DNA of 64,000 nucleotides from Candidatus Omnitrophota bacterium (lineage in GTDB: Bacteria; Omnitrophota; Gorgyraeia; 1-14-0-20-64-10). The stretch covers positions 18,822 through 82,821 of the forward strand of contig JACQCH010000040.1 of the NCBI GenBank assembly GCA_016201735.1. Reading direction: 5' to 3'. Made by a program: the position numbers and the translations under genes. Shown here piece by piece: positions 1-64,000 of the stretch (the first letter of the stretch is position 1; every line of letters starts with the position of its first letter). Under the pieces are notes generated by a model. That model was not told the origin of the DNA. It ran no database searches and worked only from the letters and a program-made list of their open reading frames with translations.

Positions 1-8962: not shown

Positions 8963-9744
8963 CGGACCTTTCCGGGCGCAGGGCCCTGGTCACAGGGGCC
9001 GCGGGGAAGATCGGCTCCATGGTTTCTCAGACCCTCTCGGAGATGGGAGCAAAGGTGGTTCTCCTGGATCTGGAACCGGAGGCCTGCCGCAAAAGCGCTG
9101 AATTGGTTTCCCAACAGGGAAATGGCAAAGGGATCGCTCTCACCTGCAATCTCGAGGAGGAGAAGGCCACCCGTCGGACCATCCGGGAAGCGGTTCAGGC
9201 GCTGGGAGGGTTGGAGATCCTGGTTCACTGTGCCGCCTATGTGGGAACGACTCCAACTCCCGGTTGGGCGGTCCCGTTCGAGCAGCAGAGCGTGGCGGCC
9301 TGGGAGGCCGCCTTGCGGGTGAATCTCACCTCGGCGTTTGTCATGGTGCAGGAGGCCAAAGAGGCGCTTGTTTCTTCAGGGCATGGCAGCGTGATCTTTT
9401 TCTCCTCCATCTATGGGCTGATGGGGCCTGATTTCCGGCTTTACGAAGGGACCTCGATGAACAACCCGGCGGCCTACGGGGCCTCCAAAGGGGGACTGCT
9501 CCAGTTGACCCGATATCTGGCCACCCTGTTGGCGCCGAAGGTGCGCGTCAACGCGATCACACCGGGCGGGGTCTGGCGGGATCAGCCGGACTCTTTCCAC
9601 CAGCAGTACGTTTCCAGGACTCCCCTGGGGCGGATGGCCACGGAAGAGGACTTGAAAGGAGCCGTGCTGTATCTCGCCAGTGATCTGTCGGCTTACGTGA
9701 CGGGACAGAATCTGGTGGTGGATGGAGGATGGACGGCATGGTGA
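8941..9744 (+). CDS. Short-chain dehydrogenase/reductase (SDR)
   Basis: ATG 8941 after a GGAGG. 'ALVTGAAGKIGS' Rossmann motif and 'YGASKGGL' Y-x3-K active site. Confidence 0.65.
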   Translation: MRSIGQLTDLSGRRALVTGAAGKIGSMVSQTLSEMGAKVVLLDLEPEACRKSAELVSQQGNGKGIALTCNLEEEKATRRTIREAVQALGGLEILVHCAAYVGTTPTPGWAVPFEQQSVAAWEAALRVNLTSAFVMVQEAKEALVSSGHGSVIFFSSIYGLMGPDFRLYEGTSMNNPAAYGASKGGLLQLTRYLATLLAPKVRVNAITPGGVWRDQPDSFHQQYVSRTPLGRMATEEDLKGAVLYLASDLSAYVTGQNLVVDGGWTAW

Positions 9745-10763
9745 CTCCGATCGAGGTAGCCGGCCGAAGGATCGGGCCGGGGGAACCCTGTTTCATCATC
9801 GCCGAGGCGGGGGTCAACCACAACGGCAAGATCGAGTCGGCCAAGCGGCTGGTGGACCGGGCGGCGGAGGCCGGCGCCGACTCGGTCAAGTTCCAGACCT
9901 TCCGGGCCGACCGGCTGGCCAGTGACCAGACCCGGACGATGCTCAAGCAGCTGGAACTGTCCGAGCGGGATCATCGAGAGCTATTGGAACATTGCCGCAA
10001 GAGAGGAATCCAGTTTCTCTCCACCCCGTTCGAGGAGGAGAGCGCCGATTTTCTGGAACAACTCGGCGTGGCGGCATTCAAGATTCCGTCGGGGGAGGTG
10101 ACGAATCTTTCGTTCCTCTCCCATCTGGCGCGGAAGGGGAAACCGCTGATTCTCTCGACGGGGATGTCCACCTTGGAGGAGGTGGAAGAAGCGGTGCGGG
10201 TCATCCGGGAGACCGGGAATCGAAAGCTGGTCCTGCTTCACTGCGTCAGCCGCTACCCGGCCGATCCGAAGGAGGCCAACCTGCGGGCGATGGTGACGAT
10301 GGGGTCCCGGTTTTCCGTCCCGATTGGATATTCGGATCATACCTTGGGGAGTGAAGTCGCGCTGGCGGCAGTCGCCTTGGGGGCCTGCGTTATCGAAAAA
10401 CATTTCACCCTGGACCGGAACCTGCCGGGACCGGACCACCGGGCCTCTTTGGAACCGGCGGAGCTGGCGGCGCTGGTCAAAGGAATCCGGGTGGTCGAAT
10501 CGGCGCTGGGGCACGGGCGGAAAGAGCCGTCGGTCTCCGAAGCAGAAACGGCCCGGATTGCCCGGAAGAGTCTCGTGGCGCTCAGGGACATTCCGGCGGG
10601 GACCTCGTTGACGCGGAAATTCATCGGCGTCAAACGTCCGGGAGACGGTCTGCCTCCTTCCATGCTGACTCGGGTCATCGGTCAGATCGCCAAGGCGGAC
10701 ATCCCGGCCGACACCCTGCTCACCCTGGAGATGCTTACTAGAGGAAAAGAGGGGCTGGGATGA
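9738..10763 (+). CDS. legI: Nonulosonic acid synthase (NeuB/LegI family)
   Basis: 'IGPGEPCFIIAEAGVNHNGKIESAKRLVDRAAEAGADSVKFQTF' is the classic NeuB-family N-terminus. A C-terminal SAF-like domain is present. Confidence 0.8.
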   Translation: MVTPIEVAGRRIGPGEPCFIIAEAGVNHNGKIESAKRLVDRAAEAGADSVKFQTFRADRLASDQTRTMLKQLELSERDHRELLEHCRKRGIQFLSTPFEEESADFLEQLGVAAFKIPSGEVTNLSFLSHLARKGKPLILSTGMSTLEEVEEAVRVIRETGNRKLVLLHCVSRYPADPKEANLRAMVTMGSRFSVPIGYSDHTLGSEVALAAVALGACVIEKHFTLDRNLPGPDHRASLEPAELAALVKGIRVVESALGHGRKEPSVSEAETARIARKSLVALRDIPAGTSLTRKFIGVKRPGDGLPPSMLTRVIGQIAKADIPADTLLTLEMLTRGKEGLG

Positions 10764-11974
10764 GGACGATTGGAGTGGTCACGGTGGGGCGGTCCGACTA
10801 CGGAATCCTGGTTCCGATCTTAAGAAGGATCCAGCATGATCCGGAACTTGAACTTTATCTGTTTGTCGGGGGAACTCATCTGTCTTCGGAATTCGGCCGG
10901 ACCGTTCGGGCCATTGAAGCGGACGGTTTTCCAATTGAGTCCCGGATCAGGATGGATCTCTCTTCGGATGCACCGGAAGGGATCACCCGATCAATGGGCT
11001 CGGGGATGCGCGGATTTGGTCGGGCCTTTGTTTCTTCCCGCCCGGACCTGTTGCTGGTCACCGGAGATCGCTTCGAGATGTTCTCTGCGGCGGCCGCCTC
11101 GGTGCCGCTGAATCTTCCCCTGGCGCATCTTCATGGCGGAGAGATCTCCGAAGGGGCGATGGACGACCGTTTCCGCCATGCGATCACGAAACTGAGCCAC
11201 TTGCATTTCGCCGCCACGGGGGAAGCCAAGAATCGGATCCTTCGGATGGGGGAGGAACCATGGCGGGTGACCGTCTCAGGGGCTCCCAGCTTGGACAATC
11301 TCCACTCCATGCCTCTTCTGGATCCTCGAGACCTGGAGGCCCGGTTCGGGCTCCGACTCAAAGAGCCCCCCCTTCTGGTGACCTACCATCCGGTCACCTT
11401 AGAGTGGGAGCAGACCGATGTGCAGATCCAGGATCTGCTTCAGGCTCTGGGCCGCGCGGATCTGCCGGTGGTCTTCACTCAGACCAACGCGGACACCTCC
11501 GGTCGAACGATTCAAAGAAGGATTCGGGAATTTGTGAAAAGCAACCCGAGCCGGGCGCAGATCGCCAATAACCTGGGAACTCAAGGATACTTCAGCCTCA
11601 TGGCCGCGGCCGCCGCAATGGTCGGAAATTCTTCGAGCGGTTTTGTGGAGGCGCCGTCGTTCGGGCTTCCTGTGGTCAACGTGGGAAAGCGCCAGCAGGG
11701 AAGGCTCCGGGCCGCGAATGTGATCGATGTCGAGTGCGGGGAGGAGGCGATCGCGGATGGAATCCGCAGAGCGATCGCCCCGGAATTCCGGGCCTCGTTG
11801 AAAGGGTTGAAAAATCCCTACGGGGAAGGGAAGGCCTCGGAGATCATTGTCCGGGGATTAAAAGAAGTTGAGTTGGGTCAACGGTTGATCATCAAAAGGT
11901 TTATCCCATGGTCCGATGCCTCCTCTTGGGCGGGGGCGGTCACGCCCGCGTCCTCATCGACTGCATCCGTTTAA
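10760..11974 (+). CDS. legG: Hydrolysing nucleotide-sugar 2-epimerase (NeuC/LegG family)
   Basis: 'MRTIGVVTVGRSDYGIL...HLHGGE...' matches the UDP-GlcNAc 2-epimerase fold family. ATGA overlap with the upstream gene. Confidence 0.75.
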   Translation: MRTIGVVTVGRSDYGILVPILRRIQHDPELELYLFVGGTHLSSEFGRTVRAIEADGFPIESRIRMDLSSDAPEGITRSMGSGMRGFGRAFVSSRPDLLLVTGDRFEMFSAAAASVPLNLPLAHLHGGEISEGAMDDRFRHAITKLSHLHFAATGEAKNRILRMGEEPWRVTVSGAPSLDNLHSMPLLDPRDLEARFGLRLKEPPLLVTYHPVTLEWEQTDVQIQDLLQALGRADLPVVFTQTNADTSGRTIQRRIREFVKSNPSRAQIANNLGTQGYFSLMAAAAAMVGNSSSGFVEAPSFGLPVVNVGKRQQGRLRAANVIDVECGEEAIADGIRRAIAPEFRASLKGLKNPYGEGKASEIIVRGLKEVELGQRLIIKRFIPWSDASSWAGAVTPASSSTASV

Positions 11975-12570
11975 GCCAAGCGGCGGATCCGGTGGGCATC
12001 CTGGACTCCGACCCGGTTCTTTGGGGCTCGGAACGGATGGAGGTGCCCATTCGCGGTTCGGATGAGCTCCTTTCCAAGATGAAACAGGAGGGGGTTACCC
12101 ATTTCGTCGTTGGATTGGGCGGCGTCGGGGATAATCAACCCCGACGCCGTCTGTTCGACCTGGGGGTTGCGCATGGGTTGGTCCCCTTGACGGTGTGTCA
12201 CCCGCGGGCGATCCTTTCGATGTGGGCCTCCATCGGTGCGGGTTGCGCAATCCTGCCTGGAGCGGTGGTTAATGCGGGCGCTCATCTGGGCGTTAACGTG
12301 ATCGTTAACTCCGGAGCGATTGTGGAGCATGACTGCCGGATTGAGGATCACGTTCACGTGGCCAGCGGGGCGAGGCTCGCCTCCACCGTCCATGTGAAAG
12401 CCGGCGCCCACATTGGAGCGGGGGCGACCGTCCGACAGGGCTTATCCATCGGGGAAAGAGCCGTCGTTGGGGCGGGAGCCGTGGTCGTTAAGAATGTGGA
12501 GCCCGGGACGGTCGTGACCGGGGTCCCGGCCAGGGAATGGAGCCGAGCGGAACGAGGAGGGGATTCCTAA
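11908..12570 (+). CDS. Hexapeptide-repeat sugar N-acetyltransferase (NeuD/PglD/LegH family)
   Basis: 'MVRCLLLGGGGHARVLIDCI' N-terminal Rossmann-like domain plus a C-terminal left-handed beta-helix with repeats 'IGAGA..V..G..IG'. Confidence 0.7.
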   Translation: MVRCLLLGGGGHARVLIDCIRLSQAADPVGILDSDPVLWGSERMEVPIRGSDELLSKMKQEGVTHFVVGLGGVGDNQPRRRLFDLGVAHGLVPLTVCHPRAILSMWASIGAGCAILPGAVVNAGAHLGVNVIVNSGAIVEHDCRIEDHVHVASGARLASTVHVKAGAHIGAGATVRQGLSIGERAVVGAGAVVVKNVEPGTVVTGVPAREWSRAERGGDS

Positions 12571-12572
12571 CC

Positions 12573-13658
12573 ATGTATACGGATCTAAGTCAATTCTGCA
12601 TCGATAAAGAAAAAATCCTTCAGGAAGCCATTACCTTGGTGGACCGAAGTCGGTTAGGAATCGTGTTGGTCGTGGATGAAGAGCGACATCTGATAGGTAC
12701 CATCACCGATGGAGATGTGCGGCGGGCTATGCTGGCCAAGTTTGATATGTCCCAGCCCCTGACTGCTCTTCTGGAAAGAAAAGCCCGCACGGTTCACGCC
12801 CACCCCATCGCAGCTCCGGCAGGAGCCGATCGATCAGTCTATCTGAATCTGCTGAGAACCCATGGGATTCTCCACCTTCCGATTCTGGATGAAATGGGGC
12901 AAGTGACCGGACTGGTGACCATGCAGGAATTCCTGCCGGAACAGGTACTTCCGCTCCACGCGGTGGTCATGGCCGGCGGATTGGGGACTCGCCTGCATCC
13001 GTTGACGGAAGACACGCCAAAGCCGATGCTGCGGGTCGGAGATCGTCCCCTGCTGGAGATCATCATCCGCCAGTTGCGTGAAGCGGGGATTCGAGAGGTC
13101 AAAATCACTACCCATCATAAGCCGGAAAAGATCGAGGCCCATTTCGGAGATGGAAAGAATTTCGGCGTAAAGCTCTCGTATGTGGAGGAGAACCAGCCGT
13201 TGGGAACCATTGGGAGTTTGGGGCTTTTAGAAGTTCCCCAAGAAACGACGCTCGTCATCAACGGGGATATCCTGACGCGGTTGGACATTCGAGCGATGTT
13301 GGCGTTTCACAAGGAGCACAAGGCAGATCTGACTGTGGCGGTCCGCCATTACGATGTCAAGGTCCCTTACGGCGTTATCGAATGTGAGGGACCCGTTGTT
13401 CGGAAGGTAAGCGAAAAGCCAGTGATCGGATTTTTTGTGAACGCCGGAATCTATCTTTTGGATCCGGCCGTCTATCAATACATCCCATGCGGACAGCGGT
13501 TTGACATGACCGATTTGATCCAACGCATTCTCAAGGAGGGCCGACCGGTCATCAGCTTCCCGATACGTGAGTACTGGCTGGATATCGGCCAGCACGCCGA
13601 TTACGAGGAGGCGCAGGGACAGGTCAAGGATTGGGAACTATTGCAAGATGGCCGATAA
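12573..13658 (+). CDS. ptmE: CBS-domain nucleotidyltransferase (PtmE-like; GlcN/GlcNAc-1-P guanylyltransferase candidate)
   Basis: ATG 12573 after a GGAGG. N-terminal CBS pair ('IVLVVDEERHLIGTITDGDVRRAM'), then 'AVVMAGGLGTRLHPLTEDTPKPML', the NTP-transferase motif. Confidence 0.65.
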   Translation: MYTDLSQFCIDKEKILQEAITLVDRSRLGIVLVVDEERHLIGTITDGDVRRAMLAKFDMSQPLTALLERKARTVHAHPIAAPAGADRSVYLNLLRTHGILHLPILDEMGQVTGLVTMQEFLPEQVLPLHAVVMAGGLGTRLHPLTEDTPKPMLRVGDRPLLEIIIRQLREAGIREVKITTHHKPEKIEAHFGDGKNFGVKLSYVEENQPLGTIGSLGLLEVPQETTLVINGDILTRLDIRAMLAFHKEHKADLTVAVRHYDVKVPYGVIECEGPVVRKVSEKPVIGFFVNAGIYLLDPAVYQYIPCGQRFDMTDLIQRILKEGRPVISFPIREYWLDIGQHADYEEAQGQVKDWELLQDGR

Positions 13659-14652
13659 ATCGAAGGAAGGTTTTTGGAAAGACAAGCGGGTTCTCGTGAC
13701 CGGAGCCGGAGGATTCATCGGGAGTCACCTCGCCGAAAGGCTGGTTGAGCTTGGAGCGAAGACCCGGGCGTTCGTCCATTACCGGGCCGACGGTTCCTGG
13801 GGATGGCTTAACAACTCTCCTTGGAAGGATCGAATGGAAGTCCTTGCCGGCGACATTTGCGATAGGGACAGCGTGTTCCAGGCGGTGGAAGGAATGGAGA
13901 TCGTTTTTCATTTGGCGGCCCTTATCGCCATTCCTTATTCGTATCATGCGCCCTATTCCTATTATCGAACCAACGTGGAGGGGACGCTCCACCTCCTGCA
14001 GGCCGCCAGGGCATGCCGCCCCCATCGCATCATTCATACCTCGACCAGCGAGGTGTATGGGACCGCCCAATACTGTCCCATCAATGAGGGGCATCCGTTA
14101 CAAACACAGTCCCCTTATGCGGCCAGTAAATGCGGAGCGGACAAACTCGTGGAAGCCTTTTTCCATTCCTATGAACTTCCGGTGGTTACCGTCCGTCCCT
14201 TCAATACCTTTGGGCCGCGTCAATCGAGTCGGGCCATTGTACCGGCCATCATTACTCAATGCCTGACCCGTGAGACCATTCGGCTGGGGAACCTGCATCC
14301 CACCCGAGACCTTAATTTCGTCGAGGACATTGTGGAAGGATTCCTTTGCGCCGCCATCGCCGAAAAAGCGGTGGGTTGGACGGTGAACCTGGGTACCGGC
14401 AGGGAAATATCGATTCAGACATTGGCTGAAAAGATCGCCGAACTGACCTCCCATTCCATAGCTCTCGAACAAGATTCGAAACGGGTTCGGCCCCAACACA
14501 GCGAGGTGGAGCGGTTGGTGGCGGACAATTCGTTGGCTCGGCAGCTTTTGGGATGGGCTCCTAAGATTAGGTTGGAAGAGGGGCTTAAAGTTACCATTGA
14601 CTGGACAAGGGAGCATTTGGATGGCTATCGGCCAGGCGTCTACGTTCTCTGA
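13648..14652 (+). CDS. NAD-dependent nucleotide-sugar 4,6-dehydratase (LegB-like)
   Basis: 'KRVLVTGAGGFIGSHLAERL' Rossmann motif and 'YAASK' catalytic dyad. Extended SDR, 334 aa. Confidence 0.65.
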   Translation: MADKSKEGFWKDKRVLVTGAGGFIGSHLAERLVELGAKTRAFVHYRADGSWGWLNNSPWKDRMEVLAGDICDRDSVFQAVEGMEIVFHLAALIAIPYSYHAPYSYYRTNVEGTLHLLQAARACRPHRIIHTSTSEVYGTAQYCPINEGHPLQTQSPYAASKCGADKLVEAFFHSYELPVVTVRPFNTFGPRQSSRAIVPAIITQCLTRETIRLGNLHPTRDLNFVEDIVEGFLCAAIAEKAVGWTVNLGTGREISIQTLAEKIAELTSHSIALEQDSKRVRPQHSEVERLVADNSLARQLLGWAPKIRLEEGLKVTIDWTREHLDGYRPGVYVL

Positions 14653-15808
14653 AATCCCACTGTCGGTTCCGCTCTTTCAGGGGAATGAGTGGAAGTACCT
14701 GAAGGAATGCCTGGACGCCGGTTGGGTTTCTTCAGCAGGCAGTTTTGTAGACCGGTTTGAGCGGGAAATAACCTCCGCTGTGGAGGCTCCGTATGCGGTG
14801 GCGACGGTCAATGGAACGGCTGCCTTGCACATTGCCCTGAAAACGACAGGCCTGGAACCTGAGGAAGAAGTATTGGTTTCCGATCTGACCTTTATCGCCC
14901 CGGTGAATGCGATACGGTACTGCGGCGCGCATCCGGTGCTGGTGGATTCCGATCCATCCTCCTGGCAAATGGATACAGAGCGGTTGGAGCAATTTCTGCA
15001 GGAAGGGTGCGTCTTTAAAGAGGGCAAGCTGTTCAATAGGAAAACGCTCCGCCGGGTCCGAACCATCCTGCCGGTACATATCTTGGGACTCACTTGTGAA
15101 ATCGACCGAATCGCGGCATTGGCGAGTCAATTTCGATTAAGCGTCGTTGAAGATGCTGCGGAAGCCCTCGGCGTGCGGTATCAAGACAGACACGTCGGCA
15201 CTTTTGGAGATGTCGGCGTGCTGAGTTTCAATGGAAACAAGGTAGTTACGGCTGGAGGAGGCGGCATGCTGGTGACCCGTCATAAGGAACTGGCCCGTTG
15301 CGCCCGATATTTAACCACTCAGGCCAAGGATGACGATTTTGAATCCATCCATCACGAGATAGGATACAACTATCGATTAACCAACCTCCAGGCCGCCTTG
15401 GGTGTGGCGCAGTTAGAACAATTGCCGGCCTTCCTTGTCAAGAAACGTTGGATCGCCCAATCGTATGCGGACCGTCTAAAGGATCTGGAAGGATTGACCT
15501 TGATGCCGGTCCCGAGCCATACAGAGCCGACCTTCTGGTTGTATACGGTGCTTCTACCCGAAGGGACAGCGTTGTCCCAGCGCAATCGTATCTTAATGGG
15601 AATGCGGGAGCAGGGGATTGGCGCAAGACCCCTTTGGCATCCGATTCATGGGCAACCCCCTTATCAGAAATGCGAGGTCCTGGGGGGAGAGATCGCTACG
15701 GACCTTTACCATCGAGGCATCAGTCTTCCTTCCTCAGTCGGACTCTCTGAAGAAGAGCTGACCCGGTGCGTCGAGGTGTTTCGGCAGGAGTTTCGGGTCT
15801 CCGGATGA
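14621..15808 (+). CDS. DegT/DnrJ/EryC1/StrS PLP-dependent sugar aminotransferase (LegC/PseC-like)
   Basis: 'IPLSVPLFQGNEWKYLKECLDAGWVSS' is the family N-terminus. The PLP-lysine region 'SFNGNKVVTAGGGG' is present. Confidence 0.75.
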   Translation: MAIGQASTFSEIPLSVPLFQGNEWKYLKECLDAGWVSSAGSFVDRFEREITSAVEAPYAVATVNGTAALHIALKTTGLEPEEEVLVSDLTFIAPVNAIRYCGAHPVLVDSDPSSWQMDTERLEQFLQEGCVFKEGKLFNRKTLRRVRTILPVHILGLTCEIDRIAALASQFRLSVVEDAAEALGVRYQDRHVGTFGDVGVLSFNGNKVVTAGGGGMLVTRHKELARCARYLTTQAKDDDFESIHHEIGYNYRLTNLQAALGVAQLEQLPAFLVKKRWIAQSYADRLKDLEGLTLMPVPSHTEPTFWLYTVLLPEGTALSQRNRILMGMREQGIGARPLWHPIHGQPPYQKCEVLGGEIATDLYHRGISLPSSVGLSEEELTRCVEVFRQEFRVSG

Positions 15809-17820
15809 CGATTTTTGTAGAATATCTAACACTCCTAAAGGAACTCACCTTCGTTTTCCCCCGGCTCGGACGGGGAAGCAAATGCTTTTTTATCGATGCG
15901 ACCCGACCGGCCCTCATCCTTGCCAAGGTTTTCGAGCGGATCGTCGGGACGGAAATTCGCGCGCTCTCATTCCGTCTGATTGACATCCGGGATGAAAAAG
16001 GTCAGTTTTTGCGATGGCGGCTCCACTACAAGGACCTCATCGAGGTCCGGGCGGAGATCCTGAAAGATCCGGAATTCCGGCGTCTGCTGGAAGGATCTTT
16101 AAATGAGGACCGGCTGCCCACCTTCCTGGCCAAGGCCCTGAGTCTCTTCACTTTTTCCAATCGGCAGACCCTCTGGCGGGCCTTGTTAGTCATTCAGATT
16201 TTTGTCTGGAAGGCGCGACGCGAACAGATAGAGAAACCGGTGCTTCTTTTGGAGCGCCGGCCATGGTTTTACATCCTTCAACGATATGCCTCTCGATTTG
16301 GTCTTCAACTGGTTCCAGGGCCTCCCTCTTGGCGGTCGGATCTGCGGTCGATGTTGAAAAGCGTGCTCGGGCCGGGAGGATCCGCGTTGAAGCGGTTTCT
16401 TGTGTATAAGAAGAACCGTGTGGACTCGTTGGGAGCGGCCGACTCTTCCGGCTTTAAGATCGCCGTAGAATATTATGGCCATCTCAATCTCAAGCGGCCC
16501 GAATATTATTCGGACATGTTTTTCTTGCGCGGCCCTGAGCTGTCCGCTCGGAATCTGCTGGTTCTGTTTGGAATACCGCAAGATCCTTTAACCCCTCAGA
16601 AATGGGAGGAGATTTCCAGTCTTGGAATCTCCGCATTGGCGACTCATCCCAAAGCAACGGAAGTATCGAATGCGCCGCTCTTCGAGCCCCAGATTCGATG
16701 GAAGGCCGGTCGGCGGGAAAAAGAATTGCTTGCCGGCCTTTCCCCATCGATCGAAGGCCGGTGGTTAAAAAGCCATCTCCACCAATATTTCGCATCGCGT
16801 GCTTTTTGGGAAGATCTATTTGCTCAACATCGAGTGAAGCTTTTCATCACCTGGTATAAATACGATGGGGCTCATTGCCCGATTGCCGATGCCTTAGAAG
16901 GTTTAGGAGGAGTGACCGCCATCTATCAGCGGGCCTACGAGGCGCATCCCTCGGCGGAGACCCTCGTGGCGGTGGATCTGCTTTTTGCTTTCTCCCCCCG
17001 GATGGCTGAGATGGAACGGCGCTCTGGGTCGAAGATCCGGTATCACGTGGCGACGGGATATGTTGGGGATTATCGTTTTCCCCTCCTCAAGGAAGGGGCT
17101 CAGAAGATCCGGCAGCAGCTTCAGCGCCATGGGGCCCGCCGGATCTTGGCCTTCACCGATGAAGGTTCCATCGATGATACCCGGTGGCACACCGGTCATG
17201 AATTCCAGAGAGAAAACTACGCCTTCCTGCTGCAAAAAGTCCTTCGGGAGTCATGGTTTGGACTGGCGATCAAACCCAAAGACCCTTCCTCCTTGCGTCG
17301 AAGGTTGGGGAAGGTGAGTAAGCTCCTTGAAGAAGCGGAAAAGACCGGTCGGTGTTTCGTCTATCAAGAAGGAGGCCTTAACAGCTCCATCCCTCCCGCG
17401 GCGGCTGCCTTAGCCTCCGATGCGCTGATTCATGGACACCTGAGTGCGGGAACAGCCGCTGTCGAGTCGGCGTTGGTCGGTGTGCCCACCCTATTGCTCG
17501 ACCGAGAGGGGTGGCCTCTTTCGCCGCTGTACCGATTGGGGTTGGGGAAAGTGGTTTTCAACGATTGGGATACCTTCTGGGCCATTCTTTATGAGCACTG
17601 GCATCGGCCCGAAGGAGTCCCTGGATTTGGAGATTGGACTCTTATTCTGGAAGAGATGGATCCATTCCGAGACGGACGAGCCGCTGAACGGATCGGGACG
17701 TATCTTGCTTGGCTCTTGGACGGATTTAAGGGAGGGTTGTCCCGGGAAACAGTCTTGGCGGATGCCGCTCAAAGATATGCTGAGCGATGGGGGGCGGATA
17801 AGGTGACCAGCGTCTTATGA
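15805..17820 (+). CDS. Hypothetical ~670-aa protein, paralog A (putative GT-B-like C-terminal domain); candidate nonulosonic-acid transferase
   Basis: ATG 15805 (ATGA overlap) gives 'MTIFVEYLT...', which aligns with the start of paralog B. C-terminus 'ASDALIHGHLSAGTAAVESALVGVPTLL' resembles the GT-B C-terminal donor-binding region. No named family recognised. Confidence 0.55.
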   Translation: MTIFVEYLTLLKELTFVFPRLGRGSKCFFIDATRPALILAKVFERIVGTEIRALSFRLIDIRDEKGQFLRWRLHYKDLIEVRAEILKDPEFRRLLEGSLNEDRLPTFLAKALSLFTFSNRQTLWRALLVIQIFVWKARREQIEKPVLLLERRPWFYILQRYASRFGLQLVPGPPSWRSDLRSMLKSVLGPGGSALKRFLVYKKNRVDSLGAADSSGFKIAVEYYGHLNLKRPEYYSDMFFLRGPELSARNLLVLFGIPQDPLTPQKWEEISSLGISALATHPKATEVSNAPLFEPQIRWKAGRREKELLAGLSPSIEGRWLKSHLHQYFASRAFWEDLFAQHRVKLFITWYKYDGAHCPIADALEGLGGVTAIYQRAYEAHPSAETLVAVDLLFAFSPRMAEMERRSGSKIRYHVATGYVGDYRFPLLKEGAQKIRQQLQRHGARRILAFTDEGSIDDTRWHTGHEFQRENYAFLLQKVLRESWFGLAIKPKDPSSLRRRLGKVSKLLEEAEKTGRCFVYQEGGLNSSIPPAAAALASDALIHGHLSAGTAAVESALVGVPTLLLDREGWPLSPLYRLGLGKVVFNDWDTFWAILYEHWHRPEGVPGFGDWTLILEEMDPFRDGRAAERIGTYLAWLLDGFKGGLSRETVLADAAQRYAERWGADKVTSVL

Positions 17821-18722
17821 GTATCCGCATCATTCCCCGTTTAGATATCAAGGGACCCAATGTGGTCAAGGGCGTTCATTTAGAGGGCTTGCGCGTCATG
17901 GGGGTTCCCGAGCTGTTTGCTGCCCAATACTATCAGGATGGAGCGGATGAGTTAATCTACATCGATGTGGTAGCCAGTCTTTACGGCCGCAACAGCCTTG
18001 ACGAGGTTGTTCGGCGTGCGGCGCAGAACATCTTTATCCCCCTAACCGTCGGCGGTGGTATCCGAACGATCGATGACATCCGTCGTTTACTAAGAGCCGG
18101 CGCGGACAAGGTAGCGATCAATACCGCCGCAATCAAGAATCCAAAACTGATCCAAGAAGCCGCCCGCGCCTTCGGTTCTCAGTGCATTGTGCTTTATATC
18201 GAAGCCAAGAAACGGGGGCCGGGCAGATATGAATGTTTAACGGATAACGGTCGGGAATCGACCGGCTGCGACGTGTTTGAGTGGGTGAGGCAAGCAGTTC
18301 ATTTGGGTGCGGGAGAGATTCTCCTCACCTCCATCGATCAGGAAGGGACCGGAAAGGGTTATGACTTAGAGTTGACCGCGGAGGTGGCCCAGCGTGTTGA
18401 TGTACCGGTGATTGCCTCCGGAGGGGCCGGAGCACCCGAACACATTCGAGACGCCGTTCTCTTGGGCAAGGCAGACGCCGTTTGCGCAGCGTCCGTATTT
18501 CACTACCAATTAATTCAGACAGGGGAAGCCTCGCTTAACCCCATCCGGTTTGAAGAAGGGAACGTTGAGTTTTTAAAGGGGCGGCTTCCCATCGCCGCGT
18601 TTACCCGGCAGCGAATCGCGCCCTTGAGGATTCCGGAAATTAAAGAGTACCTGGAGAAAGCCGGGATCCCCATTCGCCGACTCAATCTGGAGTCCATGAG
18701 CAACTCAAGGAAAATGGAATAA
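17817..18722 (+). CDS. wbuZ: Imidazole-glycerol-phosphate synthase cyclase subunit homolog (HisF-like, WbuZ-type)
   Basis: 'IIPRLDIKGPNVVKGVHLEGLRVMGVPELFAAQYYQDGADELIYIDV' is a HisF TIM-barrel signature. Its position in a glycan locus next to a HisH-like gene fits a sugar-modification role. Confidence 0.75.
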   Translation: MSIRIIPRLDIKGPNVVKGVHLEGLRVMGVPELFAAQYYQDGADELIYIDVVASLYGRNSLDEVVRRAAQNIFIPLTVGGGIRTIDDIRRLLRAGADKVAINTAAIKNPKLIQEAARAFGSQCIVLYIEAKKRGPGRYECLTDNGRESTGCDVFEWVRQAVHLGAGEILLTSIDQEGTGKGYDLELTAEVAQRVDVPVIASGGAGAPEHIRDAVLLGKADAVCAASVFHYQLIQTGEASLNPIRFEEGNVEFLKGRLPIAAFTRQRIAPLRIPEIKEYLEKAGIPIRRLNLESMSNSRKME

Positions 18723-18725
18723 ATA

Positions 18726-19445
18726 ATGGATAGATCCCCGCACCCATCCCGAGTGCTTATTGTCGATTACGGCTCGGGCAATCTCTTCAGCATCGAAAGG
18801 GCCCTGCACTCTTTAGGGGCGGAGGTTGAGATCAGCGCTGATCCCGACGCGCTCCGGCGCGCTCCGGGAGTGATTTTGCCTGGTGTGGGCGCCTTCGGAG
18901 ACGGAATGAAAAATTTAAGGGAAAAGGGATTGCTGACCCCCTTGGCGGAATACGCCCAATCCGGTCTGCCCCTGCTGGGTATCTGTCTGGGGATGCAGCT
19001 CCTATTCACGGAGAGCCAAGAATTTGGCCGTCATGAGGGACTCGGACTTATCCCCGGGAAGGTCGTGAACCTTCGGCCGACGGACCCTCAAGGGAGAAGA
19101 GTCAAAATCCCGCATGTGGGGTGGAGCCAATTAATGTGTCCACCTTCTCGTCCGCATTGGAACGATACAATCCTCATGGGTTTGCCGGTGGGGGAAGCCA
19201 TGTATTTTGTCCATTCTTTTATTCCCGTTCCTGAGGATTCTGCCGTTGTCGCCCAGATGATCTATGGCGGACATCTTTACTGTGCTGTTGTGGAAAGACG
19301 AAACATGATAGGATGCCAGTTTCATCCAGAAAAGAGCGGTCCTGTGGGCTTGCGTTTCTTGCGGAATTTCTTAACTCGAATCAAACCACCCAAAGAAGAG
19401 TTCACCGCGGTAAATCCTGCCGCAGTAATAAGGAGACGTGAATGA
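18726..19445 (+). CDS. wbuY: Class I glutamine amidotransferase (HisH-like, WbuY-type)
   Basis: 'VLIVDYGSGNLFSIERAL', 'LPGVGAFGD' and 'GICLGMQLL' (catalytic Cys) form a HisH signature. Confidence 0.75.
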   Translation: MDRSPHPSRVLIVDYGSGNLFSIERALHSLGAEVEISADPDALRRAPGVILPGVGAFGDGMKNLREKGLLTPLAEYAQSGLPLLGICLGMQLLFTESQEFGRHEGLGLIPGKVVNLRPTDPQGRRVKIPHVGWSQLMCPPSRPHWNDTILMGLPVGEAMYFVHSFIPVPEDSAVVAQMIYGGHLYCAVVERRNMIGCQFHPEKSGPVGLRFLRNFLTRIKPPKEEFTAVNPAAVIRRRE

Positions 19446-20653
19446 GCCTTGTGATGGGGATAAACCCTGTGGTTGGAGGAATGGAGAAACAACTGCTCAC
19501 TCAGCCCCAGGAGGTGAAGTTCTGCAGGCGATGCGTGGTTTCCAATCAAAGGCCGCGAATCCGGTTCGATGAGGAAGGAGTTTGCAGTGCGTGCCGGTTC
19601 GCTTACGAGAAGTATCACGTCGTCGATTGGGGGAGCCGCGAGGCGCAGTTGGAACAACTCTTGGAAAAACACCGAAGGAAAGACGGCACTTGGGATGTGA
19701 TCGTTCCCTGCAGCGGTGGGAAGGATTCTTCCTATGTGGCCCATCAGCTTAAGGCCAAATACGGAATGCATCCCTTGACAGTCACCTGGGCTCCTTTCCG
19801 CTCCACGGAGATCGGCTATAAAAACTTTCTTTCCTTCGTCGATTCCGGTTTCAATAATTTAACGGCCTATCCCAACGGCCGTTTCCATCGCAAGTTAGCC
19901 CGGCTTTCACTCGAGGAGTTGGGCGATGCCTGGCAGCCGTTTACCTACGGCCAAATGTGCTACGCCTTTCATATCGCAAAGCGTTTCAACATCAACCTCA
20001 TATTCTTTGGCGAAAACGGAGAAGCGGAATATGGGGGGGATCCGAAAAACAATTACCGACCCTATATGCCGTTCGAAGATTGGGCCCTGCTTTATTTCAA
20101 GGGCACAACGATTGATGAACTTGTTCAATTCGGACTCAAGCACAAGAATTACTTGACGGCTCAGGACTTCGACCCATCGGATCTCACCTTTTATCGACCC
20201 CCGGCGATCGAGCAGCTTGACCTGACGGGGATTCAGATGCACTGGTATTCCTACTATCACAAATGGGTTCCCCAAGAAAATTATTATTACAGCATTGATC
20301 ATACGGGCTTCTGCGCCAATCCCGAGCGGTCAGAAGGGACCTATTCGAAATATGCCAGCCTCGATGACCGGATGGACGGATTCCACTTTTACATGGGATA
20401 CATCAAATTTGGTATCGGCCGGACTACCTCTGATGTCGCCCATGAGATTCGGGACGGTCATCTGACACGGGAAGAAGGGGTGCGGCTGGTTCGGCGCTAC
20501 GATGGGGAATTCCCTTCAAAATACTTTGCAGAATTTCTTGCCTACCTGGATATCGATGAAAACCATTTTTGGAAAGTGGCCGAGCATTACCGGCAGCCTC
20601 ACCTATGGGAGAAAATCAACGGGGAATGGAAGCTGACGCACCAGGTGAGCTAG
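19442..20653 (+). CDS. wbuX: N-acetyl sugar amidotransferase (PP-loop ATP-pyrophosphatase, WbuX/PseA/PtmG family), copy 1
   Basis: N-terminal Zn ribbon 'CRRC...CSAC' and PP-loop 'VPCSGGKDSSY'. 403 aa. Visibly lower GC than its neighbours. Confidence 0.7.
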   Translation: MSLVMGINPVVGGMEKQLLTQPQEVKFCRRCVVSNQRPRIRFDEEGVCSACRFAYEKYHVVDWGSREAQLEQLLEKHRRKDGTWDVIVPCSGGKDSSYVAHQLKAKYGMHPLTVTWAPFRSTEIGYKNFLSFVDSGFNNLTAYPNGRFHRKLARLSLEELGDAWQPFTYGQMCYAFHIAKRFNINLIFFGENGEAEYGGDPKNNYRPYMPFEDWALLYFKGTTIDELVQFGLKHKNYLTAQDFDPSDLTFYRPPAIEQLDLTGIQMHWYSYYHKWVPQENYYYSIDHTGFCANPERSEGTYSKYASLDDRMDGFHFYMGYIKFGIGRTTSDVAHEIRDGHLTREEGVRLVRRYDGEFPSKYFAEFLAYLDIDENHFWKVAEHYRQPHLWEKINGEWKLTHQVS

Positions 20654-20728
20654 AGGATTCCCGCTGGAGTTTACCCTCGGCTCCAACCGAGGGTGGGAAT
20701 GACACGCAGCGGTAGAGGAGGGCCATGA

Positions 20729-21958
20729 ATGGCTGAGCAAGCGGTGAAGGAATCGGAGCGGCTGGAGTCCAGGTACGGTCTGCCGGAGAAGGTGATTTTC
20801 TGCAAATGGTGCCTGATATCCAACCAGCGCCCCTGTTCCTCGGTGGAGTTCAAGCATGGGAAGGACCGGCAGCACCGCAGCCTCCACATTGATGAAGAAG
20901 GAATCTGCGACGCCTGCCGTTTTGCGGAGCAGAAGGAACAGGTCGACTGGGCTGACCGGGAGAAGGAGCTCGTCAAACTTCTGGACAAGCACCGCCGGAA
21001 AGACGGCGGCTACGACTGCGTCGTCCCCGGAAGCGGCGGCAAGGACAGCTGTTATACTTCCCACGTCTTGAAATACAAATACGGGATGCATCCCTTGACC
21101 GTCACCTGGCCTCCCATCCTTTATACCGACATCGGGTGGAAAAATTTCCTGGGCTGGATCGAGGTGGGGGGCTTTGACAACATCACCTACAGGCCGAACG
21201 GGCGGGTTCACCGCCTGCTCACCCGGCTTTCCATCGAGAATCTTCTGCATCCCTTCCAGACCTTTATCCTGGGGCAGAAGAACCTGGCTCCCAAGATGGC
21301 GCTTCAGATCCAGGTGCCGCTGATCTTCTATGGAGAGAACGAAGCCGAATATGGGAACCCGATCGCGGACAATTCCACCTCCCTGCGGGACAAATCGTAC
21401 TACACGATGAACCATCTCTCGGAGATCTCCCTGGCCGGCCTGCCGGTTCCGGAGCTGATGGAGCGGCACGGCCTGTCCCTGAATGATCTGAAAGCCTATC
21501 TGCCGGCGGACAGCCGGGAGCTGGAGCGATTCCCCATGGAGGTCCATTACCTGGGTTATTACCTGAAATGGACTCCGCAGGAGAGCTATTACTACGCCGT
21601 CGAGCACACGGGCTTCGAGGCCAACCCGGTTCGGACGGAAGGGACCTACAGCAAGTACAACAGCTTGGATGACAAGATTGATGGACTGCACTATTTTACT
21701 ACTTTTATTAAATTTGGCCTTGGGCGGGCCACGTACGATGCTTCCCAGGAGATCCGGAACAAACACCTCACCCGGGAAGAGGGAGTGGCCTTGGTCCGGC
21801 GATTTGACGGGGAGTTTCCCCAACGGTATTTCCAAGAGGTGATGGAGGCGATCGGAATGAAAGAGGAGCGATTCCTTGAGCTGTGCGATCAGTTCCGATC
21901 GCCTCACCTCTGGAAAAAGGAGGAGGGCCGGTGGCAATTGCGGCATCAGGTTTCGTGA
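20729..21958 (+). CDS. wbuX: N-acetyl sugar amidotransferase (WbuX/PseA family), copy 2
   Basis: 'CKWC...CDAC' Zn ribbon and 'VPGSGGKDSCY' PP-loop. It is a paralog of copy 1, about 55-60% aa identity by eye. Confidence 0.7.
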   Translation: MAEQAVKESERLESRYGLPEKVIFCKWCLISNQRPCSSVEFKHGKDRQHRSLHIDEEGICDACRFAEQKEQVDWADREKELVKLLDKHRRKDGGYDCVVPGSGGKDSCYTSHVLKYKYGMHPLTVTWPPILYTDIGWKNFLGWIEVGGFDNITYRPNGRVHRLLTRLSIENLLHPFQTFILGQKNLAPKMALQIQVPLIFYGENEAEYGNPIADNSTSLRDKSYYTMNHLSEISLAGLPVPELMERHGLSLNDLKAYLPADSRELERFPMEVHYLGYYLKWTPQESYYYAVEHTGFEANPVRTEGTYSKYNSLDDKIDGLHYFTTFIKFGLGRATYDASQEIRNKHLTREEGVALVRRFDGEFPQRYFQEVMEAIGMKEERFLELCDQFRSPHLWKKEEGRWQLRHQVS

Positions 21959-22007
21959 GAGGGTATCCTGCACCTTCCGATCCTTAGCCGATGCTCCAGG
22001 AATCCCT

Positions 22008-24083
22008 ATGACGATCTTTGTTGAGAATCTAACTTTTAAAAGCTGGCTGACGGCCGTGCTCCCTCGGTTGAGGCGGGGCGGGCGTTGCCTCTTTATTTAT
22101 TCCACCCCAACCGCTCGGGTTCTCACCCGATTTTCCGATCGGTTCTTGGGAACGGAGACTCGGTTGTTTGAGTTCCGGTTGATCGATGTCCGTGATGAAA
22201 AGGGGCAGCTCCTGCGTTGGAGAATCACTTATCAGGATTTGGCGGAGGTTCAACAGGAGATATTGAACGATCCCCGATTCCGGTTCTTGCTGGAGGGCCC
22301 ATTGAATCAGGGCCGGCTTCCTACCTTCTTCGCGAAGGATCTGGGCACGATCAGTCTCTCCGATCGAAAAACGCTCTGGCGGGTCCTGCTCACCATCCAG
22401 ATTTGCGTCTGGAAGAGCCGGCGCGATCGGATCGAAGGGCCGATCCTTGTGATGGAGCGCCGCCCTTGGTTTGATATCCATCAGCGGTATGCCTCCCGGT
22501 TTGGGCTTCGGCTGATTCCGGCTTCTCCCTATCAGCGGGGGAATCTCCGACAGACCCTGAAAAGATGGCTGGGACCGGGTGGGGTGGTATTAAAACGGTT
22601 TGTTCGGCGGTCATCCTCGCTCTCGATGACGCTCGAGGGCGGGAATGACAACAAATCAGGTCCAAAGCTGGCCGTGGAATATTACGGCCATCTGAACTTG
22701 AGACAGCCGGAATGCTACTCGGATTTATTCTTCTGGCACCGGTCTGCCTTGTCCGGACAGGATTTGTTGGTTCTGTTTGGAGTTCTCGACGACCCTTTAA
22801 ATTCCAAGAAGTGGGAGGAGATCACGAGCTTAGGGATTTCCGCTCTTGTGACTCATCCGAAGGCAACGAGAATCTCCGAGGCCCCGATTTTTATCCCAAG
22901 GGTTCGATGGACGCCGCATCGACTTGAAAGAGATCTTCTGGCCTCTCTTCCTCGGTCTAGGGAAGGTCAGTGGATGAAAAGAGAGATCCGCCATTACCTC
23001 TGCCAGCGTGCCTTTTGGGAAGATCTGTTCGCCCAACAGAAGGTGAAGCTCTTTATTGCCTGGTACAAATACGATGGGGCCCATTGCGCAATCGCCGACG
23101 CCTTGGAGAGTTTAGGGGGAGTCACCGCCATCTATCAGCGGGCCTATGAGGTGCACCCATCGGCGGAGACTACCGTGGCGGTGGATCTGGTTTTTGGTTT
23201 CTCCCCCCAGGGGGTCGAGCTGGAACGGCGCTGTAGCTCGAAGATTCGGTATTACGTGACCACCGGATATGTCGGGGATTATCGTTTCCCACTCCTCAAG
23301 GAAGGATCTCAGAAGATCCGGCAGCAGCTTCAGGGCCATGGGGCCCGGCGCATCCTGGCCTTCACTGATGAAAGTTCCGCCGGCGATTCCCGGTGGCACA
23401 GCGGTCATGAATTCCAGAGAGAAAATTATGCCTTTCTGCTCACCAAGGTTCTCCAGGAACCTTGGTTTGGCCTGACGATCAAGCCAAAGGCCCCGGTCTC
23501 TTTGCGCCGGCGGTTGGGGCCGACGGCCCGACTCCTTGAGGAAGCGGAAGCCACCGGTCGCTGTTTTGTTTATGAGGGGGAGAGCCTCCACGGCTCGGCC
23601 CCCGTGGCGGCCGCGGCGTTGGCCGCCGATGCGCTGATTCATGGGCACTTATGTGCCGGAACTGCCGGGATGGAATCGGCCTTAGCCGGCGTGCCGACCT
23701 TGATGCTGGATCGGGAAGGATGGCCGCCGTCACCGCTGTACCGGTTGGGGGAAGGCCAAGTGGTTTTTAAGGACTGGGATCTTTTTTGGAAGGTTCTCGT
23801 TGAACATTGGACCCGGCCCGGTGGGGTTCCCGGATTTGGAGACTGGTCGCCGATCTTGGAGGAGCTGGATCCGTTTCGAGATGGGCGGGCGGCCGAGCGG
23901 ATCGGAATGTATCTTTCCTGGCTTTTGGAGGGGTTCAAGGCCGGGTTGTCCCGGGAGACAGTCATGGCCGACGCGGCCAACCGGTATGCCCAGCGGTGGG
24001 GGAGGGATAAGGTGACTCAAGTTGACGGGAAAGCTCTTCTTTCTCCTGTCCCCGCCGAGATTCCTGTGAGGAGCGGGGTTTAA
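22008..24083 (+). CDS. Hypothetical ~690-aa protein, paralog B of 15805..17820
   Basis: 'MTIFVENLTF...'. The C-terminal ~320 aa are nearly identical to paralog A ('WYKYDGAHC.IADALE.LGGVTAIYQRAYE.HPSAET...'). Confidence 0.55.
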   Translation: MTIFVENLTFKSWLTAVLPRLRRGGRCLFIYSTPTARVLTRFSDRFLGTETRLFEFRLIDVRDEKGQLLRWRITYQDLAEVQQEILNDPRFRFLLEGPLNQGRLPTFFAKDLGTISLSDRKTLWRVLLTIQICVWKSRRDRIEGPILVMERRPWFDIHQRYASRFGLRLIPASPYQRGNLRQTLKRWLGPGGVVLKRFVRRSSSLSMTLEGGNDNKSGPKLAVEYYGHLNLRQPECYSDLFFWHRSALSGQDLLVLFGVLDDPLNSKKWEEITSLGISALVTHPKATRISEAPIFIPRVRWTPHRLERDLLASLPRSREGQWMKREIRHYLCQRAFWEDLFAQQKVKLFIAWYKYDGAHCAIADALESLGGVTAIYQRAYEVHPSAETTVAVDLVFGFSPQGVELERRCSSKIRYYVTTGYVGDYRFPLLKEGSQKIRQQLQGHGARRILAFTDESSAGDSRWHSGHEFQRENYAFLLTKVLQEPWFGLTIKPKAPVSLRRRLGPTARLLEEAEATGRCFVYEGESLHGSAPVAAAALAADALIHGHLCAGTAGMESALAGVPTLMLDREGWPPSPLYRLGEGQVVFKDWDLFWKVLVEHWTRPGGVPGFGDWSPILEELDPFRDGRAAERIGMYLSWLLEGFKAGLSRETVMADAANRYAQRWGRDKVTQVDGKALLSPVPAEIPVRSGV

Positions 24084-24085
24084 GG

Positions 24086-26021
<1,936 letters not shown>

Positions 26022-26939
26022 GTGAAGGTTCTCGTCACAGGAGGTTCCGGCCTTTTGGGCGCTCACCTGCTGGTTGGACTGCAGGGGCGGCGATACGATG
26101 TCGTGGGGACCGATCGGAATCCCTGGTGGGGGGACGTTCCGGTGGATTTTCGCGTGGGAGATTTGAGCGATCCGGAATTTTTGAAATCGCTGATCCGTTC
26201 CGTCCGGCCGGAACTTTTGATTCACTGCGCGGCCCTGGTGGACGTGGAGGCCTGTGAACGCAGGCCCGAGGAGGCCTCCCGGATCAACGGGAAATTGCCC
26301 GGGTTTTTGGCCGGGGCGGCGGGAGACCGCTGCCGGGTGGTTTTTCTTTCAACCGATTCGGTCTTCTCTGGGGAGAAGGCCTTTTCTTCAGAGGAGGATC
26401 TTCCATCGCCTCGCAATGCCTACGCCAGTTCCAAACGGGAAGGGGAAGAGCAGGTCCAGCGCCGCGCCCCGCATTGCCTGATCCTTCGAACCAACTTCTA
26501 CGGGTGGTCTTCAGGAAGGAAAAAGACCTCCGCTGAATGGATGGTCCGATCTCTTCAGACCCAACAGCCGATGACTCTATTTGAGGATCTGTTTTTCACT
26601 CCCATCTATGTGCCTGATCTGGTGGAGGGGCTGATCCGCCTTTTGGAATGCCAGGTGGAGGGGATCTTTCACCTGGGGGGGCGGGATCGGGTCTCGAAGT
26701 ACCAGTTCGGACAGCTTCTGGCCGAGGAGCTGGGAGTTTCGATGGACCGGGTTCAACGAGGTTCGGTGGAGAGGGCCGGGTTCGCCGCCGAACGGCCCAG
26801 GGATATCTCGTTGAACAGCCAACGGTACTGTGAGATCACAGGGGCGGATCTGCCCGGATGCAGGGAAGGAATCCGCCGGTTCGCCGCCGACGGTTCCAAA
26901 CCGCTGTCGCAGAGGTTCCAATGTCCGGTCCTTCGGTAA
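26022..26939 (+). CDS. RmlD-like nucleotide-sugar 4-reductase (dTDP-4-dehydrorhamnose reductase family; WbvR-like)
   Basis: GTG start. 'MKVLVTGGSGLLGAHL' Rossmann motif and 'YASSK'. About 305 aa, typical for the RmlD substrate-binding fold. Confidence 0.6.
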   Translation: MKVLVTGGSGLLGAHLLVGLQGRRYDVVGTDRNPWWGDVPVDFRVGDLSDPEFLKSLIRSVRPELLIHCAALVDVEACERRPEEASRINGKLPGFLAGAAGDRCRVVFLSTDSVFSGEKAFSSEEDLPSPRNAYASSKREGEEQVQRRAPHCLILRTNFYGWSSGRKKTSAEWMVRSLQTQQPMTLFEDLFFTPIYVPDLVEGLIRLLECQVEGIFHLGGRDRVSKYQFGQLLAEELGVSMDRVQRGSVERAGFAAERPRDISLNSQRYCEITGADLPGCREGIRRFAADGSKPLSQRFQCPVLR

Positions 26940-27814
26940 CGGTCTTGATGGCCGCTCACAACGCCGCTCCCTTTTTGCGGCCGGCGGTGGATTCAGTCTT
27001 GAATCAGAGCTTCTCGGACTTCCGACTGCTGGTGGTCAACGACGCCTCCACGGACGACACCAGGGAGATTCTCCGGTCCTACCGGGATAACCGGATCCAG
27101 CTTTTGAATCTTCCGAAAAACGGGGGGCAGACCCATGCCCTGAACGTCGGGCTGGAACGGATCTCCACCCCTTGGATTGCCCGGATGGACGGCGATGACA
27201 TCTGCGCCCCGGATCGACTGGAGGAGCAGATGAAAGCGGTCCGCACGGATCCGCGGCTGGGCTGCGTGGGCACGTTCGCCTGGTGTTTTACTCAAGATCC
27301 GCAGCATCAGGAGGGAGTGATCGAGAAGCCCCTGGAGGATGCCGCGATCCGCTCGGAACTGCTCCGGGGAACCCCAATAATTCACGGGACGCTCCTGATC
27401 CATCGGGAAGCGCTGCTGGCTGTCGGTGGATACGATGAGCGGTACCGATACTCGGCCGACCGGGCCCTGTTCAACCGTCTGTTCCATCTGCCCGGTTTCC
27501 TTGGGCGGAATCTGCCCGTTCCTTTGTTGGGAGTCCGGCGCCACCCGGCCCAGGGATCCTTTTGCCGCCGGGCCGCGGATGAAAACATTGAGATCTTCTC
27601 GGAGATGCTCCAGGAGAAGGGGCGACCTTGGGCTGAGAGGCGAGTCCTTCAGGAGAGTCTTTCCTTTTCGTACCGCTTCCGGGCCCGGTGCAGCCGGTCG
27701 GAAGGGAAGTTCACTAAGATTCCCGGTGATCTGCTTCATGCCCTTCGGGTTCGTTCCGCCTCTTGGATGGAAGATCTCCGGAAAGGGAGCCGCCATGTTC
27801 CGGTGGATGGTTAA
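26921..27814 (+). CDS. Glycosyltransferase family 2
   Basis: Internal ATG gives 'MSGPSVTVLMAAHNAAPFLRPAVDSVLNQSFSDFRLLVVNDASTDDT'. It is a paralog of the 24086 GT2. Confidence 0.7.
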   Translation: MSGPSVTVLMAAHNAAPFLRPAVDSVLNQSFSDFRLLVVNDASTDDTREILRSYRDNRIQLLNLPKNGGQTHALNVGLERISTPWIARMDGDDICAPDRLEEQMKAVRTDPRLGCVGTFAWCFTQDPQHQEGVIEKPLEDAAIRSELLRGTPIIHGTLLIHREALLAVGGYDERYRYSADRALFNRLFHLPGFLGRNLPVPLLGVRRHPAQGSFCRRAADENIEIFSEMLQEKGRPWAERRVLQESLSFSYRFRARCSRSEGKFTKIPGDLLHALRVRSASWMEDLRKGSRHVPVDG

Positions 27815-28646
27815 ACCGTTTCTGGTTGTTTTTGTCTACCATGATGTCTCGGAGAAGCCCAGCCCCTTCAACCGGCGGTTCGGATTGAACGTGCCGCCGC
27901 GGCTGTTCTCTCGGCAGATGGATATGATCCGGGAACTGTTCCATCTGGTCGACCCGGCCCAACTACGCCGTGGAAGGTTCCCCACGCCGGCGGCATTGAT
28001 CACGTTCGATGATGGGAACTCGAGTTACTTTAAAACGGCCCTTCCCATCCTGAAAGAAAGGGAGATTCCCTCCCTGTCGTTTCTGAACCTGGGTCCGATC
28101 CGCGGGGAGATCTGCTGGTCGGGATTGGCCTCTTACCTTCAAACCGAAGAGCCGGCGTTTCGATCCTCTGATGGGGACCCATCACCGGATGCCTTCTGCC
28201 GGTTCACCCAGGAGGAAGTGGCCCGCTACCTGGACTCGGTGGACCAGGCCAAACTCTTTGAACGGGTCCGGGCTTTTCGAGGTCTCATGGCGACAGAGGC
28301 GGAACTGGCGGCGGCGGCCGATGAACCGTTGGTCGGTCTGGGAAATCATCTGTACAATCATTACAACGCCACCCTGCTGGGAGATCGGCTCCGAAAGGAA
28401 TATCGGGTGAATCAAGAGGTTTTGGACGCCCATCCCCGCGGGTTTCGGTTTTTCAGCTTTCCCTTCAGCCGGATGGATCGCCGGGCGATCCGGATGATCC
28501 GTGAGGAGGGAGCCGACGCGATCTTCTCGGGAAGGGGTTTTGCCAATCTCCCCGGTCAGGAGCGGGTTTATTCCCGAATGGAGATGAAGGAGTCCATAAT
28601 GGAACCGAAAGAGTTGATGGCTCATGTCCTTAGAAATCTCATCTGA
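27795..28646 (+). CDS. Polysaccharide deacetylase (NodB homology / CE4) family protein
   Basis: ATG 27795 after an AAAGGGAG. 'FVYHDVSE...', 'ITFDDGNSS' and 'HLYNH' are NodB-domain-like motifs. The long 5' extension of ORF 27426 is rejected. Confidence 0.5.
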   Translation: MFRWMVKPFLVVFVYHDVSEKPSPFNRRFGLNVPPRLFSRQMDMIRELFHLVDPAQLRRGRFPTPAALITFDDGNSSYFKTALPILKEREIPSLSFLNLGPIRGEICWSGLASYLQTEEPAFRSSDGDPSPDAFCRFTQEEVARYLDSVDQAKLFERVRAFRGLMATEAELAAAADEPLVGLGNHLYNHYNATLLGDRLRKEYRVNQEVLDAHPRGFRFFSFPFSRMDRRAIRMIREEGADAIFSGRGFANLPGQERVYSRMEMKESIMEPKELMAHVLRNLI

Positions 28647-30243
28647 AGAGCAGGCCGTTCTTCCGTTGAAGGAAGAGGTCCATGCCCGGTGGATCGACCG
28701 ATACCGGGAGTTCGCCGATCTGGCGGACCGGATTATTCGGGAAAACCCCCAACGGGCGGTCCTGGCCATTCCGCTGCTTCGTCCAAGACATTGGCCTCCT
28801 CCCAACCAGTTGAAGGTGCTGGATCAATGGGTCCGCGGCGAGGTGAGAATTCCATCCCTGCGGAGCTTGCTCAAGGAGTGGCTCTGGAGTTTGGCCTTTG
28901 CCACTCGAGATACGGTCAGCCTCCTTTTGGCTCAATGGATCACTTGGCCTTTCTTCAGCAGGATGAAAAAAAGGCCGGTGGATCTGTTGATCAAATCGTG
29001 GGGATTCGACTGCCGCAGCTTGGGAGGAGCCGACTTTTACTTTGGAACACTGACGGATCAGCTCGGGGACAGGGGCTTGCGCACCCTGCTTTTGATCGGA
29101 GTCGGATTGGGAAGGTTCGATCCCAATTTCGGTCTGGCGGTCGCGGTCTTTCGAAAGAGCCGCTTCGGGGCTATTCCGGAGTCGGTGCTGATCCCCTGGT
29201 GGGCTCCTTGGAACGTCGCCTTCCAACAGCTGTCTGCCGGGATCGCACTGCGCCGGAGGGCGAATGAGGCCGCCGACCCGAAGATGCAAATCCTTTTGGC
29301 GGCGGCGTGTCGGAACGCCGTTCAGCCGGGTGCCCTGCGGAGCCATCTTTCATTTTATTGGAGCCGCCGGGCGGTCCGCCGATGGAAGCCTAAGGTGTTT
29401 ATGTCTCTCTATGAGGGACAGCCCTGGGAACAGATGGCTTGGGCTGGAGTGAAGGCGTCGGATCCGGACTGTGTGACGGTCGGCTTCCAGCACACCGTCG
29501 TGCTGCCCCATTCCTTGGCCGTTCTTTCTCCCCCTTTGAATTCTCGAGACCCTTCCGCCCCTGAGGTGGTCCTCTGTTTGGGAGAAGCCACTCGAAGGAT
29601 GCTCCAACCCGGCCATGCCCGGAAGGGAACCCGTCTGGTTCTCTTCGGCTCTTTTCGGAGGAGCTCCGGATCATGGGATGAGAACTCTCTGCCCAACCCC
29701 GGGCGCCGGACCGTTCTGGTGTTGCCTGAAGGGATCCCCGAAGAAGTGAAGATCCTGTTCCACTTCGCCACTCGATGCGCCGCGGCCCTGCCCGATGTCC
29801 GGTTCCTGTTCCGATGTCATCCGTTCTTGCCGTTCGATTTAGTCCGTCCCTATCTGGAGATCGTGCCGGAGGATTTTCCAAACATCGAGATTTCTCGGGA
29901 ACCAGCGATTTTAAACGATTTCAAACGGGCCTCGGCGATCCTGTATCGGGGCTCTTCGGCGGTGTTGTATGGTATCCTGGAAGGGCTTAAACCGATCTAC
30001 CTGGATTTAGGAGACGGCCCCGAGGTGGATCCCCTGTTTGAGATGGGCCAGTGGAGAGAGAGGGCCGGTTCGGTCCAGCAGATGGAAGAGGTTCTTCAGC
30101 GGTACGAGGAAGCTTCTTCAGAGGATCTCACCCGGTCTTGGCAGGCGGCGTATGCTTACGTGAACAGCTATTCCCAGCCGGTGGACGAGGGATCCATTGA
30201 CCGATTCCTTCAGGCCCTCGATGAAGCCCGCAGGGGCTCCTAA
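28624..30243 (+). CDS. Hypothetical protein with TagF/KpsS-like GT-B C-terminal features
   Basis: 539 aa. C-terminus 'FRCHPF...AILYRGSSAVLYGILEGLKPIYL' resembles the CDP-glycerol glycerophosphotransferase / capsule-biosynthesis GT-B C-terminal domain. Weak call. Confidence 0.4.
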   Translation: MSLEISSEEQAVLPLKEEVHARWIDRYREFADLADRIIRENPQRAVLAIPLLRPRHWPPPNQLKVLDQWVRGEVRIPSLRSLLKEWLWSLAFATRDTVSLLLAQWITWPFFSRMKKRPVDLLIKSWGFDCRSLGGADFYFGTLTDQLGDRGLRTLLLIGVGLGRFDPNFGLAVAVFRKSRFGAIPESVLIPWWAPWNVAFQQLSAGIALRRRANEAADPKMQILLAAACRNAVQPGALRSHLSFYWSRRAVRRWKPKVFMSLYEGQPWEQMAWAGVKASDPDCVTVGFQHTVVLPHSLAVLSPPLNSRDPSAPEVVLCLGEATRRMLQPGHARKGTRLVLFGSFRRSSGSWDENSLPNPGRRTVLVLPEGIPEEVKILFHFATRCAAALPDVRFLFRCHPFLPFDLVRPYLEIVPEDFPNIEISREPAILNDFKRASAILYRGSSAVLYGILEGLKPIYLDLGDGPEVDPLFEMGQWRERAGSVQQMEEVLQRYEEASSEDLTRSWQAAYAYVNSYSQPVDEGSIDRFLQALDEARRGS

Positions 30244-31248
30244 GTGAATATTCTCTTATTCGGGTATGGGTACATGGGCAAGATCCGCCACGCGGTCCTG
30301 CGCCGGCATCCGGCGGTCCGGCGGGTCACCATTGTGGATCCATTCATCGATCCGAAGATGTTGGATCTCGATGGGGCCGTCCTGCCGCCGTGCGCTCCGG
30401 TTCCCTGGGAGGAGCACGACGCCGCGTTCATCTGCACTCCGAACAACGTGACGGCAGACCTCTGCGCGCAGAGCCTGAGGCGGCTGCGCCGCGTTTTCTG
30501 TGAGAAGCCGCCGGGCCGAAACTGGGAAGAGTTTTGTCAGATTGACGAGGCGGCCCGGTCCGTCCCGGATCACGTGCTGGCGTTCGGCTTCAATCACCGG
30601 CTGCACCCGTCGATTCAGGCCGCTTTGGCCCTTTTAGGGGAGGGGGGTTTAGGGGAGGTCTTGTACGTTAAGGGGACCTATGGGAAGTCGGGCGGCAGCC
30701 AATATCGAGAGAGCTGGCGGAACAACCGGGAGGTCTCCGGGGGGGGAATTCTTTTGGATCAGGGAATCCACATGCTGGACCTGTTCCAACTTTTCCTCGG
30801 ACCCTTGACGGTAGTGGAAGCCGTTTTGACCGATTCATTCTGGAAGTGCGGGGTGGAGGACAACGCCTTCGTGCTGTTGAAGGGCGGCAGGGGGCAGCCG
30901 GCCTTCCTCCATTCCTCCGCCACGCTCTGGAAGCACACGTTCCGAATTGAGATCGGCTGCGAGAATGGATACCTCAAGGCCAGCGGATTCCTCTCCAAGA
31001 CCGGAAGCTACGGGAGGGAGCAGTTGGTCATCGGCAAACGCCAGTTCGAAGATGAAGCATTCTCTCTGGGAAATCCCCGGGAGGAGATCATCCATTTCGA
31101 CCGGGACGAGTCCTGGGACAAGGAGGTTCATGAATTTTTGGCGGCGGTTCAAGAAGGGCGGCCTCCCCATCACGGGTCTTTGGAAGAGGCCCGGCAGGTG
31201 ATGAAACTGGTTCATGACATTTACGCGATGACACCCGTCACTCAATAA
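30244..31248 (+). CDS. Gfo/Idh/MocA family oxidoreductase
   Basis: GTG start. 'ILLFGYGYMGKIRHAVL' Rossmann motif, 'FCEKPPG' (the EKP motif of the family) and a C-terminal alpha/beta domain. Confidence 0.65.
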   Translation: MNILLFGYGYMGKIRHAVLRRHPAVRRVTIVDPFIDPKMLDLDGAVLPPCAPVPWEEHDAAFICTPNNVTADLCAQSLRRLRRVFCEKPPGRNWEEFCQIDEAARSVPDHVLAFGFNHRLHPSIQAALALLGEGGLGEVLYVKGTYGKSGGSQYRESWRNNREVSGGGILLDQGIHMLDLFQLFLGPLTVVEAVLTDSFWKCGVEDNAFVLLKGGRGQPAFLHSSATLWKHTFRIEIGCENGYLKASGFLSKTGSYGREQLVIGKRQFEDEAFSLGNPREEIIHFDRDESWDKEVHEFLAAVQEGRPPHHGSLEEARQVMKLVHDIYAMTPVTQ

Positions 31249-31257
31249 GGAGTTCGC

Positions 31258-32217
31258 ATGCGGTCTGTTGAAACCAACAGCTCATTTCCTTTATCGGCGG
31301 TAAAGCCGCTGGAGGAGCTTGCCAGCTACCGGGAATTCTGCCTTTCACAAACCCTCAAGGCGCTTCAACAAGGCCGGCGAAAACGGCAGATCTCTCCGGT
31401 CACCCATCAGCCGCTTGAGCCGTGCGGAGAGACGGCGGGGCTGGAGTACGGCCGCTGTTCCCAAACCGGATCTTTCTTCCTGATGACCCTTCCGCCCGCG
31501 TCCGCCTGGACACAGCTTCTTGAAGAGGTGAACCGGTTTCGGCATTCCCCGGAGGCCTTCCACTTTACCCATGCCCGCTCCCGGTCGGATAGGGTGTATC
31601 TGCCGAAGCTGGAGTGGATTCAGGAGACCTTGAGGTTTCAGCGGCTGGTTTCTCCCGCCGTTTTAGAGGTGGCTCCTTCTCCAAGCGATCTGATGCCGCT
31701 GTTGAAAGAGAGTGGCCTCTTCTCCAAGGGGTTTACCTCCTCAGAACAAGATGCTTCCAAATCTTCTTTGGATCAGGAGCCGGTGGAGGTGGCTCTTCTG
31801 CTGGAGGCGCTGGACCGAAGCGACGATCCGGAGGCCCTGCTGGAGGCAGTTCGAAAAAGGATGGTGACGGGAGGGCTCCTGTTCGTGACCGCCCTGGTGG
31901 TTTCCGGATTTGACATGGCGGTCTTGGGGATGAACAACCTCTACTGGGTTCCACCGGATCGGGCCAATGGGTTCAGCCTGAAGGGGTTGACCCAGTTCCT
32001 GACGCGGTTCGGCTTTAACCTGCTGGAGGTTTCCACGCCGGGCGTCCTCGATCTGGAGATCGTCCAAGCCCATCGACAGAGGGATCCCTCGATCCCTCTG
32101 TCTGTATTCGAGCGGCAGCTTTTGGAATCCGACGAACAGACTCGCATGGGGTTTCAATCCTTTCTTCAGCAGCAGGGTTTGAGTTCTTTTGCCCGTCTGG
32201 TTGCGAGGAAGGCCTAA
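31258..32217 (+). CDS. Hypothetical protein, possibly a divergent class I methyltransferase
   Basis: Perfect AAGGAG RBS 6 bp upstream. Weak motif-I-like 'VLEVAPSPSD' and 'LLFVTALVVSGFD'. No confident family. Confidence 0.35.
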   Translation: MRSVETNSSFPLSAVKPLEELASYREFCLSQTLKALQQGRRKRQISPVTHQPLEPCGETAGLEYGRCSQTGSFFLMTLPPASAWTQLLEEVNRFRHSPEAFHFTHARSRSDRVYLPKLEWIQETLRFQRLVSPAVLEVAPSPSDLMPLLKESGLFSKGFTSSEQDASKSSLDQEPVEVALLLEALDRSDDPEALLEAVRKRMVTGGLLFVTALVVSGFDMAVLGMNNLYWVPPDRANGFSLKGLTQFLTRFGFNLLEVSTPGVLDLEIVQAHRQRDPSIPLSVFERQLLESDEQTRMGFQSFLQQQGLSSFARLVARKA

Positions 32218-32221
32218 CGTT

Positions 32222-32851
32222 ATGGAGGGGAAGGTGAATTTTTCTTACTTGGAGCAGCACTTCAAGGAAACCGCCGAGATCGCCCATCGGTTGGATGTGG
32301 AGATTCTCGACCGAATGGTGGAGCGGCTGATCCGCCTCCGCCAGGAAGGGGGGCGGCTGTTTCTCTGCGGGGTCGGAGGATCTGCGGGGAATTGTTCCCA
32401 CGCGGTCAACGACTTCCGAAAGCTGACCGGGATCGACGCATCTACACCGGTGGATAACGTGTCGGAATTGACGGCCCGAACCAACGATGAAGGATGGGAA
32501 ACCGTGTTCGCCGAGTGGCTGAAGGTGAGCCGCGCCTGCGACAAGGACCTGCTGATGATTTTTTCCGTGGGTGGGGGAAGCCGGGAACGGAACATCAGCG
32601 CCAATCTCGTGGCGGCGATCGACGAAGCCAAACGCCGGGGGATGGCGGTGCTTGGAGTGGTTGGCAGGGATGGGGGCTATACCCGGCAGAAGGGAGACAT
32701 TGTGCTTGTCATCCCAACGGTGAATCCTCAACAGGTGACCCCCCATGCGGAAGCGTTTCAGTCCGTCGTCTGGCACGCGCTCGTGTGCGATCCTCGATTG
32801 ATGGTTCAGGAAAATAAATGGGAAGCTCTTATGGGGGAGCGTTCGAGATGA
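32222..32851 (+). CDS. gmhA: SIS-domain sedoheptulose-7-phosphate isomerase (GmhA-like)
   Basis: 'GRLFLCGVGGSAGNCSHAVNDFRKL' is the SIS/GmhA signature. 209 aa. Confidence 0.7.
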   Translation: MEGKVNFSYLEQHFKETAEIAHRLDVEILDRMVERLIRLRQEGGRLFLCGVGGSAGNCSHAVNDFRKLTGIDASTPVDNVSELTARTNDEGWETVFAEWLKVSRACDKDLLMIFSVGGGSRERNISANLVAAIDEAKRRGMAVLGVVGRDGGYTRQKGDIVLVIPTVNPQQVTPHAEAFQSVVWHALVCDPRLMVQENKWEALMGERSR

Positions 32852-33543
32852 GAGCGTTGACAGGAATCTTTTTGGACACCAGCAACATCGACGAGATTCG
32901 GAAATATCATGAGCTGGGGATTATTCGCGGCGTGACGACCAACCCGACGATTCTGGTCAAGGATGGGGCTTCCGGGTGGTCCGAGGTGGAGCGCCGATGC
33001 AAACGGATCGCGCAGGCGGTCAGCCCCCTGCCGGTCTCGGTGGAGGTGACCACCAACCATCCCGATGAGATGTTGGCCCAGGCGAAGCTGTTCTCCTCGT
33101 GGGCGGACAACATCAACGTCAAGATCACGGTTCACGGCCCGGAGGGAGGGGTGGAGAATCTGAGGATGATCCACGAATTAGAAACCAACCAGAACATCCG
33201 GATCAACGTGACGGCGATGATGTCCGCTCAACAGTGCCTGCTGGCCGCGATGGCGGGGGCGACGTACGTTTCCATCTTCGGGGGAAGGGTCAACAACATG
33301 GGGTACGATTCCCGGCAGGAGATTCGGCGCTTGAGGCAGCTCCTGGACTCCTTTAACCTGCCGGCGAAGATCATCGTCGGCTCCACACGGGAGGTGCTCA
33401 ACATCATCGAGTGGTTTGAGGCAGGCGCGGATATCGTGACCGCGGTTCCCTCACTCATTGAAGTGATGTTGGTTCATCCCTACAGCAAAGAGACAGTCCG
33501 GATGTTCCTCGAGGACGGCCGAAAGCTGCGCGCGAATGCTTGA
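32848..33543 (+). CDS. Transaldolase / fructose-6-phosphate aldolase family (Tal-MipB subfamily)
   Basis: ATGA overlap. 'IFLDTSNIDEIRKYHELGIIRGVTTNPTIL' and 'NVKIT' (Schiff-base Lys region) are typical of short transaldolases. Confidence 0.7.
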   Translation: MRALTGIFLDTSNIDEIRKYHELGIIRGVTTNPTILVKDGASGWSEVERRCKRIAQAVSPLPVSVEVTTNHPDEMLAQAKLFSSWADNINVKITVHGPEGGVENLRMIHELETNQNIRINVTAMMSAQQCLLAAMAGATYVSIFGGRVNNMGYDSRQEIRRLRQLLDSFNLPAKIIVGSTREVLNIIEWFEAGADIVTAVPSLIEVMLVHPYSKETVRMFLEDGRKLRANA

Positions 33544-34507
33544 GGCATTTCCCTGTCTAAGGCGGGAAGGGATGGGAGTTATTGACGTCGGCTCCCGGGG
33601 AGGGATCCATCCCCGCCTACGGCCGATCGCTTCGATTATTGATGTGGTCGGTTTTGAGCCTGATGCGGAGGAGGTCCGCCGCCTACAAGGGGAAGAGACC
33701 GGGCTGTTCCGATCCGTTCGGCATCTTCCTTATGCCTTGGGTCAAACCGACGGCCGTCAGACCCTTCATTTGTGCCGTTCCCGGGGGACCAGCTCCTTCT
33801 TAAAACCGAACCGCCCGTTCCTGGATCGCTTTCCGGATGCCTCCCGTTTTGATGTGGAAACGGCGCAGTCGGTAGAGGTGAAATCGCTGGATGGTTTGAT
33901 TCAAGGTTTCAGCGGCGGGTTGCCGCGCCAAATCGATTTTCTGAAGCTGGACACCCAGGGGTCGGAGTTGCTTGTCCTCAAAGGAGCGCATCAGACCTTG
34001 AGGTCGCAGGTGGTCGCTCTCGATATAGAGGTGGAGTTTGCCCCCCTCTATGAATCTCAGCCCCTCTTTCGGGATGTTGACGCATACCTGGCGGAATGCG
34101 GATTCACCCTGTTTAAATTGCGGAGGATGGAATGGGTCCGGCGCGGCTATGCCGAGCGGCCGTATCGCAGCGGTGGCCAGATCGTTTTCGGCGAGGCGGT
34201 TTATTTGAAGGACCCTCTGTCCAATGAGCAGTGGAGTCCTACTGCCCATCAGGTGGAGGCGCTAGTCCTTCTGGCGATCCTGTACGGCCAGCATGACTTT
34301 GTCAAGGAACTGATGGAACTGGCCCCGATCCAGGGCCGATGCGATGTTCCGGCGATCCGGGCGGTCCTGGAGCGAAACAGCCGCCGATCCAATTTCGAGA
34401 TGGGGACAAATCCGCTCCGACAGGCCTGGCGTTCGATGGGAACTCTCTGGGACCAATTCCGCCGCCGCTCTTCTTGGGGACGGGGGGATCCATGGGTTGG
34501 GAATTAA
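33536..34507 (+). CDS. FkbM-family SAM-dependent methyltransferase
   Basis: 'GVIDVGSRGGIHP' and 'VVGFEPD' form the FkbM motif. 323 aa. Confidence 0.55.
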   Translation: MLEAFPCLRREGMGVIDVGSRGGIHPRLRPIASIIDVVGFEPDAEEVRRLQGEETGLFRSVRHLPYALGQTDGRQTLHLCRSRGTSSFLKPNRPFLDRFPDASRFDVETAQSVEVKSLDGLIQGFSGGLPRQIDFLKLDTQGSELLVLKGAHQTLRSQVVALDIEVEFAPLYESQPLFRDVDAYLAECGFTLFKLRRMEWVRRGYAERPYRSGGQIVFGEAVYLKDPLSNEQWSPTAHQVEALVLLAILYGQHDFVKELMELAPIQGRCDVPAIRAVLERNSRRSNFEMGTNPLRQAWRSMGTLWDQFRRRSSWGRGDPWVGN

Positions 34508-34525
34508 GCAGATGAGGGGGTAAGA

Positions 34526-35323
34526 GTGGTCCAGGGAAATCATTCGTTGAAACGAAAACTGCGGGCCCGTGAGCCGGTCTTAGGGGCTTGGACCTCGTTG
34601 GCCCATCCCTCCATCACGGAGATTTTTGCCGCCTGCGGGGTGGACTTTGTCGGCATCGATATGGAGCATAGCACCATCACGCTCGAACAGGCCCAACAGG
34701 TGATGGCCGCCTCCCAGGCAGGCCAAGCGGCTTGCCTGCCGCGGGTCTCCTCTCACAATGGAGAGCAGATCCGGCGCCTCCTAGATTCCGGCGCGGATGG
34801 GATTATTGTCCCCAACGTCTCCTCGGCCAAGGAGGCGATCCCTCTTATCGAGTGGTGCAAGTATCCCCCTGTGGGCAAGCGCAGCTACGGGATCGCGCGT
34901 GCGCAGGGGTACGGCTTTCAATTTGAGGAATACACCCGGACATGGAACGAGCGCTCGGTCTTACTCCTTCAGATCGAGTCCGAGCAGGGGGCAGGCAGGA
35001 TTAACGAGCTTCTTCAATTCGACGCCGTGGATGGAGTCATGATCGGTCCCTACGATATGTCCGGTTCATTGGGAATTCCAGGCCAACTCGATCATCCTCT
35101 GATTTTAGAAGCCTGCCGGGGAGTCATCGACGCGGCCCGGCGGCACCGAAAGGCCTGCGGCACGCAGGTCGTGGACCCGACAGAGGAGAACGTGGCGGCC
35201 GCCTTTGAGGCGGGGTATACCTTTGTGGTATTGGCCTCGGACATCTTTATCCTTTGGAAATGGAGCCAAAGGATGCGGACGCTTACTGAGAACCTCAAAG
35301 CAGGGCTTCAACCCAAGACCTAA
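34526..35323 (+). CDS. HpcH/HpaI-family class II (pyruvate) aldolase
   Basis: 'VLGAWTSLAHPSITEIFAACGVDFVGIDMEHSTI' and 'DGVMIGPYDMSGSLGIPGQ' are the HpcH/HpaI/2-dehydro-3-deoxy-sugar-acid aldolase motifs. Confidence 0.7.
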   Translation: MVQGNHSLKRKLRAREPVLGAWTSLAHPSITEIFAACGVDFVGIDMEHSTITLEQAQQVMAASQAGQAACLPRVSSHNGEQIRRLLDSGADGIIVPNVSSAKEAIPLIEWCKYPPVGKRSYGIARAQGYGFQFEEYTRTWNERSVLLLQIESEQGAGRINELLQFDAVDGVMIGPYDMSGSLGIPGQLDHPLILEACRGVIDAARRHRKACGTQVVDPTEENVAAAFEAGYTFVVLASDIFILWKWSQRMRTLTENLKAGLQPKT

Positions 35324-36106
35324 ATGGCCAACAAAATTCCAATCGGAGTTGAGAAACGGTTCAATCTGCGGGGGAAGGTGGCGGCGGTGGTCGGGGGAGC
35401 AGGGTATCTGTGCTCCATGCTTGCCCGGGCCATGTGCGAGTCGGGTATGAAGGTGGTGGTCCTGGATCTGGCTCCATTTCCAAAGGGGAAAGGTTCCTCC
35501 GGTTTCAAGGATGGACCCCGCAGCCTCCCCTGCGACATCCTGGACAAGAAAGGCCTGATCCGATGCCGGGATGAAATCCTTAAAATGCATGGGCGGGTGG
35601 ACGTCTTGTTAAACGGGGCGGGAACCAATGCCCCGACCCCTTTCTCAGACATCACCCATGAGGAATTTCAGAAGATCGTAGGAGTGAATCTGTTGGGAAC
35701 CCTCTACGGATGCCAGGCCTTCGGGGAAAGCATGATCCGGCAGAAATCGGGGAGCATCATCAACTTCGCTTCCGTTTCTTCAGGGCCCCCTTTGTCAAAG
35801 GCCTTTGTCTACTCCGCGGCGAAATCCGGGGTGGTGAGTTTAACCCAGAACCTGGCCCGGGAATGGGCTCCTTTTCGGGTGCGGGTCAACGCGCTCCGGC
35901 CGGGGTTCTTTCCGACGAAGTGGAGCATGGAACATTTCATTGATCGGGATCGAAAGGCCAAGATCTTAAATCATACTCCCATGGGGCGTTTTGGCAGGCC
36001 CGAAGAGCTCATTGGCCCGGTCTTGTGGCTGGCTTCCGATGCCGCCAGTTTTGTGACCGGTTCGGTGGTGGCCGTGGACGGCGGTTTTACCGCCATGACG
36101 ATATGA
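35324..36106 (+). CDS. Short-chain dehydrogenase/reductase (SDR)
   Basis: 'KVAAVVGGAGYLCSMLA' Rossmann motif and 'YSAAKSGV' catalytic Y-x3-K. Confidence 0.65.
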   Translation: MANKIPIGVEKRFNLRGKVAAVVGGAGYLCSMLARAMCESGMKVVVLDLAPFPKGKGSSGFKDGPRSLPCDILDKKGLIRCRDEILKMHGRVDVLLNGAGTNAPTPFSDITHEEFQKIVGVNLLGTLYGCQAFGESMIRQKSGSIINFASVSSGPPLSKAFVYSAAKSGVVSLTQNLAREWAPFRVRVNALRPGFFPTKWSMEHFIDRDRKAKILNHTPMGRFGRPEELIGPVLWLASDAASFVTGSVVAVDGGFTAMTI

Positions 36107-36861
36107 CCCCCCCAAGAGACAGGCGGGTGGTGGCCGTCACAGGAGGGACTCGGGGCATTGGGCGGGCCATCTCAGAACTGTTCCTCGAGCGGGGTGACCA
36201 GGTCTGTGTCTGCGCCCGCTCTTTAGACGAGAACGATCTGCCGAAGGAGATGGCCCGCTTCTCCGTGGATGTCCGTCATCCTTCCGAGTTGGAAGGTTTT
36301 GCGCGGGCGGTGAAGAGTCGGTTTGGATCGCTGGACGTTTTTGTCAACTCCGCAGGGATATCCCAGTGGAGGCCCATTGGGGAATTGGACGAAGCCTTCG
36401 TTAAGGAAATAGTGGAAACCAACCTCTTGGGCACCCTCTGGGGATGCCGCTCGGCGGCCGGAGTGATGAAGGCGGGAGGGGCCATCGTCAACATCTCCAG
36501 CCTGGCCGGTAAAAGAGGCTCTGCCAACAACAGTGCTTACTGCGCGTCAAAATTTGCCGTCAATGGAATCACACAATCCCTGGCGAAGGAACTGGGACCC
36601 CAGGGGATCCGGGTCAACGCGGTCTGTCCCGTCTACGTCCGTACGGAAGAGCTGACAAAGGCTCTTTCGAAACCGGATTCGCCGGTGAAGGATCAGGCGG
36701 TGGAGGCGTATCTGACTTCCTTCGCCGCAACCCAAACGGCCCTTAGGCGGCTGCCGGAGGCCCTGGAGGTGGCTGGGGTAGTTTACTTTCTGGCCAGCCC
36801 CGATGCTTCCGCCGTGACCGGGCAGTGCATCAACGTGGACTGCGGGACCTTTCCCCAGTAG
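36103..36861 (+). CDS. Short-chain dehydrogenase/reductase (SDR, FabG-like)
   Basis: ATGA overlap. 'VVAVTGGTRGIGRAI' and 'YCASKFAV'. The N-terminal extension of ORF 36025 is rejected. Confidence 0.65.
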   Translation: MTPPRDRRVVAVTGGTRGIGRAISELFLERGDQVCVCARSLDENDLPKEMARFSVDVRHPSELEGFARAVKSRFGSLDVFVNSAGISQWRPIGELDEAFVKEIVETNLLGTLWGCRSAAGVMKAGGAIVNISSLAGKRGSANNSAYCASKFAVNGITQSLAKELGPQGIRVNAVCPVYVRTEELTKALSKPDSPVKDQAVEAYLTSFAATQTALRRLPEALEVAGVVYFLASPDASAVTGQCINVDCGTFPQ

Positions 36862-36868
36862 TGGAGCC

Positions 36869-37648
36869 GTGAGACCGATCCGAGTCGTGGCTGTGATCCC
36901 TGCGCGGATCAACTCCACCCGATTCCCCGGGAAACCTCTTTTGGAGGTTCAGGGGCTTCCGATGGTGGAGCATGTGCGGCGGCGGGCGCTGCTGGCCAAA
37001 GGATTTTGTTGCGTGGTCGTGGCGACCTGTGATCGGTCCATCGCAGAGGCGGTGGAACATTTTGGAGGGCAGGTGGTGATGACCTCGGCCGCCCACCCGG
37101 CTGCGACGGATCGGGTGGCGGAAGCGGCCCGGCATCTGGAGTGCACTCATGTGGTGAACGTTCAGGGGGATGAAATCCTGGTGCTCCCTTCCGATCTGGA
37201 AAAGATGCTGCGGGCGATGGAGAAGAACCCGGATCTTCCGGCTTGGAACGGAGTCGCCCCCCTTGTGGATCCTAAAGAGCTGACGGACCCTTCGGTGGTC
37301 AAATGCGCGGTCTCCCGAAGCGGCAGGATCCTGTTCTGCTCCAGGGTTTTTTCCGGAGGACGATTGGGGAATCCCTTACCGAGAACCCCGCTGCGCCGGG
37401 TCTTAGGCATCCTGGGGTACCGGAAGGAGTTCCTGGACCGGTACGGAACCCTCTCCAGGACCCCTTTGGAAACGGCTGAGTCCATTGACCAGTCCCGCAT
37501 CATCGAACATGATTTCCCCCTGCAGTCCGTGGAGTTTTCCAACGGTTATCCAGGGATCAATGAACCCCGCGAGATCGAGATGGTTCACACGGTTCTCCGG
37601 GAAGATCCGCTGCAGGAGACGGTTCTGAAGGAGGTGCTGGCCGGATGA
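36869..37648 (+). CDS. KdsB-family cytidylyltransferase (CMP-3-deoxy-2-ulosonic acid synthetase-like)
   Basis: 'RVVAVIPARINSTRFPGKPLLEVQGLPMVEHV' is near-canonical KdsB. 259 aa. Confidence 0.75.
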   Translation: MRPIRVVAVIPARINSTRFPGKPLLEVQGLPMVEHVRRRALLAKGFCCVVVATCDRSIAEAVEHFGGQVVMTSAAHPAATDRVAEAARHLECTHVVNVQGDEILVLPSDLEKMLRAMEKNPDLPAWNGVAPLVDPKELTDPSVVKCAVSRSGRILFCSRVFSGGRLGNPLPRTPLRRVLGILGYRKEFLDRYGTLSRTPLETAESIDQSRIIEHDFPLQSVEFSNGYPGINEPREIEMVHTVLREDPLQETVLKEVLAG

Positions 37649-38580
37649 AACCGAGGGTGGTGTACATCGCCCTGCAGCAGTTTTGCGAACAGGAGGGCCA
37701 TGCCCGCGAAACCTTGGAAGAAGCCGGGTTTCAGATCCTTCAGAATCAATTGGGCCGGCGGCTCCAGAGGGAGGAGATGCCGGAGATCCTTAAGGAAGCG
37801 GACGCGGTCCTGGCCGGTGTGGAACCTTACGATGCTCAACTGATTGCCGCTCTGCCCAAACTTAAATGCATCAGCCGCTGCGGCGTGGGAACCGAATCGG
37901 TGGACCTGGAGGCGGCCCGTCTCCATCGGATCGCCGTGTTGACCACTCCGGAGGAGGTGGTGGAGCCGGTGGCGCAGATGACCATCGGGATGATCCTCGC
38001 CCTGGCCAGGAACTTCCCGCAGCATCTGTCCGACGCCCGCCAGGGTCTCTGGAAGAAGCGGGTCGGATTCCTCCTTTCCGAATGGACGATCGGGATGGTG
38101 GGATTCGGTCGGATTGGGAGGGCAGTGGAACGAATTCTTCGAATCTTTGGTCCCAAGATTCGGGTGACCGATCCGAAGGCCGATCCGAGAAGCTTGCCCC
38201 CGGGCGTTGAGACCCGTGAGCTTTCCGCGCTGCTCGCGGAATCGGATCTGGTTTCCCTGCACGCCAGCCGCCGGCCGGAAGAAGGGCCTTTGCTGGGAGA
38301 GAGGGAGCTCCACCAGATGAGGCAGGGAAGTTATCTGGTCAACACCGCGCGGGGATCTCTGGTGGATGAAGCGGCGTTGGTTCGGGCGCTCGCCTCCGGG
38401 CATCTGGCGGCGGCCGCGTTGGATGTTTTCCAAACGGAGCCGGCCCAGAGCAGCCCGCTGTTTCAAATGCCGCAGGTCCTGTGCACTCCCCATGTAGGGA
38501 GTCTCACCCGGGCCTCCCGGGCGGCGATGGAGCTTAAATGCGCAAAAAACGTTGTGGAATTTTTTAATGGGTCCGCTTAG
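37645..38580 (+). CDS. D-isomer-specific 2-hydroxyacid dehydrogenase (SerA/GhrA/HprA-like)
   Basis: 'GMVGFGRIGRAVERIL' NAD-binding motif and a catalytic His region 'TPHVGSLT'. ATGA overlap. Confidence 0.75.
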   Translation: MKPRVVYIALQQFCEQEGHARETLEEAGFQILQNQLGRRLQREEMPEILKEADAVLAGVEPYDAQLIAALPKLKCISRCGVGTESVDLEAARLHRIAVLTTPEEVVEPVAQMTIGMILALARNFPQHLSDARQGLWKKRVGFLLSEWTIGMVGFGRIGRAVERILRIFGPKIRVTDPKADPRSLPPGVETRELSALLAESDLVSLHASRRPEEGPLLGERELHQMRQGSYLVNTARGSLVDEAALVRALASGHLAAAALDVFQTEPAQSSPLFQMPQVLCTPHVGSLTRASRAAMELKCAKNVVEFFNGSA

Positions 38581-39076
38581 TCTCGGCTGCGACCTGTGCC
38601 GGATCGGCGAGATGGATCGGATGCTCAAGGAGGATCCGGCCTCCACCCAGCGCCTATTTCATCCCGAGGAATGGGAATACGCCTTTTCTCGGACTCGACC
38701 GGAACAGCATCTGGCCGGTTTCTTCGCGGCCAAAGAGGCCCTGGCCAAGGCGATCCGGGAATCGACCCTGTTGGGAAAGTATCGCCAGGAAGTGATCGTC
38801 CGCCATCGAGAGGACGGCGCTCCCTACCTGGTCCTCTCCGATTCCTTGTCTGAAACCTTTTCGAATCTGGGGATGAAAATCCTGGATCTTTCCGTTTCCC
38901 ACGATGGGGACTACGCCATGGCCGCCGTCATCGTCCGGACACAGCCCCTGCAGTGCGCCAAGTGCTTGTTAAGCATAGACCATTTGAGGACCCAGCGGGT
39001 GGCGGAATGGCTGATGCCGGTAGAAACACGTGAGGGGACCCGGTTTCTTTGTCCCCCATGCCTGAGAGGTTGGTAG
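38567..39076 (+). CDS. acpS: AcpS-type 4'-phosphopantetheinyl transferase with C-terminal Cys-rich tail
   Basis: 'LGCDLCRIGEM' (Mg site) and 'FFAAKEALAKA' are AcpS motifs. A C-terminal ~45 aa extension carries 'CAKC...CPPC'. Confidence 0.55.
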   Translation: MGPLSLGCDLCRIGEMDRMLKEDPASTQRLFHPEEWEYAFSRTRPEQHLAGFFAAKEALAKAIRESTLLGKYRQEVIVRHREDGAPYLVLSDSLSETFSNLGMKILDLSVSHDGDYAMAAVIVRTQPLQCAKCLLSIDHLRTQRVAEWLMPVETREGTRFLCPPCLRGW

Positions 39077-39077
39077 G

Positions 39078-39317
39078 ATGGATCCGGCTCAAAGATTAAA
39101 AGAGACCATCTCCCGATACTGGAACCTGCCGGCGGAGCAGATCGATTGGGACATGGAATTCAACGACCGCAGGCTCGCGGCTTTCTCTTCGCTGCGGATG
39201 CTCCGTTTTTTGGCCAGCGTGGAGGAGCAGTTTCAGATCAACATCCAGGATTCGGATGCGGTCAAACGGTTCAAAGACCTCTGGATCCTTGTGGAGGGCA
39301 GATGCTCCGGCTCATAA
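39078..39317 (+). CDS. Acyl carrier protein
   Basis: 79 aa. '[24 protein letters not shown]' fits the ACP helix II pattern with Ser in the 'DSL' position. Immediately downstream of the PPTase. Confidence 0.6.
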
Positions 39318-40024
39318 AAAAGAGCGCCCATCTCCCGTTTCGTTGGGCCTTCTTTAAGAGACTCGAAGGCCGGGTTGAGATTGGAAAGGCCTGCCGGGTC
39401 CCTTTTCATAACATCCGTTTCACCGTGCGCCGCTTGGTGGTCGGCGACTACGTCCGGTTTGGGGACCGGCTGTTCCTACAGGGAAACTCCTTCGTCTTCG
39501 GGAACCACTTCTTCTGCGGACCGGATGTTCAAATCACAGGGGTGGGCGGGACCTTTGAGGTGGGCAAATTCAGCTCCTTTGGATCGGACGTCCGGTTCCT
39601 CTTGGGCAAAGGAAATCATCGGATCCACTCCCTGTCCAGTTTTCCCTTCGGTAATCTGCCTCAGTTTGATGAGCCGGGATGGAGAGAGGCCTTTGCCCAC
39701 GAAGAGGAATCGAACACCTTCTGCAAGGTGGGGAATGACGTCTGGATTGGGATCGGAAGCGTGATCCTCCCCAACGTCACCATCGGGCATGGGGCCATCG
39801 TCACCGCCGGATCGGTGGTGACCGCCGACGTGCCCCCCTACGCCGTGGTGGGGGGGAATCCGGCGCAGATTATTTGCTTTCGATTCAAACAGATTCTGAT
39901 TCAGGAGCTTTTGGAAATCTGCTGGTGGGACTGGCCGGTGGAGAAGATCCGTCGGAACAAATCGTTCTTCACCCGGAACCTGTCCACCCGAACTTCTCTG
40001 GAATCCGTGGAGATCGCCCCCTAG
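39302..40024 (+). CDS. Hexapeptide-repeat (left-handed beta-helix) acyltransferase
   Basis: Internal ATG 39302 overlaps the ACP stop. Repeats '[31 protein letters not shown]'. The ORF 39146 5' extension across the ACP gene is rejected. Confidence 0.65.
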
Positions 40025-40025
40025 G

Positions 40026-41867
40026 ATGTCGGACCTGGCCGCGTTGAAACAAAAAATTCTTCAGGTGATGGCGGAGGCCTCCGAATCGGACGCCGCCTAC
40101 GTCCAGGCGGCGGACCTCCTCCAGGGAGCGTCTCTCGAAGGGCTCCCCCCGCTGCGGCTGGCGGTCCTGCGCTCCTTCACCATTGAACCCCTGATCGAGG
40201 TCTTGAAGGTTAAGCTCTTCCTCGAAGGATACCGGCTCGAACTGTTTTTGAACGAGTTTAACCAGGTGGAGCAGGAGATCCTCGATCCTCAGAGCCGGTT
40301 TTACCGGTTCTCTCCCCAAGTCGTTTTCTTGGCCGTCCGGCTGGAGGAACTGTGCCCGGCTCTGTTGAAGGGGAGATCCCGCTTGAGTCCCCCGCAGTTG
40401 GAGGAGATGGAGAAGGAGGTTCTCTCAACCCTTTCCGGCTGGATTGAGATGATGATCCGTCAGGGAATACCCAACTTCCTGCTTTCCAACTTCTTGGTTC
40501 CTCCCGCGGGACCCCAGGGGATTTTCGACCTCCAGACTCCCGCCGGCCAGATCCCGGTGATCCGCCGACTGAATTTAAAACTCCTCTCCCTGCGGGAACC
40601 GTTTCCGCAGATGATTCTTTTTGACCTGGAGTTGTTGGCCTCCGGCCTGGGCAAAGCTCAGTTCCTGGATCCGCTTCAGTATTATCGGATGTCCAATCCG
40701 TACGCCCTGTCTGCCTATCCGGCCTATGGGGAATTCCTGTTGAGACATCTGAAAGCCCTGCTGGGCCACCGCCGGAAATGCCTCGTGTTAGACCTGGACG
40801 ACACCCTTTGGGGAGGGGTCCTCGGGGAGGAGGGAATCCAAGGGGTGAAACTCTCCGACACCTATCCTGGAAACTGCTACAAGGATTTCCAGAAGGGCCT
40901 TCTGGAGCTTCACGACCGGGGGATCTTGTTGGCCGTCAACAGCAAAAACAATCTTGACGAGGCATTGGCGATGATCCGGACTCACCCGGAGATGATCCTC
41001 CGGGAGGAGTCCTTCAGCGCCGTTCGGATCAACTGGAAGGACAAGGCCGAAAACCTTCTGGAGATCGCCCAGGAGCTGAACCTGGGGCTGGATGCGTTCG
41101 TCTTCATGGACGATAGCCCTGCGGAATGTCAGAGAATCCGGGAGGCCTTCCCGGAAGTGATGGTCGCTGAGCTGTCCAAGCAGGCGCATCGGTTCCGATC
41201 GGTCCTGGAGAACTTGGGCTGTTTCGAACAGATCGCACTGACTCCCGAGGATCGGTCCCGGACCGATTTGTACCGAACTCAAGGACAGCGGCAGAAACTT
41301 GCCTCACAGTCCGGGAATCTGGAGGAGTTTTACGCGGGCCTGAAGATGTGCGCCACGCTGTACCGCAATGATCCCCGTCATGTTTCCCGGATCGCCCAGA
41401 TCACTCAGAAAACCAATCAGTTTAATCTCACCACGCGGCGATACACCGAATCGGAGATCCTCCGATTCATGAAGCAAGGAATGGTGTACGCCCTCCGGCT
41501 GGAGGACCGGTTCGGGGACAACGGAATTATCGCCGCCGCTATTGTTCTTCCCAAGGGTACGAGTGGAGAGTGGGTCATTGATTCGTTTCTCATGAGCTGC
41601 CGGGTGATCCTGCGGACCGTTGAGGATACCTTCCTGGGGATCATCGCTCAGGAGGCGGAAGAAGCGGGCAAAAAACAATTGGTCGGAATCTACCTCCCTA
41701 CGGCTCGCAACGGCATGGTGAATGAATTTTATCTCAAGCGAGGGTTCCGACTGCGGCGGCAAGAGCCTTCCGGTGAGATGGAATACCTCCTGGAGCTGGG
41801 TGGTCCAGAGGGGGTGAGGCCTTCCCCTTGGATCCAGCTTAAAACAGAGGTGGAGATCCCCCGGTGA
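40026..41867 (+). CDS. FkbH-like HAD-superfamily protein (glyceryl-ACP-forming phosphatase/transferase family)
   Basis: 'CLVLDLDDTLWGGVLGEEG' is the HAD motif I, which is the FkbH signature. 613 aa, consistent with FkbH-domain proteins. Confidence 0.7.
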   Translation: MSDLAALKQKILQVMAEASESDAAYVQAADLLQGASLEGLPPLRLAVLRSFTIEPLIEVLKVKLFLEGYRLELFLNEFNQVEQEILDPQSRFYRFSPQVVFLAVRLEELCPALLKGRSRLSPPQLEEMEKEVLSTLSGWIEMMIRQGIPNFLLSNFLVPPAGPQGIFDLQTPAGQIPVIRRLNLKLLSLREPFPQMILFDLELLASGLGKAQFLDPLQYYRMSNPYALSAYPAYGEFLLRHLKALLGHRRKCLVLDLDDTLWGGVLGEEGIQGVKLSDTYPGNCYKDFQKGLLELHDRGILLAVNSKNNLDEALAMIRTHPEMILREESFSAVRINWKDKAENLLEIAQELNLGLDAFVFMDDSPAECQRIREAFPEVMVAELSKQAHRFRSVLENLGCFEQIALTPEDRSRTDLYRTQGQRQKLASQSGNLEEFYAGLKMCATLYRNDPRHVSRIAQITQKTNQFNLTTRRYTESEILRFMKQGMVYALRLEDRFGDNGIIAAAIVLPKGTSGEWVIDSFLMSCRVILRTVEDTFLGIIAQEAEEAGKKQLVGIYLPTARNGMVNEFYLKRGFRLRRQEPSGEMEYLLELGGPEGVRPSPWIQLKTEVEIPR

Positions 41868-43083
41868 CCATGAACTGCTGGCCGGTGGTATAAGCCGTAT
41901 ATGGAGAGGCAAGGATGAGGATGGCTTTTGCCACGTCCAAAGGCTGGCAGTTCCGCTTCATCGGGGTGGAATCGGCGATTCGCTGGAACGCCTGGTCGGA
42001 AAGGGTGTTGGTCAAATCGGTGGGAGTGATGTTCGGAGTGACCAGGTTGACCCGGATGTTGCGCCCGGCATATTCGGCAGCGAGGGCACGGCTGAGACCA
42101 ACCAGTCCCGACTTGGAGGTGATGTACCGAACCTGGTGGGGAACCGGAGACTCCACGAAAACGGTGGAGACATTGACGATGTTTCCTCCTCCCTGGCGAA
42201 GCATCGAAGGGATCACCCCTTGACAGCACAAGAAGGCCCCTTTCACGGTCACGTTGAGTTCTTCCTGCAGGGCCTCCCAGGTCAGCTCTTCAAACCGCAG
42301 GGGGCTGGCATCGCGGACGGCGTTGTTGACCAGCACATCAATCCGCTTAAACTCCGCCAGGGTCTTCTCCACCATGGCCTCCACCTCGCTGGGGACCGAG
42401 ACGTCCGCGCCGACGGCGATGGCCCGCCGTTTGTGGGCGGTGATCTCCCGGACAATGGCTTCCGCGTCCGATTTTCCGTTCCGGTAATTCACCACGACGT
42501 TGGCGCCGCGCGAGGCGAACAGCTTAGCCGTCGTCTCGCCGATCCCCCGGCTGGCCCCCGTGATCAGGACGGTCCGATCGGTGAAATCCAGGTTCAAATC
42601 CAGATCTTGAAGTTCAGACATGGTGACTCCTTTTTTTGCCGGGGGAGAGACGTAGACCTCGATCTTTCCCTCCGTGATCGGTTGTTGCGTCGAGAGATTC
42701 GTCAACAAAACGTGGAGCTTGATGATCCTTGTTCCGATGCTCTTGGACACCACCCGGCCCGAAACCCGAATCCGATCCCCGATGCGCGCGGGAGCCAAAA
42801 AGGAGGCTTCCACCCCCAAGAGGATGGCGTTTTTACCGGGAAGAACCATCCCCACCATGGCCGAGAGGGCGGTGAAGGGAAGCATCCCGTGGACCACCCG
42901 CCCCCGGAAACGGCTGCGTCTTGCAAATTCGGAATCCAGGTGCAAGTCGGAGAAATCCCCTGACAGATGGGCAAAGCTCTGCACATCCTGCTCCTCCACC
43001 AAGAGATCGAACTGGGCCTTGAGGTCCACCTCAATCTCTTCGAGCGTGTAGGAATTGTGCCGCATCTCCGAGAGGATTTGCAT
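41839..43083 (-). CDS. MaoC-like (hotdog) dehydratase fused to FabG-like 3-oxoacyl reductase (SDR)
   Basis: N-terminus 'SGDFSDLHLDSEFA' is the MaoC motif. C-terminus 'VLITGASRGIGETTAKLFASRGANVVV' and 'YITSKSGL' are SDR motifs. The only minus-strand gene in the window. Confidence 0.7.
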   Translation of the reverse strand: MQILSEMRHNSYTLEEIEVDLKAQFDLLVEEQDVQSFAHLSGDFSDLHLDSEFARRSRFRGRVVHGMLPFTALSAMVGMVLPGKNAILLGVEASFLAPARIGDRIRVSGRVVSKSIGTRIIKLHVLLTNLSTQQPITEGKIEVYVSPPAKKGVTMSELQDLDLNLDFTDRTVLITGASRGIGETTAKLFASRGANVVVNYRNGKSDAEAIVREITAHKRRAIAVGADVSVPSEVEAMVEKTLAEFKRIDVLVNNAVRDASPLRFEELTWEALQEELNVTVKGAFLCCQGVIPSMLRQGGGNIVNVSTVFVESPVPHQVRYITSKSGLVGLSRALAAEYAGRNIRVNLVTPNITPTDLTNTLSDQAFQRIADSTPMKRNCQPLDVAKAILILASPYTAYTTGQQFMVTGGSPPLF

Positions 43084-43102
43084 CGAGGGTTTTCATTTTA
43101 CC

Positions 43103-44035
43103 ATGGCAAGACCAACGGTTTCAGTAATCATTCCAGCCTACAATAAGGCGCGAACGATCCGGGCCGCGGTCCGATCCGTCCTGGAGCAGACGTTCACCGA
43201 TCTGGAGATCCTGGTCGTGGACGACGGCTCCACGGACGAGACGCCCGTGAGGATTCAGGGATTGAGCCCCCGGGTCCGATATTTCCGCCAGGACAGGCAA
43301 GGGGTCTCCGAGGCCAGAAATCGGGGGATCCGGGAAGCCCAGGGGGAGATCGTGGCCTTTTTGGATGGGGATGATTTGTGGCTTCCCGAGAAACTCCAGC
43401 GGCAAATGGGGGTATTGGAACAGGAGCCCCGCGTCGACGCCGTCCAGTGTAGCGTCTATCTGGTCAACGACGCCCTGGAGGTGCTCTCGGCCCGCCGCTG
43501 TGATCCGAAACAAGATGCCCTGTTGGATTTTCTTCTGTTCCGGAATCTCCCCGGGTTCGGGTCCACCCTGTTGGCCCGCAAGCGGCGGATCGAGAGCTGC
43601 GGGGGATTTGGGCGGGATCTGGTGATCTTGGAAGATTGGGACTTGGCCTGCCGCTTGTCTCGGGACAACGCCTTGAAAAGCCTTCCGGACTTTCTGGTCC
43701 TGTACCGCCAACATGCCGGGAATAGAAGCCGTCAGGTGGAGATCCACGTCGAGCCCGGATTCCGCTCTTTAGAGAGGCTCTTTTCGGATCCCACTCTGGA
43801 GAGCTCCATCCGCAGCCGGGAGGACCGGATCTGGGCCCGTTTCTTTGCCATGCTGGCCGGCGGATACGCTCAGAACCGCCAATGGAAAGAAACCTTGTAC
43901 TGGGGCGCCCGGGCCGTGGGAAAATCTCCCCAGGTGCTCGGATACTTGGCGGGCCTCCCCGTTCGATGGGTCGATCGGTTTTCTATGCGAAACAAACGGA
44001 TCACGCTGGATGAGAGCCTGTCCCATCTGTCGTAA
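43103..44035 (+). CDS. Glycosyltransferase family 2
   Basis: 'PTVSVIIPAYNKARTIRAAVRSVLEQTFTDLEILVVDDGSTDET' and 'LDGDD'. Confidence 0.7.
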   Translation: MARPTVSVIIPAYNKARTIRAAVRSVLEQTFTDLEILVVDDGSTDETPVRIQGLSPRVRYFRQDRQGVSEARNRGIREAQGEIVAFLDGDDLWLPEKLQRQMGVLEQEPRVDAVQCSVYLVNDALEVLSARRCDPKQDALLDFLLFRNLPGFGSTLLARKRRIESCGGFGRDLVILEDWDLACRLSRDNALKSLPDFLVLYRQHAGNRSRQVEIHVEPGFRSLERLFSDPTLESSIRSREDRIWARFFAMLAGGYAQNRQWKETLYWGARAVGKSPQVLGYLAGLPVRWVDRFSMRNKRITLDESLSHLS

Positions 44036-44897
44036 CACGAATCCCGATCGGTTCCCAGCGGGAGAGGAGCCGTCGAATCTGCTCAGGTGTCGTCGGTGCA
44101 GGGCGGCCTATTGGGAAACCGGTTGGGACGAGACCCAAGTCGCCACTCATTACTCCCATTACTACTCCGCCGACGGCGTCCGCTACGACCCTTTGACGCA
44201 GAGACGGTATCTGAGCTTGCTGGATCGGTTCGAACGACATCTTCCGGTGGGACGACTGCTGGACATCGGCTGCGGGGCAGGGCATTTTCTGGCCGTGGCC
44301 GAATCCAGAGGTTGGAAAGCGGTGGGGATGGAGGTTTCTCGGTCCGCCCTGGAGATGCTGACCCGGTTAAAACAGGAGAACCGTCTTCACTTTGCGATTC
44401 TGAACAAGCCGCATGAATTGGCCGGTCTTCCGGATGGCTGTTTTCAGGTGGTGACCCTTTTTGAAGTCCTGGAGCATTTGGAGAACCCGCTGGATATTCT
44501 CCAGCAGGCCTACCGGGTATTGTCCCCAGGGGGGATTTTGTATTTGACGACGCCTAATTTTAACAGCCTCTCGCGGTTTCTGTTAGGCCGCCGCTGGAGG
44601 GTCATCGATGAGGAACACCGGTGTTTATTGACTCCAAGGGCGTTGGTCTGGGCCTTAAACAACGTCGGTTTCCATCCCCATCAGACCCTCACGAAGAATC
44701 TGGACATCCCGGAGATGATCTCCAAGGGCCTGAGAAAGAAGAATGCAAAACACCCGACGGCCGCCGATTCCGCTTCCCAACGGTTCCGGCAGACCGTGGA
44801 AGAGAACCGATGGCTGAAAGGGCTCAAAGGGACCGCCAACGCGGCTTTGAACATCTTTCGGTGCGGGGACACCATTGAGGTTCTGGCTCTGAAATGA
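44010..44897 (+). CDS. Class I SAM-dependent methyltransferase with N-terminal zinc-ribbon
   Basis: 'CPICR...CRRC', then 'RLLDIGCGAGHFL' (motif I) and 'VVTLFEVLEHLENP' (motif II/III). Confidence 0.65.
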   Translation: MRACPICRNTNPDRFPAGEEPSNLLRCRRCRAAYWETGWDETQVATHYSHYYSADGVRYDPLTQRRYLSLLDRFERHLPVGRLLDIGCGAGHFLAVAESRGWKAVGMEVSRSALEMLTRLKQENRLHFAILNKPHELAGLPDGCFQVVTLFEVLEHLENPLDILQQAYRVLSPGGILYLTTPNFNSLSRFLLGRRWRVIDEEHRCLLTPRALVWALNNVGFHPHQTLTKNLDIPEMISKGLRKKNAKHPTAADSASQRFRQTVEENRWLKGLKGTANAALNIFRCGDTIEVLALK

Positions 44898-46276
44898 AGA
44901 TTCGAAACCTTCTGATCGGTTTAGGAGGAGCCTTGGGGTTGTGGATGACCTTTTCACCTGGGTCTTTATTTATTTTTTTTATGGCTGCCGGAACCGGCGG
45001 ACTGCTCTGGAGGTGTAGCCATCCGGAAGATCGCCGATTTCTTCTGGCCCTGTTCTTGGCCGGGTTTCTCATCCGGTGCATGGTGTCGCTCAGCTTGGAT
45101 GGATTGGCCTTCTATGTTGAAAGGGGCCGGCCGTTCCAGAAAGGTCAGGCCATGGAATCCGGGATCGAGATCTTTGACCATACTCGGCGCTCGATACAGA
45201 TGGGGGACAGCGACTATTACTCCGAACGGGGATACGCCCTGGCCCAACACGCCAAAGGGACACTCTCCTCCCTTCCTGCTTCTTACCGGGCCGAATATGG
45301 GCGCAGCGGCTATCTCCACATCATCGGAGCCTTCTACTACCTCTTTGATTTTAGCCCAATTGCCGTGAAGTTCATCAACTGCCTGTTGGGGGCCTTGTTG
45401 GGGCCCATTCTGTTTTACCTCGGAAAGGAATGTTTCTCTAGAGAGGTGGCCCGCTGGGCCAGCGGGACGGCCAGTTTCTTTCCCTCTCTCATCCTCTGGT
45501 CGGCCAGCAATTTGAAAGATACCCTCCTGATTCTTTTGACCGGGTTGATCTTCCTTGTTTTTGTCAAGATCCGGAAGGCCTCCCAGTGGACCAAGACTCT
45601 GGGCGGCTCTGTGGTATTCGGCGGCTTGCTGGCCATTCATACGACGCTGCGCTCATCGGCCTACTCAATGCTGCTGGTCGGGGCCTTGCTCCTTTCGATC
45701 TTTTTCACAAGTCGGATTCGTCGGATCGTTAAGGGGGAATTCCTCTTTTTCCTGACGGCGGGATTGCTTTATTATCAGACCCATCTCAAGCGGTTCCTGG
45801 CGTCTCTTTTCCTAATCCATGTGGGGCATATCACCACTCAGGGAACCACCTACCGGTTCCTCCCGGACGAACTTTACATCCGTGAGATCCTGACGGCCTG
45901 GAGCCGTTCAAGTGGATGGGGCCTGTCCATTCTGTCCTGGGTGGGGAAGGCCCTGTTTCATTACCTTCTGGAACCTCTTCCCGGAAAGATCTCGGGCCTC
46001 TTTTTATCGCTGGCTTACCCTCAGACGATCCTCTGGTATCTTCTTCTACCGTTCATCATTTGGGGGGTGCTTCTTTCACTTCGATGGAATTTTCGTCGGT
46101 CCTTTTTTCTGGTCGGTTCACTGGGAGGATGGATTCTCCTAACCGCGCTGACCAGCGGCAACATCGGGACCGTCTTTCGGATGCGGGACATGGTGACGCC
46201 GTTTCTGTTCCTGTTCGGGTGGGTGGGGATTCGTCATTTCCTGAAAGGAGAAAGGCCGGATGCCGTGGGTGGATGA
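44894..46276 (+). CDS. Polytopic integral membrane protein (possible O-unit polymerase or GT-C-type)
   Basis: More than 10 hydrophobic segments, 460 aa, ATGA overlap. No diagnostic motif recognised. Confidence 0.45.
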   Translation: MKIRNLLIGLGGALGLWMTFSPGSLFIFFMAAGTGGLLWRCSHPEDRRFLLALFLAGFLIRCMVSLSLDGLAFYVERGRPFQKGQAMESGIEIFDHTRRSIQMGDSDYYSERGYALAQHAKGTLSSLPASYRAEYGRSGYLHIIGAFYYLFDFSPIAVKFINCLLGALLGPILFYLGKECFSREVARWASGTASFFPSLILWSASNLKDTLLILLTGLIFLVFVKIRKASQWTKTLGGSVVFGGLLAIHTTLRSSAYSMLLVGALLLSIFFTSRIRRIVKGEFLFFLTAGLLYYQTHLKRFLASLFLIHVGHITTQGTTYRFLPDELYIREILTAWSRSSGWGLSILSWVGKALFHYLLEPLPGKISGLFLSLAYPQTILWYLLLPFIIWGVLLSLRWNFRRSFFLVGSLGGWILLTALTSGNIGTVFRMRDMVTPFLFLFGWVGIRHFLKGERPDAVGG

Positions 46277-46289
46277 GAAGGGGCGTTTC

Positions 46290-47282
46290 ATGGGAAGGGT
46301 GAATCTGATCGATGCCCTGGCCGCCGCGGTTGGACTTCTCTTCCTTTTACCCATGGCCTATTACGGATACCGAAATCTCTCCGGATGGGATCTGGAGATC
46401 GAATCAGTCAATCCGGCGGTGATCCAGGCCGGAAAGGGGGGGGCCCTTTCCATCTTCGGAAGAAACTTTAACAAACAGTCTACCGTCCGGCTTGGAAACC
46501 ACCGACTGGCCGATCTCCTCTGCGACAAGCCAAGAAACATCCTGGCCAAAGTTCCTTCTTCTTTCCCTCCCGGACAATACCCACTGATCATCGAGAACCC
46601 ACAAGGGGGCAAGGCGGTCTTGGAGAAGGGGGTGGTGGTCGTGGGGAACCCGGTGATCCTGGAGGTCCAGCCGAAACGGTTCTTGGCAACTCAGGAAACC
46701 TTGGTGACGTTGACTGGAAAGAATTTTGATTCGGCTGGCACCGTCCGGGTAGGACCCCTCATTTTTTCGAAGGTTGAATTCCTCTCTCCGGAGCGCCTCC
46801 GGATAAAGATTCATCCGGAAGAGATCCTGCCCGGGAGATATCTTGTCTTCGTCGACGACCGTTACGGATACCGTTCCTCCGAGAAAATCCACATCGACGC
46901 GGTCGGCGGAGGGGTGGTCATTGCGGCGTTGATATGGGCAGACGAAAAACAATCCTCGCTGCTGAGATCCATCTGCGCCCAGTGGGAGAGCCGGCAGCCG
47001 GAACAGATTCGGATCGTGGATATTCTGGAGGGAGATCTTCCCACCAATCCAATTCCGGTCAAGGAACTCGGAAAGAAATCGGCTCTCATCGCGAATGTGG
47101 TTCTTCCGGATAGATTTCTGGAACTGGCTGACCCGATGACGTACCTGTACCAGGGGAAGCCCTTGGTCTATGGAGCTGACATTCTTTTACCCATGCCGGA
47201 GGTCACGCTAAAAGCAAAGGTCATCTCCAAACCGATTTCGTTAAGTTCCTATGATCGAAGAGCCTTTGAAAACTCTAACTAG
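46290..47282 (+). CDS. Membrane-anchored protein with two IPT/TIG-like Ig-fold domains
   Basis: N-terminal TM helix, then 'VNPAVIQAGKGGALSIFGRNF...VRLG' and 'VQPKRFLATQETLVTLTGKNFDSAGTVRVG', which are IPT/TIG-like. Confidence 0.4.
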   Translation: MGRVNLIDALAAAVGLLFLLPMAYYGYRNLSGWDLEIESVNPAVIQAGKGGALSIFGRNFNKQSTVRLGNHRLADLLCDKPRNILAKVPSSFPPGQYPLIIENPQGGKAVLEKGVVVVGNPVILEVQPKRFLATQETLVTLTGKNFDSAGTVRVGPLIFSKVEFLSPERLRIKIHPEEILPGRYLVFVDDRYGYRSSEKIHIDAVGGGVVIAALIWADEKQSSLLRSICAQWESRQPEQIRIVDILEGDLPTNPIPVKELGKKSALIANVVLPDRFLELADPMTYLYQGKPLVYGADILLPMPEVTLKAKVISKPISLSSYDRRAFENSN

Positions 47283-47605
47283 ACGGGATCTCCTGGCCGG
47301 CAGCCGCTTTGCCGCTTTCGTGCGGGGGCGGTTCACCCGATGGTCCAATCCCCCCCCCTGGCTCCGCCCTTTTCGAGAGGAGCTGCTTGGAGGAATCAGG
47401 CCCGCGCCGCTCAAAACCATTGGGATTGTTTTGGTGACGGCGATGCCGACCCATCTCTTGACAGCGATCCTTGCAGGCAAACCGCCCGGCGCCGTGAGAC
47501 TTGGGTTCCTAGGGCTGCTGTTTCTTCTTGGATGCTGGGGGTTGAGGGACAACCGCCCCTGGGGAAAAATCAGGGAAGGAAGCCTGCTCTTAAGGCGGCT
47601 GACGA

Positions 47606-50563
47606 ATGAGTAGAGGCCGGATCCTGTTCATTGCCACGCATCCGAAAGAGGTGGCCAGCACCCGATACCGAGTTTTGGCCTATCTCCCCGCTTTGGAGAA
47701 GGCCGGCTTTGAGGTCCAGGTGGAGCCGTTCTTCTCCTCAGAGGATTTGCAGGGGACCTATCGTCCCCAAGGACCGGATGGAAAAATGGGCAAGGTCCTG
47801 AAGGCCAGTTGGAAACGTTGGATGAAGCTGCGCCGCAGCAGCGCCGATCTGATCTTTATTCACCGGGAGCTGTTCCCCTGGGGGGTCGCCGGCGGGATGG
47901 CCCTTTTGTTTCCTCTTTTGAGAGAAAAGGGTCGCCCCCTCATTTACGATTTTGATGACGCGGTGTACCTCCCTCACCGGCAGCACCATCCGTTTCTGGG
48001 AAAACTGGAAAATCCGGCCAGCGTGAACCACCTGCTGACCGCCTGTCACCAGATCATCGCGGGAAATCTCCATCTGGCCCAGTACGCCCATCGGTGGAAC
48101 TCCCGTGTGGAGTATCTTCCCACGCCGGTGGATACCGACCGGCTTTTCCCCTCTTCCCGAATTCCAAAGACAACCCCCTGCACCATCGGCTGGATCGGCT
48201 CGCCCTTCACGGCTAAATACCTTGAGAGCCTTCTGCCGGCCCTGGATGCCTTGGCCCAGAAAAGGGCTTTCCGCTTAAAAGTTATCGGAGCGGGCAAGCC
48301 CATTCACCTGCACCATGCCCAGGTCGAAAACCGCCCTTGGAACCTGTTCACGGAAGCGGAGGAGTTTCGCAGCTGTGATATTGGAGTCTACCCCTTATGG
48401 GATGACGAATGGTCAAAAGGAAAGTGCGGTTTCAAGGCGCTCCAATTTATGGCCTCGGGCGTTCCCGTGGTGGCCTCTGCGGTTGGAATGAACGTCCAGA
48501 TCCTCCAACACGGCAAGAATGGGTTCCTCGCCAAAACCCCGGAGGATTGGCTTGCCCATCTTGCCCGGATGATCGACGACCCGTCTCTTCGACGGGAGAT
48601 GAGCCTGTCGGGGCGGCAGACGGTGGAAGAGGATTTCTCACTTCGCCGTCTGACCCCGCGATTTCTCCAGACCATTGAGAACACCTTGGATGGGAAAGCG
48701 AAGACGGCCTTCCCAGCCCTTCCTTCTGCGATGAGGGCCTCTTCGAAGCGCCATGCGATTCTCTGTTTTTCTTCGATTGACTGGGATTTCGTATGGCAGG
48801 GGCACCAGGAGATTATGAGCAGTCTGGCGGAACAGGGGCATCGTGTTCTGTTCATTGAAAACACGGGAGTGAGGAATCCCCGGTTCACGGATCTGCCTCG
48901 GATCAAACATCGGCTCCACCAATGGCGCTTCAGCCTTCAGGGGTTCCGGAGGGAGAATGAGAATCTGTACGTTTTCTCTCCCCTGGTGATTCCGTTTCCT
49001 TACTCCCGCCTGGCCCGCTGGATCAACCGATGGCTGCTGGCCTCGGCTCTCCAGCGTTGGGTGCGCTATATGGACTTCGACAAGCCGATCTGTTGGGTCT
49101 TTCTCCCGACCCCCATCACATGGGAGGTGAGCCGGGAGATCCCGTGCAAGGCCCTGATCTATTACTGCATCGACAGCTTTCCCGACAGCACCCCGGCGGC
49201 GCAGCGAATCGTCCCCAGCGAAGACCGGTTCCTCCATCAGGCGGATCTGGTGTTTGTGACTTCTCAGAAACTGTACGAGCGGGCCTCTCGGCAGAATCGC
49301 GAAGTGCATCTGTTCCCCTTCGGGGTCAATCTCGAAGTCTTCGATAGGGCTCGGAACCAACCGATGGAACCAATGGAAGAATTAAAGGATCTCCGTCGGC
49401 CGATCGTCGGGTACGTGGGAGGGGTTCACCAGTGGGTAGATCAAGAGCTGCTCGGCCGGTTGGCCCGCCGCTGCCGGAATTACTCCTTTGTCTTGGTCGG
49501 CCCTGCTCAGTCGGACACGGAACGCCTCCAGCGGGAGCCGAACATCTTTCTGCTGGGCCAAAAGCCTCACGACGAACTGCCTCGGTACTTGAAGGAATTT
49601 GATGTGGGGATCATTCCGTATCGGATCACCGAATACACTAAAAACGTCTACCCCACCAAACTCAACGAGTACCACGCCATGGGAAAGCCGGTGGTTTCCA
49701 CTCCTCTGCCGGAGGTCCTTTCCTTTAACCGGCGCTACGGGGATCTGGTTCGGATCGGATCCAATGAAGAAACGTTTCATGCCGCCATCGAGCGGGTCCT
49801 TCATGAGAACACCCCTCAACAGACCGAGCAGAGGATCCGAGCCGCTCAAGACAATTCCTGGAATTGCCGAATCGAGCAAATGCAGGCCCTTATCGAGAAG
49901 GCAATCGCTCGAAAGCAAACTCCAAGCGCGCAGGCCCCCCAGGAAAGGACCGCGGCCCGGTGGATCGTCCGTTCCTTTGCGGCGGCGGGACTCTTCGCCT
50001 TGGCCCTCTTCCACACCCCGATGGTTTGGTGGGTCGCAGAGTCCCTCACGGTGACCGCAGAGCCGCGGTCGGCCGATGCCATCGTGGTCTTTGCCGGTGG
50101 GGTCGGGGAATCCGGCGAGGTCAGCGAAGCGTATCAATACCGGGTCAAACAGGCAGTGGAGCTGTATCACCAGGGATATGCCCCAAAAATCCTCTATGTT
50201 TCCGGATACACCTGGACCTTCCGGGAGGCCGAAATCATGCGGCTTTTGACGGAGTCCCTGGAGGTGCCTTCAGAGAAGGTTTTGACGGAGACGGAAGTTA
50301 GAAACACCTATGATTATGTCCTTCATGTCAAAGAGCTCAGCCGTCGAAACCGATGGAAGACGATTCTGCTGGTCACCCCCTCCTACCATGCCCGTCGAGC
50401 CTGGCTGACCTTCGCCCGGAACGCTCCAGGCCTGACCGTGATTCCCGTCTCTGCCCGATCGAATTATTACACCCACCGGTGGGGAATCAGCCTGAGGCAG
50501 CTCAGAGGAATCCTCCAAGAATTCGTCAGCCTGGGCCTGTACAAGTGGAGGGGATGGATCTAA
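47606..50563 (+). CDS. Tri-domain protein: GT4 glycosyltransferase + second GT4-like domain + C-terminal DUF218 (YdcF/ElyC/SanA-like)
   Basis: 985 aa. First GT-B domain 'FMASGVPVVASAVGMN...'; second 'ILCFSSIDWDFVWQGHQE...PYRITEYTKNVYPTKLNEYHAMGKPVV'. C-terminus 'AIVVFAGGVG...ILYVSGYT...LLVTPSYHARRA' is DUF218. Confidence 0.6.
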   Translation: MSRGRILFIATHPKEVASTRYRVLAYLPALEKAGFEVQVEPFFSSEDLQGTYRPQGPDGKMGKVLKASWKRWMKLRRSSADLIFIHRELFPWGVAGGMALLFPLLREKGRPLIYDFDDAVYLPHRQHHPFLGKLENPASVNHLLTACHQIIAGNLHLAQYAHRWNSRVEYLPTPVDTDRLFPSSRIPKTTPCTIGWIGSPFTAKYLESLLPALDALAQKRAFRLKVIGAGKPIHLHHAQVENRPWNLFTEAEEFRSCDIGVYPLWDDEWSKGKCGFKALQFMASGVPVVASAVGMNVQILQHGKNGFLAKTPEDWLAHLARMIDDPSLRREMSLSGRQTVEEDFSLRRLTPRFLQTIENTLDGKAKTAFPALPSAMRASSKRHAILCFSSIDWDFVWQGHQEIMSSLAEQGHRVLFIENTGVRNPRFTDLPRIKHRLHQWRFSLQGFRRENENLYVFSPLVIPFPYSRLARWINRWLLASALQRWVRYMDFDKPICWVFLPTPITWEVSREIPCKALIYYCIDSFPDSTPAAQRIVPSEDRFLHQADLVFVTSQKLYERASRQNREVHLFPFGVNLEVFDRARNQPMEPMEELKDLRRPIVGYVGGVHQWVDQELLGRLARRCRNYSFVLVGPAQSDTERLQREPNIFLLGQKPHDELPRYLKEFDVGIIPYRITEYTKNVYPTKLNEYHAMGKPVVSTPLPEVLSFNRRYGDLVRIGSNEETFHAAIERVLHENTPQQTEQRIRAAQDNSWNCRIEQMQALIEKAIARKQTPSAQAPQERTAARWIVRSFAAAGLFALALFHTPMVWWVAESLTVTAEPRSADAIVVFAGGVGESGEVSEAYQYRVKQAVELYHQGYAPKILYVSGYTWTFREAEIMRLLTESLEVPSEKVLTETEVRNTYDYVLHVKELSRRNRWKTILLVTPSYHARRAWLTFARNAPGLTVIPVSARSNYYTHRWGISLRQLRGILQEFVSLGLYKWRGWI

Positions 50564-50566
50564 ACC

Positions 50567-52408
50567 ATGTGCGGGTTTGCCGGGATCATCCACTGGAACG
50601 GGGAAACGGTTTTTCCAGAGGAGCTGGGCCAAATGGCCGGGCGGATCCGGCACCGGGGCCCGGACCGATGGCAAACCGCTTTCCCTTCGAAGAACATCGG
50701 GTTGGCCCACACCCGGTTAAAAGTGATCGACCTCTCGGATGCCGCTGACCAGCCTATGGCGAACGACTCCAGAGAAATCTGGATTGTGTTCAACGGAGAG
50801 ATCTATAATTTCCGGGAGCTTCAGCGGGAACTTCGCGCAAAAGGTTTCCATTTCCGGAGCCAATCGGACACCGAGGTGTTTCTTCGGGCCTACGAAGCGT
50901 GGGGCGTGGAAGCGGTTCAGAAACTCGAGGGGATGTTCGCTGCAGCCATCTGGGATGGACGAACGCAGGAACTGTGGCTGATCCGGGACAGGGTGGGGAA
51001 GAAACCCCTGTTCTATTGGACCGACGGTCGATGCCTTGCGTTCGGGTCGGAGATCAAGGCGCTGCTGGCGCACCCGCATGTTCCGAATGAAATTCATGAA
51101 GAGATTATTTCCCATCTGTTGGCATTCGGGTACCCGCCGACCGGCCAGACCTGTTATCAGGGAATTCACCAGCTTCCCCCCGCAAGCGTCATCGGCTTGA
51201 GCCAGCGGAATCCTCTTGGAGGACCCAAGCCGTATTGGGATCTTTGTCTGAAGTCCTCTCACGCACCCGCTTCCGATAAAAAAGCGGCTATGGAACTTCG
51301 GGAGCTTCTCTCATCTGCAGTGGACCGCCGTCTTGTATCCGACGTCCCCCTGGGGGCGTTCCTCAGTGGAGGAATCGATTCAACGATCGTGGTAGGCTTG
51401 ATGTCCAAGAGGATCGCAGACCGTCCCGTGAAAACCTTCAGCATCGGTTTTTCTTCGGATCCCCGCTTCAACGAAACCCATTACGCCGAACTGGCGGCGA
51501 AACGATTTGGAACCCAGCATACAACGTTCACCGTTACACCTCAGTCGTTTGATCTGTTGGAGAAACTGGTTTGGCATTATGACCAGCCGTTCGGGGATTC
51601 CTCTGCCATCCCCATGTATCTGCTCTGCCGGTTAGCCCGTGAGCATGTCACCGTGGCCCTCTCTGGGGATGGAGGAGATGAGTCCTTCGCCGGATACGAC
51701 CGGTTCCTGGCCGCGCTCTGGGCCGATTTCCTGCCCCCCGGAGCATTGAACTGGGCCAGCCGCCTGGTGGAGATCCTGCCCACCGCGCATGAGCGCTCCT
51801 GGATGGCGCGGGCGAAACGATTCGCCGCGGTGTCCAGCCTGCCTCTGCCGGAACGGTACCTTCGTTTGTCCACCTATATCGATTATTCTTCGTCTCCCTC
51901 GATCGCACAGCTGTGGGAACGATCCAAGGGGTTGTCCCCGCTTTCCAGACTCCTCGATCTGAACTTCAAGGAATATCTCCCCAATGACTTGATGGTTAAG
52001 ACCGACCGATGCAGCATGGCTCATGGTTTGGAGGTTCGGTCACCGCTGCTGGACACTCCTTTGATCGAGTATGCGGCGGCGCTTCCCGACCGCTTCAAGG
52101 TCCGAGGGTGCCAAACCAAGGTATTATTGAAGAAGGCCTGCGCAGATCTGCTCCCACCAGAGATCCGAAATCGAAAGAAGATGGGCTTTGGCGTTCCTCT
52201 GGGAACCTGGTTTCGCCAACAGTGGCGGGAGCCACTCCAAGACACCTTGGGTTCCAGACAGGCAAGGGTGAACCGCTATTTGGAACCCTCTCGAATCCAG
52301 TCGCTCATCGACTCGCATCTGGAGGAGAAAGAGGATGCCGGCCATCGGCTGTGGCTCCTGATGACCCTTGAAGTTTGGCTGCGCCAAAGAGAAGGTTCCC
52401 AGGGATGA
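50567..52408 (+). CDS. Asparagine synthetase (glutamine-hydrolysing) family amidotransferase, second copy
   Basis: 'MCGFAGIIHWNGE' has the Cys2 nucleophile. 'SGGIDST' PP-loop. 613 aa. Confidence 0.8.
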   Translation: MCGFAGIIHWNGETVFPEELGQMAGRIRHRGPDRWQTAFPSKNIGLAHTRLKVIDLSDAADQPMANDSREIWIVFNGEIYNFRELQRELRAKGFHFRSQSDTEVFLRAYEAWGVEAVQKLEGMFAAAIWDGRTQELWLIRDRVGKKPLFYWTDGRCLAFGSEIKALLAHPHVPNEIHEEIISHLLAFGYPPTGQTCYQGIHQLPPASVIGLSQRNPLGGPKPYWDLCLKSSHAPASDKKAAMELRELLSSAVDRRLVSDVPLGAFLSGGIDSTIVVGLMSKRIADRPVKTFSIGFSSDPRFNETHYAELAAKRFGTQHTTFTVTPQSFDLLEKLVWHYDQPFGDSSAIPMYLLCRLAREHVTVALSGDGGDESFAGYDRFLAALWADFLPPGALNWASRLVEILPTAHERSWMARAKRFAAVSSLPLPERYLRLSTYIDYSSSPSIAQLWERSKGLSPLSRLLDLNFKEYLPNDLMVKTDRCSMAHGLEVRSPLLDTPLIEYAAALPDRFKVRGCQTKVLLKKACADLLPPEIRNRKKMGFGVPLGTWFRQQWREPLQDTLGSRQARVNRYLEPSRIQSLIDSHLEEKEDAGHRLWLLMTLEVWLRQREGSQG

Positions 52409-53610
52409 CCCTAGCCCTCCTGGCGCTCCTGCCGCGCCTGTGCCTCGTGGGATTCCGTTTACTGCAGGGACAGCCGCCTGATCTTTATGAGTACGATGAC
52501 CTTGCCCGGAATCTGCTGGCGGGGAAAGGATATCTTTATTTTCATTACGGAACGCCGTATCTGGGTTTTCACAGCTCTTTTCCTTACGTTTTTTTGACCG
52601 CTTTCATCTACCGACTGACCGGCTTTTCTCAAACGGCGGTCTTGATGGTTCAGTGCCTCATGGGCGCCGCCTTGGCCTTTGTGATCCGCTCACTGGGAAT
52701 TCGGATCGTTGGAAAGCAGGGAGGGGGATTCGCCGGAACCCTCACCGCCCTTCATCCAGGTCTGCTTTATTACGACACCCATAAACTGCATCCCTTAAGT
52801 TTCGACGCCTTGGCGGTGGCCTGCGCGACGCTTGCCCTCTGGCAGCTCTTCACGGCTCCTTCTCTTCGACGATTCGCTGCGGCCGGTTTTTTAAGTGGCC
52901 TGGCCCTGCTGGAGAGAGGGACTTTTATCCCCGTTATCCCGGTTTGTGTGGCCGTTCTTTTTTGGAAATCTGAAAATAAACGGGCTGTTTTCCGAGGCAC
53001 CCTGGTCTTTTTCGTGGGCTTGAGTTTCCTGACGGCTCCCTGGATCCTAAGAAACAATCGAATCTTTGGCGTCCCGGTGCTGATGACGACCATCGGCGAA
53101 CATCTCTGGCGCGGAAATAATCCGAATGCCACAGGAACTTCCTTGACACGGGAAGGGATGCCGATGATCCAGACCGCGGATCCAAGATTCCAGGAGCAGC
53201 TGAATTCACTCCATGAGATGGGGCAGATGCGGCTCTTTCTCGATGCGGGGAGGCGCTACATCGCCGAACACCCTGGGCGGTTCGTTAAAAATATCGTGAA
53301 ACGGGTCTTCTATTTTTTCTGGTTTTCCCCAACGGCCGGCGCCCTCTACCCTGCATGGGCTTTCGTCGTCTACCGAGCCTACTACGCAGCCATGCTTCTA
53401 TTTGCGGGCTGGGGGATGGCGTCCCTCCACCGACAGCAGCGGATGGGGCTGTTCCTCGTGGGAGGGGTCTGGCTCTGCGTGGGTCTTATGCAGAGCTTCT
53501 TCTACGTTGAAACCCGCCACCGGTGGGGCGTGGAAGGGCTGATGCTCATTTTTTCGGCGGCAGGAATTCTTCGTTTCTATGAGCTTGGAAAAACCTCAAC
53601 CAACCCCTGA
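52405..53610 (+). CDS. GT-C-type membrane glycosyltransferase (ArnT/PMT family 39/83-like)
   Basis: ATGA overlap. About 11 TM segments; N-terminal loop 'YEYDDLARNLLAGKGY' is a DE-like motif typical of GT-C. Confidence 0.45.
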   Translation: MTLALLALLPRLCLVGFRLLQGQPPDLYEYDDLARNLLAGKGYLYFHYGTPYLGFHSSFPYVFLTAFIYRLTGFSQTAVLMVQCLMGAALAFVIRSLGIRIVGKQGGGFAGTLTALHPGLLYYDTHKLHPLSFDALAVACATLALWQLFTAPSLRRFAAAGFLSGLALLERGTFIPVIPVCVAVLFWKSENKRAVFRGTLVFFVGLSFLTAPWILRNNRIFGVPVLMTTIGEHLWRGNNPNATGTSLTREGMPMIQTADPRFQEQLNSLHEMGQMRLFLDAGRRYIAEHPGRFVKNIVKRVFYFFWFSPTAGALYPAWAFVVYRAYYAAMLLFAGWGMASLHRQQRMGLFLVGGVWLCVGLMQSFFYVETRHRWGVEGLMLIFSAAGILRFYELGKTSTNP

Positions 53611-54313
53611 ACTTTCCGTCGTCATCCTTTGTTATCAGGAACAAGATCGGATCCCTGAACGCCTGGAACAGATCGAGGCTGAGGTTCGAGCACTGGGGAT
53701 TCCCTATGAAATCATCCTGGTGGTGAATTACTTTCCGGACCGACAGGACCGGTCTCCTCAGATTGCCCTCGAGCTGGGAAGGAAGAATCCCCGGATTAAA
53801 CCGATCGTGAAGCCAAAAGAGGGGATGATGGGCTGGGACATGCGGATGGGTTTGGAAGCCGCCCGAGGAGACCTGTTGGCCGTCTTGGATGGAGATGGCC
53901 AGATTCCTCCCAACGATATCGTAAGGGTCTACCGGGAGCTGCGCGCCCGAGATCTGGACGTTTGCCAGACGTTCCGGGCAAAACGGGAGGATGGACGGGT
54001 CCGAACACTGATCTCCCGGATTTACAATAGCCTCTTTCGCATTTTGTTTCCGGGCACTCCGGTCCACGACGTGAACGCCAAACCCAAGATCATGAAGCGA
54101 GAGGCCTATCAGCTCCTGCGGCTAAGCTCCAGAGACTGGTTCATTGATGCGGAGATTCTGATTCAGGCCCGCTGGAACCGGCTGAGGATCGGGGAGATTC
54201 CCTCGGTCTTCGGAAAAAGCCACGGGAGGGCTTCTTACATAACAGGAATCACCCTGTTGGAATTCATCAAGAACCTGATTTTGTTCCGCATCCGGGAGTT
54301 CAGCCGGCGGTGA
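53579..54313 (+). CDS. GT2 polyprenyl-phosphate sugar synthase (ArnC/GtrB/DPM1-like)
   Basis: 'LSVVILCYQEQDRIPERL', 'VNYFPDRQDRS' and 'DGDGQ'. Short (244 aa), no membrane tail, which is typical of DPM1-like enzymes. Confidence 0.6.
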   Translation: MSLEKPQPTPELSVVILCYQEQDRIPERLEQIEAEVRALGIPYEIILVVNYFPDRQDRSPQIALELGRKNPRIKPIVKPKEGMMGWDMRMGLEAARGDLLAVLDGDGQIPPNDIVRVYRELRARDLDVCQTFRAKREDGRVRTLISRIYNSLFRILFPGTPVHDVNAKPKIMKREAYQLLRLSSRDWFIDAEILIQARWNRLRIGEIPSVFGKSHGRASYITGITLLEFIKNLILFRIREFSRR

Positions 54314-55239
54314 GAACGATCCTGGTTACGGGAGGAACCGGCTTTCTGGGCCGGGCCGTGGTAAACCACCTGATGACTCACCCAGATTTTTCCCAAACGA
54401 GGATCCGCCTCCTCGTCCGGAACCGGCAAAAGGTGATCCCCCTGTGGCGCGTTGAAATCAAACAGGGAGACCTCCTGGATCCTACCGTGGTCAGGGAAGC
54501 GACCTCCGGGTGCGATTCAATCCTCCATCTGGCGGGACTGACCTATGCCGCGTCGCCACGGCAGTATCATCGGGTCAATACGGAGGGAACCCAAATCCTG
54601 ATTGAGGCGGCGCAACAGCACGGCATCCGCCGACTGCTGTTCGCCAGCACTTGGGCGATTGATCCGTCCGGCGGAGGATACTCGGCAAGCAAGCGAACCG
54701 CGGAAGCCCTTATCGCAAAGGGAATGGATGATTTCTTGATTGTCCGCCTGCCGGATCTCTACGGCGAGCCAGGAAGCAGAGGGGTCGGAGAACTGATCAC
54801 CTGGATGCAGCGCCACCGGTGGATCCCCTTGATCGGAGCAGGGGATCAGGCGCTTTCTCCTCTACACGTCGAGGATGCAGCCGTCATTCTGGTCCGGCTC
54901 TTTCAAACCGGAAGCGGCCGGCGAGTGTACGCGCTGACGGGCCCGGAACAACTCACCTTCTCTGAATTGGTGGATTCCATCGCCCATACTTTACAGACTA
55001 AACCCCGGAAGGTGTTCATCCCCTTTTTTCTCGCCCAAGCGGGGATCCAGCTTGCCGCGGTTTGTTTTCCTCGACGGTTCGGGTACGACCAGGTTTCCCG
55101 CCTGGTTTCTCCCAAACCGGATTCAAACGGAGGATTGGATATCCTGAACGACATGACCTGGACCCTTCGCCGATTTTCGGAGGAGCTGCCCAAGCTGGTT
55201 TTTAAAAGGGGACCGCGCTATAATGTCAGAATCTCATGA
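54310..55239 (+). CDS. NAD-dependent epimerase/dehydratase family protein
   Basis: GTG start (GTGA overlap). 'ILVTGGTGFLGRAVVNHL' and 'YSASK'. Confidence 0.6.
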   Translation: MRTILVTGGTGFLGRAVVNHLMTHPDFSQTRIRLLVRNRQKVIPLWRVEIKQGDLLDPTVVREATSGCDSILHLAGLTYAASPRQYHRVNTEGTQILIEAAQQHGIRRLLFASTWAIDPSGGGYSASKRTAEALIAKGMDDFLIVRLPDLYGEPGSRGVGELITWMQRHRWIPLIGAGDQALSPLHVEDAAVILVRLFQTGSGRRVYALTGPEQLTFSELVDSIAHTLQTKPRKVFIPFFLAQAGIQLAAVCFPRRFGYDQVSRLVSPKPDSNGGLDILNDMTWTLRRFSEELPKLVFKRGPRYNVRIS

Positions 55240-56228
55240 GTAAATCCCATTATCTCATCACAGGAGGAGCCGGTTTTATCGGCTCCCATCTGAGCGATCT
55301 GCTTCTCTCACAAGGCGCCCAGGTGACCGTGATTGATGACTTTTCCACAGGCCGTCTGGAGAATGTGGCGCACCTAGACGGTCACGCCAATTTCCATCTG
55401 GTCACCGGTTCCATTCTGAACGAAATCCTGATGGATAAACTGGTTGAGCGGGTGGACGGCGTCCTCCATCTGGCCGCAGCCGTAGGGGTGGACCTGATCG
55501 TCAAAAAGCCTCTCCAGTCGCTGGCAACCAACATCCGCGGAAGCGAGGTTGTTCTGGAAATGGCCTACCGCTACCGAAAGAAGGTCCTGATCACCTCCAC
55601 CTCCGAGATCTATGGAAAGAACACCAACGGCCCCTTAAAGGAAGATGAGGACCGGATCTTGGGTTCCCCGCTGAAAAGCCGATGGTCCTATTCCACGGCG
55701 AAGGCCATTGACGAAATCCTTGCTTACACCTACTGGAAGGAAAAGGGGATTCCCACCGTGATCCTTCGCCTGTTCAACACCGTGGGTCCTCGTCAAACTG
55801 GGGCTTACGGGATGGTGATCCCCCGCTTTGTCCAACAGGCCCTGCGGGGGGAACCGATGACGGTCTATGGAAACGGGAAACAGTCCCGCTGTTTTCTCCA
55901 CGTTAAGGACGCCATTCATGCGATGACCGCCTTGATGGATCTGCCGGCAGCCGCCGGGGAGGCCTTCAACATCGGAAGCCAGGAGGAGGTGACGATTGAG
56001 GGGTTGGCTCAGCGGGTCATCGAATTGACCGGATCCCATTCAAAGATCTCTTATCTGCCTTACGATGAGGCTTACGAGGAGGGTTTTGAGGACATGGCGC
56101 GCCGGCTGCCGGACACCTCGAAGGCTAAGCGCTTTGTCGGGTTTGTCCCCTCCATGAAGCTGAACGACATCCTGACCAGCGTCATTGAGTATTATAAAAA
56201 TAGAGGCGTTTATACTGTCCCCCTTTAA
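55236..56228 (+). CDS. NAD-dependent nucleotide-sugar decarboxylase/epimerase (UXS/ArnA C-terminal domain-like)
   Basis: 'YLITGGAGFIGSHL', 'TSTSEIYG' and 'RWSYSTAKAIDE'. The R-x-x-Y-x3-K arrangement is typical of UDP-GlcA decarboxylases. Confidence 0.6.
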   Translation: MSKSHYLITGGAGFIGSHLSDLLLSQGAQVTVIDDFSTGRLENVAHLDGHANFHLVTGSILNEILMDKLVERVDGVLHLAAAVGVDLIVKKPLQSLATNIRGSEVVLEMAYRYRKKVLITSTSEIYGKNTNGPLKEDEDRILGSPLKSRWSYSTAKAIDEILAYTYWKEKGIPTVILRLFNTVGPRQTGAYGMVIPRFVQQALRGEPMTVYGNGKQSRCFLHVKDAIHAMTALMDLPAAAGEAFNIGSQEEVTIEGLAQRVIELTGSHSKISYLPYDEAYEEGFEDMARRLPDTSKAKRFVGFVPSMKLNDILTSVIEYYKNRGVYTVPL

Positions 56229-56240
56229 GAGAAGGATAAA

Positions 56241-57185
56241 ATGGCCCGAGATTCAAAAGCCCTCGCCGCCTTGACCCGCGCGCGGATCCCGCATGTGGAG
56301 GAATACTACGACCTGTTGGAATATGAAACAGCCCCTCTGGGGGGGTACCGGTTACGCCGGAATCAACGGTTGCCGCATGTGACCATCAACGAAAATGGCT
56401 ACCGTGGAAAACCCTTGAGCGGCTCGGAGACGATTCTGCTGCTGGGGGATTCGGTCACCTTTGGGGTGGGGGCCTCCTCCGATCATGCTTGTTTTTCCCG
56501 TTTCCTGGAAGCCGTCAGCCAGCAGCCGACTGCCGATGCATCCGTTCGTGCCTATCGGGTCTCTCAACATTACGGCCGACTCCCCATTCTGCTTCAGCAG
56601 TTGCCCATGCTTCAACAGGTATTTCTTTGGTGTGGCTATGTCGATTTGGTGTTTTGGGTGATTTCTGGTGGTTCGATCGAGGGAGCTTTCCATTTCGGGC
56701 AGAAGTACGCCGCGGGCTCTTCTCGAGTCGGAATCTCAGCTTATTGGATGAGATTCCTCCAAAAGGTCCATCGGGGCAGGCCGGCCGTTTCAAACTCGGA
56801 ACCGGAAGCGGGAACTTTAGAAGAGCTGGTGACCCAGGTGATGACCCATATCCGCGCCATACGGGATCTTCTCACCGCAAGGGGAATTGATTTTTCGGTT
56901 CTGCTGCAGCCTTTTATCCGGACGAGGCCCAAGGAGCCCCAGTTGCAGTTCATCCTAGACGGCTATGATCAAAAGGCCCGGGAGAAATTCGGTACCGGCT
57001 GGTACGATCTGTCGGACCGGTTTATCGATCTTTTCCGGAGTGAGTTGCAACAGAACGTTCCAGATCATTGGGTCGATTGCCAATCCTTCGTGACAGAGTC
57101 CGATTTCCTGGATCAGGTGCATCTCAAGGAAGGGGCGGCAGAGAAAATTGCCCGTTGCGTGGTTCAGAAGCAGTTCAGCATCTGA
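56241..57185 (+). CDS. SGNH/GDSL hydrolase-like protein
   Basis: 'ILLLGDSVTFGVGA' (block I GDS) and a late 'DQVHLKE' (possible DxxH). Weak. Confidence 0.4.
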   Translation: MARDSKALAALTRARIPHVEEYYDLLEYETAPLGGYRLRRNQRLPHVTINENGYRGKPLSGSETILLLGDSVTFGVGASSDHACFSRFLEAVSQQPTADASVRAYRVSQHYGRLPILLQQLPMLQQVFLWCGYVDLVFWVISGGSIEGAFHFGQKYAAGSSRVGISAYWMRFLQKVHRGRPAVSNSEPEAGTLEELVTQVMTHIRAIRDLLTARGIDFSVLLQPFIRTRPKEPQLQFILDGYDQKAREKFGTGWYDLSDRFIDLFRSELQQNVPDHWVDCQSFVTESDFLDQVHLKEGAAEKIARCVVQKQFSI

Positions 57186-57209
57186 AGGAGAAAGGATGGT
57201 AGTTCTTCA

Positions 57210-59006
57210 TTGCTGTTGAATATGTTCCTGGTTGGATGGGGGGCATGGATCCTCGTTTTTCTTTCGATTCCCTGGATCAGGAAGCTGGCCGTTTCCATCG
57301 GATGCGTGGCCCATCCTGTGAACGACCGGTGGGGGCGCAGGGTCATTCCCCGCCTGGGAGGGCTTCCGATCGCGTGCGTTTTCCTGGCCGCCGTCGGCTG
57401 GAGCGCATTCCGGGATCACCGACTCATCGGTCTATTGATTGCCGGATGGGTGATGCTCGCTACCGGATTGGCCGACGACCTGAAACCCCTTCATCCTTAT
57501 TCCAAGTTGATCGCGCAGATTGTTGCCGGTTGTCTGGTCATTCTCTCCAATGTTCAGATGGAGATCGGAGTCCCTTGGTGGATCATCCCATTCGACATCG
57601 CCTGGCTGGTGCTGGTCATCAACGCCTTTAATCTGATGGACAACATGGATGGGCTGTCCGCAGGGATCGGAGCCATCGGAGCCGCCTTGTGCACCTGGCA
57701 CGCCTTTCAGGGGAATCAATGGCTGATGGCGATCGTTTCAGCATCTCTTGTTGGGGCCACCCTCGGGTTTCTCCGGTATAACCTTTCGCCGGCGAAGATC
57801 TTCATGGGGGACACGGGCAGCCAGGTCTTGGGGCTTGGGTTAGGCGCCATCGCCCTGATGGGGAACATCTCGCACTCCACGCGGCTTCTGGGGATTCTGG
57901 CCTTGCCGACGCTTCTCTTGGCGGTGCCAATCTTCGATACTCTCTTCGTCACCCTTCAAAGGATCCTTCATCGGCGGCACCCGTTCCAGGGGGGAACCGA
58001 CCATCTGTCCCATCGGCTGGGAATCCTGGGGCTCACCACCCGACAGGTCGTATTTACACTCTACGGCCTAAGCGCTGCCTTCGGCGCCCTGTCGGTCGTC
58101 CTCTCCTACCAAAGTTCCATCGTCATCACCGGAATATGGCTCCTGATGATCGGACTCCTCCTTCTCATTGGGATGTATCTAGCCCGCGTCCGGGTCTATA
58201 CCGGGCCGACCCTCTTGCCCGCGCGAACACAGGTCACCTGGGTCGATACCATGCTGCTGCACAAACGGCGGATTATGGAGGTCTGCGTTGATTTTGTCCT
58301 GATCTGCGCCTCGTACGTCACTGCCTTTGCGCTGCGCTTCGAAGCGAACATCACGGGGGATCTTGAGCTCTTGATCTTGAAGTCTCTGCCCTGGGTGATC
58401 GCGGTCCAGATGCTTTGCTCCTTCACTTACGGCCTCTACCGGGGGATACGGAAATACACCGGCCTTTCCGACCTCATCGCCATCTTTCGGGCGGTGGCCA
58501 TCGGGACCGTCCTCTCTGCCTTGATCGTGCTTTTCCTATGGCGATTTCAAGGATATTCCCGGGCCGTTTTTATCATCTATGGCCTGCTTCTTTTCGTGAC
58601 CATCAGCGGGGCCCGGGTGGCGGAGCGGCTGCTCAACGAATGGATCACCGCTTCGATTTTGGCAGGGGCCTCTCCGGTTCTTATCATCGGAGCAGGGGAC
58701 AGGGGAGAGCTTCTCCTCCGGCATCTGAAGTACCATTCTCCGCCCAAATATCGAGTCGTTGGATTCCTCGATGATGATCCGGAAAAGAAAGGAGTCCTCA
58801 TCCATGGAACCCAAGTCCTGGGATCCCGACAGGATATGGGACGAATCGTCCAACAAGCGAAGATTCAAGAGGTTTTTATCGCCATTGGGCAACCTCCCGA
58901 GGAGTTGATCCAACAAATTCAAGGATACTGCGAGGAGAACGGCCTGGTCTGGAGATGGATAAAGGGAATGGCCTCCATCGAATCCAAGTCATCCCTCGAG
59001 CTATGA
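57210..59006 (+). CDS. Polyprenyl-phosphate N-acetylhexosamine-1-phosphate transferase (WecA/MraY family) with C-terminal Rossmann-like extension
   Basis: 'ADDLKP' and 'NAFNLMDNMDGL' are WecA/MraY motifs. The C-terminal ~200 aa, 'VLIIGAGDRGELLLRHL', resemble the CapD/WbaP-type CoA-binding-like domain. TTG start. Confidence 0.65.
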   Translation: MLLNMFLVGWGAWILVFLSIPWIRKLAVSIGCVAHPVNDRWGRRVIPRLGGLPIACVFLAAVGWSAFRDHRLIGLLIAGWVMLATGLADDLKPLHPYSKLIAQIVAGCLVILSNVQMEIGVPWWIIPFDIAWLVLVINAFNLMDNMDGLSAGIGAIGAALCTWHAFQGNQWLMAIVSASLVGATLGFLRYNLSPAKIFMGDTGSQVLGLGLGAIALMGNISHSTRLLGILALPTLLLAVPIFDTLFVTLQRILHRRHPFQGGTDHLSHRLGILGLTTRQVVFTLYGLSAAFGALSVVLSYQSSIVITGIWLLMIGLLLLIGMYLARVRVYTGPTLLPARTQVTWVDTMLLHKRRIMEVCVDFVLICASYVTAFALRFEANITGDLELLILKSLPWVIAVQMLCSFTYGLYRGIRKYTGLSDLIAIFRAVAIGTVLSALIVLFLWRFQGYSRAVFIIYGLLLFVTISGARVAERLLNEWITASILAGASPVLIIGAGDRGELLLRHLKYHSPPKYRVVGFLDDDPEKKGVLIHGTQVLGSRQDMGRIVQQAKIQEVFIAIGQPPEELIQQIQGYCEENGLVWRWIKGMASIESKSSLEL

Positions 59007-61438
59007 TCGAAACCACCCGGTTTTTCTCTCAAAGAGCCGCCCGTGCACTTCTCTACTGCTTGCTCTTTACCATTCCTCTCTCCGTGGCAGCCATTGAGAT
59101 CCTTTTCCCCCTCCTATTGATCGCGTGGCTGCTGGGGTGGAGTCCTGGGATAAAGCGGGGTTCCTCATCCATCTGGAGCTTAGCGGCCGGCCGGACCGTC
59201 CTAACTCCTCTACTCATCTACATCGCCATCTGCGCTGTGTCGGTTCTCTTCAGCACCGATCCTGTCTTAAGTCTAACCGGCCTGGTTGGAAAAACCTTGG
59301 AGTACATCCTGTTCTTCCTCATCGCCAGCGATGTGGTGGATCGACCTCTTGTGGCCCGACGCTGTGTCCGAATCCTCCTGGGTTCCGCTTTGGTGGTGGG
59401 GCTTTACGCCCTTCTCCAGCAGATCGTCGGCCACGATCCGATCCTGAATCGTCCCTTGGTCTACGGCCGGATGGTGGGCCCTTACCGAAACCCCAACGAC
59501 TTAGCCACTTTCCTTTTGGTGATCCTGATTATCGTCGCCGCGCAGATCGTTGGAAATCGGAAACGCCTTCAGATGGGACATTGTCTGCTGGGAGCTCTTC
59601 TGATCTATTGCCTTGTAAAAACGCTATCCCGAGGGGCCCTCGTGGGCTTGGTCCCGGCACTTTTCTTACTGTTTCTTATCTTCCCACTTCCGAAATGGCT
59701 CCGGTGGACGACCGCGTCGGCGGTCTTGCTCATGGGGGCCTTGATCTTCCTTCACAAGGGCCAGCTGACCCAAGTTCTCTCCTTCTCGGATTCCGGCTCC
59801 ATGGAACGGAAAGTCATGTGGGAGGCGGCGTGGCGGATGATCCAGGACCAGCCGCTGACGGGGACCGGGCTGAATACCTTTATGGCCAACTATCTTCATT
59901 ACACGACTGGTCATAATCAGGGACCTGCGTACGCGCACAATTGTTTTCTCCAGATCGCCGCGGAGACCGGCATCATGAGCCTTGCCTTTTTCCTCCTGTT
60001 CCTCGGAGTGCTCTTCTCTACGTATTGGTGTTCCCTGAAGAAAACCTTGAATCTCCGCTGGGCGTTCCTCAGACCAGTACTTTCCGGATTGGCGATTGCC
60101 CTATTTGCCTTTCTGATTCAATCGGCCTTCGACACAAACCTTTATTCCCTCCGGCAGGCAACTCTTTTCTGGACCTTGGCCGGTGTGGCCTTCGGAACCA
60201 GCCAAATGATGGCCCAGCGGTCCCTTTCTCAGGACAGTAAGAACCGGAAGATCGTCCGGATCATCACCCGGATGAATATCGGGGGGCCGGCTCAGCAGGC
60301 CGCGGCTCTTTCGGACCGTTTGACGGCGTTCGGATGGCAGACCCTCCTCATCACCGGTCGATTGGAGTCCGGAGAAGGGGATATGCGGTATCTGCTGATG
60401 GATCGGGTGAGGACCGTCGATCTGCCGTCGCTCCGGAGAAAAATCGATCCGGTCAGAGATCCGCGGGCTTTTTGGAGCATTCTGCGGCGCCTCTGGATTG
60501 AGCGGCCGATCCTGCTCCACACCCACACCGCTAAAGCCGGCGCTCTGGGCCGAGCCGCAGGCGGCATCTACCGGCTGGCGACCGGCGCGCCGCTGGTCAT
60601 GGTCCACACCTTTCACGGCCACATCTTCGATGGGTATTTCTCTCCCGCTGCCGCCCGGATCTTCTGCGGGATAGAACGGTTCCTTGCCCGGTTCACCGAC
60701 TCCGTCATCGCGGTGAGCCCAACGGTGAAAAAAGAGTTGGTCGCCTTGAGGATCGCCCCTTCCAAAAAAATCCGGGTCATTCCTTTGGCTCCTTCTCTGG
60801 ACCGTTTCCTGAAAATGGATCCGCCGACGTTCCAAGGACCCCTGGGAGTTGGGCTGGTCGGCCGGCTCACCCCGATCAAGAACCATCGGCTCCTCTTTGA
60901 AGCGGCCCGCATTCTTCGGGAAGCCGCCCAGTTGAACGGAACCCAATTCCTCCTTGTGGGAGACGGGGAACTGCGGCCCTCCCTGGAATCCGCCGTCAAT
61001 CAGATGAATCTCCTTCCTCACGTTCAATTTCTCGGATGGCAGACGGATCTGCCTTCTGTTTATCGATCGTTCCATATCCTCTGCATCACCTCGAAGAACG
61101 AGGGAACGCCGGTCGCGGTTCTCGAAGCGATGGCGGCCGCGCGGCCTGTCGTGGCGACTGACGTGGGAGGGGTTCGAGACCTGCTGGGCAGACCTAAACG
61201 ACTGGAATCCACTGGGACCAATGGGGGTTTTGAAATTTGTGAACGGGGCATCCTGGTTCCCTCGGAGGATGCCCAGACTCTCTCGGAGGCACTCCAGTTC
61301 CTGATGACGCACCCGGAAGTCGGTCTCCAAATGGGAGCCGCGGGCAGGGAATTTGTCCGTCACTCCTTTTCCCCCGAACAGCTTGACCTCACCATTCATC
61401 AGCTGTACTTAAAATTATCGCGTCGTTGGCTCTGCTAG
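59003..61438 (+). CDS. O-antigen ligase/polymerase-like membrane domain fused to GT4 glycosyltransferase
   Basis: ATGA overlap. About 12 TM N-terminal half with a large periplasmic loop (Wzy_C-like). C-terminus 'EGTPVAVLEAMAAARPVVATDVGG' is the GT4 E-x7-E motif. Confidence 0.55.
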   Translation: MIETTRFFSQRAARALLYCLLFTIPLSVAAIEILFPLLLIAWLLGWSPGIKRGSSSIWSLAAGRTVLTPLLIYIAICAVSVLFSTDPVLSLTGLVGKTLEYILFFLIASDVVDRPLVARRCVRILLGSALVVGLYALLQQIVGHDPILNRPLVYGRMVGPYRNPNDLATFLLVILIIVAAQIVGNRKRLQMGHCLLGALLIYCLVKTLSRGALVGLVPALFLLFLIFPLPKWLRWTTASAVLLMGALIFLHKGQLTQVLSFSDSGSMERKVMWEAAWRMIQDQPLTGTGLNTFMANYLHYTTGHNQGPAYAHNCFLQIAAETGIMSLAFFLLFLGVLFSTYWCSLKKTLNLRWAFLRPVLSGLAIALFAFLIQSAFDTNLYSLRQATLFWTLAGVAFGTSQMMAQRSLSQDSKNRKIVRIITRMNIGGPAQQAAALSDRLTAFGWQTLLITGRLESGEGDMRYLLMDRVRTVDLPSLRRKIDPVRDPRAFWSILRRLWIERPILLHTHTAKAGALGRAAGGIYRLATGAPLVMVHTFHGHIFDGYFSPAAARIFCGIERFLARFTDSVIAVSPTVKKELVALRIAPSKKIRVIPLAPSLDRFLKMDPPTFQGPLGVGLVGRLTPIKNHRLLFEAARILREAAQLNGTQFLLVGDGELRPSLESAVNQMNLLPHVQFLGWQTDLPSVYRSFHILCITSKNEGTPVAVLEAMAAARPVVATDVGGVRDLLGRPKRLESTGTNGGFEICERGILVPSEDAQTLSEALQFLMTHPEVGLQMGAAGREFVRHSFSPEQLDLTIHQLYLKLSRRWLC

Positions 61439-62442
61439 ATTCCACCCCCACAATCCGGAAGATCCTCATCATCCGGAACGACCGGATGGGAGATTTGTTG
61501 ATGTGCCTCCCGGCCATCCACGAGCTCCGCAGGGGGTTTCCGGAAGCGGCTCTGACCCTGCTTCTAAAAAAAGAGTTGGAACCTCTGATCGAAGGGCACC
61601 CGGATCTGGACCGGCTTCTCCCTTGGAATCCCGCGGAAGGACAGGGGTGGACGGCTTCTCTGCGATGGGCCGGGGAATTCCGAAAGGAGCGGTTCGACGC
61701 CGTCATTGTATTCAATCCGACCCGGCTGTTCCATCTGGCCGCCTTCTTGGCGGGGATTCCGCTCCGGATCGGCTACCGGCGAAAACTTGGATTCCTCCTC
61801 ACCCGATCGATCCCCGATACCAAGGTCTCAAGGGTCCTCCACGAAATGGAGTACAACGTTGAGCTGGTCCGCCTCTTTGGAATCTCAACTTCAACTCCGC
61901 TCCTCTCCCTCCCAAAGCGCCCGGAAAGTGAGGCCGAGGCGGCTCGAATCTTGGATTCCTATGGTATTCCCTCGTCCACCCGCCCCATCGCGTTTCACCC
62001 CTGGACAAGCGATTTTGCCAAGACGCGGCATCGGCGCTGGCCTTTGGAGTCGTTCCAAGATCTGGCGACAAATCTTCATGCCTGCGGCCAACCAGTTTTG
62101 GTGGTTGGAGGCCAAGAATTCAGACCTCTGATGGACCAATGGAAGGCGAAGGAAGCCCCTGGCATCATCGATCTGGTGGGCCGGGTTCCGTTAAGAACGC
62201 TTCCGGCTCTGCTCAGGCGCTGCGCGGTCTTGATATCGAACGACAGCGGCCCCGCCCACATCGCGGTCGCCGTCGGCACCCCCACGATCGTCGTCGCCTC
62301 GAAGTCCCAGGCCTCCACCTTAAACCGGTGGGGACCCCGAGGGCCAAGACACCGGATCCTTCTCTCCCCGACCGTTGAGGAAGCGGCCGCCGCCCTCCGG
62401 GCATGCCTGGCTGAAACGGGCCTGGGAGCGATGAACCGATGA
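61426..62442 (+). CDS. Glycosyltransferase family 9 (LPS heptosyltransferase-like)
   Basis: 'ILIIRNDRMGDLLMCLPAI' and 'NDSGPAHIA' are GT9 signatures. TTG start. Confidence 0.7.
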   Translation: MALLDSTPTIRKILIIRNDRMGDLLMCLPAIHELRRGFPEAALTLLLKKELEPLIEGHPDLDRLLPWNPAEGQGWTASLRWAGEFRKERFDAVIVFNPTRLFHLAAFLAGIPLRIGYRRKLGFLLTRSIPDTKVSRVLHEMEYNVELVRLFGISTSTPLLSLPKRPESEAEAARILDSYGIPSSTRPIAFHPWTSDFAKTRHRRWPLESFQDLATNLHACGQPVLVVGGQEFRPLMDQWKAKEAPGIIDLVGRVPLRTLPALLRRCAVLISNDSGPAHIAVAVGTPTIVVASKSQASTLNRWGPRGPRHRILLSPTVEEAAAALRACLAETGLGAMNR

Positions 62443-63506
62443 GAGTCCTGATCGCCAACCCGTTCGGTATCGGGGACGTCCTTTTTTCCCTGCCCCTTCT
62501 TCATGCCCTTCGGGAAGAGAATTCCAAGACCTTCATCGGGTATCTGTGCAACCGCCGCACCGAAGAGATTGTGGGCCACTCTTTTCCCATTGATTGGCAT
62601 CTTGTCTTCGAAAAGGATGAGTTCCGAAAGGCCTGGCGGCGATCCAAGCCGGCGGGGATCAGGGAGCTTGGCTCTCTGATCCGGGCAATTTCCGGAATCC
62701 AGTTCGACACGCTCATCGACCTGTCCTTGGGATGGCATTACGGGTTGGGGGGAGCTTTATCCGGCATCCCCAAGCGAGTCGGATTTGATTTCCGCGGGCG
62801 AGGTCGATTTCTAACCCACCGACTTTCCCTCCAAGGGTTCCACGATCAACCGGTCAGCGAATATTATCTGGATCTGCTGTCCCTTCTGGATCTGCCGCGG
62901 CCCAACCAAATACGCCATTCATTGACTCTCAATGGATCTGTCGGAACCCAAGTCGCGGAGTATTTGAAAACTCAAGAAGTCCATCCAAGAGAAAAACTTA
63001 TCGCCATCGTTCCAGGAGGAGGAGCCAGTTGGGGTCCCAACGCGCTCTATAAACAATGGCCGCCGGACCGTTTCATGGAGACAGCGAACCACCTGGCTTC
63101 CCAGTATCAAGCCAGGATCCTTTTAATCGGAGACGCCCAGGAAGAGTCCCTCTGCCGGATGATTGCCAAGGGATTAAAGAGCCCCTCGATCCTGGCCGGG
63201 ATTCCATCCCTTTTGCTTCTGGCCGGCCTGCTCAAACGCTGCGATTTGGTGATCGGCAACGACAGCGGCCCCATGCACCTGGCGGCCTGCGTCGGAACAA
63301 AGACCGTCGCCATCTATGGACCGGTGGATGGCTCCGTCTACGGGCCTCTCTCAGATCCATCCATCCATCGAGTCGTTGTTCACGGCCTGGCCTGCCGGCC
63401 CTGCTATCAGGGGTTCCGTTTTCCCCCGTGCCCCTGGGACAACGCCTGCTTGAAACAATTGGACCCCTCCCGGGTCATCACCGCCGCGGAGGAACTCCTT
63501 GACTAA
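62439..63506 (+). CDS. Glycosyltransferase family 9 (LPS heptosyltransferase-like), second copy
   Basis: 'VLIANPFGIGDVLFSLPLL' and 'NDSGPMHLAA'. ATGA overlap. Confidence 0.7.
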   Translation: MRVLIANPFGIGDVLFSLPLLHALREENSKTFIGYLCNRRTEEIVGHSFPIDWHLVFEKDEFRKAWRRSKPAGIRELGSLIRAISGIQFDTLIDLSLGWHYGLGGALSGIPKRVGFDFRGRGRFLTHRLSLQGFHDQPVSEYYLDLLSLLDLPRPNQIRHSLTLNGSVGTQVAEYLKTQEVHPREKLIAIVPGGGASWGPNALYKQWPPDRFMETANHLASQYQARILLIGDAQEESLCRMIAKGLKSPSILAGIPSLLLLAGLLKRCDLVIGNDSGPMHLAACVGTKTVAIYGPVDGSVYGPLSDPSIHRVVVHGLACRPCYQGFRFPPCPWDNACLKQLDPSRVITAAEELLD

Positions 63507-64000
63507 GAAATTGAGGCAGGCCCGCGGGGATCCGTGGCTCCTTCTCCTGCTCGGGGCAGGGGCTTTGCTGCTGTTATCGAATCTAGGCAACGGACGGCTC
63601 TGGCAGGATGAGGCCGAGACCGCCGTCTTGGGAAGGAATGTCCTGCATTACGGATACCCCAGAGCATTCGACGGGATAAACCAGGTGAACCCGGCTCTCC
63701 CCCTTCAGGATGGGTATGCCTGGACTTACCACAGCTGGCTTCCGATCTACCTTGCGGCCGGCTCCTTTGCCCTGTTCGGAGTCGACACCACCTCGGCCCG
63801 CCTTCCGTTTGCCCTGTTGGGTTTGGGGGCCCTTTGGCTGGGGTATCGAGCCGCCCAACGCTTGACCGGCGATCGGTGGATCAGCCGGCTCACCCTCTTG
63901 ACGCTGACAACCTCCGTTCCATTCCTCCTTCATATGCGCCAGTGCAGGTATTACGCCCCGGAGGTCTTCTTCACTCTCTGGGCCATCTTGGCCTATTGGC
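63497..64000 (+). CDS. GT-C membrane glycosyltransferase (ArnT/PMT-like), 3'-truncated by the window edge
   Basis: TTG 63497. 'WQDEAETAVLGRNVLHYGYP' is the DE motif of GT39/83. Hydrophobic segments follow. No stop before the window end. Confidence 0.5.

What the first reader, a model, noticed from the sequence alone, without database searches (positions are those of the whole stretch)
15805..24083. Two paralogous ~680-aa unknown proteins bracketing the acetamidino module: candidate nonulosonic-acid transferases
- ORFs 15805..17820 and 22008..24083 share the start 'MTIFVE.LT' and are nearly identical over their C-terminal ~320 aa.
- I cannot assign them to a named family.
- The C-terminal region 'ADALIHGH.SAGTA..ESAL.GVPTL' resembles a GT-B donor-binding domain.
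- They sit directly beside a complete CMP-legionaminic-acid-type pathway, which makes them candidates for the missing transferase that attaches the nonulosonate. Functionally this would be analogous to Maf proteins or to TagF/KpsS-like capsule transferases.
- A third protein with a similar C-terminal flavour lies at 28624..30243.
Basis: partly seen in the sequence, partly recalled or inferred. Interest (0 to 1): 0.75.

Follow-up and report, generated by a model that had tools for sequence, protein, structure and literature searches.

The report
Orphan GT-B transferases beside legionaminic-acid genes
Two paralogous ~680-residue proteins in a Candidatus Omnitrophica sugar-biosynthesis island belong to a large unnamed protein family with a glycosyltransferase (GT-B) fold that sits next to legionaminic-acid and CMP-sugar genes in more than ten phyla, which makes them good but unproven candidates for the enzymes that attach this sialic-acid-like sugar to the cell surface.

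Summary
ORFs 15805-17820 (A, 671 aa) and 22008-24083 (B, 691 aa) are full-length paralogs. They are 68% identical overall: 59% in the N-terminal half and 78% in the C-terminal half, so the C-terminal half is not "nearly identical". They flank a WbuZ/WbuY/WbuX/WbuX acetamidino module and lie just downstream of a complete Leg operon.

No Pfam, NCBIfam or PDB sequence match exists for A, B or 64 relatives. The family is nevertheless large, with 2,120 50%-identity cluster representatives, and every genomic locus recovered comes from an uncultured MAG.

Synteny is strong. Forty of 42 loci with full flanks carry Leg-pathway or CMP-ulosonate-synthetase genes within 10 kb, and the gene usually follows legC directly.

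The best reading is a new GT-B family of CMP-nonulosonate transferases, most likely using a Leg derivative (confidence about 0.6). Donor, acceptor and activity are untested. The "third protein" (28624-30243) also has a GT-B fold but is not detectably related by sequence.

The parts
15805..17820 (+). Protein A (671 aa), an orphan GT-B family member. Its ATG overlaps the legC stop codon (ATGA).
22008..24083 (+). Protein B (691 aa), a paralog of A with 68% identity. It starts 50 nt after the second WbuX gene.
15805..16434 (+). A residues 1-210: an extra N-terminal alpha/beta domain with a helical insertion and unknown role. It has few conserved residues (D63, G66). Boundaries were inferred from the secondary-structure order of the model.
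16447..17127 (+). A residues ~215-441: inferred N-terminal Rossmann half of the GT-B core (acceptor side). Conserved residues are S236, W335, D391, G418, Y419 and D422.
17131..17619 (+). A residues ~443-605: inferred C-terminal Rossmann half (nucleotide-donor side). Conserved elements are F-x-D452-E453, K490-P491-K492, G515-R516, D539, the E554 helix and D566.
17659..17691 (+). Signature motif DPFRDGRAAER (A residues 619-629), almost invariant across the family. In the best hhalign alignments it falls in register with NPYGEGKASE of NeuC/LegG and with FCSxExGxAS of TagF.
7221..15808 (+). Complete legionaminic-acid operon, in this order: GFO oxidoreductase (PtmF-like), LegF cytidylyltransferase (8201-8962), SDR (PtmA-like), NeuB/LegI, NeuC/LegG, PglD-like LegH, CBS-NTP transferase (PtmE-like), LegB, LegC.
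17817..21958 (+). Acetamidino module bracketed by A and B: WbuZ/HisF-like, HisH-like glutaminase, and two WbuX amidotransferases that are 48% identical to each other.
28624..30243 (+). Protein C (539 aa): a second, unrelated Pfam-less family with a GT-B fold. Invariant residues include H399-P400 and Y441-R442, with G443-S444-S445 nearly invariant. It is linked to the downstream GFO/methyltransferase/SIS/TAL/HpcH module.
36869..37648 (+). Second CTP_transf_3 cytidylyltransferase (CTP2 type). It could supply an alternative CMP-activated donor.

Best explanation
A and B are cytoplasmic GT-B-fold glycosyltransferases of a previously unnamed family. They most likely take a CMP-activated nonulosonic acid as donor and transfer it to a growing lipid-linked glycan, releasing CMP. 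The likely donor is the legionaminic-acid derivative made by the operon directly upstream, possibly carrying an acetamidino group from the WbuXYZ module between the two genes.

Inferred mechanism:
- The C-terminal Rossmann half (about residues 443-605) binds the CMP part of the donor. It is 75% identical between A and B over residues 446-600.
- Within that half, the conserved E554 helix would hold the ribose. K490/K492/R516 would take the phosphate-contacting role that the His of the 'HP' or 'RMHY' motif plays in sialyltransferases and TagF.
- Conserved acidic residues (D422, D452/E453, D391) are candidates for the catalytic base.
- The N-terminal 340 residues are more divergent (59% identity between A and B). 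They comprise the extra N-terminal domain (1-210) and the first part of the inferred acceptor-side half (about 215-441), and would select the acceptor.
- The two paralogs would therefore add the sugar to two different acceptors or in two different linkages.

What is shown: paralogy, the existence, size and phylum breadth of the family, the GT-B fold, the conserved synteny and the conserved residues. What is inferred: the domain boundaries, the roles of the residues, the CMP donor, Leg as the sugar, and the division of labour between the paralogs.
For: - Pathway context. The Leg pathway upstream is complete without A, so A is not needed to make CMP-Leg.
- Coupling. The ATG of A overlaps the legC stop codon.
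- Synteny. Of 42 full-flank loci, 33 have at least one Leg gene, 26 have at least two, and 40 have a Leg gene or a CTP_transf_3 gene within 10 kb. In about 22 of the 32 loci that have legC, the family gene lies within about 260 nt downstream on the same strand. All 7 Pfam-annotated contigs carry CTP_transf_3.
- No competing donor pathway. None of those 7 contigs lists a TagD or IspD-type CDP-alditol gene.
- Conservation pattern. Invariant residues cluster in the inferred donor-side half, and that half is more conserved between A and B.
- Location. No transmembrane segment was found. The island also encodes a polyprenyl-phosphate initiating transferase, a Wzy_C-GT4 fusion and GT9 enzymes.
- Precedent. 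TagB-like GT-B proteins are required for adding the Pse or Leg derivative in Tannerella forsythia (PMC5420450).
Against: - No biochemical data exist for any family member.
- Sequence-level links to any known family fail. hhalign gives 1.45% against a TagF C-domain alignment and 3% against NeuC/LegG.
- Many loci also carry a second, different cytidylyltransferase just downstream, so the donor could be another CMP-activated acid.
- Nine of 42 loci have no recognisable Leg gene within 10 kb.
- B. subtilis SpsB, a TagB-like protein next to Leg genes, is dispensable for Leg transfer (PMC7439481).
Confidence: 0.6

Rival explanations
1. A and B are glycosyltransferases of the same island but use an ordinary NDP-sugar donor (UDP or GDP). 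For example, they might add the residue that later accepts Leg. Their position next to legC would then reflect only operon packing within a large glycan island.
For: Generic GT-B hits (OtsA, HepE, MGD1, PglA-type, WbnH) score close to the TagF-like ones. The island holds many other sugar pathways, including FnlA/RmlD-like genes, GT2s and GT4s. The HP motif is not conserved.
Against: The linkage is specifically to Leg and cytidylyltransferase genes across more than ten phyla whose remaining cluster content differs. The top structural matches are CMP-releasing enzymes.
Confidence: 0.15
2. A and B are not transferases. They would be GT-B-fold nucleotide-sugar processing enzymes of the 2-epimerase or hydrolase type, like NeuC/LegG or PseG, acting on a GDP- or UDP-linked intermediate of a modified Leg pathway.
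Against: A bona fide LegG/NeuC (TIGR03568, E = 2.8e-129) is present in the window and in roughly half of the full-flank loci (18 of 36), together with the family gene. No Epimerase_2 Pfam match was found in any member. The hhalign probability is only 3%. The pathway is complete without the family gene. Two extra copies of such an enzyme would be hard to explain.
Confidence: 0.12
3. A and B are TagF-like phosphotransferases. They would transfer an alditol-phosphate or similar group from a CDP-activated donor, building a teichoic-acid-like phosphodiester polymer or decorating the Leg-containing glycan.
For: The closest solved structures are TarL, TagF and Bcs3. An IspD-like NTP_transf_3 cytidylyltransferase lies at 5493-6206 in the window.
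Against: No Glyphos_transf (PF04464) match was found in any member. hhalign against a true TagF C-domain alignment gives 1.45%. The catalytic His of the RMHY motif is replaced. None of the 7 Pfam-annotated loci has a TagD or IspD-type gene.
Confidence: 0.08

Closest known systems
TagF / TarL / TagB-type CDP-alditol phosphotransferases (Pfam Glyphos_transf PF04464) and TagF-like capsule polymerases such as Bcs3
   Different: There is no significant sequence similarity (no Pfam hit; hhalign 1.45%). The conserved RMHY histidine is replaced by K-P-K. There is an extra ~210-residue N-terminal alpha/beta domain. The genomic partners are Leg and CMP-ulosonate genes rather than CDP-glycerol or CDP-ribitol genes.
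Tannerella forsythia Tanf_01245 / TFUB4_00887 (Pse and Leg-derivative transferases, TagB-like GT-B; PMC5420450)
   Same: These are orphan GT-B proteins encoded just downstream of a CMP-NulO locus. They occur as a pair of closely related proteins whose C-terminal region is the conserved part, and they are genetically required for adding the terminal NulO. This is the best functional analogue.
   Different: They are about 445 aa, recognisable by CDD as TagB or GT-B, and carry D/E-D/E-G and HP motifs. A and B are about 680 aa, unrecognised by domain databases, and lack a conserved HP.
Bacterial sialyl- and Kdo-transferases with a GT-B fold (GT38 SiaD, GT30 WaaA; also GT52/GT80, and the modified GT-B families GT99/GT107/GT118/GT140)
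UDP-GlcNAc 2-epimerase / NeuC / LegG family (Pfam Epimerase_2)
   Different: They are not transferases. There is no Pfam match and hhalign gives 3%. A true LegG is encoded a few genes upstream.
Maf (DUF115) flagellin nonulosonate transferases
   Same: The proposed function is the same: transfer of Pse or Leg from a CMP donor.

Membership tests
GT-B fold glycosyltransferase superfamily | Two Rossmann-like alpha/beta domains with an inter-domain cleft, and structural matches to GT-B proteins | tested here: met
   [not shown]
GT-B fold glycosyltransferase superfamily | Conserved acidic residue on the helix after C-domain strand 4, which contacts the nucleotide ribose | tested here: inconclusive
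   E554 is conserved in at least 90% of members and sits on helix 550-557, after strand 540-543. Its role is inferred from position only; no ligand model was made.
Glyphos_transf (PF04464; TagB/TagF/TarL) | Significant match to the family profile | tested here: not met
   No Pfam hit was found for A or B, for 55 members or for 9 distant members. hhalign of the C-terminal half against 25 true PF04464 C-domains gives probability 1.45%.
Glyphos_transf (PF04464; TagB/TagF/TarL) | Closest three-dimensional similarity | tested here: met
   [not shown]
Glyphos_transf (PF04464; TagB/TagF/TarL) | Conserved His of the L-R-M-H-Y segment after C-domain strand 2, and the P-T-W-R segment after strand 1 | tested here: not met
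   Comparing alignment A5 with the family by eye, the corresponding segments read I-K-P-K-x-P and F-T/F-D-E. There is no conserved His. The correspondence is positional, not a statistical alignment.
Bacterial sialyltransferase motif set (GT38/GT52/GT80; Freiberger 2007 as cited in PMC5420450) | D/E-D/E-G motif and HP motif | tested here: not met
   D452-E453 is invariant or nearly so, but the third position is G only in A (consensus N). No conserved HP exists, and H381-P382 and H543 of A are not conserved family-wide.
Epimerase_2 (PF02350; WecB/NeuC/LegG) | Significant match to the family profile | tested here: not met
   No Pfam hit. hhalign against 22 LegG sequences gives probability 3%, although the alignment is in register.
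Maf / DUF115 | DUF115 domain or Maf-like fold | tested here: not met
   [not shown]
Capsule_synth (KpsC/KpsS; GT107) and related retaining Kdo/Pse transferases (GT99, GT118, GT140) | Profile match, or a modified GT-B fold with a helical sub-domain | tested here: not met
   [not shown]
CMP-nonulosonate transferase (functional class) | Transfers a NulO from a CMP-NulO donor to an acceptor | not testable with these tools
   Only indirect support is available: conserved synteny with Leg and CTP_transf_3 genes and a fold closest to CMP-releasing enzymes.

The most novel reading that the evidence does not exclude
A and B are founding members of a new glycosyltransferase family that sequence databases cannot recognise. 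The family has at least 2,000 50%-identity clusters and has been recovered only from uncultured bacteria. It would be the main legionaminic-acid or CMP-ulosonate transferase or polymerase of Omnitrophota, Planctomycetota, Acidobacteriota, Nitrospirota, SAR202 and others. It would use a Lys-based phosphate-binding motif (K-P-K) in place of the sialyltransferase/TagF His motif, and it carries an additional N-terminal domain. The paralog pair would build a glycan with two different Leg linkages, possibly a poly-Leg chain like the Legionella O-antigen.
Probability: 0.4. Interest if true: 0.7.

Novelty: new variant of a known kind. Interest (0 to 1): 0.6.

Why it matters
Transferases for bacterial sialic-acid-like sugars (Leg and Pse) are poorly known compared with the biosynthetic enzymes. 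Only Maf, FlmG, the Tannerella TagB-like pair, KpsS1 (GT118) and a few promiscuous sialyltransferases have been tied to them. New ulosonate-transferase families are still being defined from structures (PMC5420450, PMC12887879).

This is a family of about 2,000 sequence clusters that no domain database names. It folds as a GT-B and is embedded in Leg operons across many uncultured phyla. That makes it a concrete, testable candidate for the missing enzyme in environmental bacteria. It would also be a possible new tool for chemoenzymatic legionaminylation.

If the rival readings are right, the family is still a new GT-B branch with a conserved role in nonulosonate glycan assembly.

Tried and rejected
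- Sequence assignment. Pfam and NCBIfam scans of A, B and C found nothing. Pfam scans of 55 members and 9 distant members found nothing. PDB sequence searches with a single sequence, the full-length profile and the C-half profile returned nothing or noise such as beta-lactamase and PNP.
- Homology between A/B and protein C. hhalign gave 0.3% and 0.7%, so this is rejected at sequence level.
- Internal duplication within A (domain against domain): none found.
- Sequence-level link to TagF. A TagF C-terminal fragment recalled from memory retrieved genuine PF04464 proteins. The resulting profile did not match the family significantly (1.45%), and the single fragment gave nothing.
- Link to LegG/NeuC: 3%.
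- Annotated relatives on plasmids: no match.
- First attempt to fetch related loci with the 55-sequence alignment failed because no stretch was conserved enough. It succeeded with a 12-sequence alignment.
- Membrane anchoring: no transmembrane-like segment in A, B or C.
- A segmental duplication carrying WbuX together with the family gene: unlikely, because the two WbuX copies are only 48% identical while A and B are 68% identical. No other locus has two family copies within 10 kb.
Residue-level superposition on TagF or TarL, and mapping of conserved residues onto the cleft, could therefore not be done.
Full report
OBSERVATION

The two ORFs are real. A is 15805-17820 and B is 22008-24083, both on the + strand. 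They coincide with NCBI gene calls HY211_06115 (671 aa) and HY211_06140 (691 aa) of a Candidatus Omnitrophica MAG contig of 98 kb. Both begin MTIFVE.LT.

A and B align end to end with 459/672 identities (68%, E = 0). Identity is 59% over residues 1-340 and 78% over residues 341-671. The C-terminal half is therefore the more conserved part, but it is not "nearly identical". Third-codon-position identity is 53%, so the duplication is old.

Orthologs from other genomes are about equally distant from A and B, at 40-53% identity. B is slightly closer to them in 44 of 68 comparisons. No other locus carries two copies within 10 kb. The duplication is therefore specific to this lineage.

The ATG of A overlaps the legC stop codon (ATGA). 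B starts 50 nt after the second WbuX gene.

CONTEXT IN THE WINDOW

The window is one long, almost entirely co-directional glycan-biosynthesis island.

- Directly upstream of A is a complete legionaminic-acid operon. It contains a GFO oxidoreductase, the LegF cytidylyltransferase (true start 8201, overlapping the preceding stop), an SDR, NeuB/LegI (TIGR03569), NeuC/LegG (TIGR03568), a PglD-like acetyltransferase (LegH), a CBS-nucleotidyltransferase (PtmE-like), LegB (TIGR04180) and LegC (TIGR04181).
- Between A and B lie a HisF-like WbuZ, a HisH-like glutaminase and two WbuX amidotransferases that are 48% identical to each other. This is an acetamidino module.
- Downstream of B come GT2 enzymes, FnlA- and RmlD-like genes, a deacetylase and protein C. 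A second module follows: GFO, methyltransferases, SIS, transaldolase-like, HpcH aldolase, two SDRs, a second CTP_transf_3 cytidylyltransferase and a 2-hydroxyacid dehydrogenase.
- After that come a PPTase, a hexapeptide acyltransferase and an FkbH-like gene, more GTs, two PMT_2 proteins, a polyprenyl-phosphate initiating transferase, a Wzy_C-GT4 fusion and two GT9 enzymes.

CMP-Leg synthesis needs neither A nor B.

THE FAMILY

A, B and their relatives have no Pfam, NCBIfam or PDB sequence match. This was tested on A and B, on a 55-sequence profile, on each of the 55 members, on nine distant members and on a profile of the C-terminal half.

The family is nevertheless large. A profile search of 1.84 billion cluster representatives found 2,120 proteins at E <= 1e-3 and 1,035 at E <= 1e-30. 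Nearly all of the 150 listed are 650-740 aa and match end to end. Wherever a source gives a name, it is "hypothetical protein".

All 62 genomic loci recovered are from MAGs. They include Omnitrophota, Planctomycetota, Acidobacteriota, Nitrospirota, Chloroflexota/SAR202, Elusimicrobiota, Rhodocyclaceae, Bacteroidia, Deltaproteobacteria, SAR324, candidate Uhrbacteria and Saganbacteria.

Residues conserved over 65 diverse members are D391, G418, D422, D452(-E453), K490-P491-K492, G515-R516, D539, D566 and the signature DPFRDGRAAxR at 619-629. E554 is conserved in most members.

FOLD

AlphaFold2 with the 55-sequence alignment gives a confident model (mean pLDDT 92.7, pTM 0.92).

Foldseek against the PDB returns only GT-B proteins at the top, including OtsA, HepE, WecB-type epimerases, TagF and capsule polymerases. 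E-values are 6e-7 to 2e-4 but TM-scores are low.

From the order of secondary-structure elements I infer four parts. They are an extra N-terminal alpha/beta domain (about 1-210), the N-terminal Rossmann half of the GT-B core (about 215-441), the C-terminal nucleotide-binding half (about 443-605) and C-terminal helices that carry the signature motif. No internal duplication is detectable, and no transmembrane segment was found.

HOW CLOSE IS IT TO KNOWN FAMILIES?

Only the fold links it to known families.

- A genuine TagF C-domain alignment (25 PF04464 fragments) compared with the family's C-terminal half gives an hhalign probability of 1.45%.
- An alignment of 22 LegG/NeuC sequences gives 3%.
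- In both cases the best local alignment is in the topologically expected register. The E554 helix and DPFRDGRAAERI pair with NPYGEGKASEII of LegG and with FCSxExGxAS of TagF. This is suggestive but not statistically significant.
- By position, the family has F-T/F-D-E where TagF has P-T-W-R, and I-K-P-K-x-P where TagF has L-R-M-H-Y. The His used by TagF and by sialyltransferases (HP motif) is therefore not present.
- The family cannot be filed under Glyphos_transf, Epimerase_2, the HP-motif sialyltransferases, Capsule_synth or Maf.

SYNTENY

Seven contigs with precomputed Pfam annotation all have a CTP_transf_3 cytidylyltransferase within 10 kb of the family gene. They come from Margulisiibacteriota, SAR202, Acidobacteria, Elusimicrobia, a 5.4-Mb contig and two others. 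Most also carry NeuB, NeuC, PglD-like, PtmE-like, LegB and LegC genes. None lists a TagD or IspD-type gene.

I then compared the window's own proteins against 66-68 non-redundant loci. Among the 42 loci with at least 8 kb of flank on both sides:
- 33 have at least one Leg gene, 26 have at least two and 23 have at least three.
- 28 have a CTP_transf_3-type ORF, detected with a custom HMM.
- 40 have one or the other. The exceptions are L047 and L058.

In about 22 of the 32 loci with legC, the family gene lies within about 260 nt downstream on the same strand. NeuB-type genes are present at about one to three per genome (general knowledge). A random 20-kb window would therefore contain one about 1% of the time.

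One complication remains. Two cytidylyltransferase types occur. A LegF-like type lies mostly upstream, and a second type, like window 36869-37648, lies mostly downstream, sometimes directly adjacent to the family gene. The donor could therefore be a second CMP-activated acid in some or all genomes.

INTERPRETATION

The best-supported reading is that A and B are cytoplasmic GT-B glycosyltransferases that use a CMP-activated nonulosonate, most likely the Leg derivative of the adjacent operon. Divergence between A and B is concentrated in the N-terminal half, which includes the extra domain and part of the inferred acceptor-side half. This suggests two acceptors or two linkages (inference).

Supporting precedent: the TagB-like GT-B proteins Tanf_01245 and TFUB4_00887 of Tannerella forsythia are encoded next to CMP-Pse and CMP-Leg loci and are required for adding the terminal NulO (PMC5420450).

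Three rivals remain:
- A GT-B transferase using an ordinary NDP-sugar.
- A TagF-like phosphotransferase. The missing His, the absence of CDP-alditol genes in related loci and the lack of a PF04464 match speak against it.

THE THIRD PROTEIN

Protein C (28624-30243) belongs to another Pfam-less family with more than 170 relatives. Some relatives are fused to HAD-IIIA, GT2 or deacetylase domains. Invariant residues include H399-P400 and Y441-R442, with G443-S444-S445 nearly invariant.

NOVELTY AND SCORE

The kind is known: a GT-B enzyme next to a nonulosonate pathway. The family itself is unnamed and unrecognisable by sequence. It has an extra domain and altered motifs, is very widespread in uncultured phyla, and has no characterised member.

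New ulosonate-transferase families (GT99, GT107, GT118, GT140) have recently been founded on exactly this kind of evidence plus biochemistry (PMC12887879). I rate this a new variant of a known kind, with interest 0.6. Function remains inferred until a CMP-Leg transfer assay is done.

Noticed in passing
window 28624-30243: Protein C defines a second Pfam-less GT-B family with more than 170 relatives. H399-P400 and Y441-R442 are invariant, and G443-S444-S445 nearly so. In other genomes it is sometimes fused to HAD-IIIA, GT2 or polysaccharide-deacetylase domains. It co-occurs with the SIS/methyltransferase module rather than with the Leg genes.
   Followed up: yes
window 30244-38580: A conserved module of GFO oxidoreductase, Methyltransf_23, SIS_2, TAL_FSA, FkbM methyltransferase, HpcH/HpaI aldolase, two SDRs, a second CTP_transf_3 and a 2-hydroxyacid dehydrogenase. 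It looks like a route to a second CMP-activated 3-deoxy-ulosonic acid that is independent of NeuB and KdsA. The same module recurs in Margulisiibacteriota (L001), L023, L070 and many Omnitrophota and Planctomycetota loci.
   Followed up: partly
window 38552-41867: A phosphopantetheinyl transferase, a hexapeptide acyltransferase and a 613-aa FkbH-like protein lie together. This suggests a glyceryl-carrier-protein-derived N-acyl (glyceroyl-type) decoration of an amino sugar, like Pse5Am7Gra of Tannerella.
   Followed up: no
window 19442-20653 and 20729-21958: Two adjacent WbuX-type N-acetyl-sugar amidotransferases are only 48% identical and share one WbuZ/HisH pair. With FnlA and RmlD-like genes at 24972-26939, one may amidinate Leg and the other an L-FucNAc-type sugar, as in E. 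coli O145 (from general knowledge).
   Followed up: partly
window 1544-2143, 6118-7209; L003 16013-21843: An APS kinase and a sulfotransferase sit in the same island. The SAR202 locus L003 also has a sulfotransferase plus ATP-sulfurylase and APS kinase next to the family gene. This hints at sulfated Leg-containing glycans.
   Followed up: no
window 58955-61438 and 61426-63506: A fusion of a Wzy_C (O-antigen ligase/polymerase-like) membrane domain with a GT4 glycosyltransferase is followed by two GT9 heptosyltransferase-like genes. The island therefore appears tied to LPS-type assembly.
   Followed up: no
window 8201-8204 and 15805-15808: ATGA start/stop overlaps couple GFO to LegF and LegC to A, which is consistent with a single translationally coupled operon. 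The mechanical ORF 7766-8962 over-extends LegF by about 145 codons into the GFO gene.
   Followed up: yes
L001 6230-10011; L069 1916-7968: In some genomes the family gene sits beside a DHQ-synthase/Fe-ADH-like gene, an aminotransferase and a CTP_transf_3-cupin fusion instead of NeuB. This is reminiscent of 8-amino-Kdo (Kdo8N)-type pathways and suggests the family may serve more than one CMP-ulosonate.
   Followed up: partly
[not shown]
   Followed up: no

Follow-up and report, generated by a model that had tools for sequence, protein, structure and literature searches.

Two old paralogs flanking a sugar amidotransferase cassette in a legionaminic-acid operon of an Omnitrophota bacterium, with one probable gene-conversion tract

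In the window analysed here (a 64,000-nucleotide stretch of a Candidatus Omnitrophota contig), two homologous genes, A and B, flank a group of sugar amidotransferase genes. The locus raises the question of whether this pair of direct repeats could serve as a substrate for RecA-mediated deletion, as proposed in an earlier note, or whether the gene order is stable. We conclude that the operon is fixed and does not act as a switch. Overall, we consider it likely that A and B are intact, old, lineage-specific paralogs with a C-terminal part constrained throughout their family and one old conversion tract, and that they encode putative legionaminic-acid (Leg) transferases.

Gene A (15805..17820, + strand; NCBI HY211_06115, "hypothetical protein") is an open reading frame with a start codon; it encodes 671 aa and is an exact match to P0001. 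Gene B (22008..24083, + strand; HY211_06140) encodes 691 aa, with an extra 18-residue C-terminal tail compared to A. Between them, on the same strand, are genes for a HisF/WbuZ-like cyclase subunit of a sugar amidotransferase (17817..18722; PF00977, E = 1.7e-69), a HisH/WbuY-like glutaminase subunit (18726..19445; PF00117; TIGR01855, 197.1 bits for a cut-off of 105.4), and two copies of a WbuX-type N-acetyl sugar amidotransferase (copy 1, 19442..20653, 333.9 bits; copy 2, 20729..21958, 345 bits; TIGR03573, cut-off 203.2). Open reading frames and profile matches thus confirmed the bracketed arrangement that had been described, with a cassette proper of 4.1 kb instead of 5 kb. The HisF-like protein scored above the cut-off of the hisF profile TIGR00735 (300.9 bits; cut-off 294.55) and below that of the WbuZ profile TIGR03572 (276.1 bits; cut-off 299.7); gene context favours a WbuZ-like subunit. 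The two WbuX copies are 48% identical in amino acids, and each has orthologues of its own, with 79% identity for copy 1 (in locus L003) and 73–80% for copy 2 (in other Omnitrophota loci).

Directly 5' of A (12573..15808, + strand) are Leg-pathway genes encoding a PtmE-like nucleotidyltransferase (PF00483 with a CBS domain), a LegB-like dehydratase (TIGR04180, 426.5 bits, under the cut-off of 475), and a LegC aminotransferase (TIGR04181, 465.6 bits, over the cut-off of 420). The stop codon of legC overlaps the ATG of A, and the stop codon of A overlaps the ATG of the hisF-like gene, in both cases as ATGA.

BLASTN gave a single alignment of A and B (15929–17807 and 22132–24016; offset of 6,209 bp), which is 1,892 nt long and 71.6% identical in nucleotides. 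The genes are therefore direct homologous copies, as had been noted, but not near-identical ones, and since the alignment spans almost their whole length, the paralogy concerns entire genes and not 3' halves. The proteins share 68% amino-acid identity. In the 0.96-kb region for which about 0.9 kb of near-identity (80–90%) had been claimed, identity was 77% for nucleotides and 79% for amino acids, versus 64% and 59%, respectively, before position 16850; the greater divergence of the N-terminal halves was thus verified. Identity in 50-codon windows reached 0.84–0.88 only at about 16850–17220, and was 0.68–0.76 from 17224 to the stop codon. The longest exact matches were 26, 24, and 23 nt, and the 3' halves aligned in frame, without indels. 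Identity of roughly >90% over several hundred bases was not found between A and B, the best 300 nt being 87% identical. The sequence strings quoted in the earlier note are located inside this high-identity patch or just upstream of it.

Outside the patch, synonymous sites were essentially saturated (identical-codon fraction of 0.43–0.46 versus 0.37 expected from codon usage), which does not support the recent duplication that had been suggested. A and B were reciprocal nearest neighbours in 500/500, 497/500, and 403/500 bootstraps for the three segments tested, the next homologue being at most 54% identical, and were equally distant from outgroups. These sequence comparisons indicate that the duplication is lineage-specific yet ancient. 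All 34 invariant residues of the family were kept in both proteins, and dN/dS values of 0.09–0.37 point to purifying selection on both copies. Across 69 relatives, family conservation rose from 0.39 in the N-terminal half to 0.63 in the C-terminal half; the C-terminal domain was the more conserved part in all of them. Because the C-terminal half is conserved family-wide, recent homogenization is not needed to account for similar 3' halves, which would be more alike through stronger purifying selection on the C-terminal domain throughout the family.

The A/B family, of proteins of about 700 residues, was found in Omnitrophota, Planctomycetes, Acidobacteria, Nitrospirae, Chloroflexi, and other phyla, with a single copy in 76 of the 78 related loci. 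Leg-pathway genes were nearby in 46 of 77 loci and legC was directly upstream of the family gene in 24 of 68; in many uncultured bacteria, the family sits at the end of a Leg biosynthesis operon. In relatives such as L005, L008, L022, and L030, legC is followed by one family gene, without the cassette.

Sequence searches of Pfam, NCBIfam, and the PDB with A and B gave no match, and A, B, and 49 family members had no match in Pfam even at E ≤ 5. An AlphaFold2 model of A (pLDDT 90.9, pTM 0.90) had 54 Foldseek matches in the PDB at E ≤ 0.001. The best 50 of these 54 were mostly GT-B enzymes, and the matches included HepE (4xsu; 1.2e-6), OtsA, TagF (3l7m), and a polysialyltransferase (5wcn); target TM-scores of the top matches, which also included GT-B-fold epimerases, were only about 0.5. 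From this model, A and B are confidently predicted to adopt a GT-B fold, with two Rossmann-like domains. In GT-B enzymes, the C-terminal domain usually binds the nucleotide-sugar donor.

Considering fold and gene neighbourhood, A and B would most plausibly be Leg transferases. They would transfer Leg-type nonulosonic acids, and the two copies may persist because they use different acceptors or different forms of the donor, such as N-acetyl and acetamidino sugars, the latter putatively made by the HisF/HisH/WbuX genes between A and B. The broader proposal of a widespread, undescribed GT-B family of Leg transferases, with N-acetyl and acetamidino specificity variants at this locus, is possible but tentative.

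Among the other explanations, the one that survives best is that A and B are a different kind of GT-B-fold Leg-pathway enzyme, either a TagF-like phosphotransferase/polymerase or epimerase-like, and not glycosyltransferases. UDP-GlcNAc 2-epimerases (5xvs, 8sxw, and 5enz) and TagF (3l7m) were matched with E-values like those of true glycosyltransferases, and the family has invariant motifs of its own (D-E-N, K-P-K, and H-G-H) instead of sialyltransferase motifs. At a candidate D/E-D/E-G site, compared by sequence, D452 and E453 were invariant in 49/49 members and were followed by N in 43 of the 49, by S in three, and by G only in A. Moreover, no column pair with H then P, as in the sialyltransferase HP motif, was present in at least 70% of members, and the invariant His of the family falls in H-G-H. 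However, the Leg pathway in the window has its own hydrolysing 2-epimerase homologue (10760–11974; PF02350) and a full set of enzymes, and the window showed no other candidate Leg transferase, whether Maf or a protein with a sialyltransferase domain recognised by Pfam, so that we consider this alternative unlikely. To our knowledge, dedicated Leg transferases are scarcely known, and this GT-B family, which lacks annotation but is closely associated with Leg genes across many uncultured phyla, is a candidate that could be tested as the missing enzyme.

The patch of high identity corresponds to codons 371–470 of A (16915..17214, + strand; 87% nucleotide identity to B), with its counterpart in B at 23124..23423 (+ strand). 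Identical amino acids were encoded by identical codons in 66 of 80 cases in the patch, versus 161 of 360 outside (Fisher p = 4.5e-10); the fraction in the patch was thus 0.82, compared with 0.42 predicted by codon usage alone. In 200 permutations, the likelihood ratio never rose to the observed value, and dS was 0.29 in the patch versus 1.56 and 1.95 in the flanks. Conservation of the patch across the 69 relatives (0.56) was not above that of the region after it (0.67). The patch is probably an old gene-conversion tract between A and B: a stretch of about 300 bp would have been copied from one gene to the other long after the duplication, and would have diverged by 13% since then. For want of close relatives in the sampling, A and B grouped as sisters in every segment, and the depth of divergence alone differs between patch and flanks. 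The dN/dS of the patch (0.37) was higher than in the flanks, which is odd for simple conversion followed by purifying selection. As for the "ongoing gene conversion" that had been suggested, one tract of about 300 bp is supported (dS of 0.29 versus 1.6–1.9), but it is single and old (13% diverged), and there is no sign of continuing homogenization.

A rival reading is that the patch was not converted but is under nucleotide-level selection, for example on a folded RNA, on a regulatory site within the gene, or on an antisense gene that overlaps it. In a control with orthologues, this region showed a modest excess of synonymous identity only in the pairs L037–L040 (p = 0.0013) and L028–L037 (p = 0.025), which are not independent as L037 is common to both; the other 8 of the 10 pairs exhibited no comparable patch. 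An antisense open reading frame (16903–17235, minus strand) coincides with the patch, but antisense stop-free runs of 108–187 codons were found elsewhere in A and B. The antisense reading was rejected, the patch-equivalent region being open in 8 of 69 orthologues, below the 11–14 of 69 for other windows. Promoter-like or terminator-like sites were not in excess either. Such selection in place of conversion is thus improbable; given the two positive pairs, a nucleotide-level or codon constraint may nevertheless contribute at the patch. With conversion as the preferred reading, the synonymous-site scan distinguished the tract from the background of domain conservation, and the locus provides a clean example of purifying selection on one domain mimicking "near-identical repeats".

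The deletion proposed in the earlier note would excise the cassette by RecA-mediated recombination between the 3' halves and leave one chimeric gene, thereby switching the acetamidino modification on or off. A and B are indeed direct repeats, in frame and indel-free in their 3' half; the predicted product (legC, one family gene, and no cassette) resembles loci of relatives such as L005, L008, L022, and L030; and the past conversion tract suggests that A and B interacted at least once. An in-frame crossover giving this layout is nevertheless true only in theory. Overall divergence between A and B is 28%; even the best 300 bp differ by 13%, and identity over the 0.96-kb region is 77%. The minimal efficient processing segment of E. 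coli is about 23–27 bp. The longest uninterrupted run of A and B, 26 nt, is shorter than the minimal identical segment of >40 bp reported for RecA-dependent recombination in B. subtilis, where recombination during transformation decreases 200–400-fold at about 8% divergence and about 45,000-fold at about 21% (PMC4824099).

Moreover, two assemblies, each built independently from a single run (SRR12113409 and SRR12113410), matched the window at 100% (7914–25825 and 11045–27820, respectively) and spanned every junction between A, cassette, and B; deletion variants were thus absent from the three assemblies, which all had the same undeleted structure. Among 5.8 billion sequences, no protein was 69–99% identical to A (none fell between 68% and 100%), and no A/B chimera was found. 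No simple-sequence repeats suggestive of phase variation or long homopolymers were present in A or B; the sole long homopolymer noted was a G7 run at 20033, inside wbuX copy 1. Once deleted, the cassette could not be restored, and a deletion would therefore not work as a switch. The two copies are ineffective as a substrate for recombination, and with only about 300 bases 87% alike, the deletion switch is very unlikely; the repeats being too diverged, the locus reveals no regulatory mechanism. Finally, although the source is a metagenome-assembled genome, an assembly or binning artefact, such as a contig merging two strain variants, is highly unlikely, as the two independent assemblies reproduced the region at 100% with all junctions spanned, and 72% identity is far too low for assembler confusion.

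Among known systems, Tannerella forsythia has the transferases Tanf_01245 for pseudaminic acid (Pse) and TFUB4_00887 for a Leg derivative, with identical C-termini proposed to bind CMP, divergent N-termini, and adjoining CMP-sugar genes (PMC5420450). Likened by this published description, A and B also adjoin nonulosonic-acid genes, have a predicted GT-B/TagB-type fold, and combine a conserved C-terminal part with a differing N-terminal part. However, the Tannerella proteins are of about 445 aa, with 100% identical C-termini, and are alleles in different strains; A and B are of about 680 aa, lie in one operon, are only 76–81% identical in the C-terminal part, and belong to a family in which the HP motif is absent.

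The maf genes of Campylobacter jejuni phase-vary via poly-G tracts; in contrast, A and B have no simple-sequence repeats, and no flagellar genes are present in the window. The maf paralogs of the C. jejuni flagellin glycosylation island are interspersed with Pse/Leg and acetamidino (PseA/PtmG, WbuX-type) genes (PMC13130089; PMC9298399), and A and B are likewise paralogous putative nonulosonic-acid transferases among Leg and amidotransferase genes. Unlike Maf, neither A and B nor the 49 family members matched the MAF_flag10 domain (PF01973). As in the WbuX/WbuY/WbuZ system (PseA/PtmG in Campylobacter), the cassette combines TIGR03573 proteins over the cut-off, two in this case, with HisH-like and HisF-like subunits; it differs in that the WbuX copies are in tandem, 48% identical and each with its own orthologues (76–80%) in other Omnitrophota, and in that the HisF-like protein is just under the WbuZ cut-off. 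Repeat-associated conversion in M. tuberculosis is an example of conversion between dispersed bacterial paralogs (PMC12046097). Unlike in that type, the A/B tract is single and old (13% diverged), with no sign of continuing homogenization; as in paralog gene conversion, it forms a local island of low dS within otherwise saturated paralogs.

Paralogs A (15805-17820, plus strand; 671 aa) and B (22008-24083, plus strand; 691 aa) are located in a long plus-strand glycan-biosynthesis cluster and encode homologous proteins that share the N-terminus MTIFVE. Between them, on the same strand, we found a cassette composed of a HisF/WbuZ-like gene (17817-18722), a HisH-like gene (18726-19445), and two genes encoding WbuX-type N-acetyl sugar amidotransferases, wbuX-1 (19442-20653) and wbuX-2 (20729-21958), which matched TIGR03573 with 334 and 345 bits, respectively (cut-off of 203 bits). 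Directly upstream of A, legionaminic-acid (Leg) genes encode NeuA-like, SDR, NeuB, 2-epimerase, and PglD-like acetyltransferase proteins, as well as a PtmE-like nucleotidyltransferase, LegB, and LegC. ATGA start/stop overlaps were observed at both the LegC/A and A/hisF junctions, no excess of promoter-like or terminator-like sites was detected in the region, and the Leg genes, A, the cassette, and B together look like one operon. The gene identities proposed in the earlier note, and its layout of paralogs flanking the cassette, were correct based on ORFs, homology, and Pfam/TIGR03573 matches.

The wbuX-1 and wbuX-2 sequences share only 48% identity, and each has orthologues at 73-80% in other Omnitrophota; both types are present, in reversed order, in the locus of one relative (L003, 4216-6661). 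Their duplication predates that of A and B and is independent of it. The tandem genes appear to be two ancient WbuX subtypes and may yield different amidino products. A G7 run at 20033 within wbuX-1, the sole homopolymer of at least 7 nt in the 15.7-24.2 kb region, is probably not long enough to slip efficiently.

A BLASTN comparison of A and B returned one alignment covering nearly the entire genes (15929-17807 and 22132-24016; 71.6% over 1,892 nt) rather than near-identical 3' repeats, and a repeat search detected pairs of 300-nt blocks, 6,209 nt apart, that were 66-71% identical. The earlier note had described near-identical repeats of ~0.9 kb, with 80-90% identity. In a codon alignment, the region concerned (16850-17810) exhibited 77% nucleotide and 79% amino-acid identity, versus 64% and 59%, respectively, ahead of 16850; the N-terminal halves are, as the note had perceived, the more diverged. 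Identity of 84-88% was confined to ~16850-17220, with 68-76% beyond 17224, and the longest exact runs were 26, 24, and 23 nt. High identity was thus found only in short patches, an outcome that the note itself had listed as refuting near-identity. The strings quoted as examples sit within, or just 5' of, a single stretch (A 16915-17214, B 23124-23423; hereafter, the patch), and the reported near-identity is patch-level similarity stretched to 0.9 kb.

Among 69 full-length relatives, the majority-residue fraction was 0.39 in the N-terminal half and 0.63 in the C-terminal half. Because this gradient is seen family-wide, homogenisation of A and B is unnecessary as an explanation; the higher similarity of the 3' halves is a property of the family, in which the C-terminal domain is the more strongly constrained by purifying selection.

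A and B were mutual nearest relatives in three segments (500/500, 497/500, and 403/500 bootstraps), and no other protein in the homologue search was more than 54% identical to either one. Their synonymous sites are saturated, so the duplication was lineage-specific but ancient, and the recent event proposed previously is not supported. All 34 invariant family residues are kept in both proteins, which are equidistant from outgroups, with no asymmetric divergence of one copy, and dN/dS values of 0.09-0.37 indicate that both copies appear functional. A and B are an ordinary diverged paralog pair within the operon.

The patch was the optimum (100 codons) of a maximum-likelihood scan restricted to codon positions where A and B encode an identical residue. 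Identical codons made up 66 of the 80 within the patch versus 161 of the 360 outside it (Fisher p = 4.5e-10), and the observed likelihood ratio was reached by none of 200 permutations. Nei-Gojobori dS was 0.29 in the patch, compared with 1.56 upstream and 1.95 downstream. In the flanks, the identical-codon fraction (0.43-0.46) was close to the 0.37 predicted from codon usage, indicating near saturation, and family-level conservation was lower in the patch (0.56) than in the following region (0.67). When ten similarly diverged orthologue pairs were put through the same codon test as a control, eight displayed no patch effect; the effect was modest in the other two (L037-L040 and L028-L037), which have a locus in common.

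The best reading of the patch is a single gene-conversion tract of ~300 bp. In this reading, conversion took place long after the A/B duplication, and the tract has since diverged by 13%. Codon-usage bias was rejected as a cause, as the identical-codon fraction of the patch (0.82) exceeds the 0.42 expected from such bias. An antisense ORF (16903-17235) was likewise rejected despite coinciding with the patch: antisense stop-free runs of equal or greater length occur elsewhere in A and B, and the equivalent region is antisense-open in only 8 of 69 orthologues. The observation made in the earlier note is partly confirmed; its interpretation, one old conversion tract aside, is largely unsupported.

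Some of the relatives' loci had peculiarities of their own. L037, binned as Bacteroidia, is syntenic with L027, L028, and L040 (loci from Rhodocyclaceae and an uncultured betaproteobacterium related to them), with A/B homologues 62-70% identical, which points to mis-binning or horizontal transfer; it is also in this group that the patch region showed a modest excess of synonymous identity. In L066 (6209-13130), from a Betaproteobacteria MAG, the homologues of A/B, wbuX, and ptmE are each split into two adjacent pieces, which look like long-read assembly indel errors, not real pseudogenes.

It had also been proposed that RecA-mediated deletion between A and B would remove the cassette and could serve as an on/off switch for the acetamidino modification. 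In theory, a rare crossover would stay in frame, and its product, legC followed by a single family gene without the cassette, matches a layout found in related genomes. The evidence argues against such a switch. A and B are 28% divergent overall and 13% divergent in the best 300 bp, with identical runs of at most 26 nt, whereas in Bacillus subtilis transformation RecA-dependent recombination was reduced 200-400-fold when sequences differed by ~8% and ~45,000-fold when they differed by ~21%, with a reported minimal efficient processing segment of >40 bp (PMC4824099). Moreover, the deletion is irreversible and could thus only switch the trait off. The undeleted arrangement was present in the NCBI contig and in two independent assemblies from single runs (SRR12113409 and SRR12113410), which agree at 100% identity throughout the A-cassette-B stretch, and no A/B chimera was found among the homologues, none of which fell between 68% and 100% identity to A. 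The agreement of these assemblies led us to reject an assembly artefact, and phase variation via simple repeats was rejected because A and B contain no simple-sequence repeats.

A single copy of the family was present in 76 of 78 related loci (10 kb examined on each side), and one seeming two-copy locus was a single frameshifted gene. The usual order in close relatives is epimerase-pglD-hisF-hisH-wbuX-ptmE-legB-legC, followed by the family gene; L003 is an example from pglD onwards. Where the amidotransferase cassette was present (20 of 77 loci), it was positioned upstream of ptmE, never between two family genes; its gain and loss among lineages is therefore independent of recombination between family members. 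The window differs in that the cassette follows A and is in turn followed by B. Tandem block duplication and subsequent reciprocal loss is a speculative route to this order, and no gene remnants backing it were found.

The GT2 glycosyltransferase genes at 24086-24982 and 26858-27814 are likewise paralogous (67% nucleotide identity over 450 nt; 24277-24713 versus 27118-27560), so that the cluster has undergone several duplications. A second sugar-activation sub-cluster (30244-38580) encodes a GFO/IDH/MocA oxidoreductase, methyltransferases, a SIS-domain protein, a transaldolase-family protein, an FkbM methyltransferase, an HpcH/HpaI aldolase, two SDRs, a second CTP_transf_3 cytidylyltransferase (36869-37648), and a 2-hydroxyacid dehydrogenase; its product may be another CMP-activated acidic sugar. 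AsnB-type glutamine amidotransferases (Asn_synthase and GATase_7) are encoded at each cluster end (2079-4097 and 50567-52408) and may amidate sugar carboxylates. An FkbH-like protein (40026-41867) followed by a MaoC-dehydratase/SDR fusion (41839-43083), the sole convincing minus-strand gene of the cluster, hints at glyceryl or acyl glycan decoration. Also encoded are a 985-aa protein (47606-50563) with two group-1 (GT4-type) glycosyltransferase domain matches and a C-terminal DUF218, and two ORFs (28624-30243, 539 aa; 56241-57185, 314 aa) with no Pfam match at E <= 1e-4.

The ~120 homologues of A in the protein collection, from Omnitrophota, Planctomycetes, Acidobacteria, Nitrospirae, Chloroflexi, and other phyla, are all annotated as hypothetical and lack a Pfam domain. 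Neither A nor B matched any Pfam or NCBIfam model, a Pfam scan of 49 family members gave only scattered noise (E <= 5), a profile search against PDB sequences gave no match (E <= 10), and a second homologue search from the alignment recovered the same protein set, with no further distant annotated relatives. A confident AlphaFold2 model built from the 49-sequence alignment (pLDDT 90.9, pTM 0.90) matched, by Foldseek against the PDB, mainly GT-B-fold enzymes, including HepE, trehalose-6-phosphate synthases, UDP-GlcNAc 2-epimerases, TagF, and a polysialyltransferase (9-15% sequence identity, target TM-scores ~0.5). Three motifs are invariant in the family: D452-E453 (with N as the next residue in 43 of 49 members), K490-P491-K492, and H543-G-H545. 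The HP motif of sialyltransferases was absent. No Maf or other candidate Leg transferase was seen in the window, where the Leg pathway is otherwise complete, and our literature search found no paper linking Omnitrophica to nonulosonic acids. From fold and neighbourhood, the most economical inference is that the family transfers Leg-type sugars; this unannotated GT-B family gives a modest clue to the legionaminic-acid transferases, which are poorly known. On the same grounds, A and B would be two specificity variants kept by this genome, plausibly for the N-acetyl and acetamidino forms. A precedent is provided by the Pse and Leg transferases of Tannerella, which have identical C-termini, divergent N-termini, and adjoining CMP-sugar genes (PMC5420450).

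Follow-up and report, generated by a model that had tools for sequence, protein, structure and literature searches.

A complete GDP-type legionaminic acid (Leg) locus in a Ca. Omnitrophica MAG carries four consecutive forward-strand genes (17817-21958) that code for a HisF-like protein, a HisH-like glutaminase and two diverged PP-loop N-acetyl sugar amidotransferases (NASATs), here called X1 and X2. Positions refer to the analyzed stretch of 64,000 nucleotides, hereafter the window. The best explanation for the arrangement as a whole, which we consider probable, is that the four genes serve to produce acetamidino (acetimidoylamino) legionaminic acid, that both NASATs act on Leg, and that the locus combines two merged cassettes. 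The parts of this module are of a kind already known. What is unusual in the window is the position of the module, the presence of a second NASAT type, and the two copies of an uncharacterized gene, BIG, that flank the NASAT pair.

A first-pass annotation had recognized all four genes, including the SGGKDS motif and zinc site of both NASATs, and had read them as an acetamidino module with two diverged amidotransferases beside Leg genes. Our analysis of protein families, motifs and gene context supports both statements and indicates that the module is glutamine-dependent.

The HisF-like and HisH-like pair

The first gene of the module (17817..18722, +) codes for a (beta-alpha)8 protein of 301 amino acids, an analogue of WbuZ that is predicted to be the ammonia-channel partner of the glutaminase. 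The protein matches PF00977 (E=1.7e-69, 234 bits) and scores just over the cut-off of the hisF model TIGR00735 (300.9 versus 294.55 bits), but it falls under those of the WbuZ model TIGR03572 (276.1 versus 299.7 bits) and the AglZ/HisF2 model (204 versus 310 bits). The second gene (18726..19445, +) codes for a class-I glutamine amidotransferase of 239 amino acids, a WbuY analogue, which matches TIGR01855 (197.1 bits, cut-off 105.4) and PF00117 and whose translation includes a GICLG nucleophile elbow and an HPE motif. Two Logan runs and the NCBI MAG, as independent assemblies, agree on the order of the four module genes.

HisF is the obligate partner of HisH in imidazole-glycerol-phosphate synthase. 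The scores above, with both proteins passing equivalog cut-offs and the first failing the WbuZ model, would fit ordinary histidine-biosynthesis genes that are located here by chance, leaving the NASATs to use free ammonia. However, in 64 of the 80 GTDB loci, from many phyla, that were sampled for the gene context of X2-type NASATs, HisF-HisH immediately precedes the NASAT, and no further his genes were found in the 64-kb window. Moreover, the pair overlaps or abuts BIG1 and X1 by 3-4 nucleotides, including a 4-nucleotide overlap of the BIG1 stop and the HisF-like start, and dedicated pairs are found beside NASATs in E. coli O145 and C. jejuni. We therefore regard a chance location as extremely improbable.

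Two subfamilies of amidotransferase

X1 (19442..20653, +; 403 amino acids) and X2 (20729..21958, +; 409 amino acids) both match the NASAT model TIGR03573 (cut-off 203.2) with 333.9 and 345.0 bits, respectively. Both ORFs are intact and carry the SGGKDS PP-loop and a CxxC...GxCxxC tetracysteine zinc site, which reads CxxC...GVCSAC in the translation and alignment of X1. The proteins differ in the zinc ribbon. The cysteine pairs of X1 are separated by 16 residues, which places it in a short zinc-ribbon subfamily, whereas those of X2 are separated by 31 residues that include a 15-residue insert. This insert aligns with residues 55-69 of the L. pneumophila enzyme LpNASAT (PMC10607449), in which it forms a lid, and it is absent from X1.

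Judging from sequence, the nearest characterized relative is the Leg-associated NASAT of L. pneumophila (PDB 8WEX), matched with 348 bits by X1 and with 567 bits over the full length by X2. X2 thus appears to be a close relative of an enzyme linked to Leg5Am7Ac. Both have numerous relatives: X1 matches at least 120 database clusters with identities of 62-80%, and X2 has at least 576 relatives in GTDB species genomes. X1 and X2 are only 48% identical to each other, so they are not allelic assembly duplicates. Instead, they are old paralogues belonging to two old Leg-associated NASAT subfamilies.

The legionaminic acid locus and its conserved layout

The Leg genes lie directly upstream of the module. 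A first group (7221..12570, +), assigned with NCBIfam models, codes for a Gfo/Idh/MocA protein (PtmF-like), a CMP-nonulosonate synthetase (LegF-like), an SDR protein (PtmA-like), NeuB/LegI, NeuC/LegG and NeuD/LegH. Matches in this group exceed the cut-offs of TIGR03569 (426.3 bits), TIGR03568 (431.2 bits) and TIGR03570 (212.2 bits), and those for PseF-like (145.4 bits) and PtmA-like (117.3 bits) proteins are under theirs. The group is followed by a PtmE-like gene (12573..13658, +) for a CBS and sugar-1-phosphate nucleotidyltransferase protein (NCBIfam nucleotidyltransferase; CBS and NTP_transferase Pfam domains on an identical protein), a LegB-like NAD-dependent 4,6-dehydratase gene (13648..14652, +; TIGR04180, 426.5 bits, below the cut-off of 475) and a LegC-family aminotransferase gene (14621..15808, +; TIGR04181, 465.6 bits, cut-off 420). 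A search of the window for PseC, PseH, PseG and PseI found none of them, leaving Leg as the only such pathway.

BIG1 (15805..17820, +; 671 amino acids) stands between LegC and the module. It has no sequence match in Pfam, NCBIfam or the PDB. Its AlphaFold model (pLDDT 93.1, pTM 0.92) gives weak Foldseek matches to GT-B enzymes (query TM 0.18-0.37), and homologues follow LegC in Leg loci from several phyla. The protein is thus a candidate glycosyltransferase of the Leg locus, from an uncharacterized GT-B-fold family. Its paralogue BIG2 (22008..24083, +; 691 amino acids) follows X2. The two proteins are 68% identical and are reciprocal best database matches, with the next best match at 52%.

Genes farther downstream provide context outside the amidino module. 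A cluster at 24086..28646 (+) codes for a GT2 protein, a PseB-like dehydratase (TIGR03589, 480.5 bits, cut-off 407.75), an RmlD-like reductase (TIGR01214, 169.7 bits, below cut-off), another GT2 protein and a polysaccharide deacetylase (PF01522). Two methyltransferase genes had been proposed to act in amidine N-methylation, but we found no specific link for either. The FkbM-type gene at 33536 belongs to the conserved second half of the locus, whichever NASAT type is present, and the gene noted at 44010 is a generic class-I methyltransferase gene (43845-44897).

Leg genes are present in 67 of the 80 sampled loci, and across phyla the canonical Leg locus carries HisF-HisH-NASAT between NeuD and PtmE. 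The earlier idea that the module had been specially inserted into a Leg locus is therefore not upheld, as the trio is standard there. The full canonical unit, HisF-HisH-X-PtmE-LegB-LegC-BIG, is found in seven loci (L006, L009, L012, L013, L015, L030 and L090). X1-type genes fill the HisF-HisH-X-PtmE slot in L006, L088, L090, L094-L097, L100 and L103, and this identical placement indicates that X1 is probably Leg-directed as well. The two types interchange in otherwise identical loci, as isofunctional enzymes would also do.

The two subfamilies occur together in the window and in only two of roughly 110 sampled loci. These are an Omnitrophota Leg locus (L013, JAHFGW010000003.1) and one on a metagenome contig (L093, OBEQ010102666.1), whose X2-type proteins are 74-76% and X1-type proteins 78-79% identical to the window copies, and where LegB-LegC-BIG follows. 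Neither gene order is that of the window: L013 has HisF-HisH-X2-X1-PtmE and L093 has HisF-X2-PtmE-HisF-HisH-X1. Each has one visible BIG gene rather than two, and neither has the permuted module position of the window.

A low-GC3 block and the origin of the arrangement

The HisF-HisH-X1 stretch had been described as richer in AT than its flanks. A distinct low-GC3 block does exist, but its borders (12573..20653) enclose more than was claimed, namely the seven genes PtmE-LegB-LegC-BIG1-HisF-HisH-X1, and exclude X2. Mean GC3 is 0.602 in the block versus 0.697 (sd 0.038) for other genes, and a run of seven consecutive genes like this one was reached in 0 of 20000 permutations. X1 has a GC3 of 0.616 and X2 one of 0.756, so there is a compositional step at their junction. 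In gene order the block is the canonical unit circularly permuted, with borders that coincide exactly.

This permuted block suggests the merger of two variants of the canonical seven-gene unit. The low-GC3 copy would be complete, and X2 and BIG2 would be the sole survivors of the other. Three observations lead to this model. The block matches exactly one permuted unit. The window LegB is only 28-29% identical to the LegB-position gene of the nearest Omnitrophota loci (L012 and L013), whereas it is 61-66% identical to that of L006, L009, L015 and L090 (there was no qualifying match in L030). Finally, the window HisH is closest to X1-linked HisH genes (59% in L093 and 57% in L115) and at most 51% identical to X2-linked ones. 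However, no relative of BIG1 is closer than BIG2, and vice versa. Local duplication accounts for such a pair no less well than uptake from a distant source does, so the merger is not the only possible model.

Proposed function of the two amidotransferases

Known NASAT family chemistry involves a PP-loop, a Zn(Cys)4 site and a proposed step that turns ATP into AMP and PPi (PMC10607449). By analogy with their families, the HisH-like glutaminase would free ammonia from glutamine and the HisF-like barrel would hand it on. The PP-loop of each NASAT would then spend ATP, yielding AMP and PPi, to activate an N-acetyl carbonyl in which NH replaces O. The most likely substrate is CMP-Leg5Ac7Ac, its activation stage and the targeted nitrogen being predictions too, and N-acetyl groups on Leg would become positively charged amidines. 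The single HisF/HisH pair presumably serves both X1 and X2, for which the C. jejuni island described below is a precedent.

Whether the two NASATs give different amidino outputs is, in our estimation, an evenly balanced matter; the difference could be another N position, both positions, or another substrate stage. In the merger model, X2 and BIG2 are the only genes kept from the second unit, so X1/X2 and BIG1/BIG2 are probably not redundant. The co-occurrence of both subfamilies in L013 and L093 likewise argues for distinct roles. If the outputs differ, each may have a GT-B protein of its own that uses it.

Alternatively, X1 and X2 might be isofunctional enzymes that both amidinate Leg N5, with the tandem being a transient by-product of merger or transfer in which one copy is doomed. 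The subfamilies swap in one slot of otherwise syntenic Leg loci, and the pair is rare. Furthermore, Leg5Am7Ac is the product linked both to LpNASAT, whose zinc ribbon is long, and to PtmG of C. jejuni, and the NASATs aligned in PMC10607449, including two Campylobacter sequences, are reported there to lack the insert. Yet both ORFs retain every catalytic motif, and the lid over the pocket differs between the types. The pair also persists in three loci with three gene orders, which implies long or repeated retention, and in the window the second unit has lost the five genes that were plainly redundant but not its NASAT and BIG genes. Isofunctional enzymes are thus a possible but somewhat unlikely explanation.

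We have less enthusiasm for a third possibility, in which X1 would turn the 2-N-acetyl group on a 6-deoxy-L-hexosamine into an amidine, as WbuX does on L-FucNAc. The PseB-like and RmlD-like genes that might supply this sugar lie 3 kb downstream, the E. coli O145 wbuXYZ genes adjoin fnlA-wbjC-wecB, and SugarBase lists a possible acetimidoyl UDP-HexNAc. However, X1 shares 19% identity with WbuX from E. coli versus 49-57% with Leg-locus NASATs, and in L006, L007, L088 and L090, Leg loci whose fetched flanks show no PseB-like gene, the only NASAT gene is of the X1 type. Conversely, a PseB-like gene stands beside BIG or LegC in X2-only loci (L008 and L009) and an X1-only locus (L096) alike, and so does not track the second NASAT. 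It follows BIG in both L009, where RmlD-like and GT2 genes come next, and L096. The hexosamine nitrogen, which the first-pass annotation had offered as a second target, is therefore very unlikely to be one, and two Leg-directed NASATs remain the preferred reading.

Comparison with known systems

The closest known system to X2 is LpNASAT (8WEX) from the L. pneumophila LPS locus, which shares SGGKDS, the four zinc cysteines, the 15-residue insert and a Leg locus. The window adds a second NASAT, X1, and encodes the GDP-type PtmE/LegB/LegC pathway, whereas a UDP-diNAcBac route is described for Legionella (PMC3766260). CMP-Leg5Ac7Ac is turned into CMP-Leg5Am7Ac by PtmG, of which L. pneumophila ORF28 is a homologue (PMC3766260). 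The crystallized LpNASAT is presumably ORF28.

The flagellin glycosylation island of C. jejuni, compared here by description, resembles the window in combining two NASATs, PseA (Cj1316c) and PtmG (Cj1324), with one HisF/HisH-like pair (Cj1314c/Cj1315c) in a nonulosonic-acid locus (PMC12102941). Its NASATs serve two sugars, Pse (N7) and Leg (N5), whereas the window has only Leg.

The module had been called WbuXYZ-type, but its genes are no orthologues of WbuXYZ. E. coli O145, which makes L-FucNAm, has the same three-part logic of PP-loop NASAT, HisH-like and HisF-like proteins, and its proteins and those of the window reach or come close to the thresholds of shared family models. However, identity to X1 and X2 is no more than 19-20% for WbuX, WbuY and WbuZ share 35% and 30% with their counterparts, and the order is X-Y-Z rather than the Z-Y-X of the window. 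In addition, WbuZ is annotated as AglZ/HisF2 type, a model that the window protein fails. WbpG of P. aeruginosa O5 (ManNAc3NAmA), also likened by description, is another NASAT family member that takes part in building an acetamidino group on a sugar of the O antigen, although it targets a diacetamido uronic acid, at its 3-N, rather than the Leg proposed here.

The amidino module

The window belongs to a Candidatus Omnitrophica MAG, and its interval 17817-21958 contains four genes and no more, all on the + strand. The first two code for a HisF-like protein (17817-18722; PF00977) and a HisH-like protein (18726-19445). The others, X1 (19442-20653, 403 amino acids) and X2 (20729-21958, 409 amino acids), code for N-acetyl sugar amidotransferases (NASATs) that are 48% identical. 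X1 matches positions 1-343 of the 344 in TIGR03573, the NCBIfam model of the WbuX subfamily, with 333.9 bits, and X2 matches positions 2-342 with 345.0 bits, both exceeding the curated cut-off of 203.2 bits. The PP-loop motif SGGxDS, as defined for NASATs (PMC10607449), is present as SGGKDS in both proteins. Both also carry the zinc-site tetracysteine motif CxxC-Xn-[GN]xCxxC, which reads CRRC...GVCSAC with a 16-residue spacer in X1 and CKWC...GICDAC with a 31-residue spacer in X2. Family models and motifs agree with the first-pass annotation, which had described a HisF-like and a HisH-like subunit with two Zn-ribbon/SGGKDS amidotransferases; its family-level reading as an N-acetyl sugar amidotransferase module is right. 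GenBank already labels both genes "N-acetyl sugar amidotransferase".

The HisH-like and HisF-like proteins exceed the equivalog cut-offs of TIGR01855 (197.1 versus 105.4 bits) and TIGR00735 (300.9 versus 294.55 bits). Such model matches show common ancestry and fold and are not evidence of a role in histidine synthesis; the gene context favours a function dedicated to glycans. The concern that the two NASAT genes might be allelic assembly duplicates was dismissed because of their low identity and because the gene order was assembled independently three times. Identical proteins in identical order are found in two independent Logan runs, and thus the module is no assembly artefact.

The legionaminic acid locus

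A full legionaminic acid (Leg) pathway of the Campylobacter GDP type lies directly upstream of the module. It includes genes for a Gfo/Idh/MocA oxidoreductase, a CMP-nonulosonate synthetase, a PtmA-like SDR, NeuB/LegI (426 bits), NeuC/LegG (431 bits), NeuD/LegH (212 bits), a PtmE-like CBS-nucleotidyltransferase, LegB (426.5 bits, below the cut-off of 475) and LegC (465.6 bits). The presence of LegI, LegG, LegH, PtmE, LegB and LegC bears out the earlier assignment of a Leg-locus setting.

In GTDB species genomes the NASAT query has at least 576 relatives, of which the best 80, all of the same type as X2, were analysed. HisF and HisH genes lie directly upstream on the same strand in 64 of these 80 loci, and Leg genes, at a minimum identity of 40%, are present in 67. 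The recurrent order, PtmF-LegF-PtmA-NeuB-NeuC-NeuD-HisF-HisH-NASAT-PtmE-LegB-LegC-BIG-U539-Gfo-MT-SIS, is seen in Omnitrophota, Acidobacteriota, Planctomycetota and unassigned metagenome contigs. Because the HisF-HisH-NASAT trio recurs in Leg loci across phyla, it is a standard component and no insertion peculiar to this genome, contrary to the view that it had been inserted into the locus. What is peculiar to the window is that the trio follows BIG1 rather than NeuD, and that both the NASAT and the BIG gene are present twice.

The LegB gene of the window (13648-14652) shares 61-66% identity with its positional counterparts in Acidobacteriota and Planctomycetota loci (L006, L009, L015 and L090). 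With the dehydratase genes that take its place in two Omnitrophota loci (L012 and L013), identity falls to 28-29%. A further locus, L030, has no qualifying match to it. By these identities, LegB reads as a non-orthologous replacement within an otherwise syntenic locus. Just upstream of the Leg genes is a 363-amino-acid ORF (6118-7209) whose match to a sulfotransferase domain is weak (PF00685, 23.9 bits), and sulfotransferase, ATP-sulfurylase and APS-kinase genes are found near the Leg and BIG genes of a SAR202 locus (L005).

Two NASAT subfamilies

X2 matches the Legionella pneumophila NASAT (LpNASAT, PDB 8WEX) with 567 bits and X1 with 348 bits. A 15-residue insert of LpNASAT is present in X2 and absent from X1, and therefore X2 is of the LpNASAT type, as defined by high full-length similarity plus the insert, whereas X1 is not. 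The spacer between the Cys pairs is 31-32 residues long in all 82 X2-type sequences sampled and 16 in all 35 X1-type sequences. The extra residues of the X2 type correspond to LpNASAT 55-69, a disordered fragment over the substrate pocket; according to the structure study, the other NASATs in its alignment lack it (PMC10607449). Across the sequences compared here, this lid insert is the hallmark of a large NASAT subfamily, which corrects the published impression of a feature confined to Legionella among the NASATs aligned.

X1 belongs to a deep orthogroup of its own, with at least 120 clusters at 62-80% identity. X1-type genes fill the HisF-HisH-X-PtmE-LegB-LegC-BIG slot in L006, L088, L090 and several metagenome contigs. 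Since this is the same slot that X2-type genes occupy, both subfamilies are Leg-associated, and orthologues of X1 and of X2 elsewhere are also embedded in Leg loci. The survey thus describes two distinct NASAT subfamilies that alternate, and occasionally occur together, in a Leg locus conserved across many uncultivated phyla. This alternation and co-occurrence offer a clean natural experiment, with three defined loci, for probing specificity determinants.

Composition and origin

The suggestion that hisF, hisH and the first wbuX copy are richer in AT than their flanks was correct in that a composition block exists, and wrong in its extent: the block covers seven genes at 12573-20653, from the PtmE-like gene to X1. 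Their mean GC3 is 0.602, compared with 0.697 (sd 0.038) for the other 46 genes, and none of 20000 permutations gave such a low-GC3 run. GC3 jumps where the two NASAT genes meet: X1 ends at about 0.58 and X2 begins at 0.79. The seven genes make up one complete canonical unit, HisF-HisH-X-PtmE-LegB-LegC-BIG, in circularly permuted order. In addition, the HisH-like protein of the window is closest to HisH proteins linked to X1-type genes (59% identity in L093 and 57% in L115, versus at most 51% for X2-linked ones). We infer that two variant units merged, and that X2 and BIG2 alone remain of the unit with higher GC3. BIG1 finds its best match in BIG2 and vice versa (68% identity; next best match 52%), so either the donor was closely related or the BIG gene was duplicated locally.

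No cassette-like repeats or mobile-element signature were found around X2, where the repeats are just short chance repeats and the homologous 3' ends of X1 and X2. The 75-nucleotide spacer between X1 and X2 is the sole sizeable gap in the run of genes from BIG1 to X2. It contains a hairpin with a perfect 7-bp stem (20674-20693, CCCTCGG-CTCCAA-CCGAGGG) and no T tract, which occurs once in the window, no more than chance predicts. A promoter and terminator scan of 15500-24300 gave counts at the level of shuffled sequence.

The BIG family

The two BIG genes (BIG1, 15805-17820; BIG2, 22008-24083) flank the amidino genes. Their products have no sequence match in Pfam (E<=1), NCBIfam (E<=0.001) or PDB sequences (E<=10), even with a 61-sequence profile. 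An AlphaFold model of BIG1 built from the 61-sequence alignment has a pLDDT of 93.1 and a pTM of 0.92. Its sole Foldseek matches in the PDB are GT-B enzymes and GT-B-like epimerases (OtsA, HepE, TagF, NeuC/WecB and a capsule polymerase), which are weak at query TM 0.18-0.37. Searched with a profile, 1.84 billion representative proteins gave 2128 BIG clusters at E<=1e-3, of which 1041 reach E<=1e-30. Nearly all are 650-740 amino acids long, and no functional name or Pfam domain is found among the homologues listed.

BIG homologues follow LegC in the Leg loci of several phyla. Because of this fixed place, BIG, a protein of about 700 residues with a predicted GT-B-like fold, is a candidate for the missing Leg transferase. 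Assignments as a Maf, sialyltransferase or TagF-type enzyme were rejected, since even the profile gave no sequence match. A 658-amino-acid protein at a similar position in L007 aligns with BIG at an hhalign probability of 6.6%, and the two have the motif DPxRDGxAxxR in common.

Proposed reaction and products

By family membership, X1 and X2 would carry out an ATP- and ammonia-dependent conversion of N-acetyl to N-acetimidoyl groups. Read by eye from the translation, the ammonia-gate residues of Thermotoga maritima HisF (R5, E46, K99 and E167), together with D11, appear conserved in the HisF-like protein, and the cyclase residue D130 appears as Glu. HisH would hydrolyse glutamine and the HisF-like barrel would channel the ammonia. 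The NASAT PP-loop would then adenylate the acetamido carbonyl, converting ATP to AMP and PPi, and ammonia would displace the oxygen of the activated carbonyl, a mechanism that is a proposal even for the family (PMC10607449). The analogy with PtmG makes CMP-Leg5Ac7Ac the likely substrate (PMC3766260; SugarBase preprint). In vitro proof of NASAT substrate, stage or regiochemistry was not found in the literature searched. An acidic nonulosonic acid becomes neutral by amidination, or cationic if it is amidinated twice, which alters cell-surface charge.

Both subfamilies co-occur in the window and in two of about 110 loci. L013 (JAHFGW010000003.1, Omnitrophota) has the order HisF-HisH-X2-X1, and L093 (OBEQ010102666.1, a metagenome contig; 347-10995) has HisF-X2-PtmE-HisF-HisH-X1-LegB-LegC-BIG, with two HisF copies and no HisH in front of X2. 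The NASATs of these loci are 74-79% identical to the window copies, and with the window there are three different orders. The rarity of co-occurrence, and the fact that X1-type and X2-type genes stand in for one another where loci are otherwise the same, would fit redundancy of X1 and X2, which we consider the less likely reading. Distinct roles are suggested by the intact state of both ORFs, by the difference in the lid, by the loss of five obviously redundant genes from the second unit while its NASAT and BIG were kept, and by the co-occurrence of the same two subfamilies in L013 and L093 in differing orders. On balance, the chances that X1 and X2 give distinct outputs are about even.

A more detailed scheme is rather a long shot. 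The subfamilies would be regiospecific for N5 and N7, and acting together on one sugar they would yield the bis-acetamidino, net-cationic Leg5Am7Am, or else two isomeric mono-amidino donors. The corresponding transferases would be the two BIG paralogues, which would make BIG, with more than 1000 clusters, a large and as yet unstudied GT-B family that transfers nonulosonic acids in uncultivated phyla. The literature searched contained no mention of Leg5Am7Am or Leg5Ac7Am, and nothing on legionaminic acid in Omnitrophota.

The PseB-like genes and a hexosamine target

Between BIG2 and a gene for a 539-amino-acid protein lie genes (24086-28646) for a GT2 enzyme, a PseB-like dehydratase (480.5 bits, above the PseB cut-off), an RmlD-like reductase, a second GT2 enzyme and a polysaccharide deacetylase. 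A PseB-like gene also stands after BIG in an Acidobacteriota locus (L009), with RmlD-like and GT2 genes, and in L096. PseC, PseH, PseG and PseI were not found among the 53 genes scanned in the window. A Campylobacter-like Pse pathway was rejected as the reason for a second NASAT, since only the PseB-like gene with the RmlD-like reductase is present. These genes probably make a 6-deoxy-L-HexNAc rather than pseudaminic acid.

The first-pass annotation had offered the 2-N of a 6-deoxyhexosamine as a second acceptor. This idea fared poorly: an X1-type gene is the sole NASAT in Leg loci whose fetched flanks carry no PseB-like gene (L006, L007, L088 and L090), and X2-only loci (L008 and L009) as well as one X1-only locus (L096) have a PseB-like gene after BIG or LegC, so the PseB-like module does not track the second NASAT. 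By this distribution, a hexosamine seems an unlikely target of X1. Some loci hold a further, distant NASAT (20-39% identity), several beside a second HisH/HisF pair of their own, and these look like separate modules.

Other genes of the glycan island

A long conserved block downstream of the deacetylase includes SIS, transaldolase-like, HpcH/HpaI aldolase, SDR and KdsB-like genes. In all, the genes at about 28624-38580 code for the 539-amino-acid protein, which has no assigned family, a Gfo/Idh/MocA protein, a methyltransferase, an SIS isomerase, a transaldolase/FSA-like protein, an FkbM methyltransferase, an HpcH/HpaI aldolase, two SDRs, a KdsB-like cytidylyltransferase and a 2-hydroxyacid dehydrogenase. 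In L012, L013, L015 and L030 the genes after BIG show synteny with the first part of this block, and L003 has similar genes. The block looks like a second, undescribed pathway for a CMP-activated keto-deoxy sugar acid.

At 39146-41867, a hexapeptide acyltransferase gene is followed by one for a 613-amino-acid FkbH-domain protein (TIGR01686, 301 bits). FkbH proteins load glycerate-derived units; Campylobacter nonulosonic acids are reported to carry N-acyl groups of the glyceroyl type, with which there might be a link. Two asparagine-synthase-type glutamine amidotransferases of the same island (2079-4097 and 50567-52408) may amidate sugar carboxyl groups; the former is near the XrtA/PEP-CTERM-associated type (483 bits, below the cut-off of that model). 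In an 827-amino-acid ORF (58955-61438), a GT4 glycosyltransferase is fused to a Wzy_C membrane domain, which is O-antigen ligase/polymerase-like, and two GT9 heptosyltransferase-like genes come next.

Comparison with known systems

The label "WbuXYZ-type" does not suit the module. WbuX of Escherichia coli O145 (NZ_CP006027.1) is 19-20% identical to X1 and X2, and WbuY and WbuZ are 35% and 30% identical to the HisH-like and HisF-like proteins, respectively. The O145 genes are ordered X-Y-Z and adjoin fnlA-wbjC-wecB, whereas the order in the window is HisF-HisH-X1-X2 between two BIG genes. The HisF-like protein falls below the cut-offs for WbuZ (TIGR03572, 276.1 versus 299.7 bits) and for AglZ/HisF2 (NF038364, 203.9 versus 310 bits), and the PseB-like protein scores 234 bits against the FnlA model, whose cut-off is 730. 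The use of one HisF/HisH pair for two NASATs has a precedent in Campylobacter jejuni, where Cj1314c/Cj1315c accompany PseA and PtmG. The module is of a known kind, and what is new is the pairing of two Leg-clade NASAT subfamilies with a duplicated GT-B-like gene of no assigned family.

What the first reader, a model, noticed from the sequence alone, without database searches (positions are those of the whole stretch)
34526..38580. HpcH-family pyruvate aldolase + KdsB-like cytidylyltransferase + redox enzymes: possible non-canonical CMP-ulosonic acid route
- KdsB-family enzymes activate 3-deoxy-2-ulosonic acids such as Kdo and Kdo8N as CMP esters.
- No KdsA, KdsD or KdsC homolog is present in the window.
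- Instead, an HpcH/HpaI class II aldolase, which condenses pyruvate with an aldehyde to a 4-hydroxy-2-oxo acid, lies 1.5 kb upstream.
- Two SDRs lie between the aldolase and the cytidylyltransferase, and a D-2-hydroxyacid dehydrogenase follows.
- This suggests a pyruvate-aldol route to an unusual 2-keto-3-deoxy sugar acid, possibly reduced or oxidised by the SDRs, that is then CMP-activated.
- Alternatively, the 2-hydroxyacid dehydrogenase supplies D-glycerate for the downstream FkbH module.
Basis: inference. Interest (0 to 1): 0.7.

Follow-up and report, generated by a model that had tools for sequence, protein, structure and literature searches.

The report
Aldolase-based CMP-sugar-acid gene cassette
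A tightly packed, widely conserved set of about eleven genes in an uncultured Omnitrophica bacterium probably builds a Kdo-like acidic sugar with a pyruvate aldolase instead of the usual PEP-dependent synthase and then activates it with CMP; no such route has been described.

Summary
ORFs at 34526-38580 encode an HpcH/HpaI class II aldolase, two SDRs, a KdsB-family cytidylyltransferase and a PGDH-like 2-hydroxyacid dehydrogenase.

The unit is larger than reported. It runs from 28624 to 38580: GT-B protein, GFO oxidoreductase, methyltransferase, GmhA-like isomerase, transaldolase, FkbM methyltransferase, aldolase, SDR, SDR, cytidylyltransferase, 2-HADH.

The order recurs in dozens of unrelated metagenomic contigs (GC 28-72%):
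- Of 32 non-redundant loci found through the aldolase, 30 carry the cytidylyltransferase downstream.
- Of 27 loci with enough upstream sequence, 25 carry the isomerase.

The cytidylyltransferase keeps its CTP/Mg residues. It has lost a nine-position signature shared by eight characterized, kdsA-linked or canonical-type CMP-Kdo synthetases, including Tyr185, which contacts Kdo C5-OH, and the active-site His181.

Plasmid-borne relatives sit in kdsA-SIS-kdsB modules. Here the aldolase, plus a HAD phosphatase in most relatives, takes the place of KdsA/KdsC.

Best reading: a Kdo-pathway analogue that makes a non-Kdo, possibly higher-carbon, CMP-activated ulosonic acid for an LPS or surface glycan. 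The product, the role of the 2-HADH, and whether canonical kdsA/kdsB exist elsewhere in the genome remain untested. I found no prior description.

The parts
28624..30243 (+). 539-aa protein with no Pfam or NCBIfam match. Predicted GT-B fold. Candidate transferase for the CMP-sugar, or a NeuC/PseG-like NDP-sugar hydrolase.
30274..31248 (+). GFO/IDH/MocA-family NAD(P) oxidoreductase (longest ORF starts at 30244).
   Evidence: Pfam. Weak NCBIfam matches to inositol 2-dehydrogenase and levoglucosan dehydrogenase. Upstream in 25 of 27 loci.
31258..32217 (+). SAM-methyltransferase-like protein (weak Methyltransf_23 match).
   Evidence: Upstream in 21 of 27 loci.
32222..32851 (+). SIS_2 sugar-phosphate isomerase, distantly GmhA-like (phosphoheptose isomerase).
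   Evidence: Pfam SIS_2. NCBIfam gmhA 57 bits, far below cutoff. Best PDB matches are GmhA at 53 bits; His64 is kept and Glu68 becomes Asp. Upstream in 25 of 27 loci. Overlaps the next gene by 4 bases.
32848..33543 (+). Short (subfamily-4 type) transaldolase.
   Evidence: TAL_FSA. 115-120 bits to true transaldolases (T. acidophilum, B. subtilis, T. maritima) against about 46 bits to FSA. Keeps Asp6, Glu60, Lys86, Asn108, Thr110, Ser130, Phe132, Arg135, Ser167 and Arg169 of TacTal. Present in 16 of 27 loci upstream and 2 downstream.
33572..34507 (+). FkbM-family methyltransferase. A variable accessory gene of the cassette.
   Evidence: Present in only about 10 of the related loci.
34526..35323 (+). 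HpcH/HpaI-family class II (metal-dependent) pyruvate aldolase. Proposed C-C bond-forming step, in place of KdsA or NeuB.
   Evidence: PF03328, 100.6 bits. 113-146 bits on the HpaI, GarL and RhmA equivalog models, against cutoffs of 369-441. Best PDB match GarL 1DXE. Catalytic His, Arg, Glu and Asp (GarL H50, R75, E153, D179) are kept in 77-79 of 79 cassette aldolases. 431 relatives in metagenomes.
35324..36106 (+). SDR oxidoreductase 1, of the sugar-acid type.
   Evidence: Closest to D-mannonate oxidoreductase, gluconate 5-dehydrogenase and KduD models and to PDB gluconate 5-dehydrogenase 1VL8. A YxxxK motif is visible in the translation. Downstream of the aldolase in 27 of 32 loci.
36103..36861 (+). 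SDR oxidoreductase 2.
   Evidence: Downstream in 27 of 32 loci. Absent, together with SDR1, from five clade-B loci that keep aldolase-HAD-cytidylyltransferase-2HADH.
36869..37648 (+). KdsB/KpsU-family cytidylyltransferase of a distinct, aldolase-linked clade. Proposed CMP activation of the new acid sugar.
   Evidence: PF02348, 132 bits. Best PDB match KpsU 1GQ9 at 143 bits; 33-36% identity to characterized enzymes. R10, R15, K19, Q98, D100, R157 and R213 are kept, but the signature at positions 11/50/74/75/181/185/210/211/235 differs. Downstream of the aldolase in 30 of 32 loci.
37645..38580 (+). D-isomer 2-hydroxyacid dehydrogenase, phosphoglycerate-dehydrogenase-like. A core member whose role is unresolved.
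   Evidence: Best PDB matches are M. tuberculosis PGDH at 174 bits, then glyoxylate/hydroxypyruvate reductases. Follows the cytidylyltransferase in 25 of 32 loci, including loci without SDRs and without FkbH.

Best explanation
Window 28624-38580 is one co-transcribed biosynthetic cassette for a CMP-activated 2-ulosonic (alpha-keto) sugar acid that is not Kdo. It is built on the logic of the Kdo pathway but with different enzymes.

Proposed order of steps (all inferred from enzyme families and synteny):
1. The dedicated transaldolase and the GmhA-like isomerase supply an aldose phosphate, the role KdsD has for Kdo. A heptose 7-phosphate from sedoheptulose 7-phosphate is the simplest case. An octose 8-phosphate, as made by LmbR/LmbN in lincomycin biosynthesis, is the alternative.
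2. The class II HpcH-type aldolase condenses this aldehyde with pyruvate, or possibly hydroxypyruvate, to a 4-hydroxy-2-oxo acid phosphate. This replaces PEP-dependent KdsA or NeuB.
3. A HAD phosphatase removes the terminal phosphate, as KdsC does. It is present in most relatives but absent from this window.
4. The two SDRs, the GFO oxidoreductase and the methyltransferases tailor the sugar.
5. The KdsB-like enzyme makes the CMP ester.
6. A transferase, perhaps the conserved GT-B protein at 28624, puts the sugar into the LPS or surface glycan that the rest of the window assembles.

Shown here: gene content, conserved order, intact catalytic residues, and the changed substrate-pocket signature of the cytidylyltransferase.

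Inferred: every chemical step, the chain length of the product, and the role of the 2-HADH.
For: Operon structure:
- The genes are packed with gaps of -23 to +30 bases on one strand.

Synteny found through the cytidylyltransferase:
- Homologues at 57-67% identity in groundwater, Omnitrophota and Elusimicrobiota contigs lie in the same block.

Synteny found through the aldolase:
- Of 32 non-redundant loci with at least 6 kb downstream: cytidylyltransferase 30, SDR1 27, SDR2 27, HAD 26, 2-HADH 25.
- Of 27 loci with at least 5 kb upstream: isomerase 25, GFO 25, methyltransferase 21, GT-B protein 21, transaldolase 16.
- Locus GC ranges from 0.28 to 0.72, and aldolase pairwise identity from 41 to 94%.

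Competent enzymes:
- The aldolase keeps its His/Arg/Glu/Asp catalytic set.
- The transaldolase keeps its Schiff-base Lys and phosphate-binding residues, with Phe132 rather than the Tyr of FSA.
- The cytidylyltransferase keeps R10, R15, K19, Q98, D100, R157 and R213.

Evidence that the substrate is not Kdo:
- Eight characterized, kdsA-linked or canonical-type CMP-Kdo synthetases share Y11-D50-S74-G75-H181-Y185-E210-Q211-D235; one of them, an Opitutales homologue, has Leu at position 11.
- The two aldolase-linked clades have M/I-C-AA-I/V-L-D-Q-N (clade A, which includes the window) or M-C-RC-Q-S-D-F-D (clade B) at those positions.
- In E. coli KdsB, Y185 and Q98 hydrogen-bond the Kdo C5-OH and H181 lies in the active site (PMC12199768).

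Contrast with the classical module:
- Plasmid-borne relatives at about 37% identity sit in kdsA-SIS-kdsB or kdsA-kdsB-kpsF modules. The aldolase therefore occupies KdsA's place.

Supporting chemistry and context:
- HpcH-family aldolases accept polyhydroxylated aldehydes in vitro, and hydroxypyruvate as donor (PMC7610986).
- SDR1 is closest to enzymes that act on sugar acids (gluconate 5-dehydrogenase, KduD).
- The window is an LPS/glycan locus with a WecA-like transferase, an O-antigen-ligase domain and GT9 heptosyltransferases.
Against: - There are no biochemical data for any member.
- The cytidylyltransferase passes one NCBIfam 'CMP-Kdo synthetase' subfamily cutoff (209.5 against 193), and its best solved relative is the capsule CMP-Kdo synthetase KpsU.
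- The organism evidently makes LPS (GT9 heptosyltransferases), so it needs CMP-Kdo. I could not check whether a canonical kdsB/kdsA exists elsewhere in the genome.
- Clade A, including this window, has Asn in place of the second Mg-binding Asp (D235).
- This window lacks the HAD phosphatase.
- The transaldolase is missing from roughly a third of loci.
- The proposed pathway does not explain why a PGDH-like 2-HADH is a core member.
- All known physiological roles of HpcH-family aldolases are catabolic (PMC7610986).
Confidence: 0.5

Rival explanations
1. This is the same cassette, but the aldolase donor is hydroxypyruvate rather than pyruvate. The PGDH-like 2-HADH oxidises D-glycerate or 3-phosphoglycerate, and the HAD phosphatase removes the phosphate. 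The product would then be a 3-hydroxy (Ko-like) rather than a 3-deoxy ulosonic acid, which is then CMP-activated.
For: - The 2-HADH is a core member. It persists in the minimal aldolase-HAD-cytidylyltransferase-2HADH loci that lack the SDRs (L025, L036, L047, L048, L075).
- Its closest relatives are phosphoglycerate dehydrogenases and glycerate/hydroxypyruvate reductases.
- Some HpcH-family aldolases accept hydroxypyruvate as nucleophile (PMC7610986), and solved hydroxyketoacid aldolases are among the relatives.
- Pyruvate is abundant and needs no dedicated supply enzyme.
Against: - Only 19 of 571 screened class II aldolases tolerated hydroxypyruvate (PMC7610986).
- The 2-HADH is adjacent to the cytidylyltransferase, not to the aldolase or the HAD.
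- The window has no HAD gene.
- No CMP-activated 3-hydroxy ulosonic acid is known; from my own knowledge, Ko is made after transfer.
Confidence: 0.2
2. The 36869 gene is an ordinary CMP-Kdo synthetase, either housekeeping KdsB or a KpsU-like second copy. It activates normal Kdo made by kdsA elsewhere, and the neighbouring aldolase and redox genes serve other sugars of the glycan locus.
For: - The NCBIfam CMP-Kdo synthetase subfamily model is above cutoff.
- The best PDB match is KpsU.
- Public records name its homologues CMP-Kdo synthetase.
- The window encodes LPS-core heptosyltransferases and an O-antigen ligase domain.
- In group 2 capsule loci, kpsU is also separated from kdsA (my own knowledge).
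Against: - Synteny with the aldolase holds in 30 of 32 loci across GC 0.28-0.72.
- The enzyme forms a separate clade from KdsB and KpsU.
- It has lost H181, Y185, Y11, D50, S74/G75 and E210, which are invariant in the eight CMP-Kdo synthetases compared apart from one Y11L. Y185 is a Kdo C5-OH ligand.
- The equivalog models are below cutoff.
- kdsA-linked relatives keep the canonical signature.
Confidence: 0.12
3. The ulosonic acid is made without the aldolase. The steps would be: sedoheptulose 7-P to heptose 7-P (isomerase); oxidation at C1 to a phospho-aldonate (GFO enzyme); oxidation at C2 by the PGDH-like 2-HADH to a 2-keto acid; dephosphorylation (HAD); and CMP activation. The aldolase would have a side role such as salvage, cleavage or donor recycling.
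For: - This scheme gives the GFO enzyme, the 2-HADH, the HAD, the isomerase and the transaldolase coherent roles.
- PGDH and PdxB-type enzymes oxidise phosphorylated 2-hydroxy acids (family knowledge).
- GFO-family members include aldose 1-dehydrogenases.
Against: - It leaves the most tightly linked partner of the cytidylyltransferase, the aldolase, without a role (30 of 32 loci).
- The minimal loci still keep the aldolase.
- No lactonase is present.
- The GFO match to aldose dehydrogenases is weak.
Confidence: 0.1
4. The aldolase, SDR and 2-HADH genes are a catabolic sugar-acid module of the GarL/KduD type that lies inside a glycan locus by chance.
For: - The closest characterized aldolases (GarL, HpaI, RhmA) and SDRs (gluconate 5-dehydrogenase, KduD) are catabolic (PMC7610986).
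Against: - The cassette contains no transporter, regulator, dehydratase or kinase.
- The aldolase scores are far below every equivalog cutoff.
- The order is conserved with a cytidylyltransferase and glycosyltransferases in dozens of lineages.
Confidence: 0.03

Closest known systems
Kdo pathway (KdsD/KpsF isomerase, KdsA synthase, KdsC phosphatase, KdsB/KpsU cytidylyltransferase)
   Same: - The four-step logic is the same: sugar-phosphate isomerase, C3 + aldose-phosphate condensation, HAD phosphatase, CMP activation.
- The last enzyme belongs to the same family (PF02348; 33-36% identity to KdsB/KpsU).
- kdsA-SIS-kdsB modules on plasmids show the parallel gene arrangement.
   Different: - Condensation is by a metal-dependent HpcH-type pyruvate aldolase, not PEP-dependent KdsA. 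No DAHP_synth_1 gene lies in the window.
- The isomerase is GmhA-like SIS_2, not SIS+CBS.
- The cassette adds a dedicated transaldolase.
- The phosphatase in relatives is HAD-IA-like rather than KdsC-type, and the window has none.
- Four extra oxidoreductases and several methyltransferases are present.
- The cytidylyltransferase lacks H181, Y185 and other positions invariant, or nearly so (Y11 is Leu in one), in CMP-Kdo synthetases.
Nonulosonic-acid pathways (NeuC/LegG/PseG hydrolase, NeuB-type synthase, NeuA/LegF/PseF CMP-synthetase)
   Same: - The end product is a CMP-activated alpha-keto acid sugar for surface glycans.
- A complete pathway of this kind lies in the same window at about 7.8-15.8 kb.
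   Different: - The cassette has no NeuB-family synthase and no aminotransferase.
- Its cytidylyltransferase belongs to the KdsB branch, not the NeuA branch; the PseF model scores only 33 bits.
- The sugar-phosphate enzymes (transaldolase, SIS, HAD) point to a phosphorylated rather than a free-sugar route.
LmbR/LmbN of lincomycin biosynthesis (transaldolase plus GmhA-like isomerase making octose 8-phosphate)
   Same: - A dedicated short transaldolase is paired with a GmhA-like SIS isomerase, here translationally coupled.
- In the lmb cluster this pair is followed by a phosphatase (LmbK) and a nucleotidyltransferase (LmbO). These roles are listed in PMC12945683. The reaction itself is from my own knowledge of Sasaki et al. 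2012.
   Different: - I did not compare the sequences with LmbR or LmbN.
- The downstream chemistry differs: here an aldolase and a CMP ester of an acid, there a kinase and a GDP-octose.
- The context here is a surface glycan, not an antibiotic.
HpcH/HpaI, GarL and RhmA class II 2-keto-3-deoxy-acid aldolases
   Same: - The domain and the catalytic His/Arg/Glu/Asp set are shared.
- In vitro, family members condense pyruvate or hydroxypyruvate with polyhydroxy aldehydes.
   Different: - Scores are 113-146 bits against equivalog cutoffs of 369-441.
- All 79 cassette aldolases share Tyr176 (GarL Ser178, HpaI Ala) and Gly122 (as HpaI; GarL Ser124).
- The context is anabolic glycan synthesis rather than aromatic or sugar-acid catabolism.

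Membership tests
CMP-Kdo synthetase (KdsB/KpsU, EC 2.7.7.38) | CTP_transf_3 fold with the N-terminal PAR...R.PGK motif and the CTP/phosphate-binding residues R10, R15, K19, R157 and R213 (E. coli numbering) | tested here: met
   PF02348 at 132 bits. All five residues are conserved in the window protein and in both cassette clades.
CMP-Kdo synthetase (KdsB/KpsU, EC 2.7.7.38) | Two Mg-binding aspartates: D100 and D235 in E. coli, D95 and D219 in A. aeolicus (PMC3149649, PMC12199768) | tested here: inconclusive
   D100 is kept. D235 is Asn in the window and in all 18 other clade-A enzymes, and mostly Asp in clade B. Asn could still ligate a metal.
CMP-Kdo synthetase (KdsB/KpsU, EC 2.7.7.38) | Kdo-pocket residues Q98, H181 and Y185 (Y185 and Q98 bind the Kdo C5-OH; PMC12199768) | tested here: not met
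   Q98 is kept. H181 becomes Val and Y185 becomes Leu in the window (clade A: I/V and L; clade B: Q and S). All eight characterized, kdsA-linked or canonical-type enzymes keep H and Y.
CMP-Kdo synthetase (KdsB/KpsU, EC 2.7.7.38) | Score above the curated equivalog cutoffs | tested here: not met
   TIGR00466 scores 127 against 155, and NF003948 scores 142 against 281. Only the subfamily model NF003952 passes (209.5 against 193). NF009905 scores 218 against 255.
CMP-Kdo synthetase (KdsB/KpsU, EC 2.7.7.38) | Genomic linkage to kdsA, kdsC, kdsD/kpsF or waaA | tested here: not met
   None of these lies in the 64-kb window, and the cassette loci I inspected with called genes and Pfam families show none either. 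The related loci were screened only with cassette proteins, so kdsA, kdsC and waaA were not searched for there. Plasmid relatives with the canonical signature are kdsA-linked. The rest of the genome could not be examined.
CMP-Kdo synthetase (KdsB/KpsU, EC 2.7.7.38) | Catalytic activity with Kdo and CTP | not testable with these tools
   This needs an enzyme assay.
HpcH/HpaI class II aldolase (PF03328) | The domain plus the catalytic and metal residues (GarL H50, R75, E153, D179) | tested here: met
   100.6 bits. The residues are H48, R73, E151 and D177 in the window protein, kept in 77-79 of 79 cassette aldolases.
HpaI / GarL / RhmA (specific catabolic aldolases) | Equivalog-level similarity and a catabolic operon context | tested here: not met
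   113-146 bits against cutoffs of 369-441. The context is a glycan-biosynthesis cassette.
Transaldolase (short, subfamily 4) | Schiff-base Lys, the catalytic Asp and Glu, phosphate-binding Arg and Ser, and Phe rather than Tyr at TacTal position 132 | tested here: met
   The alignment to 3S0C shows D6, E60, K86, N108, T110, S130, F132, R135, S167 and R169 all conserved. The NCBIfam equivalog cutoffs are not reached.
GmhA (sedoheptulose-7-phosphate isomerase) | Equivalog-level similarity and the catalytic/zinc residues (B. pseudomallei His64, Glu68, Gln175, His183; from my own knowledge of the structure papers) | tested here: inconclusive
   57 bits against a cutoff of 209. His64 is kept and Glu68 becomes Asp. 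The C-terminal residues are not reliably aligned.
Kdo biosynthetic pathway as a whole | A PEP-dependent KdsA (DAHP_synth_1) as the condensing enzyme | tested here: not met
   No such domain was found among 58 scanned ORFs of the window, nor in the cassette loci I inspected with Pfam annotation.

The most novel reading that the evidence does not exclude
This would be the first PEP-independent, class II aldolase-based route to a CMP-activated ulosonic acid. Its carbon skeleton would be longer than Kdo or sialic acid: C10 from a heptose 7-phosphate, or C11 from an octose 8-phosphate, supplied by a dedicated transaldolase/GmhA-like pair. It would be made by Omnitrophota, Elusimicrobiota and many other uncultured lineages. 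It might be one genetic source of the unassigned higher-carbon CMP-ulosonic acids now being seen by mass spectrometry (bioRxiv 10.64898/2026.04.20.719630).
Probability: 0.27. Interest if true: 0.85.

Novelty: new variant of a known kind. Interest (0 to 1): 0.68.

Why it matters
To my knowledge, every known route to CMP-activated ulosonic acids (Kdo, Kdn, sialic, legionaminic and pseudaminic acids) uses a PEP-dependent KdsA- or NeuB-type synthase. A conserved pathway that uses a pyruvate aldolase instead would have four consequences:
- It would add a new biosynthetic logic and probably a new monosaccharide to bacterial glycobiology.
- It would give HpcH-family aldolases their first anabolic physiological role. 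This is useful for biocatalysis of rare keto-acid sugars.
- It would correct a systematic mis-annotation. These cytidylyltransferases are named 'CMP-Kdo synthetase' in public records, and more than a hundred homologues at 60% identity or above were listed in one search.
- It would provide a sequence signature (positions 11/50/74/75/181/185/210/211/235) that separates true KdsB from this clade.

It also makes the cell-surface chemistry of uncultured Omnitrophota testable by heterologous expression.

Tried and rejected
**Ideas rejected**
- The 2-HADH feeding the FkbH module. FkbH is near the cassette in only 1 of 32 loci downstream and 1 of 27 upstream. The PPTase, carrier protein, hexapeptide acyltransferase and FkbH genes (38567-41867) form a separate, window-specific acylation module.
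- An FSA-type aldolase reading of the TAL gene. It has Phe at the Phe/Tyr switch position and scores 120 bits against true transaldolases but 46 bits against FSA.

**Searches that found nothing**
- Literature searches for a prior description, combining HpcH, KdsB, cytidylyltransferase, ulosonic, transaldolase, 2-hydroxyacid dehydrogenase and polysaccharide terms. Subscription-only papers were not searchable.
- tblastn of the GT-B protein against 72,556 plasmids gave no match. The cytidylyltransferase gave only canonical-type hits at 37% identity or less, so I found no cultured or plasmid example.
- Cluster look-ups to get organism names for NCBI-derived homologues returned no names.

**Searches that were limited or inconclusive**
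- The genome-contig scan with the cytidylyltransferase returned only three loci, because the peptide patterns were narrow. I could not look for kdsA or kdsB elsewhere in the source MAG.
- Sequence search of the 539-aa protein against PDB found nothing. Fold searches gave only a generic GT-B assignment and could not separate a transferase from a NeuC-like hydrolase.

Full report
**1. The observation**

- 34526-35323 is an HpcH/HpaI class II aldolase (PF03328, 100.6 bits).
- 35324-36106 and 36103-36861 are classical SDRs.
- 36869-37648 is a CTP_transf_3 cytidylyltransferase of the KdsB branch.
- 37645-38580 is a D-isomer 2-hydroxyacid dehydrogenase, closest to phosphoglycerate dehydrogenase.

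The GTG start at 36869 is correct. The public gene call of 228 aa would delete the conserved CTP-binding N-terminus.

Pfam scans of 58 ORFs covering the window found no KdsA, no KdsD-type protein and no KdsC-type protein.

The window itself is identical to contigs of a Candidatus Omnitrophica MAG. It is one long + strand glycan/LPS locus containing:
- a legionaminic-acid-type cluster at about 7.8-15.8 kb;
- many glycosyltransferases;
- a WecA-like initiating transferase, an O-antigen-ligase domain and two GT9 heptosyltransferases at the 3' end.

**2. The real unit is larger and strongly conserved**

I looked up the genomic context of homologues of the cytidylyltransferase at 57-67% identity. 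They occur in groundwater and other metagenomic contigs, an Omnitrophota MAG and an Elusimicrobiota MAG.

For the reciprocal test I scanned metagenomes with an alignment of cassette-type aldolases. This gave 431 relatives, of which 80 loci were fetched. I then mapped the window's proteins onto them by tblastn.

| Position relative to the aldolase | Loci examined | Gene and number of loci carrying it |
|---|---|---|
| Downstream (at least 6 kb available) | 32 | cytidylyltransferase 30, SDR1 27, SDR2 27, HAD phosphatase 26, 2-HADH 25 |
| Upstream (at least 5 kb available) | 27 | GmhA-like isomerase 25, GFO oxidoreductase 25, methyltransferase 21, 539-aa protein 21, transaldolase 16 (plus 2 downstream) |

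The usual gene order is: 539-aa protein, GFO, methyltransferase, SIS, (B12-radical-SAM), transaldolase, (FkbM), aldolase, HAD, SDR, SDR, cytidylyltransferase, 2-HADH, GT2.

The loci span GC 0.28-0.72, and aldolase identities run from 41 to 94%. This is therefore conservation across distant lineages, not one clone.

In the window the genes are separated by -23 to +30 bases. FkbH occurs near the cassette in only one locus downstream and one upstream. The PPTase/carrier-protein/acyltransferase/FkbH genes at 38567-41867 are thus a separate module, and the 2-HADH belongs to the cassette.

**3. The enzymes look functional, and the cytidylyltransferase is not a standard KdsB**

*Intact catalytic residues.*
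- The aldolase keeps the catalytic His, Arg, Glu and Asp of GarL/HpaI in 77-79 of 79 sequences.
- The transaldolase keeps every catalytic and phosphate-binding residue of the Thermoplasma enzyme, with Phe rather than the FSA-type Tyr at position 132.
- The isomerase is a distant GmhA relative.

*Relationship to known CMP-Kdo synthetases.*
- The cytidylyltransferase is 33-36% identical to E. coli KdsB, KpsU and the Pseudomonas and Vibrio enzymes. KdsB and KpsU are 46% identical to each other.
- In a neighbour-joining tree, the aldolase-linked enzymes form two sister clades apart from all of these.
- It keeps R10, R15, K19, Q98, D100, R157 and R213.

*A changed substrate-pocket signature.*

| Group | n | 11 | 50 | 74/75 | 181 | 185 | 210 | 211 | 235 |
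|---|---|---|---|---|---|---|---|---|---|
| Characterized, kdsA-linked or canonical-type | 8 | Y (L in one) | D | SG | H | Y | E | Q | D |
| Clade A (includes the window) | 18 + window | M/I | C | AA | I/V | L | D | Q | N |
| Clade B | 20 | M | C | RC | Q | S | D | F | D |

- The reference group is four solved structures, an Opitutales homologue and two plasmid genes that sit next to kdsA. The Opitutales homologue is the one with Leu at position 11.
- In E. coli KdsB, Y185 and Q98 hydrogen-bond the C5 hydroxyl of Kdo, H181 is an active-site residue, and D100 and D235 hold the second magnesium (PMC12199768; PMC3149649).
- The pocket has therefore been remodelled while the nucleotide chemistry is kept. 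This is what one expects for a different sugar acid.

**4. The contrast that suggests the mechanism**

The nearest relatives in cultured organisms are on plasmids at about 37% identity. They lie in kdsA-SIS-kdsB (Streptomyces) or kdsA-kdsB-kpsF (a Pseudomonas capsule locus) modules.

The cassette has the same outline with different parts:
- an isomerase, here GmhA-like and paired with a dedicated transaldolase;
- a condensing enzyme, here a pyruvate aldolase;
- a phosphatase, here HAD-IA-like and present in 26 of 32 relatives;
- the cytidylyltransferase.

I therefore read it as a Kdo-pathway analogue. A sugar phosphate from the transaldolase/isomerase pair is condensed with pyruvate by the aldolase. 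The product is dephosphorylated, tailored by the SDRs, the GFO enzyme and the methyltransferases, CMP-activated, and transferred to the glycan.

Three points bear on this reading:
- HpcH-family aldolases accept polyhydroxy aldehydes in vitro (PMC7610986).
- SDR1 resembles enzymes that act on sugar acids, such as gluconate 5-dehydrogenase and KduD.
- The transaldolase/GmhA-like pairing recalls LmbR/LmbN, which make octose 8-phosphate for lincomycin. That reaction is from my own knowledge; the roles are listed in PMC12945683. I made no sequence comparison with LmbR or LmbN.

If the acceptor is a heptose or octose phosphate, the product would be a C10 or C11 acid. The transaldolase is dispensable in about a third of loci, which fits sedoheptulose 7-phosphate from central metabolism as the usual precursor. 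All of these steps are inferred.

**5. What does not fit, and the rivals**

*The 2-HADH.* The PGDH-like 2-HADH is a core member. It persists in five loci that lack both SDRs and keep only aldolase-HAD-cytidylyltransferase-2HADH, yet the basic scheme gives it no job.
- One attractive variant is that it supplies hydroxypyruvate, or its phosphate, as the aldolase donor. That would give a 3-hydroxy, Ko-like acid.
- A second rival bypasses the aldolase altogether: aldose-phosphate oxidation by GFO, then 2-oxidation by the 2-HADH.

*The ordinary reading.* The gene could simply be CMP-Kdo synthetase.
- In favour: one NCBIfam subfamily cutoff is passed, KpsU is the best structure match, and the organism clearly makes LPS.
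- Against: the synteny and the signature data.
- It can only be excluded by examining the whole genome or by assay.

*Other loose ends.*
- Clade A carries Asn at the second metal ligand.
- The window has no HAD gene.
- The 539-aa protein is a confident GT-B fold (pLDDT 93). The fold searches cannot say whether it is the transferase for the new sugar or a NeuC/PseG-like hydrolase. Some homologues are fused to HAD-IIIA or GT2 domains.

**6. Novelty**

Four full-text searches found no description of this gene combination. The known physiological roles of HpcH aldolases are catabolic. Public records name the cytidylyltransferase homologues 'CMP-Kdo synthetase'.

[quoted passage not shown] Those compounds carry N-acetyl groups and may be unrelated, but they show that such sugars exist.

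I rate this a new variant of a known kind of pathway. It is well supported as a conserved, distinct cassette and moderately supported as to mechanism, and its product is unknown.

Noticed in passing
window 7766-15808 and 17817-20653: A complete legionaminic-acid-type nonulosonic acid cluster. It comprises a NeuA-like CTP_transf_3 enzyme, an SDR, NeuB, a NeuC-type 2-epimerase, a PglD-like acetyltransferase, a CBS-nucleotidyltransferase, a 4,6-dehydratase and a DegT aminotransferase. HisF/HisH-like amidotransferase genes and three ORFs with no family match follow. The locus therefore encodes two different CMP-sugar-acid pathways.
   Followed up: partly
window 38567-43083: A separate acylation module: AcpS-type PPTase, a 79-aa carrier protein (PP-binding), a hexapeptide acyltransferase and FkbH (glyceryl-loading). 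A MaoC-dehydratase/SDR fusion follows at 41839-43083, the only minus-strand gene seen. It suggests glycerate-derived O-acylation of the glycan. It co-occurs with the cassette in at most 1 of the related loci in each direction.
   Followed up: partly
window 36869-37648: The public gene call for the cytidylyltransferase (228 aa, start near 36962) cuts off the N-terminal IPAR...GK nucleotide-binding motif. Homologues and the alignment support the GTG at 36869.
   Followed up: yes
window 28624-30243; proteins P0124, P0129, P0155, P0161, P0172, P0162, P0174, P0183, P0182: The 539-aa GT-B protein belongs to an unannotated family with no Pfam or NCBIfam match (231 representatives at E<1e-30). Its members are sometimes fused to HAD-IIIA phosphatase, GT2 or polysaccharide-deacetylase domains. 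One homologue is labelled Thermoleophilia, a monoderm lineage.
   Followed up: partly
window 44894-47282; L002 6976-10578; L005 12610-15050: A PMT_2-type GT-C glycosyltransferase and a TIG/DUF4330 protein lie downstream of the cassette in this window. They also lie downstream in several distant loci. This hints that the glycan may decorate a TIG-domain surface protein.
   Followed up: no
window 1544-2143 and 6118-7209: An APS kinase and a sulfotransferase-like gene sit at the 5' end of the locus, suggesting a sulfated glycan. An aldehyde dehydrogenase (3998-5506) and an IspD/MobA-like nucleotidyltransferase (5493-6206) lie between them.
   Followed up: no
window 2079-4097 and 50567-52408: Two AsnB-type glutamine amidotransferases lie in one glycan locus. 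AsnB homologues also follow the cassette in L004 and L005.
   Followed up: no
window 57210-63506: Four LPS-assembly genes: a WecA-like GT4 phosphoglycosyl transferase fused to a CoA_binding_3/PglD_N domain, a Wzy_C (O-antigen ligase) domain fused to a GT4 glycosyltransferase, and two GT9 heptosyltransferases. They mark this as an LPS core/O-antigen region.
   Followed up: no
L003 2574-4136; also L012, L017, L020, L050, L069, L079: A B12-binding radical-SAM enzyme of the C-methyltransferase type is inserted in the cassette in several relatives but not in the window. It could C-methylate, and so extend the carbon count of, the sugar in those lineages.
   Followed up: no
L092 7545-9720 (Streptomyces sp. 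NBC_00963 plasmid): A Gram-positive Streptomyces plasmid carries a compact kdsA-SIS-kdsB module with the full canonical Kdo-binding signature, although the host has no LPS.
   Followed up: partly
window 47606-50563: A 985-aa protein with two GT1 (GT-B) glycosyltransferase matches and a C-terminal DUF218 domain.
   Followed up: no
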